Positions 1 through 64,000 are shown, counted from the first letter of the stretch. The stretch is 64,000 nt of DNA from Squalus acanthias (GCA_030390025.1 CM059432.1:44642001-44706000); one strand, 5' to 3'. A program made the numbers and translations. The notes: generated from the letters alone by a model not told the origin.

Positions 1-688
1 CATGCTTTAACCCTGCTATATTTTATTCTGCCCCATTTTTGCTGCAATGCAGATGGTTCAAAGCAAGTGTGGCAACCCAGAGGTTGTGAGTTCAAATCCC
101 ACCATGTCAGTTGTAAAATTGAGTTCAATAAATCTGTAATTTGTGGACTGGCACCTTGAAAATGATCATCAAATAATCATCAAAGCTGCCAAATTGTTGT
201 AAAAATATCACTGGTCCGTCGGGAAAGCGAGCATCACCCCCCCCCACCTTCACCTTAGTCTGGTCTACATGTGACTCCAGTTCCACATTATGGTCACAAT
301 TTTGCTGGCGCTCAGAGGGCGGGCTTGGAGGCGGGAGAGTCAGTTAAGGCTTGTTAACTACCTGTTTAATGCTATTTTGAGGGTTTTAAAATTTTGCCAC
401 ATTTTCACCGTGTTCCACGACGTTGGACAAACACGCCAGCTGTTGTGTCGGGTTTTCCAACAAGCTGAATAGTTCACAACTGCAACATTAAAGCTAACCT
501 GCCACATCAGTTTAATTTCAAAAGCCAGAAGCTTCTGATTTCAGGATTTGGAAGACATATTTCAGGTGTATTGAGGTTGTAAGTGTGTGTTGTGAGATCT
601 ATATGCACTGTGACCTTGGAATAACACCTCTCCACATTGACTCAGTGCTTATAACATCTCATCCTCAAGTGACATATATACCAGCAGA

Positions 689-1868
689 ATGGGAACCATT
701 TATACTCTCTCATCCTGGTCCTCCGATTCGGAGGACGAGCAGCAGCAGAACCAGGCAGACCAGCAGCACTGACAACAAGACCACCCATCTTCTCCTGAGC
801 CACCTGATGCTGCACAGGGCAGAGGCCGTCAGCGCAGGGCTGCACTGCGCCGCAGGAGATACCCCCAACACAGGGTTTACAGGCAGAGGATGAACTTCCT
901 CAATATGACTGAGCAGCACTGCCAAAGGAGGCTGAGACTTTCGCGAGAGGTAGTCGCAGACATCTGCACAATGCTCCACCAAGATCTGCAGCCCAGAGGA
1001 GCGGGTGGACACTCCTTACCAGTAGCTGTCAAAGTTACCACCGCCCTCAACTTCTCTGCGTTAGGGTCCTTCCAGGGATCATCTGCAGACATTAGCGGCA
1101 TTTCCCAGTCGGCCGCACACAGATGCATAACGCAGGTTTGGCAAGTCGGCCAATTGCATCCACTTCTCAATGGATGAAGCAAGTGTTAACTCGCGGGCGG
1201 TTGGGTTTGCCAATATGGCAGGCTTCCCAAGGGTGCAGGGCATCATCGACTGCACACGTGGCCATCAGGGCACCCCATCACAACCCAGCTGTATTTGTGA
1301 ACCGCAAGGGCTTCCACTCCCTTAACATGCAGCTGGTGTGTAACCACAGGAAGAACATTATACATGTGTGTGCAAAGTTTCCTGGCAGCTGCAATGACTC
1401 GTACATCCTGTGGCAGTCCACTGTGCCTCAGTTCTTCAATCCGCCAACCCAACTTTCCGGATGGCTACTTGGAGCTTAGGGCTATCCCCTGAAGATGTGG
1501 CTAATGACACCGATGAGGCCATCAAACGAAGCTGAGGAGTGTTAGAGTCACATTTCTACCAGAAGCATCATAGAGCAAACCATAGGCTTGCGCAAAATGC
1601 GCTTCAGATGCCTGGACAGATCAAGTGGAGCCCTACAGTACACACCAGTCAGGGTGTCTAGAATCATCGTGTTGTGCAGGGCACAGCAGACCATCACACT
1701 GCAGCGTGGCTTACCGCTGCCTGAGGAACAAGTGGCACAGCCTCCTCTAGGAGGAGGAAGAGGCCGAATGAACACCTGGCGGAGGGGGCTGTCCCAGTGC
1801 TACCAGCATGTGACCTCATTGCTGGCCGTGAGGCAAGGACTGGACTAATCCATGCCAGATTCGTGTAA
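689..1868 (+). pseudogene. Harbinger DDE transposase pseudogene (several frameshifts and stops)
   Basis: Fragments [14 protein letters not shown]...[48 protein letters not shown] and KMRFRCLDRSSGALQYTP in shifting frames. Confidence 0.9.
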
Positions 1869-2149
1869 CTTTATGCTGCACATACATCTGGCTGGCACAT
1901 ACACGAGGGTTGGCAGGACCTCCATTCCACACACTACAGCATCTGAACAATGAACTGTGCATTCCTATCACGCTCCCTGCCATCACTACAGATGAAAGGC
2001 ACCCTCACCCCTCGCTGTGCCACTTCCAATTCTGAGCACACACAGGGCAATGCATTGAATCATTGACATCGCGTTACTTTAATACACTAGAAATAAAGAT
2101 CACAAATGTAAATTGGTATATGAAATCACCCAAATGACTACCCTTGTGA

Positions 2150-4037
2150 CTATTTGTGTTTTAGCTTTCTCTTACATGTGCTTCTACGTGGTGCTTCCCC
2201 TGTGGCTTCAGCAGATGTTGAGGCAGCGTGCTCACTTCCCTGCTGCGCCTGCTTAGACGCCTTTGGCGGTCGTCCTCTGGGTTTGGAAGCCTTGGAGGTC
2301 TCTGCAAAAGTCTGCTCCTCCTGCGGCTGTGCAGGGGCAGAGACGGCCATCTCAGTTGGGTGAGACATCTAGGGTTCTGACTGAGGGCTCCGCAGTGGCA
2401 TGGGAGTGTGAGCGCTTGGAGAGGAGCCCCCACTTCCTTGTTGATGACTACCACCATCCCTCTCATGGGCCACCTGCACTTCACTGCTAGCAAGTAGCTG
2501 GAGAGCACCTTGTTGCACATCAGTGGGACCATGAGGACCCATTTCTGTGCTGACATTCCTCATAACAAGGACGTCCATGAACCTCTGGTTTCTCTCCTTA
2601 ATAGATGCCCATCTATCCTCTATAGATGACCATCTATTAAGAAGTGTTACCAAGTTCACCTGAGCCTGGAGATTTATGTTCTCCATGGAGGTTGCCATCC
2701 TTTCCATGGCGGCACCTACATTCGCCAGTGCGTGCACTATGGCATTGCTCATGTTTGACATGGACTCCTCCATTCTCTGCACACTTGCAGTTACCGTGGT
2801 TGCAAACCCAGTCAGAGCCTCCTGCACTTGTCCCTGAAGCTCCAGCTCTGCTCTCTTTCTGGATGGCCCCAGAGACACAGCATCTACATGCAGCTAAGCA
2901 GAGCTAGGAGCGCCCTGCAGCCTCCGACGAGGACTCTCCACTGCTGTCCCTGTCTCCACCATCTGCTCATGCTCACTTGTGAGCTGTGATACATCAGGTG
3001 ACAACACTACTCTATCTTGCAAACTACCCACCGAGGTGTGTCTCTGGCTGGGTGTGCTCATTTCTGCTGACGCTGCTCCCTCAGAGGTTGTAGGTTCCTC
3101 TGAGGAGTCGTCTTGCTCTTCCTCATGGACAGTGGGGAGGGGAAGCTCTCGATGGTTCTGTGGGGGAGTAAAGACATGAGTTAGACATGTGATATTTAGG
3201 TAGCAGACACACCCCATTGTGCAGCTCATCAGAACTTCATTTCTATGAGCATCAGATGCCATATCAGTCACTCATGAAAGCAAAATCACAGGGTTGCAAA
3301 TCAATTCTGTCACCAGCTTGCTGTACTGTGCCCATCTCTCCGTCCCCCACTTCCAACTCCTCTGCACCTCTGCCGATCTCCAGAGCTGCCTCCTCACCGT
3401 TCGTTAGATGCGCCACGGATGGTGGGCCTTCTGTCCTCTCCCTCTTGTGGGCCCTCTTTTCCTGCAGTGAGGGACACCAGTGGAGTTTCAGCAAAATTGA
3501 TGGATTGAGTGTAAAGAATGGATAACAAAGATGTTTAGAGGGAGACAACGATCGAGTGTGGTGCCAATACCAAGGTCCCTCCCTGTGCGTTGTTAGTTGC
3601 TGTCATTGCATAACAGTGAGAGCGAGTGTGAGGGGTGCATAGTAGGATGAAGTGATTCTGTACATAGAGAGGGATGGGTGAGGGTGCCAGGGATGTTGGG
3701 GTAAGTTGGGATGTGCAGGAGTAGGTTGCCACAGCAGAGTGCTGGTGATGAGAAGAGATGGGAAGCAGATTGAAGGTAAGTGTGATGTTATACTTATCTT
3801 TGCTGAGCGCATCAGATCATTAAACCTCTTTCTACACGGCACCCAGGTGTGTGTACACACCGACCTTGCACTTACCTCCTCAGCAATTTGCAGCCAGGCT
3901 GCCTGTGTGTGCTGAAGAGGCTTCCTCCGTTCGTCGGAAGGGAAGAGAACCTCCTTTTGTCCTCTTGCTCCCTCCAAAAGTGCATGGAGGGGGGAGTCAT
4001 CAAAACGGGGAGCAGCCTTGGACCGTTGAGCTGCCAT
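2150..4037 (-). pseudogene. Harbinger Myb/SANT-like DNA-binding protein pseudogene (3-exon structure, first donor mutated)
   Basis: APRFDDSPLHALLEG...AAWLQIAEEVSARSVCTHTWVPCRKRFNDL (ORF 3603-4055), followed by a coiled-coil-like segment and a basic C-terminus RRSTCKRKLKHK. Confidence 0.85.
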
Positions 4038-6180
4038 GCCTGCAGCAACCAGCATTCGGAAGCAGAAGAAAGCAAGTGAAAATCAATGGGGACATAGCCC
4101 CCTTAAATATCCAGGCTCCTAGCGTGTCATCAAGCGCGAGCAGCCGACCCGCACCCACCGATTGGGCCGGCTAGCGCGCATGTTGGCCTTAATGAGGCTA
4201 ATCTGTGGAAAATCATTAATGGAGGGCGGCTGCAACTGGGAGCGGGACCGGAACCCGCAGAGCAGCGAACCTGCCACCATCCCGCCTCCGGGCGGAAAAT
4301 CCAGCCCTATGTGATTGACAATGCACTACGGAGTGGACTAGGCTGTCATTCAGTTGCAAGCAATCAATACAGAACAAAGTGAGCATGGAAATATTAGACC
4401 TATCGGCAATGACCCAGTTATTACATCAGGAGACAAGACTCGGGCAATCCAAGCCCTGTCTGTCCTGCAAAGGCCTCCTTGCTAATATCTGGGCACTGGT
4501 GCCCTGGGTGAGCGAGCTATCCCACAGACTTATTAAACAACAGCCTGATAGACATGAATCGGAGAGTGTAATTATATCAGCTGATATTCCAGCATTCTCC
4601 ATCGCCATCTCTGAATATGTCCTATCTCATTGGCAGGATAGACCGAACAACGGCGTGGCACAGTGGTATACAGTTGGCTGGGCTAGGCTTTGGGAGTCCA
4701 TAGCATCGACTCCAGACCCCAAGAAGTCTCATGTCTTCAGGTCAAACAAGGCCAAGGAAACTTGCTGATTAGCACCTACCACCTCTCTTCTCCCCATCCC
4801 CCAACTAATGAATCAGTACTCCTCCATGTTGAACCCCATTTGGAGAAAGCAAGAGCGTAGAAATTATTCTGGGTGCTGACTTCCAATATCCACCTTCTTA
4901 GGGTAACTCGGATGGAATTAAATTTAAAAAAATCAGCATAGCCAGGATTACCCACATCCAAAGAGCAGATTTTAAAAAAAAATCAGGATTTTATGTTAAT
5001 GGGACTGGCGCATCAGTTTTGCTGTGCTGCAAAGTTATTTGGCACAGAAATTGTACTGCAGCTATGCAACATGTTGAACCGATCTTTTTTGTCTATTCAG
5101 CAGTGGTGACATTCCTGCAGATTATTAACTGTTATTGAGGTGGCACGTTGCATTTCATTTGAGGAGAACTCTGTTGGGTGGGGTCAGATGTCTTTAGTGG
5201 TAATCCTTCCTGGTCGTGAGACCTATAAAATGAGCAGTATTGAACTTTATTCTGAACGTGTAATTTTTATGAGTTGGATTCTTGCCTTATTGTCAGCACT
5301 GGGAATGAAAATATTTGGACAAGGTTATTTCAATTAACCTATGCAATAGGGTAAAACAAAATGCAGTTGCTGTTCTACATTTGCTTTAAGTGTAGGGTGG
5401 TGTCCTTTAACAGTGATCCTGAGTCTCAGTGGACATAATGCACAAGCTGCCTATTATAAGCTCGTCTGAAAGGTCTATTTATTAGCATTTAACAATAGCT
5501 CGGCTGTGTTTTACTTCATTTGGTCACTCGATGCTGTCTGCATGAACACATATGGTAGTATTCCAGTATAATGCTGTTATACACACCAAGATAGTTTTAT
5601 AGTTTCTTTTTAAAAAGGGTAATTTTGTATATTTGTTAAGTTATAGTGCTGCTATCATTGGTGCCATCTAGACTTGCAGGGACATTCCAGATGTCTGGGG
5701 AAAGTCTATACGGAATTGAAAGTTGCTATTCTCAACTTTCAAATGATGTTTGAATGACTGTAATTTAAGCAGGGCACATTCCACAGCAGTGCAATTCCTT
5801 CATATTGCAGAATTGATTCTGTAATATAAAAAGGCTATTGGACTGTATCTACTATAGATTTTTTTGGTTTAAACTGTGAATGATGACGACCTCTGAGAAA
5901 CTCCCTTTGGGTTGCTGAATCTGAGAAGCTGAATCGACATGCACAGATAAAATGCCCAGATTGCTGAAGTAGAGTGGGTTAGCGACTTTGTTATACCTAC
6001 TGGTATGAAACAGGGGGGCAAGTACCAAAACAGCATCTCTCTCGTTCTAGATATACAAACGTTTTTTTTAAGAAGGGCAATTGAAGGCATATAAAGCTCA
6101 ATTTATTATAGCCGCATCTGCAGAAGGTATGACAGAATGACATCATGCAGAACAATTACCTTTTTTTAAAAATCTGCTTC

Positions 6181-6612
6181 AACAATAACGTATTTATATA
6201 GTGCCTTTAACATAGTAAAACATCCCAAGGTGCTTCACAGGAGTGCTATCAAACAAAATTTGACACCGAGCCACATGAGATATTAAGGCAGACTTGGTCA
6301 AAGAAGTAGATTTTGAGGAGCATCTTAAAGGATGATCGAGAGGTTTTGGGAGGGAATTCCAGAGATTAGGGCCTAGGCAGCTGAAGGCACGGCTGCCAAT
6401 GGTGGAGCGATTAAAATCAGGGATGCTCAAGAGGCTAGAATTGGAGGAACGCAGATATCTTGAAGGATTGGAGGAGTTTACAAATATGAGGAGGGGCGAG
6501 GCCATGGATGGATGTGAAAACAAGGTTGAGAATTTTAAAATTGAAGCATTGCTTAACTGGGAGCCGATGTAGCACTGGGGTGGTGGGTGAACGGGACTTG
6601 GTGCGAGTTAGT
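6181..6612 (-). mobile_element. L2-clade LINE 3' fragment
   Basis: ORF2 C-terminus RSTIGSRAFSCLGPNLWNSLP plus a 3' tail. Inverted homolog of ~9880-10352. Confidence 0.8.
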
Positions 6613-6882
6613 CACTTTTCTTTTCCATCGCTCCTTTAATTTTCTGGACTTAACTGTAAAACCCAGCTGGTAATTGCCTCAAGTGCCATCTCCATTTAAT
6701 TACTTTCCAATCAACTTTGATAACTCACCGTATACAACTTTGCCAATGTGCCATCAACTCTTCGACAAAAATATTAAAATAAATTAAGACATCAGCCAGG
6801 ATTCATAGTAGAAATATGTCTAATATCTTAGAGGGCTAAATATTTAGGCAAATACTAGTTTCAAAGTCAGTTTATAGTCATA

Positions 6883-7757
6883 GGGGGAAAAATTCAGTTG
6901 GTTGCGCCTCCCGTTAGCGCCTTAAGAGGGTGCTAATGGGGCGCAAAGCAACTAGCGCCCGGGCGCGGCGATGTTTGCGCCGCTCGCGAAATTAACTAGA
7001 CATTTTGCAGCAGCGCTCAACACTACCGTCACGATCTCCTGTGCCGGCAGATCGTGACGTTAGTCGAGTGCGTAGCGCCCCGGAGCAGATATTGAGTGGC
7101 GCCCCCTGCCTTACCGCCTGCCGCTAGCAACGACAGGTTGAGGGGAGTGTTTTGCAGTCAGGAAGGGACTGGGGGAGCGCTATTTAAAGGCAACCGCTTC
7201 CTGCCTTTTTTTGTTGGTGACATTTTTGAACCACGCATTCAGAGAGAGAGAGACTTCTGGAGAGATTCAACGCTGTGTGAAGGAGTTTTGGGTACTGAGC
7301 AGCACTTTGCAGGTTCATTTTGATTTGCCTTTCCTTGTATCGATTTACAAGAGAATGTGGGGGCTGCACTCTGAGCTCTTTCCCTGGTTCTCTCCATTGT
7401 ACTTTCCAGCAGATTTGATGTACAGGTCTCTCCAGGCCGAGATTCAAGGCTGCAATGAGCAGGATGTGGATGGAAAGCAAGATCAACCCTCCCCTTTAAG
7501 AATTGGCCGGGCGCCATTGTCTCTGTTCCATTGCTGACTGATATCACATGAGCTTCGCCAGCGCTCTGAGTTAGCGCCTCGCTCCTCGGCCTTTGCGCCT
7601 TAAGACAGATGTGTAGCGCCTGATTTAGCGCTCCAATCACCTCCAGGGGCGATAAAAGTCAAGTTTGCAGTCGGAGGCGATAATTAGCGCCAGGCGCTAA
7701 TCTTTGCGCCCGGCCAATAATTGCGCCCCAAATGGGGCGATACTGAATTTTTCCCCC
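6883..7757. mobile_element. Non-autonomous Harbinger (MITE-like internal deletion derivative of the family at 60275)
   Basis: Perfect 16-bp TIRs GGGGGAAAAATTCAGT (6883-6898) and ACTGAATTTTTCCCCC (7742-7757), with an ATA TSD. The reverse complement of 7371-7757 aligns by eye to 60275-60660. Confidence 0.92.
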
Positions 7758-7865
7758 ATAGACTATAGATAATCCATGGAATGAGGCCATGTCGATAGAG
7801 AGATGATTGAAGGGCAGATGACAAAAGAGAAGGGTAAAAGCTTATTTCTCAGACTGGAAAGATGT

Positions 7866-8375
7866 GGGCCCAGAAATTGATCTCGCTCTGTTCCCGCGGG
7901 GGTAGCAGGCGCGATCTCTCACTCCGCGTTGGCTTTTTCAGATCCAGCTCGCACGAACTTGATGTTCCAGACATCAGCTGGGCAGTGCTTGCGTATCCCA
8001 CCGCGTAGTGAATTCGTGCGAGCTGTGGGATCACGTGACTCAGTTAGAGCCAATGGCAGCACACCATCTTCCATTCATAAGTTTCACATACGTGCTGTGA
8101 AAGCTATGAATCTTACACCCCCCCCCCCCCAAAATAACAGCTAAACCTCAATTAAATAAAAAAAAAACATCACATTAATAAAATAAGTATAGTTAAATAA
8201 ATTAACCATTTTAAATAAAAAATTAAATTTTTGAAAAAATTTAAAATCTTTTAAAAAGTTATAAAAATAAACTTACCTGTCTTTAAAGTCTCTAAAAAAG
8301 ATATACCTGTTAAAAAAAATTCAAAATAATACTTAATTCACTACTTACCTTGTTAAAAGTGGGTCTTACTCCTTT
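7866..8375. mobile_element. Probable truncated non-autonomous DNA transposon (CpG-rich end followed by a very AT-rich core)
   Basis: Starts with a Harbinger-like terminus GGGCCCAGAAATT, then CpG-rich subterminal sequence and an A/T-rich tract. No second end found. Confidence 0.35.
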
Positions 8376-8385
8376 TTATGGTGTT

Positions 8386-9180
8386 CTGGACTTGGGAATT
8401 AAGGGAGCAATATTGAAATTTGCTGATAGCACCAAATTGGGGGTAGAGTTATTTGTGATGAGGCTTGTGAAAGACTACGATGATATAGATCGATAGAAAA
8501 ATGTGAAATATTACATACTGGAAGTAAGAATCAGGAAAAGAAATGCACCTTAAAGATTTTAAATGGAGTATGGGAGAAGTGGGAACTTGGTGTGCAAATA
8601 CACAGGCCATTAAAGGTAGTAGTTAATCGGCCAAAAATGGCAAATATCGCCCTTAATAAAGCAAAAGGTAATGCTGAACTTGTACGAGACTTGGACCGCA
8701 GTTGAAGTATTTTGTGCCGTTTTTGGCATACCATTGTAGCAAGGAAGTTAAAGGTGCAGCATAAATTCACTAGGGTATTACTAGGTTGAGAGATTATGAA
8801 GAGACTTGAGAAGTTGAGACTATTTCACTAGCACTGAGAAGGTTAAGGGGTGACCTGATAGAGGTTCAGGATAACAAAGGATATTGATGAGTTAAACCGT
8901 GATAACAGGACAGCAAGATCGTAACGAGGGAGAGAACAAATTTAAGATAATCACAGAGTTGGGGGAGTAGAATTTCTTCACTGTGTGTGGTTAGAATGTG
9001 ACGCAATCCATTGTGACAAGAGTCCATAAATTATTTTAACAGGTAATTAGATAATTGTTTGAAAGAGAAGAATATTCAAGGGTATGGGTAGCGAGTGGGA
9101 TTAGATGAGGTTGTTCATGGAGAAAGGCACTGGTGCAAACTTGATGGGCCAAATGGTCTGTTGCTGCGCTGTAGCATTCT
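8386..9180 (+). mobile_element. Old degenerate CR1 LINE 3' fragment
   Basis: Remnants of KFAD-TKLG, RRLRGDLIEV and a CR1-type 3' tail (gggccaaatggtctg). Confidence 0.7.
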
Positions 9181-9194
9181 CTAATTTCTCCTCC

Positions 9195-10352
9195 AACGCC
9201 TCTTCATCGTCCCGCTGGGTGGGACTGCACTTGCCTGGTTCCATTCTTATCTAGCCAGAGAATCACCGGCAATGGCTTCTCTTTCTGCTCCCGCACCGTT
9301 ACTTTTGGTGTCCCCCAAGGATCTATCCTTGGCCCCCTCCTATTTCTCATCTACATGTTGCCCCTTGGCGACATCATCCAAAAACACAGCGTCAGTTCCA
9401 CATGTACGCTGACGACACCCAGCTTTACCTCGCCACCACCTCTCTTGACCCCTCCACTGTCTCTAAACTGTCAGGCGACATCCAGTACTGGATGAGCAGA
9501 AATTTCCTCTAGCTAAATATTGGGAAGACCAAAGCCATTGTCTTCGGCCCCTGCCACAAACTCCGTTTCCTAGCCACCGACTCCATCCCTTTCCTTGGCA
9601 ACAGTCTGAGGCTAAACCAGATCGTCGGAACCTTGGTGTCGTATTTGACCCCGAGATAAGCTTCCGACCACATAGCTGCGCCATCACTAAGATCACCTAT
9701 TTCCACCTCTGTAACATCGTCCGACTCCACCCCTGCCTCAGCTCATTTGTTGCTGAAACCCTCATCCATGCTTTTTGTTACCTTTTAGGACTTGACTATT
9801 CCAACGCACTCCTGGCCAGCCTCCCATCTTCTGCACTCCATAAACTTAAGGCCATCCGAAACTCTGCTGCCCGTATCCTAACCCGCACCAAGTCCCGTTC
9901 ATCCATCACCACTGTGATCGCCGACCTACACTGGCTCCTGGTTAAGCAATGCCTCGATTTTAAAATTGTCATCCTTGTTTTCAAATCCTTCCATGGACTT
10001 GCCCCTCCCCATCTCTCCAACCTTCTCCAGCCCTACAACCCTCAGATATCTGCGCTCCTCCAATTCTGGCATCTTGCGCATCCCTGATTTTAATCGCTCC
10101 ACCATTGGCGGCCGTCCCTTTAGCTGCCAAGTCCCTAAGCTCTGGAATTCCCTCCCTAAACTGCTCTACCCCTCTTTCGTCCTTTAAGACGCTCCTTAAG
10201 ACGCTCCTTAAACCTCTCTTTGACCAAGCTATTAGTTATCTGCCCTAATCACCTTATGTGGCTTGGAGTCAAATTGTGTTTGATAACGCTCCTGTGAAGC
10301 GCCTTGGGATGTTTTACTATGTTAAAGGCACTATATAAATACAAGTTATTGT
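9195..10352 (+). mobile_element. L2-clade LINE 3' portion (RT region to 3' tail)
   Basis: [24 protein letters not shown] and RSTIGGRPFSCQVPKLWNSLP in broken frames. Tail ...ggcactatataaatacaagttattgttg. Confidence 0.85.
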
Positions 10353-10726
10353 TGATGACTTATATACTCTCTGAATAAATGTTGAAATCTGAACAGTATT
10401 CATTTACTTTAATACCTGTAATAGAATTGACTTAGAAGTCTTTCAGTTGAAAACCACAGTAATCTCATGGGTATTTTTATGGGTTACGTGCATTTTGCAG
10501 CAGTTGCTTAATTTGGATACGGCTTTTGACTATAGGTATAATTGCAAAGTGTTTTCCGCAGAGCAGTCTTTATGTTGAGTGCTAATAGGTTCAGTTCTCT
10601 TATTAGCAGTGTACTAGTAAAGCTGTAGACAAATAGTTATCTATAGAAATCTCTACACATGTTGCTAATGTCAGTCCTGATCAGTAACTTCACGTAGCAG
10701 TACAATATGAAGTGATATTACCCATG

Positions 10727-11925
10727 TGTGAAAGCAACAAGGAGGGTCGATGAGGGTAATGTGTTTGTAGTCTACATGGGTTTTAACAAGGCTTTTGACG
10801 AGGCCCCACATGGCAAACTGGTCAGAAAAGTAAAAGCCCATGGGATCCAAGGGAAAGTGGCAAGTTGGATCCAAAATTGGCTCTGGCAAGAAGCAAAGGG
10901 TAATGGTCGACTGTTGTTTTTGTGACTGGAAGGCTGTTTCCAGTGGGGTTCTGCAGGGCTCAGCACTTGGTCCCTTGCTTTTTGTGGTATATATCAATGA
11001 TTTAGACTTCAATGTAGGGGGCATGATTAAGAAGTTTGCAGATGATACGAAAATTGGCCATGTGGTTGATTGTGCAGTCTACAGCTTTCTTCCTCACTAA
11101 GTTATCAATGGATTGGTCAAGTGGGCAGAAACGTGGCAAATGGAATTCAATCCGGAGAAGTGTAAAGTAATGTATTTGGGGAGGGCTAACAAGGCAAGAG
11201 AAAAAACAATAAATGGTAGGATACTGCGCAATGTAGAGGGACTTGGGAGTGTATGTCCACAGATCCCTGAAGGTAGCAGAACAGGCAGATAAGGTGGTTA
11301 AGAAGGCACACTGGATACTTGCCTTTATTAAAGAAAGAAAGACTTGCATTTATATAGCGCCTTTCATGACCACCGGACGTCTCAAAGCGCTTTACATTCA
11401 ATGAAGTACTTTCGAAGTGGAGTCACTGTTGTAATGTGGGAAATGCGGCAGCCAATTTGCACTCAGCAAGGTCCCACAAACAGCAACGTGATAATGACCA
11501 GATAATCTGTTTTTGTTATGTCGGTTGAGGGTTAAATATTGGCCATAACTCCCCTACTCTTCTTCAAAATAGTGCCATGGGATCTTTTACCTCCACTTGA
11601 GAGGGCAGACGGGACCTCGGTTTAAAGTCTTGTCCGAAAGACGGCACTTCTGACAGTGCAGCACTCCCTCAGCACTGCACTGGAGTGTCAGCCTAGCTTT
11701 GTGCTCAAGTCCCTGGAGTGGGACTTGAACCCACAACCTTCAGACTCTGAGGCAAGTGTGCTACCCACTGAGCCACAGCTGACACATATTAACCGAGGCA
11801 TAGAATATAAGAGCAGGGAGGTTATGCTAGAACTGTATAAAACACTAGTTAGGTCACAGCTAGAGTACTGCGTACAGTTCTGGTCACCACATTACAGGAA
11901 AGATGTGATTGTACTGCAGCATTTT
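10727..11925 (+). mobile_element. CR1 LINE RT fragment interrupted by a SINE at 11331-11785
   Basis: FNKAFDEAPHGKLV, GVLQGSALGPLLFVVYINDLD...KFADDTKI. Resumes after the SINE as INRGIEYKSREVMLELYKTLVRSQLEYCVQFWSP. Confidence 0.9.
11331..11785 (-). mobile_element. tRNA-derived DeuSINE (SacSINE1-like), near full length
   Basis: Minus-strand head gtgtcagctgtggctcagtgggtagc...gggttcaagtccc (A and B boxes), a central conserved domain and an L2-like 3' tail ending in (TTTC)n. TATTAA occurs at both junctions. Confidence 0.8.
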
Positions 11926-14900
11926 CGGGATTATTAATGGAGCTACTTTGAGGTGTACAAATGCTGCAATTGCACCTCCCCTCCCACTTTATCTGGGGGA
12001 GCGAATGTAGTTGAGTAGCTTGGAATAGGAAGAGACCCAAACTGGTGGGCCCCTCAGGAAGGGGGGGAATAGCTTTTTGATTTGAAAGGTTCCTTTTAGA
12101 AGATGAGCAATAGTATCTTTTTTTCCCAGAAATAAATTTTGTGGGCACATGATAGATTATAGGAAGGGTTTGGATTGCCTGTTGGCAACTTGGTATAACC
12201 TTTCCAGCTCTCCTACATTTAGCATCCATCAAGATCAACTTTGTGAGTTGTCAGAACTTCCAGTTGTATTTTTCCAGGTTTAACCTTTAAGAAGAAATTG
12301 GTTTGTATTTTCTTCTTCCATTTTAAGTACACGCATCTTTTTTATGTAGTACTTTGAAGCAGAAATTCGCTGAAGGCGGAGGCTCGATACTTTTTAAACA
12401 AATATAATTAAAACTCTTTCTTTGCGCAGTCAGATATAATCTGTGCCCTGCCAGAGGTTTCATGTGGAGTGCTTCCTTCTCAGCATTTCACCTTGCCTTG
12501 GTTTGCTCTGTTTTCAATCATCATGTTGCTGAGGCTAGGGCCAGGACCTTGCTAATTAGAACCCCCCAGATTTTTTTCCCTAAAATTGCGTGAAACAGAT
12601 CAAATCTAGTAGACATTAGTATTCTCACTAAGATTCAATTAAGTGTAATAGGCCTGTAAAATAAAAAAATTGTACTGTGCTCACTTGAACTGAATACATA
12701 GCAGTACAATTATAGATTTTTGTCTTTCCCAATGTGGGGTGTTTGGGCAAAGCATTTTGTGGTGTCTAGCACTTGGGTGGAGTTGTGGTGACAACAGATT
12801 GAGCTGATGAATTAGAGCATCACACAAGAACGATACTGTGCCCAACACTGAGGGGCTCCAGCTTTAGGGTTTTATTTACTGTATTAATACCAATAAGCTA
12901 AATAATCCTAGTGGCAAAACTGAGACATGAAATACTATCCATGCTTCACTTCTTTTGGTTACTGGTACCAGATTGCATTGAAGAAATGTTTGTAAAAAAT
13001 ACTTTTGAAGCTTTAGGCTGTTCTTTTTCTTCCTGCCTGCTCTTGGTTTCCAAGTGGCGGTTGTTAGGCAGCTGTTGGAAAACTTTAGGGAAATCAGTGT
13101 AAGTGAGGGAGGAATTGATTGGAACTATTTCCCTGTGGCCTGTTTATTTTATTTCCCTGGAGTGTAGAGGAAGTAGTCTGGTTGTACCTATTGCATTTCA
13201 AATATCTAATTTTAAAGCTTTGCCTATGCACTTATTTTTTACTTTTTCCATTGGTGTTGGGCTAGAGCTGAGGTATGCAAACTTTTTTTTTTGCTGAGCT
13301 CCCCTTTGGAGATTCCTGTCCCACTCGTGCCTTTTTCTAAGGCAGTGTTATGTAGTCCTCAAGAAGATGGCAGAGTTAAATCTTATTGGTTTCATAAAGT
13401 GGAGGGAAAAAAAATTGAGAAGTTCAAAATGCTCACCCTGCCTGCAGTCATGTAAGTGCATGACTCAAAAAGCCAACTGCTTCAAGGATCTCTACTTTCA
13501 CGCAGGAATCAGGAGATGCCACAGAAATGTTTTTCACTAACTGATGCAGCCTCGCATAGCCAGATAGTGCATGATGGGGCAATCTCGGCACCATTTACTG
13601 AGATGTTTGAATCCCTGCCAATTTCTATAAGTGGACGTTGGACCTATTGGAGCTGCTTGTGGTGCAAAAGTAATTAGTTACTTTCCAATTTCCCACTGCT
13701 GGAGTGCTATTTGATCTGCCATTCAACTAATCTGGGTTAGGCCTCCATTCATTCCAATAAAATTAGCCCTACATTACAACAATGACTACACTTCAAAAGT
13801 ACTTAATTGGTTGTAAAATGCTTTGCGACAACTTGAGGTCATGAAAGCCGCTGTATAAATGAAAGGTTTCTTATTTTAAATTTCCCACTAGCATTCCTGT
13901 CGACACTGCACCTTGAACGACTCTTGGATCCACTCCCTGTCCATAATTGACTCCAACCTTGGATCTGGTTCATGATCTCCAAACTGAAACTGACTGCACG
14001 CTGTCTAAAAAAATCAGCTTCATCCCACCACTGAGCATCAAACTTCAATTTTGGATTTTCTCATATATGTTTTCTTCCTGTCCTCTATTTGCAACCAGGG
14101 TGTGTCACAGCCCTATTAATCTCTGTGTGCCCTTGTAACCTGAATTTTCTCGTTGTGAATTTTAACTGCAGCTCTGGACCTGAGCCAATTACTTTTTAAT
14201 TTCCTTTTTTTTCTTGGTTTCTTATCTTCTCTCTTCCCCCTGCCCCTTCCAGTCACCCAGTCATGCTCCATTTCATTTTTTTCTCCTCTCTGGTACTTTG
14301 CTTCCCTCCCACCCCAATCCCTACCGAACCCATTAATACTCCTGTCTACCTATTCTCCTATCGCCCTCTCCGACTTCAATTCCTCTTTAACTCCATGGTT
14401 AGCCTATGTGCCTCTCTTGGCATTCTCTGAAAGGCCTGTTGAGGCACCCGCTGCTGCCATCTTAGGAGCAGCAACCCCAATTGCCCCATGCTTTTTCACC
14501 GACTTTCCGACCTGCGCAAAAGGTGGCGACGAACCTCACCAACCACCATCTCGTCACATTCACCGCATCCACCACTGCGCCCTTGAACTCTGCCAACAAT
14601 CACTGGCCCTCTCCACATTTACCTCCAGAATGTCCACCATGAGCCTTTTCTGTTTTTGTTTTTGATTTACTGTATTTTGCTTTTTATTTTGTCAATACGT
14701 GATTTTCAGGGGGGGGGAAAAAACAAAATTACTTGACTGAATGGAGATGAATTCATCAATTTGTACCAAGTATGTGGTGATTTGTGTAAACAGTAGTTTA
14801 TTCAGTTCTTTCTTGATTATTTGGCACACAGGTTTTAATGTTCACACCTTTTTGGTTTTGTGTTGTCATCCTCTTTTAAATGTTCAGTTTTCAGGCAAAG

Positions 14901-15469
14901 CTACATTTTCTAACCTGGATATCTCCATGATTAAGCAAAGTTGTGAAGATAATGATGGCGAAAACTAGCTATGAAACTTGGAGGACATGCTCATCATGCT
15001 GCTAGGGTAACATTGTCAGTAATATACTAATCAGACTTGATGTGAATATGCAAATTAACTGCAAACTGACTGTCATAATAACACACACAATTGTATTATA
15101 TCTTTGAAAAATGTAGGGGGCAGACTGCGTGAACCAAAAACCCATTAACTAATTATGCTAAATGAATACAATTTGCATATTCTGATTAGGTTGATTAGAA
15201 AATGTACTTTTCTGTAACTAACTCAAGTAAAGTACTGATGGCATTGTGTTTACAATAGAAGGTACTTGCATTAGACTAGTTAGATTTAGAATTTTTGATT
15301 TGTGCTGTTTACCTCTTCTATTATACAATTAGATTCCTCTCCCATCACTGGGTTAAATTGCTTTTTAGGGTCCCAGCAGCGCATGCTCCTTCCTGCTCAA
15401 GGGACATTTATCTCCCTTTGCCATTAACTTGTTTGAAGTGCTCTTAGTGGGGGAGGGATAAAAGAGAGG

Positions 15470-16310
15470 GGTCCCAGGACATCCTGCAGCGATGGCCTGG
15501 GACGGTGATTGGCCTCCAAGTATAACCATCTGTCTTGGTGTCAGGTATGACTTCAGCCATTGCAGGGTTTTTCCTTTGCCCTCCACCCCCCTGCATTGAC
15601 TTCAGTTTTGCTGAGGCATCTTGGTGCCATATTCTGTCAAATGCTGCTCTGCTGTCGAGGGGAGCTGCTTTTACCTCTCCTTTGACATTCGGTTCCTTTG
15701 TCCATGTTGGGATCAAGGCTTGGAGCCGAGTGTTTCTGGCAACATCTGAAGCTAAAGAACTCTAGTATTGGTGTCTCTTCCCACCTCCACATTGTTATTT
15801 CTGGAGTCCTCCAAGGGGGAGGATGGCCAATAGAGCATTGGAGATGGGAAGGATGGTCAGGGGAGAATTGGATTAGTGAGGTTGAGGTGAAGTAGGTTAC
15901 TTTGTGTTCTCTTCGCCGCCAGACCCAGACTTGGTGTGACAGTTATGTCCTTCAAGGCTGTCAGTGGTGGTACTACTGAGCCTCTCTTAGCCATTCCCCT
16001 CCCAGAGCACATTCTGTGCCCTGGCTTCCTCCCAAGTGGTGATCATTGTGGTTAAATACTGATTTGTCAGTTAGAGAGGGTAGATAGTATTCAGCGGTGG
16101 TTTCCTTGGTGTTATTTGACCCGAGGCGGTCCAGACTCAATATTGAGGACTTCCAAGGACTGTATTCCATTGTGTGCCCCCACCTCTGCTGTGTCTATCC
16201 TGGCAGTCGGACAAGAGATTCTCAGAGAAGGTGTTGGAGAAGACTGGGGTGTTGGTTCATAGATACAATTCTGTTAATGCAACTAAGTCGAGCTTGATAA
16301 GTCTGTAGAA
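15470..16310 (-). mobile_element. Degenerate CR1-type LINE internal fragment
   Basis: RAAFDRIWHQ...KLKSM and GKTLQWLKSYLTPRQMV remnants. Probably the same family as 4308-4960 and 25066-25935. Confidence 0.65.
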
Positions 16311-16539
16311 AGTTCTCTGAACTTGAACTTTGATGTTACCGAGGGTGACTTTGCAGAGTCAACTGGATTGGGATTGGCCAAGTCTTGCTCAGATGCGATT
16401 CTTGGTTTGTTGCCAATAGTCCGTCTTTTATTTCGCTCATGATTGTATTATTTAGTGATGTATAGGCTATTTCAGGATATGAAGAGTAACCACATATTGT
16501 GAAATTGATTTGGTAATATTAATGGCAGGAGGATTGCTG

Positions 16540-17695
16540 ACCACCTTATTCCTTTTGAAAAGATATTTAAAATCAACCTGAACAGGCAGATGAAACCCTG
16601 GTTTAACATCTTATCCAAAGGATTGCATCCAAGACAGTGTAGCACTCACTCAGTTACGAATTCAAATCTGGTATCCGACGCGAACCCATAAACTTCTGAG
16701 CTGCAGGTGAGAGTGCTCCTAATTAAGACAAGCTGACATAGGATCTGCAGTTGAAGAGTGACTACATTTCAAGTAATATGTCCCTGGCATGCCAATCTGT
16801 GGGGATCTGGCAATACACCAAATAGTAAATATATAGAATGCGGTTGCTACCATTTATTATAACATGTATTTTGTCTCCTTTCAATCCAAAGTCATGTGTT
16901 AATGAAGCATCCTGATGAGAATGGCAACAATTAATATCAACCACTTACTGTGTAGGTTTACCAGCTGAAACTGGGAAAATGAATCAGAAGAGATTTTAAG
17001 GTTTTTAAGTTCTTTTGGAGGAAATTTTCAATAGTCTTCATATAAAAATCTGAAAGACTGATCAGATAGAGGTGTAAACCTAGGTTAGTGTTTCCATCAC
17101 ATGGGGATCATAGTCTATTGTTGAAAGTGGTAAGTAATAGTGAGCTTTATGATTCCAGGCCAATGTGAGCCCTACTTGGTTCACTTTCAAAAATGAATAT
17201 TTAATGAATATTACAATTTATAATTTGGATAGGTTTTAACAATTTCATGTCATTACCCACCATTTGAAAGATACCGTGACATTATTTTTAGAGTAATTAG
17301 TTAATCGCAAGTGGTGCTTGTGGTCAAAATTTTAAATTAATATTCGTATCTGATATCTCTGGATGCAGTCGTTCAGTCCAGTTAAGACTGGACCAGGTTA
17401 AGAACTTCAGCCTAATTTAAAAATTCAGTTACAACTTGAATTTTTAAATTATTATTTCAACTGAAGTTACACTTTTTTTAAACCATATTTAAAGGCCTAG
17501 AAAGAAAGAACCACTTGCATTTATATAAGGCCTTTGAACAGCCTAAAGTGCTTTACAGTTAATGTACTTTTTAAAGTGTAGTCACTGTTGTAAAGTAGAA
17601 AATGTGGGAGCCAATTTGTGCACAGCAAGGTCCCACAAGCAGCAATAAGATAATGACCAGATAAGTCTGTTTGTGATGTTGCTTGACGGATATTT
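16540..17695 (-). repeat. Two decayed SacSINE1-like fragments (~16540-16740 head; ~17500-17695 tail)
   Basis: Similar by eye to 11331-11785 (gaacccataaacttctgag...agctgaca; gtcactgttgta...cagcaaggtcccaca). Confidence 0.6.
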
Positions 17696-18325
17696 GAACT
17701 TAAACTTTCAGTTGGTGTGGGAATGTATTGACTTCCATCAGTGTTTGAGAATGCCATTCATCCTCCGATCTGTACAATACCACATGGTTAACATGGACCT
17801 ATCGGAAAGCAAAGGGATATCCAACAATCCTATCTCTATACTGATGCACTAAATGTTAGATCAGTTTTCCAAAGATGCTATGTGAGGCCATGATGCTGAC
17901 CGATGGAGCTATGGTTTATTTCAAATTGTGTCCTTTGATTAGCAAGAAAAACTGGAAGTAGCCTCTGGAAGGTTAATTTAAAAACCTTATTCAGGTGTAT
18001 ATTTGTGACCTTATTCTCTGCAAAGTTGATTATAAAGTATACACTCTGAATCTCCAGTCATTTGATGTTGCTGCTCAACACTTCTTACTAAATAACTGGT
18101 TTTATTTATGGGCTTTGGAAGTACTTTTATATATGAAAGAAACATGTGCATCAAGCTAGTAAAAATAAATGTTCAATATAATACTTGTTAGTGCTACTTG
18201 TAATTTGTGGAAAATATGCTTATAGTACATTTTCAAAATTAGCAGAAAATATGTGTTAACTAAATTCATTCCAAAATGTAATCTTAATTTCTTCTTTCAT
18301 GACTACAAGAGTTCCCATTTACTAA

Positions 18326-18423
18326 TGCAAAAGCAAAATACTGCAGATACTGGAAATCTGAAGTAAAAACAGAAAATGCTGGAAATACTCAGTCGGTCAG
18401 GCAGCATCTGTGCAAATGTGTCA
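18326..18423. mobile_element. Short retroposed fragment, probably a Penelope-like element terminus, with a 9-bp TSD
   Basis: ATTTACTAA at 18317-18325 and 18424-18432 flanks aaaagcaaaatactgcagatactggaaatctg...ggcagcatctgtg. Family assignment is from recollection only. Confidence 0.5.
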
Positions 18424-19772
18424 ATTTACTAAACCAGTTTATTGTAATGTTTGCATATTTTAATACATTTTCATCAAACAAGTAACAGTAATTTCTTTTG
18501 TCTTTGAATTTAATTGCCGGTGATGAAGGCCGTCATTGCTTTTGACTTTTTTTGTATATTAAATTTGTTTTGACAACAGGTTTCACCCAGCATTTTGTGA
18601 TGTTTATATAAAGAATACATGTGATATTACTATAGGGAGATCATTACAACACATGTTGGTAATGTTCCAGAATACTGAGTGCACAGTGATTTCAACATCA
18701 ACAATGATTAAAATGCGTTGAGGGCAGGGTTTTTGGACGATTCTATGACAACTGTACGACTTGTTCAATATGTTAGAACAGGATCCATATACCAGTGAAG
18801 GCCTTTGAAGTAGATGGGTAAAAGGGTTGAGATCTGTCAAAAAACGATCAACTGAGTTTTTTTTATATAATATAAAAAAATTGAGAAATCTGTACTTGTA
18901 AAATTTGTTTGCCCAATACAGGATACATAACTTTCTTCCCTTCAGGGGCATTCTTCATTTGCTTAAGACCAGAGATCTTCAGCATAAGTTGATAGAACCA
19001 AGGCTGAGGGAATCTCTTTTCCCCCACCCCTGCTCAAATTTGTGCAGAGGCCCTACTGGAGTTTACTGAGATAAAACTCATCACAGAACACTGGTAACTT
19101 TTCTATGTTATCCAGCTAGGACCACTCTAGAGACTCTGCTTACTTTCCACCTCTTTTCCCCCTTTGCTCCCAAAGGTGGATAGTTACTAGTTGGCTGACG
19201 AGCATGGATTTGAGTCCTTGCTAGGTGGACTGCAGATATCAGGAGCTCCTCATGAATGATGCAATGGGCAGCACAGCATACCATAAGATGTGTCTGCGTT
19301 GCCACCACTGTCCTGACTACAGCATGATGAGACACACCACGTGGAATGGTGGTTCCACTAGTTGGAGATTTGTAGTGTTGGCAACAGTCGTTTGTCTCTT
19401 TGCAAACCTTTCATGGTTGGCACTGAGCCATAACTAAATAAGCATGTATTCTCATGACTTCCGGGTAACACATTCCAGCTGGAGTTGTCCCAAGTCTGAG
19501 TTTTCTTATTAGCTTTGGAGTGAGACTTGAACCCACAAACTCTGACTTGGGCGTGAGTTTATCACTGAGCCTCGTGCCCCTTGTATCTTCCAATGAATAC
19601 CATTGAGATCTAAGATTCATAGGTTAAGTGCGGCAGGTGAAACTAAAGTCAGACTACCCCTTGAAAGGGCTTTGGCAAATTGGCAATGCCTACTGTATGG
19701 CTGATTTTTCTCTCTCCAGGGCACTCGGTGACAAGTCAATTTAGATTGTACCCTGCCCTTCCTGCATCCACC

Positions 19773-20440
19773 AAGCAATTAGGAAAGCAAATGGTATGTT
19801 GGCCTTTATTAAAAGGGGGTTTGAGTATAAGAGTAAAGACGTCTTACTGCAATTATATAGGGCCCTGGTGAGACCCCACCTGGAGTATTGTGTACAGTTT
19901 TGGTCTCCTTACCTAAGGAAGGATATACTTGCCATAGAGGGAGTGCAGCAAAGGTTCACCAGACTGATTCCTGGGATGGGGGGGATTGTCCTATGAGGAC
20001 AGATTGAGTAGACTGGGCCTATATTCTCTAGAGTTTAGAAGAATGAGAGGTGATCTCATTGAAACATACAAAATTCTTACAGGGCTTGATAGGGTAGATG
20101 CAGGGAGGATGTTTCCCCTGGCTGGGGAGTCCAGAACCAGGGGTCACAGTCTCAGAATAAGGATTCGGCCATTTAGGACTGATATAAGGAGAAATTTCTT
20201 CACTCGGAGGGTGTTGAATCTTTGGAATTCTCTACCCCAGAGGGCTGTGGCGGCTCAGTCATTGAGTATATTCAAGACAGAGATCAATGGATTTTTGAAT
20301 ATTAAGGGAATCAAGGGATATGGGGATAGTGCAGGAAAGTGGAGATGAGGTAGAAGATCAGCCATGATCTTATTGAATGGCGGAGCAGGCTTGAGGAGCC
20401 AAATGGCCTACTCCTCCTATTTCTTATGTTCTTATGTTCT
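19773..20440 (+). mobile_element. Young CR1 (HER1-like) LINE 3' fragment
   Basis: ORFs 19796-19996 and 19986-20348 (LVRPHLEYCVQFWSP...RRMRGDLIETYK...LWNSLP). Tail ggcctactcc...(cttatgtt)n. Confidence 0.92.
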
Positions 20441-21439
20441 TCCTGCGGCTACTTTCCCATTTTGCCACAAATTTACCCAATGCTTGATCTTGGATCTCAC
20501 ACATTGGCTGGAGTAAGCCTTTCTATTGTATCCCTAGGCGTTTTGAACCATGAAGGGCACCTGTCCTTTGTCACTGGGGCTTAGCCATCATTGAAGAAAG
20601 ATGAGATAGACCAAAGTGCCTTTTGCCTATCTGGACACTTCAGGGGACCATGTCCATGCTGAAGCTAACATTTGCAGGTTCTGGTGAGTCAGCAATAAGA
20701 ACAAATGCTCCTTGTAACTTGCAATGAATACCTTTTTGAAATCTGAGATTTATAGGTAAAGCGCAGCAGGTGAAACTGCAGATTAGTCCACAGGAAAACT
20801 CACTATCAAACTGGAGAGCTATGCAAGTTGATGCTTCAACACCTGCAGCGAATCCATCCTGTGGAGGTTTTTTTTTGTAACGTTGGAAGAGTGCAAACGA
20901 CTGTGTCTGGTTTATCGTAGCATAAGAAGGTCGTCATTCAGCTTATCTCTCTACCGGAAGTAAGGACTCCGCGTTAAGTTTATAAAGTTCCCAGTAGGTC
21001 CAGCGTGACACTTGCAGATTTTATAAACCTGACTTCACACTTCATCTAGTGCAGAGCTACACTGCAAGAGATCCTACAGCACTTGGCTTTAGTTTGTTGA
21101 GGAATCCTCAGGACCTGACTCAAGTTATGCAGCTATTTTTTGCTGAAACAAATCAGTGGACATTTCATAGGGGACCATTGGCAATAGTTTAAAATTCAAG
21201 AACATAAATCTCATCATTAAAAGGGTCCTTGCGCTGTTGAGTACCAGCCCTAACTTTCCATCAAAGGAATTGATAGGATAGATAGAAACTTTTTATATTG
21301 GTGGTGGAGTCTATGACAATGGGGACATAATCTTAAAATCAGTGCCAGGCCATTCGGGAGAGAAGTTAGAAAACACTTCTTCATGCAAAGGGTGGTAGAA
21401 GTGTGGAACTTCTCTCCCACAAAAAGCAGTAGATGCTAG

Positions 21440-22270
21440 TCATGCCCCTACAAGAATGGCCTGCACCGTATCCTCCAAAGGGGTGAGGTGAGACTAGGAA
21501 TGGGAGATGTGCCTCGTGATTGATGCTGAGTGATTGGGGGGAGGCGGAGTCGTGCATTGAGCAGTGTGAGAGGCTAGTGGTGCAGTTAGTTGGAGATGGC
21601 TTTTGAAGGTGCATTCACTGACCTTGACTAGTGGTCTGAAGTCATGAAGTTTCTTTGAGCACTGGAACCAGGTGATGGGGGCGACACTGCTGGCAGTGAC
21701 ATCCTCGGTGATGTGGTCCCACGTTGTTCTTTCTGGAGGGCTTCCTTGCCCCTGTGGGTGGAGGACCTCTCTTGCAGTGTTGACCCCCTGCACAAAGCTG
21801 GAGTGCCCCTTCCCTGGCTTGCTGAGCCATTTGTGTTGGTGATGAAGTACTTTTCCCATTTTTTGAGGTTCGGAAGGGAATTCCGCTTTAAGTGCTGAAG
21901 ACTCCCATTTGGGACTTTTTAATTTTTTTTAAAGGCAGTAAGGGAGGCTGGAAACTGCATTTTTTTTTCACCATTTTAATTTTTATTAGTTCAGAAGTCA
22001 TTGCCCTTTTAATTTCCCACAATTCCAACCAAATCTATTGCCTCGTTTGCAGAGGCTGTTAGAAGTTGAAATGCCGCTTCAGGACAGGAACTTCGACTTC
22101 CATGCCTTCACTAACGCCACCAGGAGGGCGTTACATAGTAAGTTAGCGCTGGGCTAAAAATCTTTAGCCCCCAGTGCAAATTTTTCCTTGGTAGTGCTTC
22201 GTCCATTTTCAGCGGCTGTTCGAGTTGCTGGTGACACCGGCAACTCTCATGGCGGCCACAAATTTTTCCC
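21440..22270 (-). mobile_element. Decayed one-ended Harbinger fragment (Myb exon-1 remnant plus TIR)
   Basis: ORF 21494-21859 TWDHITEDVTASSVAPITWFQCSKKLHDF resembles Myb/SANT. Ends in AAATTTTTCCCC, like the 6883/60275 family TIR. Confidence 0.65.
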
Positions 22271-22779
22271 CTCACATCACGCACACCGCTTTTGTTCTTG
22301 GAGTTGTTGCTAAAGTACTAATATGTCAACAAAGGCAAGTTCCTCTACACTATTTTTCACAAAGTTGTAAAGAAAGGCAATGTGTATGACTTTAAAGCTA
22401 CGTTTGCTGGCAATGACGTGTTGACTAGTGTACAACTGTACAGACAACGCAAGGAAGTGGGAGGAGTAATTGGACAGAACTTGCCCCGCGTTCTGCCTGG
22501 AATACCCTTTTGTACATGCGCAGGGAAAGACGTCCTTGGGAGTTGTATGTGAGGTGCTGAGTCCCCAAGTGCAACACCGGGGGAGATTCACTATATCCCT
22601 GTGTGTATTTGTGATTTTAGCTGTCAGCTTGGCTCAGTGGTAGTTCTTTTACCAGAGTCAAAAGGTTGTAGGTTTGAATCTCATTTCCAGGACCTAAACA
22701 TGTAATCAAGGCTGACACTTCAGTTATTGCTGATTCTGATCTTTCCATCTCCCTCCCTGCTCCCCCTCTTTTTTTTCTC

Positions 22780-22780
<1 letters not shown>

Positions 22781-22811
<31 letters not shown>
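22781..22811. repeat. Poly-C homopolymer (31 nt)
   Basis: Directly visible; preceded by a pyrimidine tract. Confidence 0.95.
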
Positions 22812-22814
<3 letters not shown>

Positions 22815-23882
22815 CTGAAGCAATCAGTTCAAATACAAGCCTTGCTACACCTAAAGGGGCTTACTGCAACAGATCGATTGAGTGTTTTAAAAGTTAATCG
22901 ACCAGTTTCCCCACAGACAAAAAGTGGCCTGTGAAGCCGGGAACGGCAGAGATTAGAGGCTGATGGCGTTAGTGCTATCAGCGCTTTGGTGTTAAAGGCC
23001 AGTCATCTTGCAATGGCTACCTGCATGGGGACAGATGTTCAAGTCTGACAGCATGGGAGTGAGTTGGAGGCCACTTCTCTGTCTATGATGCTGCTCTGTG
23101 GATTGACTTCTCTCCCATTTTGTTAAGCTGCATTCTCAGCTGTGGCTGAATTTTTACCCGTCTAAATAGATTTAAAGGGAGAAGTGTGCAAATTGCAAAA
23201 ACAAAAGTAAATTTGCTTGACGATACCCAGATGTGCTGATTTCAGTGGTAAATATTGAATGAACTCCATGTCAAAATGACAATTTCTAAACCTTACATTG
23301 CAGAAATGAGACAATTAGAAACTCACGCTTTTTAATTAAAAAAAAAAATTGTGTTCAAACAGGGTTACAATATACTTCCTTGAAATTGTGCTTGTTTCAA
23401 CATTTAAGGTTCCTAACACAAGCAGTCCAGTTCTAAGTGTAAGACTCATTGCACCTAAAGGGGCTTACTGCACCATTTATATCCAAGTCACGATTGAATT
23501 TAGCAGTGAAGACCCTTCCTGTTGCAAAATACAAGTAGTGCTTTTCAGTCTACTGTAAGCTAAGTTATTGGAGTAGCAGTGAACAGTTCTTCATTTTATT
23601 TGGCTTGTGCTGATATCTACTAATGCAGATTTGCACCTAATTAGCAGCTATTCTAAACTAGTTGAGTCTATACAAAGGATCAAATTCCTTTGGGTAATTT
23701 GTGTTGTGCAAAAAGAGTCCTCTGTGTAATGCACATTACTCTTGATGCAGAGCAAAATTCAATTTTCAGTGCCTAACTGCAAATCTGGAGTTGTAGATTC
23801 AAATTAATCAGTGCATTGAAGAAAGATGGAATTGCCTACTTTCGGATTTTAATACAACGGTGCAGGTTTATATATATCGTGC

Positions 23883-24134
23883 TAGGTTTCCCAACCTTCT
23901 AGGACTGTTCTGGAGTCTCCAGGAATTAAAGATTAATCTCTCTAGAGAAAAATCATAGGGGCATTTAATCAATGGTTTGGGGTTTTTCCATTTTCTTTGA
24001 ACACTTTTTTATTAGTTATAAAAATATTGGCGATGGTGGGGTGGTAGTGGGGAAGGCTGTTGGCGGGGCGTTTGGAGGCAGCAGATCGTGTGGTGCAATG
24101 TCCAGGAATACATCCAACCGGAGTTGGCAACCTT
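23883..24134. mobile_element. Small MITE-like element with degenerate AGGTTGCCAAC-type TIRs
   Basis: aggtttcccaacc at 23884-23896 and gttggcaacct at 24123-24133. Confidence 0.55.
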
Positions 24135-24624
24135 GCATCATGCCCCTAGACATTCATACATTAGCCTACAGATCACTGTTCCCTTCTATGAATTAATTTC
24201 CAGTGTGCTTCACTAAACATGGGTGTAACTTATAACCAAAGTGACTGTTTAATTGAGTTTGTGGTGGAACGAATGTAACAGCTGTCTAATTTGGGTGTAT
24301 GATGGAGATGCACCCAGTCGTATAGAATATCATTTAGGCTGGATGGAAAAGAAGAGACTAACAGCTGCCCTGATCAGAACCAGCTGTGGTAATGGAATAT
24401 TCTGTAATCTAGGTCCATAGTCATAAACAATCAACAAGTTCTTAGTTCTTGCAGTTGCTTAATATTGAGTGAGTCCAAAACTGGATGAAACAGAACCTAA
24501 AATTAACAATTGCTCTGATCAGATACAAGTGCAATAATGGAGTATTTCATAATTCAGATTCATAGTTTTAGTGCTACAAGAGCAGCTTGTTTATGTAACT
24601 ATCAGCCAACTGGTCATTTGTTTA

Positions 24625-24942
24625 CAGGTGAGCCTAGGCACTGAGTATCAGCAAGGTTGTATGATTGGGAGCCAGGGGCAGCATCACTGGGGCACCTGAT
24701 CTTGGCCCCCACCCAGCAGTCACTTGTATACTTTTTGGTAGAATTCACTGGAAAACATTTAATAGAAATCCTGATCTTCCTTTCTTCATGTTTACCCCCA
24801 ACTCATCAAGTGACAGGTAGGCCTCACTGCAGCCCCATCTTATTAGTAACACAGACTAGAAATTGAACCTTGGATCTTTCGCATCTCTGGCTCAGTGCCG
24901 CAACAAGTTGTACATTTGCCCACAATACCATTTGGAGAGCTT
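24625..24942 (-). mobile_element. Ancient tRNA-derived SINE (LF-SINE-like); related + strand copy at ~33235-33530
   Basis: Recognised by recollection of the consensus (ggctcagtgc/gaacc head; tagcctg...ctaggctcac body). Highly decayed. Confidence 0.4.
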
Positions 24943-25065
24943 AATCAACTTTATATTTGCATAGTTGTTTTAAAATTTAGTGAGCGGCTGTGGAAGCTCA
25001 GTTGGTAACTAAAGTCGCTCATTAATGATCAAAAAGTTATAGTTTTGTCCTGCATTAGCTGCTTG

Positions 25066-25935
25066 TTTTTTATTCGCTTATGGGATCTGGGCGTCGCTGG
25101 CAAGGCCAGCATTTATTGCCCATCCCTAGTTGCCCTTGAGAAGGTGGTGGTGAGCCGCCGCCTTGAACCGCTGCAGTCCGTGTGGTGAAGGTACTCCCAC
25201 GTGCTGTTAGGTAGGGAGTTCCAGGATTTTGACCCAGCAACGATGAAGGATCGGCGATATACTTCCAAGTCAGGATGGTGTGTGACTTGGAGGGGAACTT
25301 GGAGGTGGTGGTGTTCCCATGCGCCTGCTGCCCTTGTCCTTCTAGGTGGAAGAAGTCACTGGTTTGGGAGGTGCTGCCGAAGAAGCCATGGGGAGTTGCT
25401 GCAGTGCATCTTGTAGATGGTACACACTGCAGCCACAGTACGTCAGTGGTGGAGGGAGTGAATGTTTAAGGTGGTGGATGGGGTGCCAATCAAACAGGCT
25501 GCTTTGTCCTGGATGGTGTCGAGCTTCTTGAGTGTTGTTGGAGCTGCACTCATCCAAACAAGTGGAGTGTATTCCATCACACTCCTTACTTGTGCCTTGT
25601 AGATGGTGGAAAGGCTTTGGAGAGTCAGGAGGTGAGACACTCGCTGCAGAATACCTAGCCTCTGACCTGCTCTTGTTGCCACAGTATTTATGTGGCTGGT
25701 CCAGTTAAGTTTCTGGTCAATGGTGACCCCCAGGATGTTGATGGTGGGGGATTCAGCGATGGTAATGCCGTTGAATGTCAAGGGGAGGTGGTTAGACTCA
25801 TGCTTGTTGGAGATAGTCATTGCCTGGCACTTCTGTGGCGTGAATGTTACCTGCCACTTATCAGCCCAAGCCTGAACGTCATCCAGGTCTTGTTGCATGC
25901 GGGCATGGACTGCTTCATTATCTGAGGAGTTGTGA
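25066..25935 (-). mobile_element. CR1-type LINE 3' fragment (distinct family)
   Basis: ORF 25443-25898 QQDLDDVQAWADKWQVTF...ILGVTIDQKLNW...YKAQVRSVMEY. Tail ...gccagcgacgcccagatcccataagcgaataaaaaa on the minus strand. Confidence 0.9.
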
Positions 25936-26512
25936 ATGTGCTTTCAGTTGGGAATGCTACAATTCGCATCTGTGATGGTGAGGATTTAATCCTATCTAAT
26001 GATTCCTGCTGGAAAGTATGCTTGTCGACTTCAGGCAAGGACAGGATTTGGTTCAGCTGTTTTCCGCCACCTCTCTTTATTGGGCCTGGTAAAAATAGCT
26101 TCCTAAGACTTGCTGTCTGACCTAAAACCTGAATGGCCATGTTGCCGGAGCATTTTGGTGGGGGTGGTATATGGTGTCCATGAACTACCCTACATGAGTT
26201 GTCATCGAAAACAGGATAAAATTGGCGTGGCAAATTTTTGAAATCCTGAGAGGCCTAACACTGTGTTGGGTTACATGTCATTGTTGAACTGTATTTGTGC
26301 TGCTGATTGACTGACTAAGGAAGCTTTGGTTGAGTTAACACTTAAATCGGGTAACTGTCAGTGGTTTTGTAGTAGAGTCAAGTCTCCCAGCAAAACTGCT
26401 TTGATCTTGAATATTTCATAAGTGATACTGATGCTTATTTACTTACTGGATTTCTGACAAATTGATCCTTTATTTGATGTAGCTGTTGATTTATAGCTCC
26501 TGATATCCTTAA

Positions 26513-26737
<225 letters not shown>

Positions 26738-27344
26738 TAAAAATTCATCAACAAAGGTTAAATCTCATTGTTTATTTGACATAGTGCCGTATGTTGCCAG
26801 GAGGAGAGTAAAAATAATCGCTGTTCTACAGAAATGTCATCATGTATGTAGTCAGATTATTTACACGATTTACTATGGAACATTATTATTTTGGCCCAGT
26901 TATACAAGAATGCCAGTCTATAACTAGGGATGGTAATCACTGATCTGAGAGTACATTGAAATCTGGCCAAGAATGTGGGACTATCTTGTTCTGCTATTGT
27001 GTTCTACTACCCTTTTCACTTTTTATTCTAGATATTTTTGTCTTCTGTGTTTCAGATTACTAGGTGAGCACTAGCTTTCCATGTCCTCAAGATTGTTGTC
27101 ACTTTCCCTCATCTCGGCAAAATATTATAGCACACCCAGGATAATAGAAACATTTATTAAAAAAATTACGGATGCTTTTTCTAAATTAAAAGCGCAATAT
27201 AAATGCAAGTTGTTACTCCAGCTACAGGTTCTATCTATTGCTTCATGGGTCCTCTGTCTTTGAAAGGCAACTGAGTTTCACAAACACTAATGGAAATTTA
27301 GGCTTTAAATGCCAAACAAATGTATTAGGCAGTAAATGAACTTG

Positions 27345-28800
27345 CATAGAACCATATAGAGGGTTAGAGCACGGAACGAGTCCCTTTGGCTCATTGTCTC
27401 TGTGCTGATTGTTCTAAACTTATCCCATATCTTTCTGTCTCCCCATCTTCCTCTGCTTCAAATTTTATTCAAGAAAAATTCCTTTAAAAGTTGCAATGGG
27501 CTTGGCCTTGACTGCTCCTGGTGGCAAAACATTCCATTCTCCAAAAGCCCTCTGAAGTAATTTATCCAAAGCTCTTGTTATTGATCATTTTAATTTGATG
27601 ACTCACATCACTAACTCCCAATCAGACTTTCCCTATTCTCCCTATTAAAACCCTTTTATATTTTTAGAATCAGTTATTAAATCTTTTTGGTTTTCTCTGC
27701 TCCAGTCCCTGTATCTTGCCTGACAATCTTAATTTCCCATCTGTGGTATAATTTTGGTGTACTATGCTGTTCACTCTGTATGGCTTTAATGTCCTTTTCA
27801 TAATGGGGCACCCAACGCTGTGCACAACTGTGGCCTAAATATTCCCTCGTACAAATTTATCATTGACTTTTTTGGTCTTGTAATTATGTCCCTATTTATA
27901 AAATTCTAAACTTTCAGAATTTTAAACCCTAGGTTTTTTGGTTCATCCCAATCAACGTCAACAACAATTTACATTTATATAATGCCCTTAACATAATAAA
28001 ACGTCCCAAGGCGCTTCACAGGAGCGATATCAGACAAAATTTAACACAGAGCCACATGAGATATTTGGGCAGGTAACCAAAAGCTTGATCAAAGAGGTAG
28101 GTTTTAAGGAACATCTTAAAGGAGGAGAGTGAGGTGGGGAGGCAAACGTGGGAGGGAATTCCAGAGCTTAATGCCTAGACAGCTGAAGGCATAGCCGTCT
28201 TCAATATCTTTCCACCGAATGCATACTCCCATTCTATGTTTTTCTTCATTTATTATTAAATTGCATCTGCCACCTGCATACTCTTTCAGCTAGCTATGTG
28301 TGTTCTTTGAAAGGCGACAGTCTTCATTGCTGTTTGCCAGACTCCCTATTGTCTACAAATTGCAATATTGTGCTATCTATACTGAGAACAAAAGTGGATA
28401 CACCACTTCCAATCTTTCTCTAATCCAAGTAACCCCTAGTAACACTAGCCCTTTGATCCCTGTCCATCAACCAACTTTTTATCCATACTGCTACATTTCC
28501 TCTTCTACCATATGTCTGATTTTTTTTTTTCTGAAGCCTCTTATGAGACACCTCAAGTGTCTTCTGAAAATCCAAAAAACCACGTCTACTTAATTCCTTT
28601 TGTTTATCCAACTGATAAATTATTACATTTTTTCTGAATGAAGAAATAATCAAACTTGTTTTTAACATTCAAATTGGCTGCCCTTGATTAATCCTGTGCA
28701 TTTCTAAATACTCTCTCAATTGTATCTTTAATTGTGAATTCTAAGAGTTTACCCATATTTGATATTTGACTAACTGGTTCAATGCTCTCCAGGGCAGTCC
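27345..28800 (-). mobile_element. Old degenerate CR1 interrupted by an L2 3' fragment (~27958-28197)
   Basis: ORF 28420-28668 LDFQKTLEVSHKRL...AVWIKSWLMDRDQR. The L2 tail is similar to 6181-6400. Confidence 0.65.
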
Positions 28801-28811
28801 TTCCATCTTTT

Positions 28812-29110
28812 CTGCCTGTATCCGCATGAAGTCCCATTCGCCCATCACCCTGTCCTTGCTGACCTACAGTGGATCATTTTCCGCACCTTCCCTCCGGCAC
28901 CAACTCAAATTAAAAATTATCATCCTTGTGTTTAAATCCCCTTGATGAACTCGCTCCTCCAGCCCAAAACCCTCCAAGGATTATAGCCTCTTGTGCATTC
29001 CATCCTCCCCACTGCCTCACCATTGGTGGCTGTGCCTTCAGCCATCCAGGATACAATGCCTTCGAATTCCCTCCGTAAACCCCTCCACCTATATATAAGT
29101 GCAAGTTGTT
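28812..29110 (+). mobile_element. Decayed L2 3' fragment
   Basis: Similar to 9870-10352 (aagtcccattcgcccatcacc...cattggtggctgtgccttcagc). Confidence 0.6.
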
Positions 29111-29216
29111 GGTTGTTGTGATTGAAACTGCAAAATTACAGGATTCTTAAAATAGTTTGATCATCTAGCTGGATGTGCTTATGTCGATCTGATTGCATGA
29201 GAGTTAAAAATCTTGA

Positions 29217-29492
<276 letters not shown>

Positions 29493-32400
29493 ATTGAAAT
29501 GATTATATAGATTCAGGGAATTGTAAACCTGTCAGCCAGTACTAATTTAGTTCAGTAGAGGCCAATGACTAATTGTTGTGCATCAGTAGGGATGGCTTCA
29601 CACAACTGCCTTAATAGTGAACAAGTTAATAGTATGGTACTGGCAGCTAAAATAGAAAGGTAAATCACAAGCCATACAGTGATGGAGTTTAGTTGCTGGT
29701 GAAAAAGAAAGAAAGGTGGGAGGTCAGCTTAAAACAAAACAACTAACATTAGTAATATATTGATAACCGAATCCCACATGCAGTGCGGTTGAACCATGTC
29801 TATCTGTGTTGTGGAAGAATGCATCCTGTAACATTTGCTTTTTTTCCACTGTAAGGGTAAGGATGTTTAGCTCTCCTCTCCTTGGCTATTGACCTTGTAA
29901 ATTGGTTACCCAATCAAAATTGTGCAGAGTGATGTATATTTGGTAGCAACAGTTTTTTGCAATCTAGTACGTGTGTCAATATGGTGTATCTCGTAAGACA
30001 GTTTCTATATGCGTGAGGTAACTGCCTAATGTCAAATGAGCAGGCAAGAGAAAAGAACCAAAATACCTCCCACCTTTTGGAGAGTAAAATGGAGTGTTAC
30101 AAGTTGCACAGTTTAGAACAATGGAATTTCATGTCACCGAACAATCAAAGTACCTTTTTAAAAATCTGGTTAAAGTCCCCTTTAAAGCATTAAATAATAC
30201 AGCGGTTTTGCTGATCAATCAAATAAGCACTAAGTTTATAATTATGTCTCTTGCATTGTAATCTTCTAATTAAGTGAGTAGGAGTAGCGCAGGTGACCCT
30301 GTGTTACTTGTAATATGCACTTTAGTTACTTGGTCTTAATCTGAATGATACCATTTGTAGAATAAAGGATGACAGCAGAGCGTGTCTCAAATATAATAAG
30401 TTTTCACTGTCATTCAACTGTTGAGGCTATCTGCTATAATTGAAATAATAGGTAAAATGTAGGATTAAAAAGAACATTTCCTAAATAAATTATTTTGCAC
30501 ACTAGAGTTAGCATGTTAAAACTAGAGACATGTATGTCTTAATAGTGATCAATTTGAACCAGATGACATTGGGAACATTAAAATGCACGTGAACATGCTA
30601 TTGCTCATCGGAGCATCAAAGTAAAAAATATATCACAATGTGATCTATATTTTTCTCAATCTATTCCAATCTGAGTGGGTTCAAGGTGTCCTATGCACTT
30701 ACAAAAACCAAGGGGGGTGGTGTGTGTGTTTTTAAAACTATGTTGTCTGAAACTATAATGAACCAACTGATGTATATGTCGACATCCCGAGGCTCTTCAT
30801 TACTGTGTGAAGATTATATCAGTTAGGGCTGCTCGATTTGTTAGAGTACTGGTGTATTAATGTCTAGACATTACAATTGGAAGCATAGTTTGCAATGAAT
30901 GAGGTCTGTAGTCTTTTAACAATCTCAGTGCAATGTCATTTCTGCAAAGACATTGAGGTAATTTTACCCTGCATTTGAAACCCTTGTACTTTAAAATAAC
31001 ACTAAAATATATTCTTTTTTTTAAAAAAAACCCACAACTAAGCAATTAAATGCAGTAAATTATAAATAGAAAATGCTGGAAGTGCATAGCCAGTCAATTA
31101 CTTGAGTGACCAATCCATCTTAATCAAATGGGATTTTCTTTTCAGGCAGATGCATATACCAGAAATGTTGCATGTCTCAAATTGGTTTTGTTAAATCAGT
31201 AGGCAGGAGCATACAATGTTTCATGTTGCTTTAACATCCCACATGTAAGATAAAATAATATTTTAGTGCAGTATATATTGAGCATCACTTCCAGTTAGTG
31301 CACTATTGCGTAATAAACATGCTGTATAAAGATCAGTTAATACCAAATGTGCTGTTCTATGGCACAACGATGTGCTGCATGTTTTCTGAGCCATTACTTT
31401 GAATTATCAATGTAATGAATGTTTGTTTTCTTTTTTGCTTGTTGCTTTGTGTCAGGCCTTATAATCTGATAACCACTTTACATACAGTTCATGAGGTAAT
31501 TTTTATATGATGCAACATATTTACACGGTACAAACACCGTTTGTACTCCTTTTGTCTTTGTAACTTGGATGCACAATAGCTGCTGGAGTTGACAGACATG
31601 CACTCCTAGCCCATACCAAATGCACATGAATTGCTTCCTTTTATTTGATGTGTACAATATGTTTTGAATTATGTGGCCTATGTCCCATTCGGTCTTCTTC
31701 CAAATTATTTCAGGGTCATGGATATAAATTGAACAGCAGTAGTTAAGGGCTGAAGTAATGTAATGTGGTGAAAAATATATTTAGGAATAATTGGGATCCA
31801 GTTAAAATAGACATACTGAGCTTATTACAGTTTTTGTTTTGAAAACAGTTGTGATGGGGAAGGGAGTGAAGCACATTTGTTTACGCTTAAACTTTGTAAA
31901 TTGTGGGAGTAGACTTGTAGCTGATTATGTAAATTTGCAAGGCATATACTATACCTTTTTTCCTCAAACTTCAGTTAAATTTAAAACTTAATGTATTTTA
32001 CATCTGAACTGGGTCACCGTCTTGATGGGGGTTAAGCTGTTCAATGCAAAAGGTCCCTTCTTTAAAGAATAAGGTTTAGCTGTAATGAATGAGAAAAGCA
32101 CACTGCAAAGAATTTTACTTTTTAACTTGTTTCCTGTTTGTCCATGAATATCAGTGAGGTAAAGTACAATTGATTTTACAAACTGAAAACGGGTATGGAA
32201 CAGATGCAACTTTAACTTAGGACTTGGGACTTTGATGACTTAATGCTTTTTTTATTGTAAATAATAAAAGTAAATTACAGCTGTGACTTCCCTTCTATAA
32301 GCAAAAGTTGAACTGATGTGAAAGGTTAACCAACATATTCTGCTTTTTGTTTGCAAATACACAATGGTGAATATTTTGTTTAGTGTGTGTAAATTGAATT

Positions 32401-33025
32401 GCCCTTTATATTTCTTGGGAAAGTATTAAGATTTTATAAAATTTGAATTCTGCTTGAATTGTCAATGATACTTTCATATAATGGCACATGGCAATAATAT
32501 GTATGTATATCAATGGTATGTAATATAGACTGTATGTAGAATTTTTCAGTAATCAGCTGCAGAAGGTTCCTTGATAAATCTGCAGAAATATCATTATAGT
32601 TGTTAAATGTTTTGTGTGAAAATCAAGAATGTGTTGTGCATGAACTGTTGGTGTCCATACTGACAGCCACTGCCTCTATGGAAACTCCAGAATAAAAGGC
32701 CTGTATGAAATTGAAGCTGTAGTATATATTCTAATAAGTGATTCCAATGCTATAATCTAATTTTGGGTTCAGATGACTGTTAGAAACTGCCTTTACTGTC
32801 GTGGTTTGTCATTTGACTGGCTCAATTAGATCACTGTCTTAAAGTTGCTCCTGGTGTCCGGTATTTTGTATAGAAACAACCAATGGTTTCTGTACACTAA
32901 AATTGATACCATTGTTTACTATAAAGTGCATTTCTTAATTGTATTGATGTCAGATGAAAGACTGAATATTTAATTTAATGTACAATAAGCTGTTTTAATA
33001 AATTGACTTCTTAAAGTGATCTGAG
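29493..33025 (+). other. TMEM64: Probable long 3' UTR of TMEM64
   Basis: AT-rich, essentially TE-free stretch after the stop codon. AATAAA at 30361, 32691 and 32997; TE density resumes after ~33200. The end point is inferred. Confidence 0.6.
32997..33002 (+). promoter_or_regulatory. Candidate distal polyadenylation signal
   Basis: AATAAA at the end of the TE-free region, preceded by TGTA elements and followed by U-rich sequence. Confidence 0.5.
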
Positions 33026-33741
33026 AGTTCTTCATTTGCTTCTGCATCATTTATCAGTATAGCTGTTGGTCATGTTAGTCCTTTCAGTTTAGGAAAATGT
33101 TTTAGAATTTTTAAACAGATTAAAGAATTATATAACATACTAATTAGAGCTACCTTTTTTTAACCTGAACCATGTTTAATTTTATATTTCAGATTTATTG
33201 GATCTTATCGAGAAGAAGCTAACACATAATGGAGGCCCTGTGCTGCATCAGCTGATTTCAGTTGGATAGCAGTAAAGGCACAAATTAACTCCTCGCTATG
33301 ATTGAGGGGGGGGGGGGGGTGGAGGTTAGGCATGGTTCTGTTCTCGATTGCTATCTAGTGATCCCTGCAAATGGTGCACATGTGGACATTGGGTAAGAGC
33401 TTGCTGGTAATATCACCCTGATTGAATAGTCTGCTGACCTCGTTTAGGCTAAGGTATTAATAGGAAATTGGCAAAATGCTGGAAAGTAAACTGAAACCTA
33501 TGAACTGGGAATCAGCAACTTTTGAGAGGAGTGGAGAAATTTGGTGGGAAAATAATACTTTTCATGTCTCAAAGATTGAAATCAGTAGGAAGTTTTTTTT
33601 AAGTTTACTATGTAGCAAGGAACATTACAAACAGGGCAAAATAACTACCTGCTGATTTTAATTTTCTAGGGATATGTAAGGTATGATTCCCTGATCAGAG
33701 AATTTGAATTTATATAACAATTTTCATGTCCTCAGGATGTC

Positions 33742-33808
33742 AGATGGTGTAAATCTCGCATAGGGCCATATCCGCAGCAGGTCTCCAAGGTGAATAGCCT
33801 CTGGCATG
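33742..33808 (+). pseudogene. 28S rRNA fragment (~65 bp) inserted in a decayed SINE
   Basis: ggtgtaaatctcgc...ccatatccgcagcaggtctccaaggtgaatagcctctggcatg matches the conserved LSU rRNA segment CCATATCCGCAGCAGGTCTCCAAGGTGAACAGCCTCTGGCATG with one mismatch, as I recall that sequence. Confidence 0.88.
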
Positions 33809-33914
33809 GGAAAATAATACCTTTTTGTGTCAATGAAAAATAGCCAATTAATTATTTTGAAAGTGTAGTTTTGCAGATAAACATGCCAACCAGTTTTCTC
33901 ACAGCAAGGTCAAC

Positions 33915-34068
33915 GACAACAACTTGTATTTATATAGCGCCTTTAACGTAGTAAAACATCCCAAGGTGCTTCACAGGAGTATTAAAAGACAACAAATTTG
34001 ACACCGAATCACATAAGGAGAAATTAGGGCAGGTGACCAAAAGCTTGGTCAAAGAAGTAGGTTTTGAT
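33915..34068 (-). mobile_element. L2 3' tail fragment
   Basis: Close similarity to 6181-6320 and 27958-28110. Confidence 0.75.
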
Positions 34069-34102
34069 GAGGTAAATTGCGAAAATCTATTTCCACTAGT
34101 TG

Positions 34103-34518
34103 TTCTTAGGCAGTCCCTCGGAACCGAGGCTGACTTGCTTCGACACTAAAAATGAGTTCTCAGGTGACTGATGAGTCCAATGCGGGACCTACAGTGTCTC
34201 TCAGGTGGGGCAGACGGTGGTTGAAGGGGCGGGTCGGTGTGGTGCTTGGGTTGACTTGCGCTTGGCTTCCGCTTGCTCCCGGCAAAGAGACTCTGTTCGG
34301 CGCCTTCCTGGATGCTTCTCCTCCACTTTGTGCGGTCTTGGGCCAGGGATTCCCAGGTGTCGGTGGGAATGTTGCACTTTTTCAAGGAGGCTTTGAGGGT
34401 GTCCTTGAAGCGTTTCCTCTGCCCACCTGGGGCTCTTGCCGCGTCGGAGCTCCGAGTAGAGCGCTTGTTTTGGGAGTCTCGTATTGGGCATGCGGACGAT
34501 GTGGCCCATCCATTGGAG
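34103..34518 (-). mobile_element. RTE-clade LINE 3' fragment inserted in a CR1 remnant
   Basis: GHIVRMPNTRLPKQALYSEL...GGQRKRFKDTLKASLKKCNI...AQDRTKWR...SRIGLISHLRTH. Flanked by CTAGTTG / CTGGTTG (probable TSD). Confidence 0.88.
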
Positions 34519-35089
34519 CTGGTTGGTGAGTCAGCTACTACAAGGCATAAATTTAAAATCCCAAACAAAGGGATTTTTTTTATTGCAATTGATGTAAGGA
34601 CATGGAACGCCCTACCAGAAGCAATGGTGGAAGCAGAATCTTAAATAACTTTTAAAAAGAGAAGTTGATACATATTTGAAAGGCCTTGTTCTGTGTTGTA
34701 AAATTCTACCACCAGGAACCAATTAACTGGTTATTTATCTAATTTTCTGTTTGTGGGACCTAGCTGTGCTCAAATGGTCTGTTGTGTTTGCCTGCATAAC
34801 AGTATACTTCAGCTCTATTTAAAAGCAAATTGTTTCTATAGGTACCATTAAATGAATTCTTGTAGAGTATCCAGGAGCCAAAGGAAATTACTGTTTCCAT
34901 GTTTGTACATTTAAATGTAACCAACATAAGTAATGCATCAAACCGGTGGATTAATGCTGCAGTTAAAAAAAAAACTTATTGCTTTCATATCTGAGCAGAA
35001 TTCATATAAAAATTCAAGATCGAGATCGATAAATTCTTGTTGGATAAGAGTATCGGTGTATGAAGAAAAGGCAGGTAATTGGAGTTGAA

Positions 35090-36835
35090 GTACAGATCAT
35101 ATATGATCTAACTGAAGGGCAGAACAGGTTTGAGGAAAGAAACAGGGTCAACTTTCAACACAATCTGTCACCTGATGACTATGAACCCATTTCCAAATAT
35201 CTCTTACCATTTCATGTTTTGAAACTATATAATTTCACATATATAATGAATGGTCACCTTCCAGAATATTTGGATATAAATTTATTGTTTCAAATGAGAC
35301 TATATAGGGGTCCCTAGTGTGCATTAACATGTATTATGTAACTCCTGGCATTGGCTCCTCCCAGTCCACCCTCTTTTGTGCATCGAGATGGCCTATTCCA
35401 ATGTTCCTATAAACATCTGCAGTCAGAAATAACTGCCATTATTGCTTTTTCTGTAGATGAATTGTGGTAAAGGCTCTACTTTGAATGTTTTTTTGCTATG
35501 AGAACTAAAATGCTTATATTTGAATTGTTGGGTATAAAGGAGGTGAAATTACACGTGTGGATAACTTGAATGAAAATTATCATTAGGAGAAATTGCATTC
35601 CCAGAGGTAGTTTAGACAGTTTTTCAGCATCAACATTTATTGCTGAATCATTAATATTGCACATTCTGATGCATGATATTTAAATTTAAGATATTAAGAT
35701 GTCAGATCATTGGGCTATAGCAAAAAGCACTGGAGCTCAGCTGCCTCTTGTAAAGTTGGAAGAGGCGATTCATTTCTACAAGTCACTGTGGGGTCACACT
35801 AAGCTATTTGGAACCTGACATCTATTTCCAAAAGGAGTATAAAGGACAGATTCACAAAAGAGGGTGGACCTGGAGGAGCCAATGCCAGGAGTTACATAAT
35901 ACATGTTAATGCACACTAGGGACCCCTATATAGTCTCACTTGAAACAATAAATTTATATCCAAATATTCTGGAAGGTGACCATTCATTATATATGTGAAA
36001 TTATACAGTTTCAAAACATGAAATGGTAAGAGATATTTGGAAATGGGTTCATAGTCATCAGGTGACAGATTGTGTTGAAAGTTGACTGTTTCTTTTCTCA
36101 TATTAACATACCTGGCACTCAACATCCAAAAACATTGTGAAATGTAATTGAAATCTGGTTCTGGTCTGCAAACATGTGTAAATGCTTAGCTGTTAACCAG
36201 CCTGCTAATAAGTACTCTAGTATGAGGACATAAGCAACTTATTAAGACAGTTCAAGAGAGAATTTTGAAGCATTGCCTTAGTCACTGGCTGTCTTCCTAA
36301 TTGCTGAAGGAAGTACAAATGTATTTGCAGTTACATCACAAGGCATGTATGACTATCAATTCATTGCCCCCACTTTTCCTATCAGCACATTGGATTAAAA
36401 ATAATAGCCTGCATTGCAAATGATACAAAGTGAGGCATAAGTGATTGATTTTTCTACCTCAATTATTCAATAGATAGGAATAATTCAGAAAGGTTGGAAA
36501 ATTAAGAAATTTGGGCTTGTTCTGTTTGGGGAAAAGGTGAGATCTAAAAATCACTTAGCTAAAGTTTTCTAGATTACGAAGGCGATCAACAAAGATCATC
36601 CAAGCAAATTGTTATCCACACGGATAATTTCACCACCTTTATACCCAACAATTCAAATAAAGGCATTTTAGTTCTCAGCAAAAAGAAAAATCAGTGTTTC
36701 CACAATTCATCTACAGAAAAAGAAGCAATAATGGCAGTTATTTCTGACTGGAGATAAATGTTTATAGGAACAGGAGTAGGCCATCTAGTCCCTCAAACCT
36801 GTTTTGCCCTTCAGTTAGATTATATGAGCTGTATC
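35090..36835. repeat. Interlocked inverted duplications (B: 35131-35384 vs 35849-36100; A: 35090-35135 + 35386-35566 vs 36610-36835)
   Basis: Near-identical peptides in ORFs 35060-35317(+) and 35916-36125(-). Direct reverse-complement comparison. Confidence 0.93.
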
Positions 36836-37854
36836 TCAAATTGCCATGAAGGAGGAGATGAGAAAAAAAATCAGGAAGTTAGGAATAAAGAAAATTTGGG
36901 CATACCTTTTTGACATAAAGGCTCATAGAGTTGGGGAATAAGCCAGCTAAGAAGTCTTGGAGAAAACCATATAAATAAGTAGGTTAATGTGTGTTCCTGG
37001 TAAGAAGAGATTGAGGGATATGATTAGCAGCTGGGTAAGTGGAATTCTCCTATCAAAAAGAGTTGGGTAAATTAGCCTATTCTTAAATGTTTTCAAATTA
37101 ACTTTTGTAAATCTGCATCATACGTTCTCTTACCTGAGTACAGTTGGGCAGGCAACACGCAGCTTTTGTGCTTGAGTATTTCACACCAGAAAATTGCATC
37201 AAAATTAAACTGGGTGCACCTATAATACAGCCATGTCAACCTTCATGTTTTAGGCCTCAACTGAGTGCAGTGTGTGTCCTGGGGGTTTTCAGCCAACAAA
37301 AAACACATTTTTGGATGCAGCTTCACATTCAGAATTGATCACAGGAACAGGGAGGAGAGGGAAGCATTTAAAAAAAAAAAAGAAAATGTCATGGAATAAA
37401 GTATATTTGACATATAATCTAAAATAAAAATAAGTGAGCAAATGGGGAAAAGAGAATGTCAGGAAAGTGAAGAAAAGCTGAGCAGGTGTATAATATTTAA
37501 AGGCTGCTTTTGCTCCTCAAGAAACATTCACATATTTACACTTTCCAGCAGATGTTACCAATTAACTCAAGTCATGCTGCACTGCTCCCCTCTGGAGGTG
37601 CCCTAGAGTGCCAAACAAGGACGTCTCCTTACATACACCTCATGCAGCAGAACCTCCATCTGTAGATGTGGGGGTTCATCTGCTGAAACATTCTGTAACT
37701 TCCCCAGATATTAGCGCTGTTGCCTCAGAAGTTTATATTGAACTTCCCTTTCAATGGCTGTGCAGCACTTCAGATCCCACTCTGTGATCTAGAGGCAGCT
37801 GGTTGCATAGGCAGGAGCTCAAAATGAATACTTAATTGGGGCCCAATGTTGTTG

Positions 37855-38160
37855 AACATACGAATTAGGAGCAGGAGTAGGCCACTCGGCCCTCGAGCTT
37901 GCTCCGCCACTCAAAAAGATCATAGCTGATCTGATTACTCCACATTCCCGCCTATCCCCGATAACCTTTCACCCTTGCTTATCAAGAATCTATCTACCTC
38001 TGCCTTAAAAATGTTCAAAGACTCTGCTTCTACCACCCTCTGAGGAAGAGTTCCAAAGACTCACGACCCTCTGAGAAAAAATGTCTCCTCACCTCTGTCT
38101 TAAATGGGCGACCCCTTGTTTTTAAACAGTGACCCCTAGTTCTAGATTCTCCCACAAGAG
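37855..38160 (-). mobile_element. CR1 3' end fragment
   Basis: gaacatacgaattaggagcaggagtaggcc...gacccctagttctagattctccc, homologous to 46875-47200. Confidence 0.85.
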
Positions 38161-39453
38161 AAAATGTTGAATGAAGTCAATGGAAATAAAAATCGGGTGA
38201 GATGTAAAACAGGCTGCCGATTCGCTATCACTCGTTTTACAGAATCTCTGTCAAAATCTACCCCATGGTGTAGTGTAGTGTTATTCTGCCAGCTTCCAAT
38301 ATCAAAGATGATCATGAAAAAACTGATAAAACCAATAATCTGAAACAGAATGAAGAGTGTTCTCTGTTGAATTCCTGGGCACACTACAAATATATCTAAA
38401 CATGAAGGTAATAAAAAGTGCTCTCTGGGACTGAAGGTATAATTACTAGTCCTAGCCCTTTTCGGGCCACCCCGGATCAGGCGTATTCCCCAGATGTTCA
38501 CCTTCAACTAAAGTTAGAGACAGCCGAATCCTATAAGAGGCTTAATTGGGTCTAAAGGTTCAGACTATCTCTCCCTAAAGGAACGACTTGAAGATGTTAC
38601 CGTCCTCCAGATAGCACTTTTAATAAGTTAACTAGACTGTAACCTTCTGGATATTATGAGGGTCCGGAAAACTCCCCCAGAATTCTGCAACTCCTCACCA
38701 AAGAGTGTACAGAGATTGAGTTCGCGAGTTTGATACAGAAGTACTATATGAGACAATTCTAAAAATATATAGATTTATTAAAGAACTGACATGTAGTTAA
38801 CAGTTGGTGTTTCAGTCGCAATATTAACAGTTCAAAATACAAATAGCTTACATTTCTTATTCTCAGAGATCCTTATTCTCAAATCTTAACTTCGTTACAT
38901 TTTTACATTTCTACTTATTCTTAATCCAGAATATCCACTAAAATCAAATACCTTTGATTACCCGAGACTCAGAGTTGTAAACTTAGAGCTTGCCTCTGAA
39001 GTTGAGAATCGCTTGCCCCTTCCAGCGACTTCTGTTTTCCCATTTGAAAATCCTATCTTTTATACTCTTTCTCAGTGGTATATCCTTTGAAGTTTTCTGC
39101 TGATGTAAGCTAATTATCTCTAGTCATATTTCTGTTGACTTCTTTCTATTCTTACTGTCAGTTCAGCTGTTAGCTTGCAGACTTGTGTCTGCTGTGTAGG
39201 TGTTCGAAACTTATCATAAAAAACGGTTATAACTGATGTATCTATTTGATGCCATTCTTACGAAGGTCTTCTATTCAATTCTTAAATCACCTCAGCTGGT
39301 TATAAGCAGACGTCGTGTCTCCTAACTGTTCCAAGTTCAATACAAACACAATGTGATTGCTTGGTGCATCTATTGATGCCATATTTACAAAGTCTTCTGT
39401 TTGTATCTTTTACAACATGTAAATTAAAAACACTTCAACTAGGGTGATCTATA

Positions 39454-39653
39454 GTGAGAAGTTGCACAACACCAGGTTATAGTCCAACAGCTTTATTTGA
39501 AATCACAAGCTTTCGGAGCGCTGCTCCTTCGTCAGGTGACTTCGTCAGCGCTCCGAAAGCTTGTGATTTCAAATAATGCTGTTGGACTATAACCTGGTGT
39601 TGTGCGACTTCTCACTTTTGTCCACCCCAGTCCAACACCGGCATCTCCGCATC
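39454..39653. mobile_element. Penelope-like element terminal fragment with inverted (palindromic) arms and a 13-bp TSD
   Basis: AGGGTGATCTATA at 39441-39453 and 39654-39666. 70-bp inverted arms at 39454-39523 and 39546-39615. Contains a hammerhead motif. Confidence 0.85.
39503..39539 (-). ncRNA. Minimal type I hammerhead ribozyme motif
   Basis: Minus strand reads UCAC-CUGACGA-A-GGAGC-AGC-GCUCC-GAAA-GCUU-GUGA: both core boxes, stem I UCAC/GUGA, stem II GGAGC/GCUCC and a palindromic AAGCUU in place of stem III. Confidence 0.8.
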
Positions 39654-41003
39654 AGGGTGATCTATACAATTCTTATTTGCCTCAGTTAGTTGTATTACAG
39701 ACTTATGTCTCCTGTCTTTCATTTGATGTCATATTTATGAAGGCATATGATTCTTTAATGTTCTGTGTTTCTGTTCGAAGTGTTAGTTTTATGACACCTT
39801 AAACTGGGGATTCCATTGTGTTCTTCCGAAAGCTCAGACTTTCTGGAAGCTCCAATCTGCTGCTTCAATCAGGTTTTTGTTTCAGTGACAACAACTGATC
39901 TTTATCTCAAAAGCCTGTATGGTGTTTACAGCTTTGTGTTAACAACCCATCTTATCTCAGAAGCCTGTATTTACAGCTTTAGCTTGTTAAGGCTTCCAGA
40001 TTTTTAAACCCAGTTTGTCATGTTTTAATAATCAAAATTATTTCATAGGATGGTGTATTTTTCTGAAATATGGCTATTCCTTTACAGGATATAGGGAGCA
40101 AAAGCTCACCCATGGAAAGGTCAATGATGCTGAACCCCCCAAAAATCTATAGAGTAAATGAGGATAAGAAATCTCAATAATGTAATGGGGACATTAAAAG
40201 GGGAGGGTCACAATTAGGTACTAAAAATTCTGACAGCCTTTAGAAAGGCTCAAAGGGCATCTCATTAGCAGCCAACAAAGCTGAAAGGACAGGAGACTAA
40301 GAAGTGACAGGCAAAAACAAAGGAAACGGAAACCCAATGTGCAGTCATGAGAATCAGCACGACACACGTGGAGCATTCACAAGATGAAAATTGGCCCCTG
40401 ATGTCCCACAAAGGCCATATGACATTGTGAGGCCTATTAATCCCAGCTTCTTTAGCAAGTATTAAAAAAGCCAAAGGACTCATTTTTACCTCCCCAAATA
40501 GATGTAGCAATCAAATTGTCAATTCTGTTCAAATGCATTATTAGAATAAAAGAAGCATAATTTTCAAGATGTATATAATCTAGGCTCACCATCATCCGCT
40601 CCCGAACTGACCCGACACCAAATGGCGGGAGAGGCAGTTAAGGCAGTTAACAGTTTGTTAACTGCCTGGATAATTCTATTTTAACTGCCTGTTCGGATTT
40701 TGCAGGTTTTTCAGCATGCTGCCCACCTTCAGAAAAACACGCCAGCTGAATCGAGCCGGGTTGAGCAAGGACCTGAATTGTTGCCATATGCTCGAACAGC
40801 TTAAAAGCAGTCCTGCAATCTCTCATTCTTTCACATGCCACAACTTAGTGCTTTGAGGTTTGGGAGACATTTTTCAACTCTACTAATCGTGTGAGTATTG
40901 CAGCTGAAATCCAAGTGCAGTGTGAACTCCTTGGAATACCCTCTGGCCCCTTTGTCTGAGCGCAAACAACCTCCATTCCTCGACTGGGATATATACCAGC
41001 GGT

Positions 41004-42232
41004 ATGGGAACCATTTATATTCTCTCATCCTGGTCGTCAGATTCGGAGGAAGAGCAGCTGCAGCAGCAGCACAAACAGGCACAGCAGCAGCACCAACAAC
41101 AGGAGTGCCAAGCTTCTCAGCCGCCTGATGATGCGCAGGGCAGAGGGTGTCAGCGCAAGCCTGCACCTCACCGCAGGAGATACCCCAACACCAGCTTTAC
41201 AGGCAGAGGATGAGCTTCCTCAGCATAACTGAGCAGCAGTGCCAAAGGAGGCTGAGACTTCCGTGAGACTAAGTCGCTGACATCTGTGCAATGCTGCACC
41301 AACATCTGGAGTCCAGAGGAGCGTGTGGACACTCCTTACCAGTGGCTGTCAAAGTCACCACCGCAGTAAAGTTCTTTGCTTCGGATTCCTTCCAGGGATC
41401 AGCTGCAGACATCGGCGTCATCTCCCAGTCGGCCGCACATGCCTGCATCATGCAGTCTACCGATGCCCTCTTTGCAAAGGTGCACAATTACATCCACTTC
41501 TCCATGGATGAAGTAAGTGTAACCGCGGTTGGCTTTGCAAATAATGCAGGCTTCCCAAGGGTGCAGGGTGTCGTAGACTGCACACATGTGGCCATTAGGG
41601 AACCCCACCACAACCCAGCTGTATTTGTCAACCGCAAGGGATTCCACTCCTTTAACGTCCAGCTGGTGTGTAACCAAAGGAAGATCATCATGCATGTTTG
41701 CGCAAAGTACCCTGGCAGTTGCCATAACTCCTTCATCCTGCAGCAGTCTACAGTGCCTCAGCTCTTCAATCCGCCAACGCAACTTTCCGGATGGCTACTT
41801 GGCGACAAGGGCTATCCCCTGAAAAAGTGGCTCATGACACTGATGAAGAGGCCATCAAACGAGGCTGAGGAGCGTTACAATGAGAGCCACATTTCCACCA
41901 GAAGCATCGTAGAGCAAACCATTGGCTTGCTCAAAATGCGATTCCAATGCCTCGACAGATCTGGTGGAGCCCTGCTGTATGCACCAGCAAGGGTGTCCAG
42001 AATCATTATGGTCTGCTGTGCACTGCACAACATCGCACAGCAGCGTGGCTTAGCGCTGCCCGAGGAACAAGTGGCTCAGCGCAGAGCATCCTCGGAAGAA
42101 GAGGGGGAGGATGAGGAGGAGGAAGAGGATGAGGCACACCTTACGGGGCCGGATGTGCCCAATGCAGCAGCACTTGACCACATTGCTAGCCGTCACGCAA
42201 GGGATGCACTCATCCATGCCAGATTCGCTTAA
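41004..42232 (+). pseudogene. Harbinger transposase with a disrupted N-terminus and an intact 313-aa catalytic portion
   Basis: [52 protein letters not shown] and an acidic tail. Frameshift near 41185 and stops near 41264-41271. Confidence 0.92.
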
Positions 42233-42526
42233 GCTTACACTTCAACCACAGGTGGCTGGCATATGGCTATGAATGTGTGGACGACCTTCTTAACACACCA
42301 TAAATCATCTCTCCAATAAACGATGCTTTCCTATCACTCTCAGCACCATCATTACAAATGCAAGTCGCCCTGAGCCCTCAATGTGCAACTTCCATTTCCC
42401 AGAAGACAGGCGAGAACTTCAACTGTTTGCCATCACTTTTGTTTAATCTCTTCACAAAAGGATGACAATCGAAAATATACAACAGAACAAAACACCCAAG
42501 TGACTACCCAAGTGACTATTTGTGTG

Positions 42527-44410
42527 TTAGCTTCCTCTTACTCGTGCTTCAACGTGGTGCTTCCCCTGTGGCTTCAGCAGATGTAGAGGCACCTTGCTCA
42601 CTTTGATGCTGTACCTGCTTAGATGCCTTTGGCGGGCGTCCTCTGGGTTTGGGAGCCTGGGAGGGCTCTGCAACAGTCTGCTATTCCTACGACTGTGCAG
42701 GGCTGAGACGGCCATCTCAGTTGGGTGAGGACTCTGGGGCTCTGACCGAGGGCTCTGCAGTGGCATGGTTGTGTGAGCACTTGGAGAGGAGCCCACACTT
42801 CCTTGTTGTCTGCCACCAACATCCCTCTCATGGGTCACCCACACTTCACTGCTAGCAAGTGGCTGGAGAGCACCTTGTTGCACATCAGTGGGCGCATGAG
42901 AACCCGTCTCAGTACTGACAGTCCTCATAACGGGGACGTCCATGTACCTCTGGTATCTCTCCTCAATAGATGCCCATCTATCCTCCATAGCAGACCATCT
43001 ATTTAGAAGAGTCACCATGCTCTGTTGAGTCTGGTGAGTTATGTCCTCTGTGGAGGTTGTCACCCTCTCCATGGCGGCACGTTCATGCGCCATTGCCTCC
43101 ACAAAGGCAGTGCTCATGCTGGAGATGGACTCCTCTATTCTCTGCACACTCGCAGTTACCCTGGAGGCAAACCCTGTCAGAGCCTCCTGCACTTGTTCCT
43201 GGGGTTCCAGCACTGCTCTCTCTCTGGATGGCCCCAGAGGCACAGGGTCCACATGCAGCTGAGCAGAGCTAGGAGCGCCCTGCAGCCTCCGACGAGGACT
43301 CTCCACTGCTGTCCCTGTCTCCACCATCTGCTGATACTCACTTGTGAGATGTGATACACCAGGTGGCAACACTACTCTATGTCGCGAAGGCCTCACCGAG
43401 GTGTGCGTTGCTGATGCTGGGTGTGCTGAGTCCTGGTGACGCTGCTCCCTCAGAGGCTGCAGGTTTCTCTGAGGAGTCGTCCAGCTCTTCCTCCTGCACA
43501 GTGGTGAGGGGAGCTCTCGATGGTCCTGTGGGAGAGTAAAGAATAAGTTAGACATATGATTTTTAGGTAGCAGACGCATCCCATTGTGCAGATGATCCAA
43601 AGTCAATCTCTATAAACATCATATGCCATTGCAGTCAATCATGAAATCTAAATGTGAGGGTTGAAAATCTATTCTGTCACCAGCTTCGTCTAGTGCGCCC
43701 GTCTCTCTGTCCCCCACTTCCAGCTCCTCGCTACCTCCCACGATCTCATGCGCAGCCTCCTCAGCACTTGTCAATGTCGCCAGGGATGGTGGGCCTCTCC
43801 TGTCTTTGCTCTCTCCCTCTTATTGTGGGCTATCTTTTCCTGCAAGGAGGGACACAAGTGGAGTTTCAGCGAGAGTGATGGAGTGGCTGTGAAGAATCCA
43901 TAACATTGAAGCTTAGAGGGAGACCAAAATGGAGTGAGGTGCCAAAAGGAAGCTGCCTCCCTTTGCGTTGTTAGTTGTTGTCATTGCATAACAGTGAGAG
44001 CGAGTGTGAGGAGTGCGTAGTAGGATGGTGAAGTGATTCAGTACAGAGAGGTAAGGGTGCAAGGGAAGTAAGGATAAGCTGGGATGCGGAGGAGCAGGCT
44101 GACAATGCAGAGTGCTGGTGATGAGAAGAGAAGGGAAGCAGATTGAAGGTAAGTGTGATGTGATACTCACTTTTGAGGATCGCAGAAGATCATTAAACTG
44201 TTTCTGGCACTGGACCCAGGTGCGTCAACATATGGACCTAGCGCTGACCTCCTCAGCAATGTGCAGCCAGGCTGCCTTTGTCTGCTGAGGAGGCTTCCTC
44301 CGGCCATCAGGAGGGAACAGAATCTCCCTGCGCCCTCTTACTCCCTGCACAAGAGCTTGGAGGGAGTCCTCATTAAACCTTGGTGCAGCCTTGGCTTTTG
44401 CAGCACTCAT
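42527..44410 (-). pseudogene. Harbinger Myb/SANT gene, disrupted
   Basis: MSAAKAKAAPRFNEDSLQALVQGV...AAWLHIAEEVSARSIC* (premature stop). GTGAGT donor at 44170-44165. Long exon-3 ORF remnant 42527-43606. Confidence 0.85.
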
Positions 44411-46115
44411 TGTAGCCTGGGCCCATTCAAACATAAGCAGAAACGAGAAATGAAAGGCTGAGGCTGCATGGGCCCCTTAAAAACAACTGCAGCAATGACG
44501 TCATCAGAGGCGACTAATCGACCTGATCCCACTCATTGGACTGGGCAGCGCGCACAACGGGACTTAATAGGCCACTTAAATTAAAATCTCAATTCGGGAG
44601 CAGCTGAAACTGGCAGCAGGACCGGAATCCGCCCACCACGCAACCCGGCTCCTCCATTAAAATGGTGGCCAAAGGTTTTTTAAAATCAGAATGAAAATAG
44701 CAGTTAGATATAACATGACCCTATATTCATAATGTCAGTGACAATCCCTTTGATCCCCCTGTGAAATCTAACCATCTCATCTAACAGCTTCAGGACCAAG
44801 GTAAATAATAAAAAGAACAAAAGACAGTTTTGTCCAGCAGCTCTGTGCAACCAAAATACTGAGGATACAGCACTATTAGTGGCGGAGGATCACGTTATAA
44901 TATTTCAATTAGGAAATTATCATGAATGGAATATCCACCATTATCTCCAGCAAAAAATAAACTGTTGAAAAATGACCCAAAACGTCCATTAATTGCAAAA
45001 TGGATATTATAAAAGATAATAATAGATAGGATAGAAACAGATTGTATTCTGCTTTCATCGAAGTAATTAGATTATTCCTCTGTAGAGAATCCCTCTTATC
45101 CATTATTCTCTATTGTTGTCCATCACTGTTATTACTCGGATTTGTTTCACTACAAATTAAAATGGAATAACATAGCCTGTATACACTACAGGGATAATTT
45201 TACAAGTGTACTCTGCCACAGGGGAGCATTGTATCAGAAATTTGGGCACGCATTGCCATATGATTTCTGACCATTCATTTTAACTTGCATTTATACAGCA
45301 TCTTTAACATAGAAAACATGCCAAGGGGCTTTTTAGAGGGGATATTAAGAAAAAATAGATAAAAGGACTAAAAGTGTGTGTGGACACCGAACTGTGAGAG
45401 ATTACCATAAGCTTGGTCGAAAGATGGGGTTTGAGAAGGTTTTTAAAGTTGGATGAGAAGTGGAGGTGTTTAGGGAGGGTGTTCTAGAGAGTAAGGCCAA
45501 AGCAGATGAAGGCTCTGGCACCAATGATAGGACAAGGGGAATGTATTGTGTGAACTCGACTTTCCAGGGGGACTGAGAACACGAACACACTCATTTTGTT
45601 TGAAACTGCATTCTTTCTTATTGCTGTCATAATAACGTTTCTGACTCAACTGTTTCTGTTCAACTCTTGAGGCCAAATTTGTTTGAACAAGACTCAATCG
45701 TGTTCTCAATCTCCTCTTCATCAAGAGTTACTGCTGGGGTATATCCGAGTACTAGTGTGCAGAGTATATTGTCTGTAATTCAGCAAGGAAATTAATTGCC
45801 AACACGTTCATGCATCAAACTGAGTCCCGAACAACCCTGCAACACTTGCTTTTTGAGAGCTACTTTTACTATACAGACTGATCTTTCGGCTGCTCCGAAT
45901 GAAGCTGAATTATATGGTGGAAACGAAGATGGTGTGTTGGATACCGTTCTGTTCACGAAATCTTGGAATAGAGCAGAACGGAACTGAGGGCCATTGTCAG
46001 ATTAATGATATTCAAGGTAAGGCCATGACATGCAAAGATAGACCTCAACTCATTCTATGGTACGTTCAGTTGTAGTATTTTGAACCCATGCTGTTTCACT
46101 TCAATTCATTTGAGT

Positions 46116-46562
46116 GGGCAACACGGAGTGGCATAGTGTTAGCACAGTGCCTCACAGCACCAGGGACCCGGTTCGAATCTGGCCTCGGGTGACTGTCTGT
46201 GTGGAGTTTGCACATTCTCCCCGTGTCTGCGTGGGTTTTCCTCCGGGTGCTCCGGTTTCCTCCCACAGTCCAAAAATGTGCGGGTTAGGTTGATTTGGCT
46301 ATGATAAATTGACCCTTAGTGTTAGGGGGGGATTAAATATGTGGGGTTACGGGGATAGGATGGGATATATTAGGGGGAATTAAATACGTGGGGTTACGGG
46401 GATAGGGTGGGATGTGTGTCGGTGCAGGCTCGATGGGGATTCTGTGTGAGGAAACAGGGATAGGGTACTGGATTTGGATGATCAGCCATGATCGTATTGA
46501 ATGGTGGAGCAGGCTCGACGGGCCGAATGGCCTACTCCTGCTCCTAGTTTCTATGTTTCTAT
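46116..46562 (+). mobile_element. HE1-type V-SINE (tRNA head, V domain, CR1/HER1 tail)
   Basis: A box gtggcatagtg, B box ggttcgaatc, V-domain gtttgcacattctccccgtgtctgcgtgggttt...cctcccacagtccaaa. Tail shared with the CR1 3' ends at 48700-48790. Interrupts the integrase at FLVLVD. Confidence 0.9.
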
Positions 46563-46871
46563 CTACAAGTACCAGGAAATAATCATTTGCTTTTTCACAG
46601 AAGTCTACATGTACTGTCTGAAAAGATCTACTTGGCCATGACCAGGGTTGTAGTGGAGTTTTGGGTGGTTCAGAGCTAGAAGCATCACACGCTAACTTAA
46701 GCTCACGCTCTGTGTCGTAGTGCACAAGTAGAGCATCGCTAGAGAGACTTCTCTTACAAGCATCGTAAGCTTCCTGTTGGGCTTTCGTCCACTTCCACTG
46801 GACATCCTTATTGAGGAGCTTGTGCATGGTTGCTAACTCAGGTAAGAAATGTGCATATTACTGCACCATTC

Positions 46872-49800
46872 ATAAAACATAGAAAAATAGGAGCAGGAGT
46901 AGGCCATTCGGCCCTTCGAGCCTGCTCTGCCATTCAATGTGATCATGGCTGATCCTCTATCTCAATACCATATTCCCGCTCTCTCCCCATACCCCTTGAT
47001 GCCTTTTGTGTCTAGAAATCTATCTATCTCCTTCTTAAATATATTCAGTGACTTGGCCTCCACAGCCTTCTGTGGTAGAGAATTCCACAGGTTCCCCACC
47101 CTCCGAGTGAAGAAATTTCTCCTTATCTCAGTCCTAAATGTCCTACCCCATATCCTGAGACTGTGACCCCTCGTTCTAGACCCCCCAGCCAGGGGAAACA
47201 TCCTCCCTGCTTCCAGTCTGTCTAGCCATGTCAGAATTTTATATGTTTCAATGAGATCCCCTCTCATTCTTCTAAACTCTAGTGAATACAGGCCTAGTCG
47301 ACTCAATCTCTCCTCATACGACAGTCCTGCCATCCCAGGAATCAGTCTGGTGAACCTTCGCTGCACTCCCTCTATGGCAAGTATATCCTTTCTTAGGTAA
47401 GGAGACCAAAACTGCACACAGTACTCCAGGTGTGGTCTCACCAAGGCCCTATACAACTGTAGTAAGACATCCTTGCTCTTGTACTCAAATCCTCTTGCAA
47501 TGAAGGCCATACAAAAGGTAAATCATGCTTGACTAATCTACTGGAATTTTTTGAGGATGTAACTGGTAGAATAGATAAGGGAGAACCAGTGGATGTGGTG
47601 TATTTGGACTTTCAGAAGGCTTTCGATAAGGTCCCGCATAAGTGATTAGCGTGCAAAGTTAAAGCACATGGGATTGGGGGTAAGGTATTGACTTGGATAG
47701 AGAACTGGTTGGCAGACAGGAAGCAAAGAGTTGGAATAAACGGATCTTTTTCCGAGTGGCAGGCAGTGACTAGTGGGGTACCGCAGGGATCGGTGCTAGG
47801 ACCCCAGCTATTCACAATATATATTAATGATCTAGATGAGGGAACTAGATGTAATATCTCCAAGTTTGCAGACGACACAAAGCTGGGTGGGCGTGTGTGC
47901 TGTGAGGAGGATGCAAAGAAACTCCAGTATGATTTGGACAGATTGGGTGAGTGGGCAGATGCATGGCAGATGCAGTATAATGTGGATAAATGCGAGGTTA
48001 TCCACTTTGGTGGCAAAAACAGGAAGGCAGATTATTATCTGAACGGCAATAGATTGGGAAAAGGGGAAGTGCAACGAGACCTGGGTGTCCTTGTGCACCA
48101 GTCGCTGAAGGTAAGCATGTAGGTGCAGCAGGCGGTTAAGAAGGCAAATGGTATGTTGGCCTTCATAGCGAGAGGATTCGAGTACAGGAGCAAGGATGTC
48201 TTGCTGCAGTTGTACAGAGCCTAGCTGAGACCACACCTTGAGTATTGTGTGCAGTTTTGGTCACCTTATCTGAGGAAGGATGTTCTTGCCATGGAGGGAG
48301 TGCAGCGAAGATTCACCAGACTGATACCTGGGATGGCAGGAATGACGTATGAAGAGAGATTGGGTTGATTAGGCTTATATTCGCTAGAGTTTAGAAGAAT
48401 GAGAGGGGATCTCATTGAAACTTATAAAATTCTAACAGGACTAGACAGACTAGAAGCAGGAAGGATGTTCCCGATGGCGGGGGAGTCCAGAACCAGGGGT
48501 CACAGTCTAAGGATAAGGGGTAAGCCATTTAGGACAGAGATGAGGAGGGATTTCTTCACCCAGAGAGTGGTGAACCTGTGGAATTCTCTACCACAGAAGG
48601 CAGTTGAGGCCAATTCATTAAATATATTCAAGAAGGAGTTAGATATATTTCTTAAGGCTAAAGGTATCAAGGGATATGGGGAGAAAGCAGGGACAGGGTA
48701 CTGAATTGGGATGATCAGCCATGATCTCATTAAATGGCGGGACAGGCTCGAGGGGCCGAATGGCCTACTCCTGCTCCTATCTTCTATGTTTCTCTGTTTC
48801 TAACATACCATTTGCCTTCCTAACTGCTTGCTGCACCTGCATGTTTGCTTTCAGTGACTGGTGTACAAGGACACCCAGGTCCCTTTGTACATCAACAGTT
48901 CCCAATCTATCACCATTTAAATAATACTCTGCCTTTCTGTTTTTCCTACCGAAGTGGATAACTTCACATTTATCCACGTTATACTGCATCTACCATGTAT
49001 TTGCCCATTCACTCAACTTGTCTAAATCGCCTTGAAGCCTCTTTGCATCCTCCTCACAACTCACAATCCCACCTAGTTTCGTGTCGTCAGCAAACTTGGA
49101 AATATTACATTTGGTTCCCTCATCCAAATCATTGATATATATTGTGAATAGCTGGGGCCCAAGCACTGATCCCTGCGGTACCCCACTAGTCACCGCCTGC
49201 CACTCCGAAAAAGACCCATTTATTCCTACTCTCTGTTTCCTGTTTGTTAACCAATTTTCAATCCATGCCAGTATATTACCTCCAATCCCATGTGCTTTAA
49301 TTTTGCACACTAACCTCTTATGTGGGACTTTATCAAAGGCCCTCTGAAAATCCAAATACATCACATCCACTGGTTCTCCCTTATCTATTCTACCAGTTAC
49401 ATCCTCAAAAAACTCCAGTAGTTTCGTCAAAAATGATTTCCCTTTCATAAATCCACTTGACTTTGTCTAATCCCGTTGATATTTTCTAAGTGTCCTGTTA
49501 TCACATCCTTTATAATAGACTCTAGCATTTTCCCTACTACTGATGTTAGGCTAACTGGTCTGTAGTTCCCTGTTTTCTCTCTCCCTCCTTTTTTAAATAG
49601 TGGGGTTACATTTGCCACCCTCCAATCTGCAGGAACTGTTCCATAATTTATAGAATTTTGGAAGATGACAACCAATGCATCCATTATTTCCATGGCTACC
49701 TCTTTTAGTACTCTGGGATGCAGATTATCAGGCCCTGGGGATTTATCAGCTTTCAGTCCCATTAATTTCTCTAGCACTATTTTTTTACTAATAATAATTT

Positions 49801-50840
49801 CCTTTAATTCCTCCTTCTCACTAGACCCTTGGTTCTCTAGCATTTCTGGGAAGTTATTTGTGTCCTCTTCCGTGAAGACAGAACCAAAGTATTTGTTTAA
49901 TTGCGCTGCCATTTCCTTGTTCCCCATTATAAATTCTCCCGTTTCTGACTGTAAGGGACCTACATTTGTCTTCACTAATCTTTTTCTTTTTACATACTTG
50001 TAGAAGCTTCTACAATCCACTTTTATGTTCCTTGTAAGTTTACTCTCATATTCTATTTTTCCCCTCTTAATCAATCTCTTGGTCCTTTTTTGCTGAACTC
50101 TAAACTGTTCCCAATCCTCAGGCTTGCTACTTTTTCTGGCAACTTTATATGACTCCTCTTTGGATCTAATACTATCCTTAATTTCTTTTGTTAGCCATGG
50201 TTGGGCCGCTTTTCCTTTTGTGTTTTTGCACCAGAAAGGAATGTATAACTATTGCAATTCATGCATTCGTTCCTTAAATGTTAGCCATTGTCTATCTACC
50301 GTCATGCCTTTTAATGGAGCTTCCCAATCTATCATAGCCAACTTACTCCTCATACCATCGTAGTTTCCTTTGTTTAGATTTAGGACCCTAGTTTCAGATT
50401 GGACTTCTTCACTTTCCATTTTAATGAAGAATTCTATCATGTTATGGTCACTCTTCCCTAAAGGACCCCACACAACTAGATTATTAATTAACCCCTTCTC
50501 ATTGCACAATACCCAATCTAGGATAGCCTGTTCCCTAGTTGGCTCCTCAATGTTCTGGTCTAAAAAACCATCTCGTACACACTCCAGGAATTCATCCTCC
50601 ACAGTATTATTGCTAATTTGGTTTGGCCAGTCTATACATAGATTAAAGTCACCCATGATTACTGTAGTACCCTTGTTACATGTATCTCTAATTTCCTGTT
50701 TGATGCCATTTCCTCCATTACCACTACTGTTTGGAAGCCTAAATACAATTCCCACCAATGTTTTCTGCCCCATGGTGCTTCTTAGCTCCACCCAGACTGA
50801 TTCTACATCTTGATTTTCTGAGCCAATATCCTTTCTCAAG
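46872..50840 (-). mobile_element. 5'-truncated CR1 LINE (EN to 3' end) inserted in the Gypsy RT, itself interrupted at ~47509-48800
   Basis: ORFs 50249-50848 (GDFN, LDWVL, SDHN), 49445-50074, 48990-49448 (QGSVLGP, FADD) and 46962-47510. Confidence 0.95.
47509..48800 (+). mobile_element. Second CR1 copy inserted antisense in the first
   Basis: ORFs 47688-48122 and 48399-48704, with its own 3' tail ending tatgtttct. The host CR1 rejoins as gaaggcca|aacataccatttgcc. Confidence 0.92.
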
Positions 50841-53060
50841 TTTCCCAAGGAAAGATCTTAACTCAGACACATTCTGTGGCTTTGGAGCATTGATGACAGC
50901 ATCAACCTTTTCCTTCACTGGTTGCAAGTCATTTGCATCAACTTTCAGACCAAGGTACACAAACTTGGGCTGCACAAAAGCACATTTGCTCCTTTTCAAT
51001 TTGACAATGTGGGCATTCAACCTTTGAAGCACTCTATCTAATACTTCTAGATTTTCTTCTCACCACTTGTTCCGATCAGCACATCGTCTTGATTGCATAA
51101 GCAATTTGGAATTCTTTGCAGCTTGGTGTACGAGTACAGTTCCTTGTGTGTGTTGATGGTGAGATACTGTTGACTCTCTTTGTCAACATTCAGCTGAGAA
51201 GAAAACCTTTGACCCAGAGAGTGCTACATACAAATCTTGCGATGTAGGTAACGGGTACTGCTCATCGTCAACTGCTTGGTTGATAGTAACTTTGTAGTCA
51301 CCGCACAAGTGTACAGTTTTGTCTGCTTTGGGCACTACCACAATCGGGGTAGCCCATTCACTTTTATCAGTTTTTACTAGCACTCCATTCTATCTGAGCT
51401 TCGCTAGCTCTTCCTCCACCTGACTTTTCAATGCATAGGGGACCGGCCTTGCCTTACGATAGACAGGCTTTGCGTTGGACTTGATGCGGATATGCGCGTC
51501 ATACGCAGTGATGCCCTCATAACTGTCTGTGAACATGCTTTCGTACTTGTTCAGCATTGTGTCGAGTTGCTTGTTTGAAGTATCTACACTGAAGATGTTT
51601 TTCCAGTCTAGTTCTAACTTTCTAAACCAGTCTTTGCCCATGAGAGTTGGCCTGTTGTTGTAGCTCGCTACAATAATAGGCAGCTTTACTGACTGGCCAT
51701 TGTGTTGAACTGTACATTCCATTTGTCCACATGTCTCTAGGATTTCTCCGGAGTAGGTTTTTAACTCTACGGTACTCTTTGTAAGTGGTATTTGATTAAA
51801 TTTACTCTCATATGTGTCCTTACTCATGATAGAGCAGTCCGCCGCTGTGTCAATACACATATCAATATATTGCTCATTGATCAAAAGTTTTATACGGAAG
51901 TCTTTCTCACGACTGCTAGTGTTGCCACGAGTGGCATAGATACTGTAGATGCCTAATATTTCAACATTAGGTGTGTTCACTTCAATATTGTAAACTCCTC
52001 CCTTTTGTTGTCACTGCTTTGCATTGCCACTAGAATGGTTCTTACTTCCTGCTTTAGATCTAGCTCTGCAAGCTGTTGAAATATGGCTTTACTTCTGGCA
52101 GTGAAAACACTTCGCATTTCCATATCGGCAGGTCTGTGGTAAGTGATTTCCTTTGCAGCGATAACAATTCACTGAACTGCTCTCACCGAAATGCTTTTGA
52201 TCCAGTCTCACAGCTTTAGGTTTGGCGGTGGCTTTGTGACTGTAGACCTCAGCTGCACTAGTCACTTGAGTTGGACGGAGCTCCCTAGCATTCTTAGACG
52301 CTATCTCCATAGATAGGGCAATTTTGCATGCTATGTCAAACGTTAGGTTTGGAGTGTTCAGTAACTTGGACTGTGTGCACTCATCCACCAGTCTATGCAC
52401 AAACTTATCTCGCAATGCACGATCCAAAAATGTGCTGAAGTAACAATGTAAAGACAGGTTCTTAAGAGCTACAGTGATGGTTTCACTTTCTTTTTGGTTT
52501 CTGGTACCAAACTTATAGTTCTCTGCTATCTCTAATGGCTTTGGGTCAAAATGATCCTTGAGTTTCTCGACAATGTCTTCAAATGATGCATCCTTCGCTT
52601 TCCCTGGTGCGAGTATGTTTGTCAATGTTCCGTAGACCTCTGGCCCGATCTCCATTAGATTAAGTTACACCAGAACTGCATTACTTTATTGTGAGCTTGA
52701 ACATTCTCATCTGCATCTTCAGTCTCAATAATGTTATTGACTCTAAAAAACATTTCCATCCGCTCAATGTAAGAACTAAGTGGCTCGTGAGCTCGGTCAT
52801 ACATGCTGAAGCTTCTGATGAATCTCGTAGGCATGGCCATTGTGTCCCAACCCCGTCGAACAGTGACTCAGCACACTACCTGTGAAGGTGTGAGAATCAA
52901 CGCCGCTGTTGCTGTGTTTACATACACGCGATGGCGAAGCACAGACAATAACGGTAAAACATCACAAAAATTCAGTTTAGGTGTCACAAATTCACCTTAA
53001 ACTTTTCCACTCGAAAGCTGAACACTATGTCCTTCCATGATCCCTAAAAGTGGCTTTGGG

Positions 53061-53078
53061 ATCCCATCCTTGTTGCCA
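53061..53078 (-). promoter_or_regulatory. Primer binding site complementary to the tRNA-Ser(GCU) 3' end
   Basis: Minus strand TGGCAACAAGGATGGGAT, i.e. TGGCGACGAGGATGGGAT with two CpG-type transitions, 3 nt from the LTR. Confidence 0.75.
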
Positions 53079-53081
53079 AAA

Positions 53082-53218
53082 TGTAATATACGTGGGTAGA
53101 ACAAATGAAGGACAGAGACAGGATGGGTTGCTAGTCCATGTGCTTGTTTTATTGGGGCAGAGCGAACTGAGCATGCTCATACTAAACCATATGATAAACC
53201 ATGTGATAATACCTTACA
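53082..53218 (-). repeat. Gypsy 5' LTR (137 bp)
   Basis: TGTAA...TTACA inverted ends, minus-strand AATAAA, adjacent PBS and TSD. Confidence 0.85.
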
Positions 53219-53639
53219 GTATGGAAGGCCAAAGTGGATGACCAAGGGGTACAGGAGGGGATGTAAGTCTGGAAGAGGTTGCAGGGATAGGATGGGATGT
53301 GGATTGTGAATTTAATGCATTGGAGGATGGCGAGCCAATGTCAGACAGCAAGGATGGGAACGATTGGCGAGCAGGAATTAGTGTGTAACAAGATCTGGGC
53401 AGCTGAGCTCTGAACAATTTGACGTTTTTGGAGGGTGGAGGGTGGAAGTCTAGCAAGGAGGACATTGGAGGCTAGAGGTAACAAAAGTAGGGATAAAGAT
53501 TTCAGCAGCAGTGGGGGTGAGGTGGGGTGGAGGCGGGTGACATTGTGATGGTGGAAGTAAGCTATTTTGAAGATGGATAGTATATGGTGCTTGAACCTCA
53601 GCTCTGGGTTGAACATTTGGGTACATTTACACTATTATT

Positions 53640-55445
53640 GCGCTGAACACAAGTTTCCTCGATCTTTTTAACAGTACAAATGTTACGTCCGTCATAGCCC
53701 CTCAGGGCTCATTTGCATGAATGCGCTGTTAAAGTACAAATACATTTCCTGGATTTACACTGCTCCTGCAATTGGTGTAACTTTACATTTAAAAAAAAAA
53801 GTCCAACAGTTTCCCCATCACCTCAGACATGTGGAAGTAAGGAGCTGGTGAGCTGAAGAAGGCACCAACTTCACTTACTGATTACAGGCTCCAGAGGAAC
53901 TTTTTGTAACCCCTTCCATCACATTTTCTAATCACTGACACCTGCTGTTCATTTTACCATAGCGCTTTCCTCTCTTCCCACTGCCAAACCCAGACTCTGA
54001 TCGACTTGGGACAATGGATATCTTACACCATGGACAAGCCGCTCTGTCATCATAATGGAGGAGCAGTTGCAGCAGCAGTGTGTTGAGGCCAGGAAAAACA
54101 AACAGTATGGCAGAGGACAGCAGTTCACCAGGCTCTACCCTCCCCAACGTGAGTACAGGCCACAACAGTCTTATGAAGACCTCTCCGAGGAAATGTGAAT
54201 CTGACAGCTGCCTTTCTCCAAGGATGCCACTGGGCATCTCTGCCAACTTCATCATGAAGATTTGCAGACTCGTTCCACTGCCACAGCTGTTCTGTCCGTG
54301 GCAATTAAAGTGGTAGCAACCCGCAACTTTCACAGCTTGGCATGCTTCCAGGCTGTCACAGGGCAGCTGTGCAGCTTTAACCAGGAAACTGTCAGGCCAT
54401 GTATTGCGCAGGTGACAGATACGCTCCTTCATAGATAAACTGAATTCCTCCACATGGGATTCACCCACAGGCAACGGAGACACAGAGCCACGGAACATTA
54501 CAGGATAGTTAGATTCCCCAGGGTGTGGGGTGCCACGATGGCACACACATGGCACCAAAAGTGCTAGCCGAGCAGCTGCTGATGGATGTTAATAGGAAGA
54601 AGTTCAATTCCCGAGACGTTCAGCTTGTCTGTGATGTAATCCAGGCTCTGTGCCCTCAATTGCCGCTGCAAGGGGCAGGTTCTGCAGGATGTCTTCACTG
54701 ACTGATTGACTGCAGTGGCAGCACCTCAGCTTTACCTTCTTCTACCTACCCTACCAGATGACACCACAGCAGACCTATTTAGCCCAATAGGACTTTGCCA
54801 CAAAGCAACAAGTGAAAAAGTCCATACTAAATGAGTGTTCCCTTTTCTGAAAGACTGTCATGAACATAATTAACAAAGCACACGATAACTGCACAGTGTG
54901 TTCCAAGCAACAACATTTCTTTTTTTTACAGAAAAATCAATTTATTTGCACCTAAATTATATGACTTGCTACTCTTTCTTAGTGCTTCGTCCTCATGTCT
55001 AACTGTGCCTTTCTATCTCCGATCCTAGTGCTGTGTCTCCTCTCTTACATGTTCCATAAGCTCAAACTTACCGAAAACTCTGCCATGAGGTAGTGTCCAG
55101 TGGGCGCAACTGGTACTTAAGACTGATGCTGACTGCGACAGATGCCATCAAGTGATTTAGTGGAAATTGGCAGCAAAATCACTTGACAGCTTCTTACCTT
55201 GCTGCCGGACAATTTTCCGTTGCTGCCGAGCAACTAGAGTGCTTTTAAAATGTTAAGACATTGCACGGAAGTTTCCTGAGGGGTGTATGTGTGACAGCAA
55301 CTTACACTCAAGTTACACCAGAGCTGCACCAGAAATATTTAAATTAACTTACCCCAGGAAACTTTTGTGTAAGACCCTCTTCAGGTGAATGGCATAACTT
55401 TCTGGTGTAACTACGGCATAACTGATATTGAGGAAATTCAGGGCC
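53640..55445 (+). mobile_element. Old, internally deleted Harbinger of a third family
   Basis: Transposase remnants LSVAIKVVATRNF and RIVRFPRVWGA..DGTHMA (54280-54560). Right terminus GAGGAAATTCAGGGCC; TTACAC-type repeats at both ends. Confidence 0.7.
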
Positions 55446-55628
55446 TGGTCTGGTTCACCTGAGAAGATGGCTGCAATGGGTTATGGAGTCAGTGGCAAGG
55501 AGCTTATGGTGGTAAAAGAATCAGAAGGGTAAAGAATCAAGATAACATGGGAAATTAATACTCACAAATTTGTGTTCTGGAACCATTTTAATCTTCATCT
55601 CAGTATTGGCCATTGAATAAATCAAACA

Positions 55629-55646
55629 CCACAGCAGATGGCAGTA
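55629..55646 (+). promoter_or_regulatory. CTCF-like motif
   Basis: ccACAGCAGATGGCAGTa resembles the CTCF core, in non-repeat sequence. Motif match only. Confidence 0.3.
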
Positions 55647-55706
55647 TATTCCAATTGTTCTTTCAGTCATCAGGAAGACCTGCATTTATTGTCCTTATGA
55701 GATATT

Positions 55707-57663
55707 GGGCTGGAATTTGGTGAAAATTCCGCCGCATGGCATTATTAATGTGCAAATTGGCCAGCAATTTTTTTTAAAACCTAAATGTGCATGAACAGGC
55801 AGGCCTAACTAACGGGGCACGCTGCGAGATGCCCTGTTCCAGCAAATTCTTCCTCCAAAGTTACAGCAGGAGATCAGGAGAACCCCTGTGGAAAATTTTA
55901 GACAAATGTCACGCTTAATGTCCCAAGGGAATGATTTACTCTGTTTACTAATTGCTAACATGTTCCTTATTGAGTAAATTCACCAATCCTGCACCCTTAG
56001 CAGTGAGCCGTGTTTGACGTGTACACAGATTGAAATGGGTTACAAAATTAAATCTAACCTGATATTCAGATTTACGAGTTTGTAACAAGTAACGAATAGA
56101 GGAAACATCCCCCCTCAGTTTTTGGTGTTATGCTATATATTTACTACAAAAATAAGTTACCTTTATTTCATGATTCCTTTTCATGAGGTCTGATGAGTCA
56201 TAGCACACAATATCCAAGCACCACCGGTAGACTTACAGTAGAGGGCAGCTTTTCACCAGTTTGATGGCCACAAGTGCTTCAATTTGAATGACACAATACC
56301 TTGCTTAGTGGCAATATTGCCTGGGCATTAAAAATAATTGGGAAAAGAATGATTTGTATTAAACCTGAAAGTGCAGTGCTTTCACGGAAAGCTGTGTGCA
56401 CTTTTGACAAAAATATACGATCGAACATAAGATGGATGTTGGCAGGTTGAATCTTTTTGTGTACTTTTCAGGACAAGCCCAGATAAAACACAATTTATAG
56501 AGAAATTTTGTTATTGCTTAGGATCGATTTGTTGAAACATTCAATGTCTTGTTTTTAATAAAATTGTATTGCTGATTGAAATAACTAATACTGCACTTTA
56601 TTTGTAGGAGATTTTTGCCAGACCTGACTATTGAAGGGTATGAGAAATAAACTAGGTTATGACCTTCGGGACCAGTCTGATGGATCTTTTTCAGTCCTAA
56701 GGCCATTGGGACATAATGGGGAGGGAGATATTGAAATACCTGATGCATCATGGGTAACTATGGACTTCTGGAGCTTGCCTGATTGCAAGTTGGGAAGGAA
56801 TTTTCCAAAGTTCTTTTCTGAAACCGTCTGCAATTTCTTTTCTATTTTTTTTTGCCTCCAGGAGTTAGTGTTATTAGTAACTGGGAAGGATGGTGCACAG
56901 GTTCCACCACCTAAAGGGTAGAGTGAGCATGATGGACCTGAAGGTTTTTATCTATATAAATGCAAGATTTTCTATTTTTCCTTTTTTCTTTATCTCCTTG
57001 TCATTTTTTGTGTAACTCAGAAAGATCAAAACTAGACTTTGCATCCTGTACTTTGTAAAGATATTGGGGTAGATTTCCTCTTCGACGCCTGGATGGTAAT
57101 CTGGCAGGGTGGTCCACACGGCCTTTAAAGAACCCGCATGATTTCCATAGGTACAGACAAAGGTCATAATTTTAATCTGGAGTTGGGTCAGTTGGGAGGG
57201 TGGGGTGGGGGTGAAGAGGGTAGTGTTGAAAGCGGTCAGGAAACCTGGGAGAATGGGTTTCCCGCAGGCCCTGTCGAATTTAATGGCAGGACCTGATTAG
57301 CATTTCAAAGCTCTGTTTCCCACCCGAAGACAGCCAGATGGAGAGGCTGGCTGGCTGCGGCCGGGTAGGTCAGCGGCACTAGGCTGCAGTGAGGAGGGAG
57401 GGAGGGTGGGATTGGGGGAGTGGGTGGTCGGGAGCTGGAGGATGATCGGGGCCAGAGGATTGGACCTGGAGGAGCAATGGGGGGTCGGGGGGGGGGGGTC
57501 GGTGGTGGTGGGGGTTGGGGGCCGGAGGACGATTGGTTCTCCCAATCTCCTGCCATAACTTTAGTGGGAGATCTGGAGAACCCTTGAAGAAACAGCATCA
57601 ACAGTTGAAAATGGCTAAAGTTACTATAGGAGATCAGGACAATCCCTGTGAAAATTCAAGGCC
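55707..57663. repeat. Two short related Harbinger-type MITE remnants (~55707-55903 and ~57161-57663)
   Basis: Shared ending ggagatcagga.aa.ccctgtg.aaaatt. Termini GGGCTGGAATTT and GGTCATAATTTT...AAAATTCAAGGCC. Confidence 0.45.
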
Positions 57664-58167
57664 TGAATATATGGAGCAAAATGCACCAAAATATAATTGA
57701 AAATGTGAAATAAATAAAATCGTTTAACAATAATGGAACAGTAATCTCCCTTTAAGAAGCCTACCTGTATAGGCCAGCTCCCTGGATTACTGAGGCACCA
57801 TTTTGTATTGTCAGGGTGCACACAGGGACACAGCCTCTCCCAAAGTTGTGAAATTTATTAGATTTACTTTCAATAACTACTGCAGAAAAAGAGGCTCATA
57901 CTTGCTTACAGGGCAGCCTCTTTCTAGTCCCAAAACTACCTGTTACAAAATATGGCATGCAGCGATTTGGGCAAATAAGGTCACGGATTTGATTTCCCAA
58001 ACCAGGTCCACCCCAAACTGGCAGAGGGTAATACTGGCACTCATATGCATAAGTCCTCATGGCTGGTAAAGGATTATAGTCTCCTTCTAACATGTGGTGG
58101 TTTAGAGGCATTCTTCATCTCATAATTATGCAAAAAATCATTTTTTGACTAACTCAAACAATTAGTT

Positions 58168-58866
58168 AGAAGAGAGACCTGGGGGTATTTGTGCACAAAT
58201 CGTTGAAGGTGGCAGTTAAAAAGGCTTACAGGATCCTGGGCTTCATGAATAGAGGTAGAGTACAAAACTGTGGAAATTATGATGAACCTGTATAAAACAC
58301 TGGTTCGGCCCCAACTGGAGTATTGTGTCCAATTCTGGGCACCACACTATAGGAAGGATGTGAAGGCCTTAGAGAGGGTGCAGAAAAGATTTACAAGAAT
58401 GATTCCAGGAATGAGGGACTTCAGTTACGTTGGTAGACTGTAGAAGCTGGGGTTGTTCTCCTTGGAGCAGAGAAGATTGAGAGGAGATTTGATAGAGGTG
58501 TTCAAAATCATGAGGGGTCTAGCCAGAGTAGATAGAGAGAAACTGTTCCCATTGGCGGAAAGGTCGAGAACCAGAGGACACAGATTTAAGGTGATTGGCA
58601 AAAGAACCAAAGGCGACGTAAGAAAAAACTTTTTTATGCAGTGAGTGGTTAAGATTTGGAATGCACTGCCTGAAAGGGTGGTGGAGGCAGATTCAATTGT
58701 GGCTTTCAAAAGGGAGTTGGATAAGTATTTGAAGGAAAGAAATTTGCAGAGCTACAGGGAAAGGGTGGGGGAGTGGGACTAGCTGAAGGGCTCTTGCAGA
58801 GAGCCGGCATGGGCTCGACGGGCCGAATGGCCTCCTTCTGTGCTGTAACCATTCTATGATTCTATG
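58168..58866 (+). mobile_element. CR1 LINE 3' fragment
   Basis: LYKTLVRPQLEYCVQFWAP, FSLEQRRLRGDLIEVFKIM and an (attctatg)n tail. Confidence 0.92.
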
Positions 58867-60633
58867 AATATTTAAAAAAAGAAAACAGATGAATCAACTA
58901 GCTTCAAGGTCTACCTGCGTCTTGGACAAGAACTCACATAAATCAAACTTGGGTCTCAGTTTTTTATTTAATCATGCCTTATTTCCTGTGGCTTTGATTT
59001 TGGTAGTTTGGTATCTGGAGCACGGTTGTAACTGTTTCGCTGTTAACCTGCAAGTCCTTTGCAGTTACTGCTCAGGTATTCCCTGTGGGGAAGTGGTTCA
59101 AATAGGTTGTGAGTCCAGTTAGAGGCTGACTATTGTTGTTCTTGGAAGTTTGTCTGGGTTGGCTTCTCTCCTTATTATCTCAGCAACCTCTCCAGCTTAT
59201 CTTCAGGTCAGAAAAACAGCTGGAAATACCTAGATTTCTTTTCTTGTACTTTTGTTAAAGATTGTGCAGTTATGATTTATTGAAGTGCAGTTAAGTCTGA
59301 ATCATGATGTTCGCAGCATGATGAACACTATTAAAAATAGATACACGAGATTGTCTTTTTCATTAAATACACTACACCTTTACATTAGACTGTCACTGTG
59401 AACTTAGCAAAACCCAAATCTTGTCAATAGGCTACCTCAGTTCACATCTTTTCATAAATTATTTATGTAACACAGATCTAGTGATGGAATCCCACTATAA
59501 ATAGCTTTAACCAGATTTGATATCAGAGAACCAATGCAGTAGAAAAGTGTCAGTTATAGTGTAGTAGTACTGACGTGGAGTTGTGTGAGCAGGCAGCACA
59601 AAGTTATACCACCATTTCTGGCCCCAGAAATTTGGGGGACATTGTTCATTTGTGAATGAATACTGACCTCACTTTTTCTGCATTGTGCCACCAATACCTA
59701 AAGTTACATCTTATTGAGATGTAGTTTTCTGTATCTGATCTTTGCCATTATTTTCTGCCCTGACCTTCACCATAACAATAAGCCACATCATCTGATAGAT
59801 GAAATAATTCATTTCAACTTGTTGAGATGGTAAACTTGAATAATTTCAAATGACCTCAAACTGGCTCAGCTGATAAGTTAAAATCAGATGGAGTTAAAAA
59901 TAGAACATTATAAAATCAATAATAACTTTATGCAGCTACCACAGCAAACTTATTTACAGGGATCTTATGCCAAAATATAGCCTCTAGTTATTTACTTTTC
60001 TTTGTATGAAGCAATTATTCAGGTAACCTGGCATGTAATGTGAATGAATCCATACGGTGAAATATAGGTATAGACTAAGACACAAGAGTAAACTGACCTA
60101 ACTCTAGTAAGAGGGTAAAAGAGATTTTGATAGATTAACATAGGAAATGCACTGACTTAATCCAGATAGGCTGAAATATCAACCAAGCTGACTTAGATAT
60201 AAATAAATCATTGGTCATCACAACAAATAGAGATTATTATTGATTATCAATCATTAGCAGTCATTACACATATAGGGGGAAAAATTAGGTCGCGCCCCGT
60301 TTGGGGCGCAAATATCATCTGGACGCAAATATTAGCGCCTGGCGCTAATTATCGCCACTGACTGGAAACTTCACTTTTACCGCCCCGGGAGGTGAGTGGA
60401 GCGCTAAATCAGGCGCTGCACACCTGTCTTAAGGCGCAAAGGCCGAGCAGTGAGGCGCTAACTCAGCGCGCGAGCGCAGCGCAGGTGCTGCCAGTTAGCG
60501 AGGGAACACAGACACACTGGCGCCGGCCAGTTCTTAAAGCGGGGGGGGCCAACTTGCTCCCCAGCCACACCCTGCTCATTGCAGCCTTGAATCTCGGCCT
60601 GGAGAGACCTGTGAATCCATTTTGCTGCCAAGG

Positions 60634-62453
60634 ATGGAGAGGGTGAGAGAACGAGCTCAGCGCTTCACAGAGCGGGCCTTGGATGCTCTGGTTGGCGCGG
60701 TGGAGCGCAGAAGATGTATACTCTTCCCTGAGAGTGGCAGGAGGCCTTTGCCACGCGAGTACAGAAGAGTGTGGAGGGAGGTGGCTCAGAGCGTCTCCTC
60801 CAGGAGCATGGTGCCCAGGACCCATGTTCAATGCCGCAAAAAGTTCAACGACCTCACTCGGGTCGTCAGGGTGAGTGGCTTTTTCTCAATACCTCTCCAT
60901 CCCTCCATCTCAACCTCACTCTATGGCCAGAGGGTCTTAAAACCCCAATGCACAACACTCATCCAACACCTATGGCCCTTTCATGAAAAACACACACACA
61001 TTCCACACTTTGCATACAGTAAGGGCTATTCACCTATGGGAGGCACATCAGGCAAGACCATGGCTGCATACAGTAAGGGCTATTCACCTATGGGAGGCAC
61101 ATCAGGCAAGACCATGGCTGTATATTTACTCAGATGCTGTCCTTTTACTTGCAGGCCAAGCTGGCGCATAATAGGAGACAGCAGCAACGGACAGGTGGAG
61201 GGCGGCCTCAGCTGCAACCCCTCAGCGATCTTGAGGAGCGCGTCCACAGGATTGTGGCAAGCCGGGTGATCGGTCCCGTCGCCACTGGAGACGCCGACCC
61301 CGTTCTGGACAGCAATGGTAAGGTCATCACCTTTTTGTCCTCTGTCCTTCCACTTGTCCCTCACAACACCAGCCTTTGACACTTTCAATCCAACGTGCTA
61401 ACTCGCTGCACTTATTCCTCCCTTACTGCCACCCTGTCCTCACGCTAAAGCCACTCTTGTACCTCCCTGCTTTCAGATGGTGATTCACCAGCTGAGGAGA
61501 CGGGCCCTGAAGCTGCCAGTGGGAGTGAAGCTGCAGCCGAGGAGGAAGAGGAAGCCGGAGCATCAGTGCCACCCTCTCCCGAGGAAGCCCATGCCCACAC
61601 TGGGAACACGCCTTCCCTGGAGGGGAGCAGGGGGGAAGGGTCTGATGAGGGTGAAGCTCCAGGACCCAGCGGGCTGCAGCAACGCCATGGGGGTAGGGAA
61701 GAACGGGGGCCTTCTCCCCAGAGGGAGAGTATGCCAGAGACTCCTACTGCAATGGACGCAAAGGAGGAGCGGCTGATCGCAGAAATGAACACCCAGGCGG
61801 TGGGCATGCACACTGAGCTCATGGGTGCAGTGGGAAGGGTGCCCGAATGCATTGAGTCACTGGCAAGGAGTGTGGAGCACTTCGCTGTAGCACAGGCGGA
61901 TGCCACACTAACGCTTAGTGCTGCAATTCAGTCACTGACTGCCGTGATCCCATCTCTGACTGCTCTCATACAGACTCAGATTGAGGCCACGCGAGCAATG
62001 ACTGCTGCCAACCTCGATGGTTCGTTCACATGTCCCCGGGGCTCTCACCGCGCCGCAGCAGGCCAGCAATCTGTGCTCCAGCAGATTGCTCCGGATGCTG
62101 AAGTGCTGCCCCGTGGGAGTGCCAGTGTGTCGGGCGAGCAGGGAGTTGCTGTCCTCTCTCACGATGACAGCATTCCTGCTGCCAACACTGTCACTTCTCC
62201 ACTGCACTTGCCACCACCTGTAGGACAGACTGCTGCCGCCCATGCAGAGTTGGTGCAGTCTGCAGCCGGGCCCTCCAGGCCCAGAACTGGTCGAGGCCGT
62301 CCTTCAGGGGCATCTGCAGTGTCAGGGTCTGACGATCAGCAGCCTTCCACCAGCCTTGCTGCAGCCACTGAGGTCCCATTACGGAGGAGCAGTAGGGTTA
62401 GAAGGGGGGAAGTGCGCAAGGGAAGGAGATCACCCTCGAAGGGCAAAAAGTAG
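60634..62453 (+). CDS. Intact 3-exon Harbinger Myb/SANT-like protein, 458 aa (exons 60634-60870, 61155-61317, 61477-62453)
   Basis: AGG|gtgagt...ttgcag|GCC (phase 0) and ATG|gtaagg...tttcag|AT (phase 1). 1377 nt with no stop. RFTERALDALV...WREVA...QCRKKFNDL, TGGG motif and a basic NLS-like C-terminus. Confidence 0.88.
61011..61118. repeat. Perfect 2 x 54-bp tandem duplication in Myb intron 1
   Basis: tgcatacagtaagggctattcacctatgggaggcacatcaggcaagaccatggc occurs twice. Confidence 0.95.
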
Positions 62454-62765
62454 GAGGTGTGACAAAATGCTGGTCATTTTTTTATTAAAGGCCGAGGTTC
62501 GTGGTCCAACTTTTGTTTAGTGTTTTGGACATTATCTCCAGGTTGTGAGAACCAGTTATGTTAATGACTGTTTTTTTGTGTTTATTTCTATGAGTTTGTC
62601 ATGAGGAAATGACACACACAGAGTTTGTAAAATAAATAAGTTTTTGTATTCAAAATATACATGTTTGGTGTTTGGAATTATTGGTGCCTTGGCCGGCTTA
62701 GGGGTTGCGTGCTGGGTTCATTGATGTTGTTAGCAATGGCAGAAGCCATTTCCACAGCAGGGGCC

Positions 62766-63925
62766 CTAGAAGCGACTTGCTATCAGCCGTTGACGGACGG
62801 CCCTTGCAGTTTCACCATTGTGGGCCGCCCTCCCGCCTTGGTGCTGCTGATGATCATCCTCCTCGTCCTCTTCCTCCTCTTCCTCCTCCTCCTCTGGTGG
62901 TGCTCCAAGGCCTGGTGGCATTGGCTGGGTCCTGACGATTGCCATGTTATGCAACATGCAGCACACAACTACGAAGTTGGATACTCACTCAGGCGAGTAC
63001 TGCAGGGCTCCTCCAGAATGGTCGAGACAGCGGAACCGTTGCTTCAGCACGCCGATTGTGCGCTCAATGATGTTCCTGGTAGCTTGATGGCTCTCGTTGT
63101 ACCGCAGCTCAGCAGGTGTGTTGGGCGTACGGAGCGGTGTCATCAGCCAGGTGCTCAATGGATACCCCTTGTCCCCGAGAAGCCAACCAACTGGCTGATG
63201 CGGTGCCTCGAAAAGTTCTGCCACAGTAGTCTGGCGCAGGATGAAAGCATCGTGGCAGCTGCCAGGATAGTGGGCATTGACAGCGAGTATCAGCTGTCTG
63301 TGGTCACAGACCAACTGAACATTCAAGGAATGGAACCCCTTTCTGTTCCGGAATTCCTCGGCATTCTCATGTGGAGCACGCAAAGCCACATGCGTGCAGT
63401 CAATGGCGCCCTGCACCATGGGGAAGCCCGCTATCCTCGCAAAGCCCAGAGCACGGTCACGCTGCTTGTCTGGGGTCATGGGGAAAGAGATGAACTCTCG
63501 TCTCCATTTAAAGAGGGCATTTGTGACCTGCCTTTGCAGCAATGCACCGCGAACTGGGAGATATTGGCGAGGTCCCCAGCAGCAGCTTGAAATGAGCCAG
63601 TAGCATAGAAGTTGAGAGCCACTGTGACCTTCACTGCCACCGACAGAGACGTCCTGGACCTCAGTTGAGGCTGCAGATCTGGCTGCAGCAGGTGGCAGAG
63701 CTCAGTGACCACCTCCTTGCTGAATCGCAGCCTTCGCAAACACAGCTCCTCAGACAAATGAATGTAGGAGAGCTGTTCACGATATACCCTGGGAGGGTAA
63801 GCTCTCCTGTACATACGCCTGTTGGCCCTCCTCCGTCTGGCCATCATTGCCACTCTCTCTCTGCGTCTCTGTGTCCTCTGATTCAGCTGTAGCAGGACGA
63901 CGCCCCCATTCAGTGCAGCCACCAT
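62766..63925 (-). pseudogene. Harbinger transposase with only two lesions
   Basis: GAIDCTHV, GSCHDAF, GDKGYP and RNIIERTIG are all intact. 1-bp frameshift at ~63533 and an in-frame TGA at 62987-62985. Confidence 0.92.
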
Positions 63926-64000
63926 AGTCTCTTTGCAAGCAAAGTTATGAAGGACTGCAACCAAAGTACCAGCGAAGTTAGGATCAGTAGGCAAAACTAC

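What the first reader, a model, noticed from the sequence alone, without database searches (positions are those of the whole stretch)
39441..39666. Minimal hammerhead ribozyme inside a palindromic 200-bp retro-insertion with a perfect 13-bp TSD
Seen: insert 39454-39653 is flanked by AGGGTGATCTATA and has 70-bp inverted arms. The minus strand of 39503-39539 reads UCAC CUGACGA A GGAGC AGC GCUCC GAAA GCUU GUGA. The + strand arm is truncated before its CUGANGA box, and cttcgtcag is locally duplicated at the junction. Established: Penelope-like retroelements carry minimal type I hammerheads whose palindromic stem III allows dimeric cleavage, and they often insert as inverted terminal repeats. Inference: this is a non-coding, ribozyme-bearing Penelope-type mini-element, with predicted cleavage after GCUU (between 39507 and 39506). 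Read-through of the full palindrome would form a hairpin that masks the ribozyme. The extra A after CUGACGA is non-canonical.
Basis: partly seen in the sequence, partly recalled or inferred. Interest (0 to 1): 0.75.

Follow-up and report, generated by a model that had tools for sequence, protein, structure and literature searches.

The report
Mirror-image Penelope stub with hammerhead ribozyme
This 200-base mirror-image insertion is one of more than 14,000 gene-less stubs of a Penelope-type jumping gene in this genome, a known layout carrying a known kind of minimal ribozyme motif; the stubs' lopsided ends and often mismatched halves suggest that each was likely built on the spot by copying the element's RNA start from both cut DNA strands, at least sometimes from two different RNA molecules.

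Summary
In detail: insert, 70-bp arms, TSD and hammerhead motif are as described. Nine other copies of the host repeat lack the insert. The stub is two head-to-head partial copies of the 127-nt 5' leader of a Penelope-like element (PLE). A full-length parent with an open 891-aa RT + GIY-YIG-type ORF (Neptune/Nematis-type linker) lies in this genome. The 'non-canonical' extra A is a published hallmark of PLE minimal hammerheads. It is unlikely to be a self-propagating mini-element: it lacks the upstream TATA box and junctions differ between copies. Inverted pLTR + one-sided tail + TSD is a known PLE layout, and this scan has noted it before in other genomes (66 notes). Genome-wide counts add two things. 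The tail is on both arms in only 45 palindromes, against 14,315 matches with at least one tail. And 554 palindromes pair arms of two different loop-II variants (647 and 3,542 pair alike), often as linked two-site haplotypes. This argues against simple self-priming and favours priming from both nicked strands, in part from two RNAs. Cleavage was not tested; about 98% of the palindromes counted appear to copy uncut RNA.

The parts
39441..39453 (+). Left target-site duplication (13 bp; 12 bp if the last A is element-derived)
   Evidence: empty sites in 9 of 9 host-repeat copies
39454..39539 (-). Short, tail-less arm: PLE leader +4 to +89 (numbered from the inferred transcription start), ending at the upstream inferred RT start site A
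   Evidence: leader as in full-length copy L076
39503..39539 (-). Complete minimal type I hammerhead motif: 4-bp stem I, CUGACGA, unpaired A, 5-bp stem II with 3-nt loop, GAAA, palindromic AAGCUU in place of stem III
   Evidence: layout as in PMC4209133; activity untested
39506..39507 (-). Predicted cleavage site after U17 (leader +36/+37)
   Evidence: inferred from standard hammerhead numbering; position 17 is U or C in 205 of 205 parsed arms, but the parse fixed only the preceding GC
39540..39545 (.). Junction filler, likely a templated copy from the short arm (repair-type join of two cDNA ends)
   Evidence: junction variety; mechanism inferred
39546..39653 (+). Long arm: leader +20 to +127, hammerhead broken (lacks stem I 5' strand and CUGANGA), ends just before the ORF's ATG at the inferred RT start site B
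39616..39653 (+). 38-nt one-sided 'tail' (+90 to +127)
   Evidence: tail as defined in PMC3846280 and PMC11167929
39654..39666 (+). Right target-site duplication
38432..40086 (.). Host repeat that was interrupted: about 1.44-kb dispersed repeat with TG...CA ends, likely a solo LTR
   Evidence: LTR identity inferred from its ends only

Best explanation
The insert is a gene-less, likely dead-on-arrival stub of a Neptune-type Penelope-like retrotransposon, made of two head-to-head partial copies of the element's hammerhead-bearing 5' leader that were likely reverse-transcribed from both strands of one cut target site, in at least some family members from two different RNA molecules. Steps: (1, inferred from TATA at -30 and an initiator-like TCACTT) the parent is transcribed from +1, so the RNA begins with the hammerhead. 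(2, inferred; shown in vitro for the anole element, PMC11167929) the RT-endonuclease, probably a dimer, nicks both strands 12-13 bp apart and extends both 3' ends, starting inside the RNA. (3, shown as a genomic pattern) one strand starts near +89 and the other near +127 to +135, almost never both at the second site, which gives the one-sided tail. (4, inferred) both cDNAs run to the mostly uncut, probably capped RNA 5' end only 90-130 nt away, and host repair joins them with trimming, microhomology or filler. (5, shown) the product has no TATA box and no ORF. The hammerhead motif is under selection in the parent lineage. In this stub it is predicted to be buried in a 70-bp hairpin upon read-through and has no partner for the dimeric fold.
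For: Family size: 9,772 + 1,675 head-to-head palindromes by exact anchors; 14,315 matches with a tail on at least one arm. Parent: the leader runs into a shared ORF start in 4 of 30 loci. L076 holds leader, 891-aa ORF, 3' UTR, TATA and a second leader with tail. RVT_1 matches at E 2.8e-9. The ORF aligns at 38% through the C-terminus of a homolog with a Pfam GIY-YIG hit. It has a CX4CX2C linker, two Cys inside the GIY-YIG core and the DKG motif (against PMC8557442). Asymmetry: in the first 50 palindromes on contig C1 all 50 have one short and one tailed arm (L107 read by eye); tails on both arms 45 genome-wide. TSD found in 45 of 50, 9-15 bp. Two templates: loop-II +A variant on both arms 647, on one 554, on neither 3,542. 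In 11 of 30 fetched mixed copies the +A arm also carries the linked stem-II G and the partner carries neither, against an arm-to-arm background of 1.8% per site (26 of 1,440; 48 of 50 loci counted). The +A arm is the tailed arm in 12 of 30 and the short arm in 18 of 30. 18 palindromes join arms of two clearly different subfamilies. Uncut template: arms begin at or near +1; 1 of 100 arms in the long-gap sample begins at +37 and 6 of 50 listed short-gap matches do (by eye). Motif selection: stem I C-G to U-A double change in 14 arms, U-G in 4, mismatch in 1, ancestral pair in 178.
Against: Most palindromes have matching arms, which one RNA used twice explains as well. Mixed +A pairs are only 37% of the random expectation (554 against 1,488). 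A second marker is mixed in only 3 of 50 (by eye). The long-loop subfamily is mixed in only 2 of 50 listed (by eye) and pairs with the main subfamily in 18 against 1,446. This copy's own arms differ at two sites; one is CpG-like, and only one recurs in another copy (L012), so two templates are not shown for this copy. Gene conversion and assembly polishing were not excluded. The start site, cap, dimer and nick order are inferred; public runs were contigs only and cannot show RNA ends. [quoted passage not shown] The parent's own GIY-YIG did not reach a Pfam hit, and no tree was built. The stem I covariation is probably one ancestral event counted many times.
Confidence: 0.72

Rival explanations
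1. Both strands are primed, but on one RNA molecule copied twice, and mixed arms arise later by gene conversion or template switching.
For: It explains the strict one-tail rule simply, with two start sites on one RNA. Arms match in most copies, including 48 of 50 listed in the long-loop subfamily and 47 of 50 at a second marker.
Against: 30% of +A arms have a non-A partner (554 of 1,848). Linked two-site haplotypes differ as a block in 11 of 30. 18 of 30 mixed copies have both arms reaching +6 or further 5', i.e. two RNA 5' ends. 18 cross-subfamily joins exist. It may still hold for part of the copies.
Confidence: 0.14
2. The inverted arm is made by self-priming (fold-back) on an antisense or newly made strand, as proposed for rotifer PLEs.
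For: PMC3846280 (Discussion) reads head-to-head inverted pLTRs with junction palindromes as self-priming. Some junctions here are perfect palindromes.
Against: Fold-back predicts identical arms at birth, against 554 mixed copies with known haplotypes on each side. Many junctions have trimmed arms or filler. It does not predict a fixed outer end near +89 joined to a clean 12-13 bp TSD.
Confidence: 0.06
3. It is a non-autonomous palindromic mini-element (retrozyme- or SINE-like) that is itself transcribed, cut by its ribozyme and re-inserted.
For: At least 40 near-full-length look-alikes at 92-100% identity, with some junction types recurring. Retrozymes are described as non-autonomous PLE derivatives (bioRxiv 10.64898/2026.07.22.740005).
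Against: The BLAST list is selected for likeness to the query; position-ordered samples show many junction types. Recurrent junctions sit on microhomologies. No TATA is carried. Retrozymes are head-to-tail tandem repeats. Few arms begin at the cut site.
Confidence: 0.06
4. It is a MITE or microRNA-like hairpin unrelated to retrotransposition.
For: Long inverted arms, a TSD, and Rfam miRNA-precursor matches at E 5e-8 to 1e-3.
Against: All Rfam scores lie far below gathering thresholds and reflect the hairpin alone. The repeats are not terminal (one-sided tail). The sequence is the leader of an RT-encoding element.
Confidence: 0.01

Closest known systems
EN+ Penelope-like element insertions with inverted pLTR, one-sided tail and TSD (Adineta vaga Pen2a_Av, PMC3846280; general scheme in PMC8557442 Fig. 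2 legend)
   Same: Head-to-head inverted pLTR, 30-40 bp tail on one end (38 nt here), TSD, TATA and initiator-like TCACT in the pLTR.
   Different: Here the insert is only the two leader copies (about 200 bp, no ORF), in over 14,000 copies; TSD 12-13 bp against 8-10; arm mismatches argue against the self-priming proposed there.
Minimal type I hammerheads of metazoan PLEs (Cervera and De la Pena 2014, PMC4209133)
   Same: CUGANGA and GAAA boxes, unpaired base between 9 and 10.1, G10.1-C11.1, short stem I, palindromic 15.2-16.2, located in the pLTR; that paper also mentions motif pairs on opposite strands 100-700 bp apart.
   Different: Stem II is 5 bp rather than 7-8 as in Schistosoma; the predicted triplet is CUU/CUC; the parts of the paper that I read name no shark family (supplements not seen).
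PAc, Poseidon element of Anolis carolinensis (Frangieh et al. 2024, PMC11167929)
   Same: Internal RT initiation at two sites that bracket the tail, both strands nicked and extended, predicted dimer, uncut RNA as main substrate.
   Different: The parent here has the CX2-5CxxC linker (Neptune/Nematis type), the hammerhead lies wholly upstream of the ATG, and the genome shows a strict one-site-per-strand rule that the in-vitro assay did not see.
Non-LTR retrozymes (bioRxiv 10.64898/2026.07.22.740005)
   Same: Non-coding, type I hammerhead, derived from PLE pLTRs.
   Different: Retrozymes are head-to-tail tandem repeats; this is a single head-to-head pair with a TSD.
L1 twin priming
   Same: Priming from both target strands gives an inversion inside a TSD with a microhomology junction.
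   Different: In L1 one RNA is primed at two places and the arms do not overlap; here both arms copy the same 5' region, in part from two RNAs.

Membership tests
EN+ Penelope-like element (parent family) | Single ORF with RT domain | tested here: met
   L076 ORF 891 aa, RVT_1 E 2.8e-9, YIDD and DKG motifs; absent from the stub itself
EN+ Penelope-like element (parent family) | C-terminal GIY-YIG endonuclease with CCHH motif | tested here: met
   No direct Pfam hit for the parent, but collinear 38% alignment through the GIY-YIG of P0037; two Cys between the GIY- and YIG-like motifs, His, Arg, Glu, Asn present (against PMC8557442)
EN+ Penelope-like element (parent family) | Direct pLTRs flanking the ORF, with tail | tested here: met
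   L076 has the leader before the ORF and again after the 3' UTR, ending in the tail
EN+ PLE insertion layout | Inverted 5' pLTR, tail on one end, TSD | tested here: met
Neptune clade | CX2-5CxxC linker between RT and EN | tested here: met
   CX4CX2C at about residues 753-761; shared with Nematis
Neptune clade | RT phylogeny with named Neptune references | not tested
   No named reference sequences were available from the tools; no tree built
PLE minimal type I hammerhead | Core boxes, bulged base after A9, G10.1-C11.1, palindromic 15.2-16.2 | tested here: met
   PMC4209133
PLE minimal type I hammerhead | Compensatory changes in stems I and II across subfamilies | tested here: met
   Stem I: C-G 178, U-A 14, U-G 4, C-A 1 (likely one ancestral change). 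Stem II: A-U to G-U in 21, C-G to U-A in 2; the stem II parse was constrained and 7 of 205 arms were mis-parsed
PLE minimal type I hammerhead | Match to an Rfam hammerhead model | tested here: not met
   None at E<=10; the motif lacks stem III, so this is expected
PLE minimal type I hammerhead | Self-cleavage (as dimer or protein-assisted) | not testable with these tools
   Needs a bench assay; minimum-energy cofolding did not give the swapped dimer
Non-LTR retrozyme | Head-to-tail tandem units each with a type I hammerhead | tested here: not met
   Single head-to-head pair; no tandem array at the site
Self-propagating non-autonomous element | Copies share one fixed structure descending from a master and carry a promoter | tested here: not met
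   Variable junctions, mixed arms, TATA absent; no tree of same-junction copies was built

The most novel reading that the evidence does not exclude
Penelope-like elements integrate through an asymmetric dimeric complex that holds two RNA molecules. One protomer primes at the tail end and the other about 40 nt upstream, on opposite strands. The palindromic minimal hammerhead serves mainly as the RNA-RNA dimerisation signal that brings the two templates together, much like a retroviral dimer initiation site, rather than as a cutter. That would make PLEs pseudo-diploid and recombining, and would explain inverted pLTRs, one-sided tails and the conserved but barely active ribozyme at once. The two-template part has direct genomic support here; the role of the hammerhead in pairing the RNAs is untested.
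Probability: 0.3. Interest if true: 0.72.

Novelty: new member of a known kind. Interest (0 to 1): 0.4.

Why it matters
The object itself is an ordinary PLE footprint. The family is useful because two of the papers read here call the origin of PLE inverted repeats and tails unresolved (PMC8557442, PMC3846280). More than 14,000 young stubs record both priming events of an insertion within 200 bp. Their counts separate the competing models: 45 two-tailed against 14,315 matches, and 554 mixed-arm copies. They point to a simple two-barcode experiment in an existing in-vitro system. If two RNAs are used per insertion, PLEs have a built-in route to recombination and the minimal hammerhead gets a candidate job other than cleavage.

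Tried and rejected
Rfam scan: no hammerhead family, only sub-threshold miRNA hairpin matches. Folding z-scores of the motif (-1.14), the short arm (-1.70) and the 130-nt leader (-0.92) are not significant. Minimum-energy cofolding of two monomers did not return the swapped dimeric hammerhead; such models do not score three-way catalytic folds, so this says little. PDB sequence search with the parent ORF gave only a retron RT at E 0.33. No second copy in the window. BLAST top hits first suggested a fixed 197/212-bp master; rejected as selection bias after position-ordered samples. The first palindrome pattern excluded short junctions, so it was repeated with a short gap to look for arms starting at the cut site: 6 of 50 listed do, several on the 4-nt stem I microhomology, so in-vivo cleavage is neither shown nor excluded. 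A non-templated G before +1 (42 of 81 arms) suggests copying of a cap, but the partner arm is G-rich there, so it is only a hint. Public runs (4 of 24 laid) were contigs with guessed RNA status from related organisms; they show presence only. Literature searches found no paper showing two-template, two-strand priming for PLEs; most subscription journals and the supplements of the papers read were not seen.

Full report
Observation. The insert interrupts a dispersed repeat of about 1.44 kb (38432-40086, TG...CA ends, likely a solo LTR). Nine of nine fetched copies of that repeat have the site once and no insert. They read G at the last base of the 13-mer, so the TSD is 12 or 13 bp. Rfam gives no hammerhead match at E<=10.

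What it belongs to. The 200-mer has at least 40 near-full-length look-alikes at 92-100% identity (only 40 of 1,167 candidates were scored). Exact-anchor patterns count 9,772 head-to-head palindromes with long junctions and 1,675 with short ones, and 14,315 matches with a tail on at least one arm; reversed controls gave 0. In 4 of 30 loci taken by the 3' end, the sequence runs on into one shared ORF start. Locus L076 holds a whole element: leader, an open 891-aa ORF, 3' UTR, TATA box, second leader and tail. The ORF matches RVT_1 (E 2.8e-9). It aligns at 38% through the GIY-YIG domain of a homolog, though it has no Pfam GIY-YIG hit of its own. [quoted passage not shown] Its closest named homologs are shark proteins at 79-92% identity. 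No tree was built, so 'Neptune-type' rests on motifs.

Anatomy. I number from the A of an initiator-like TCACTT that lies 30 nt below a TATA box (the start site is inferred). The short arm is then leader +4 to +89 on the minus strand and the long arm is +20 to +127 on the plus strand, ending just before the ATG at +128. The 38-nt difference is the PLE 'tail'. Inverted pLTR, one-sided tail and TSD are described for rotifer PLEs (PMC3846280; passages and Discussion read) and as general PLE features (PMC8557442). The stub contains neither TATA box nor ORF.

The ribozyme. The motif fits the minimal type I hammerhead of PMC4209133 (parts 1-2 of 4 read). That paper names the unpaired base between 9 and 10.1 as a conserved feature, so the 'extra A' is typical. 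Among 205 parsed arms (of 347 found; 7 mis-parsed), GAAA is kept in 204. Position 7 varies, position 17 is U or C, loop II varies from 3 to 9 nt, and stem I shows C-G in 178, U-A in 14, U-G in 4 and a mismatch in 1. These arms are related, so this is probably one compensatory event. Activity was not tested. PMC4209133 found no monomer cleavage and weak dimer cleavage. PMC11167929 (parts 1-2 of 4 read) found protein-assisted cleavage that was not needed for insertion. In this genome arms mostly begin at or near +1, upstream of the cut at +36/+37. One of 100 arms in the long-gap sample and 6 of 50 listed short-gap matches begin at +37 (the latter by eye, several on stem I microhomology), roughly 2% of the palindromes counted by extrapolation; palindromes trimmed past the anchors are not counted. 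A read-through transcript of this stub is predicted to form a hairpin of -136 kcal/mol that hides the motif.

How it was likely made. In the first 50 long-gap palindromes on contig C1 (not a random genome sample), all 50 have one arm ending near +89 and one near +127 to +135, and 45 have a TSD of 9-15 bp, mode 12 (a stricter parse gave one tail in 42 of 42 parsed). Genome-wide, tails on both arms occur 45 times. Junctions differ widely, with trimming, microhomology and filler. The anole PLE protein nicks and extends both strands, starts inside the RNA at two sites that bracket the tail, and is predicted to be a dimer (PMC11167929). I infer priming from both 3' ends of a 12-13 nt staggered cut, one at each start site, copying to the RNA 5' end and joining by host repair.

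One RNA or two. A one-base insertion in loop II is on both arms in 647 palindromes, on one in 554 and on neither in 3,542. Fold-back or double copying of one RNA predicts almost no mixed copies; free pairing predicts 1,488. Slippage does not explain them: in 11 of 30 fetched mixed copies the insertion arm also has the linked stem II G and the partner has neither, against 1.8% arm-to-arm background. Either variant can be the tailed arm (12 against 18). Eighteen palindromes join arms of two distinct subfamilies. Against a general rule: a second marker is mixed in 3 of 50, and the long-loop subfamily in 2 of 50 listed with 1,446 pure pairs. Matching arms are expected both from one RNA used twice and from two RNAs of the same source, so the data show two templates in a share of events and leave the rest open. 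For the window's own copy the evidence is one recurring variant. Gene conversion and assembly artefacts were not excluded.

Comparison and novelty. It works like, and by the features tested is, an EN+ PLE insertion with inverted pLTR and tail, reduced to its leader. It is not a retrozyme (bioRxiv 10.64898/2026.07.22.740005; part 1 of 5 and passages read) and is unlikely to be a self-propagating mini-element. Five literature searches found no paper that shows two-template priming for PLEs; subscription journals and supplements were not seen, and L1 twin priming is recalled only. This scan's notes list 66 similar findings in at least 10 genomes, several already proposing twin priming (none by sequence). 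They are unchecked AI notes, read after I had formed my view, and are not counted as support.

Verdict. Real, correctly described, a new member of a known kind. Interest 0.4, carried by the family-wide counts that make an open PLE mechanism directly testable, not by this copy.

Noticed in passing
window 38432-40086: The host of the insertion is a young dispersed repeat (copies 94-98% alike, 3,467 first-look candidates) with TG...CA ends and a 3-of-4 flanking duplication, likely a solo LTR. It holds three diverged 20-nt repeats spaced about 127-137 bp once the insert is discounted.
   Followed up: partly
L076 about 5700-5750, minus strand; also L055: Just after the parent ORF's stop codon lies a second, degenerate hammerhead-like motif with a 5-bp stem II but altered core boxes, kept in both copies seen; possibly a relic of another PLE leader.
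   Followed up: no
L076:5292-5421 minus strand: The leader is predicted to fold into the hammerhead domain plus a 3' hairpin in which the tail pairs with +55 to +63. Start site A falls inside the hairpin and site B just after it; the z-score is only -0.92.
   Followed up: no
L035, L043, L051: Complex insertions in which a leader plus about 60 nt of ORF is followed by a jump back to another leader 5' end, all inside one TSD; they suggest template jumps between RNAs.
   Followed up: no
L054, L046: Longer palindromes in which both arms run upstream through the TATA box into the 3' UTR; these keep a promoter and could be transcribed.
   Followed up: no
L117, L118, L142 against L111, L122, L132: The same loop II/stem II haplotype occurs on two different subfamily backgrounds, which suggests recombination between master elements.
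   Followed up: no
L036, L050, L053, L059: Single-arm insertions with no inverted partner also occur among loci taken by the 3' end; their share was not counted.
   Followed up: no
G000:C1:83406073-83412100: Four identical palindrome junctions within 6 kb, likely a local tandem duplication of the host region.
   Followed up: no
window 330-4021, 40624-44394 and about 60500-63700: Three diverged copies (the first two 79% alike) of an element with two ORFs resembling a Harbinger-type transposase and a Myb/SANT-like protein; the label is recalled, not tested.
   Followed up: no
window about 46300-52700: Nested LINE-like and Gypsy-like ORF fragments, labels recalled from the translations.
   Followed up: no
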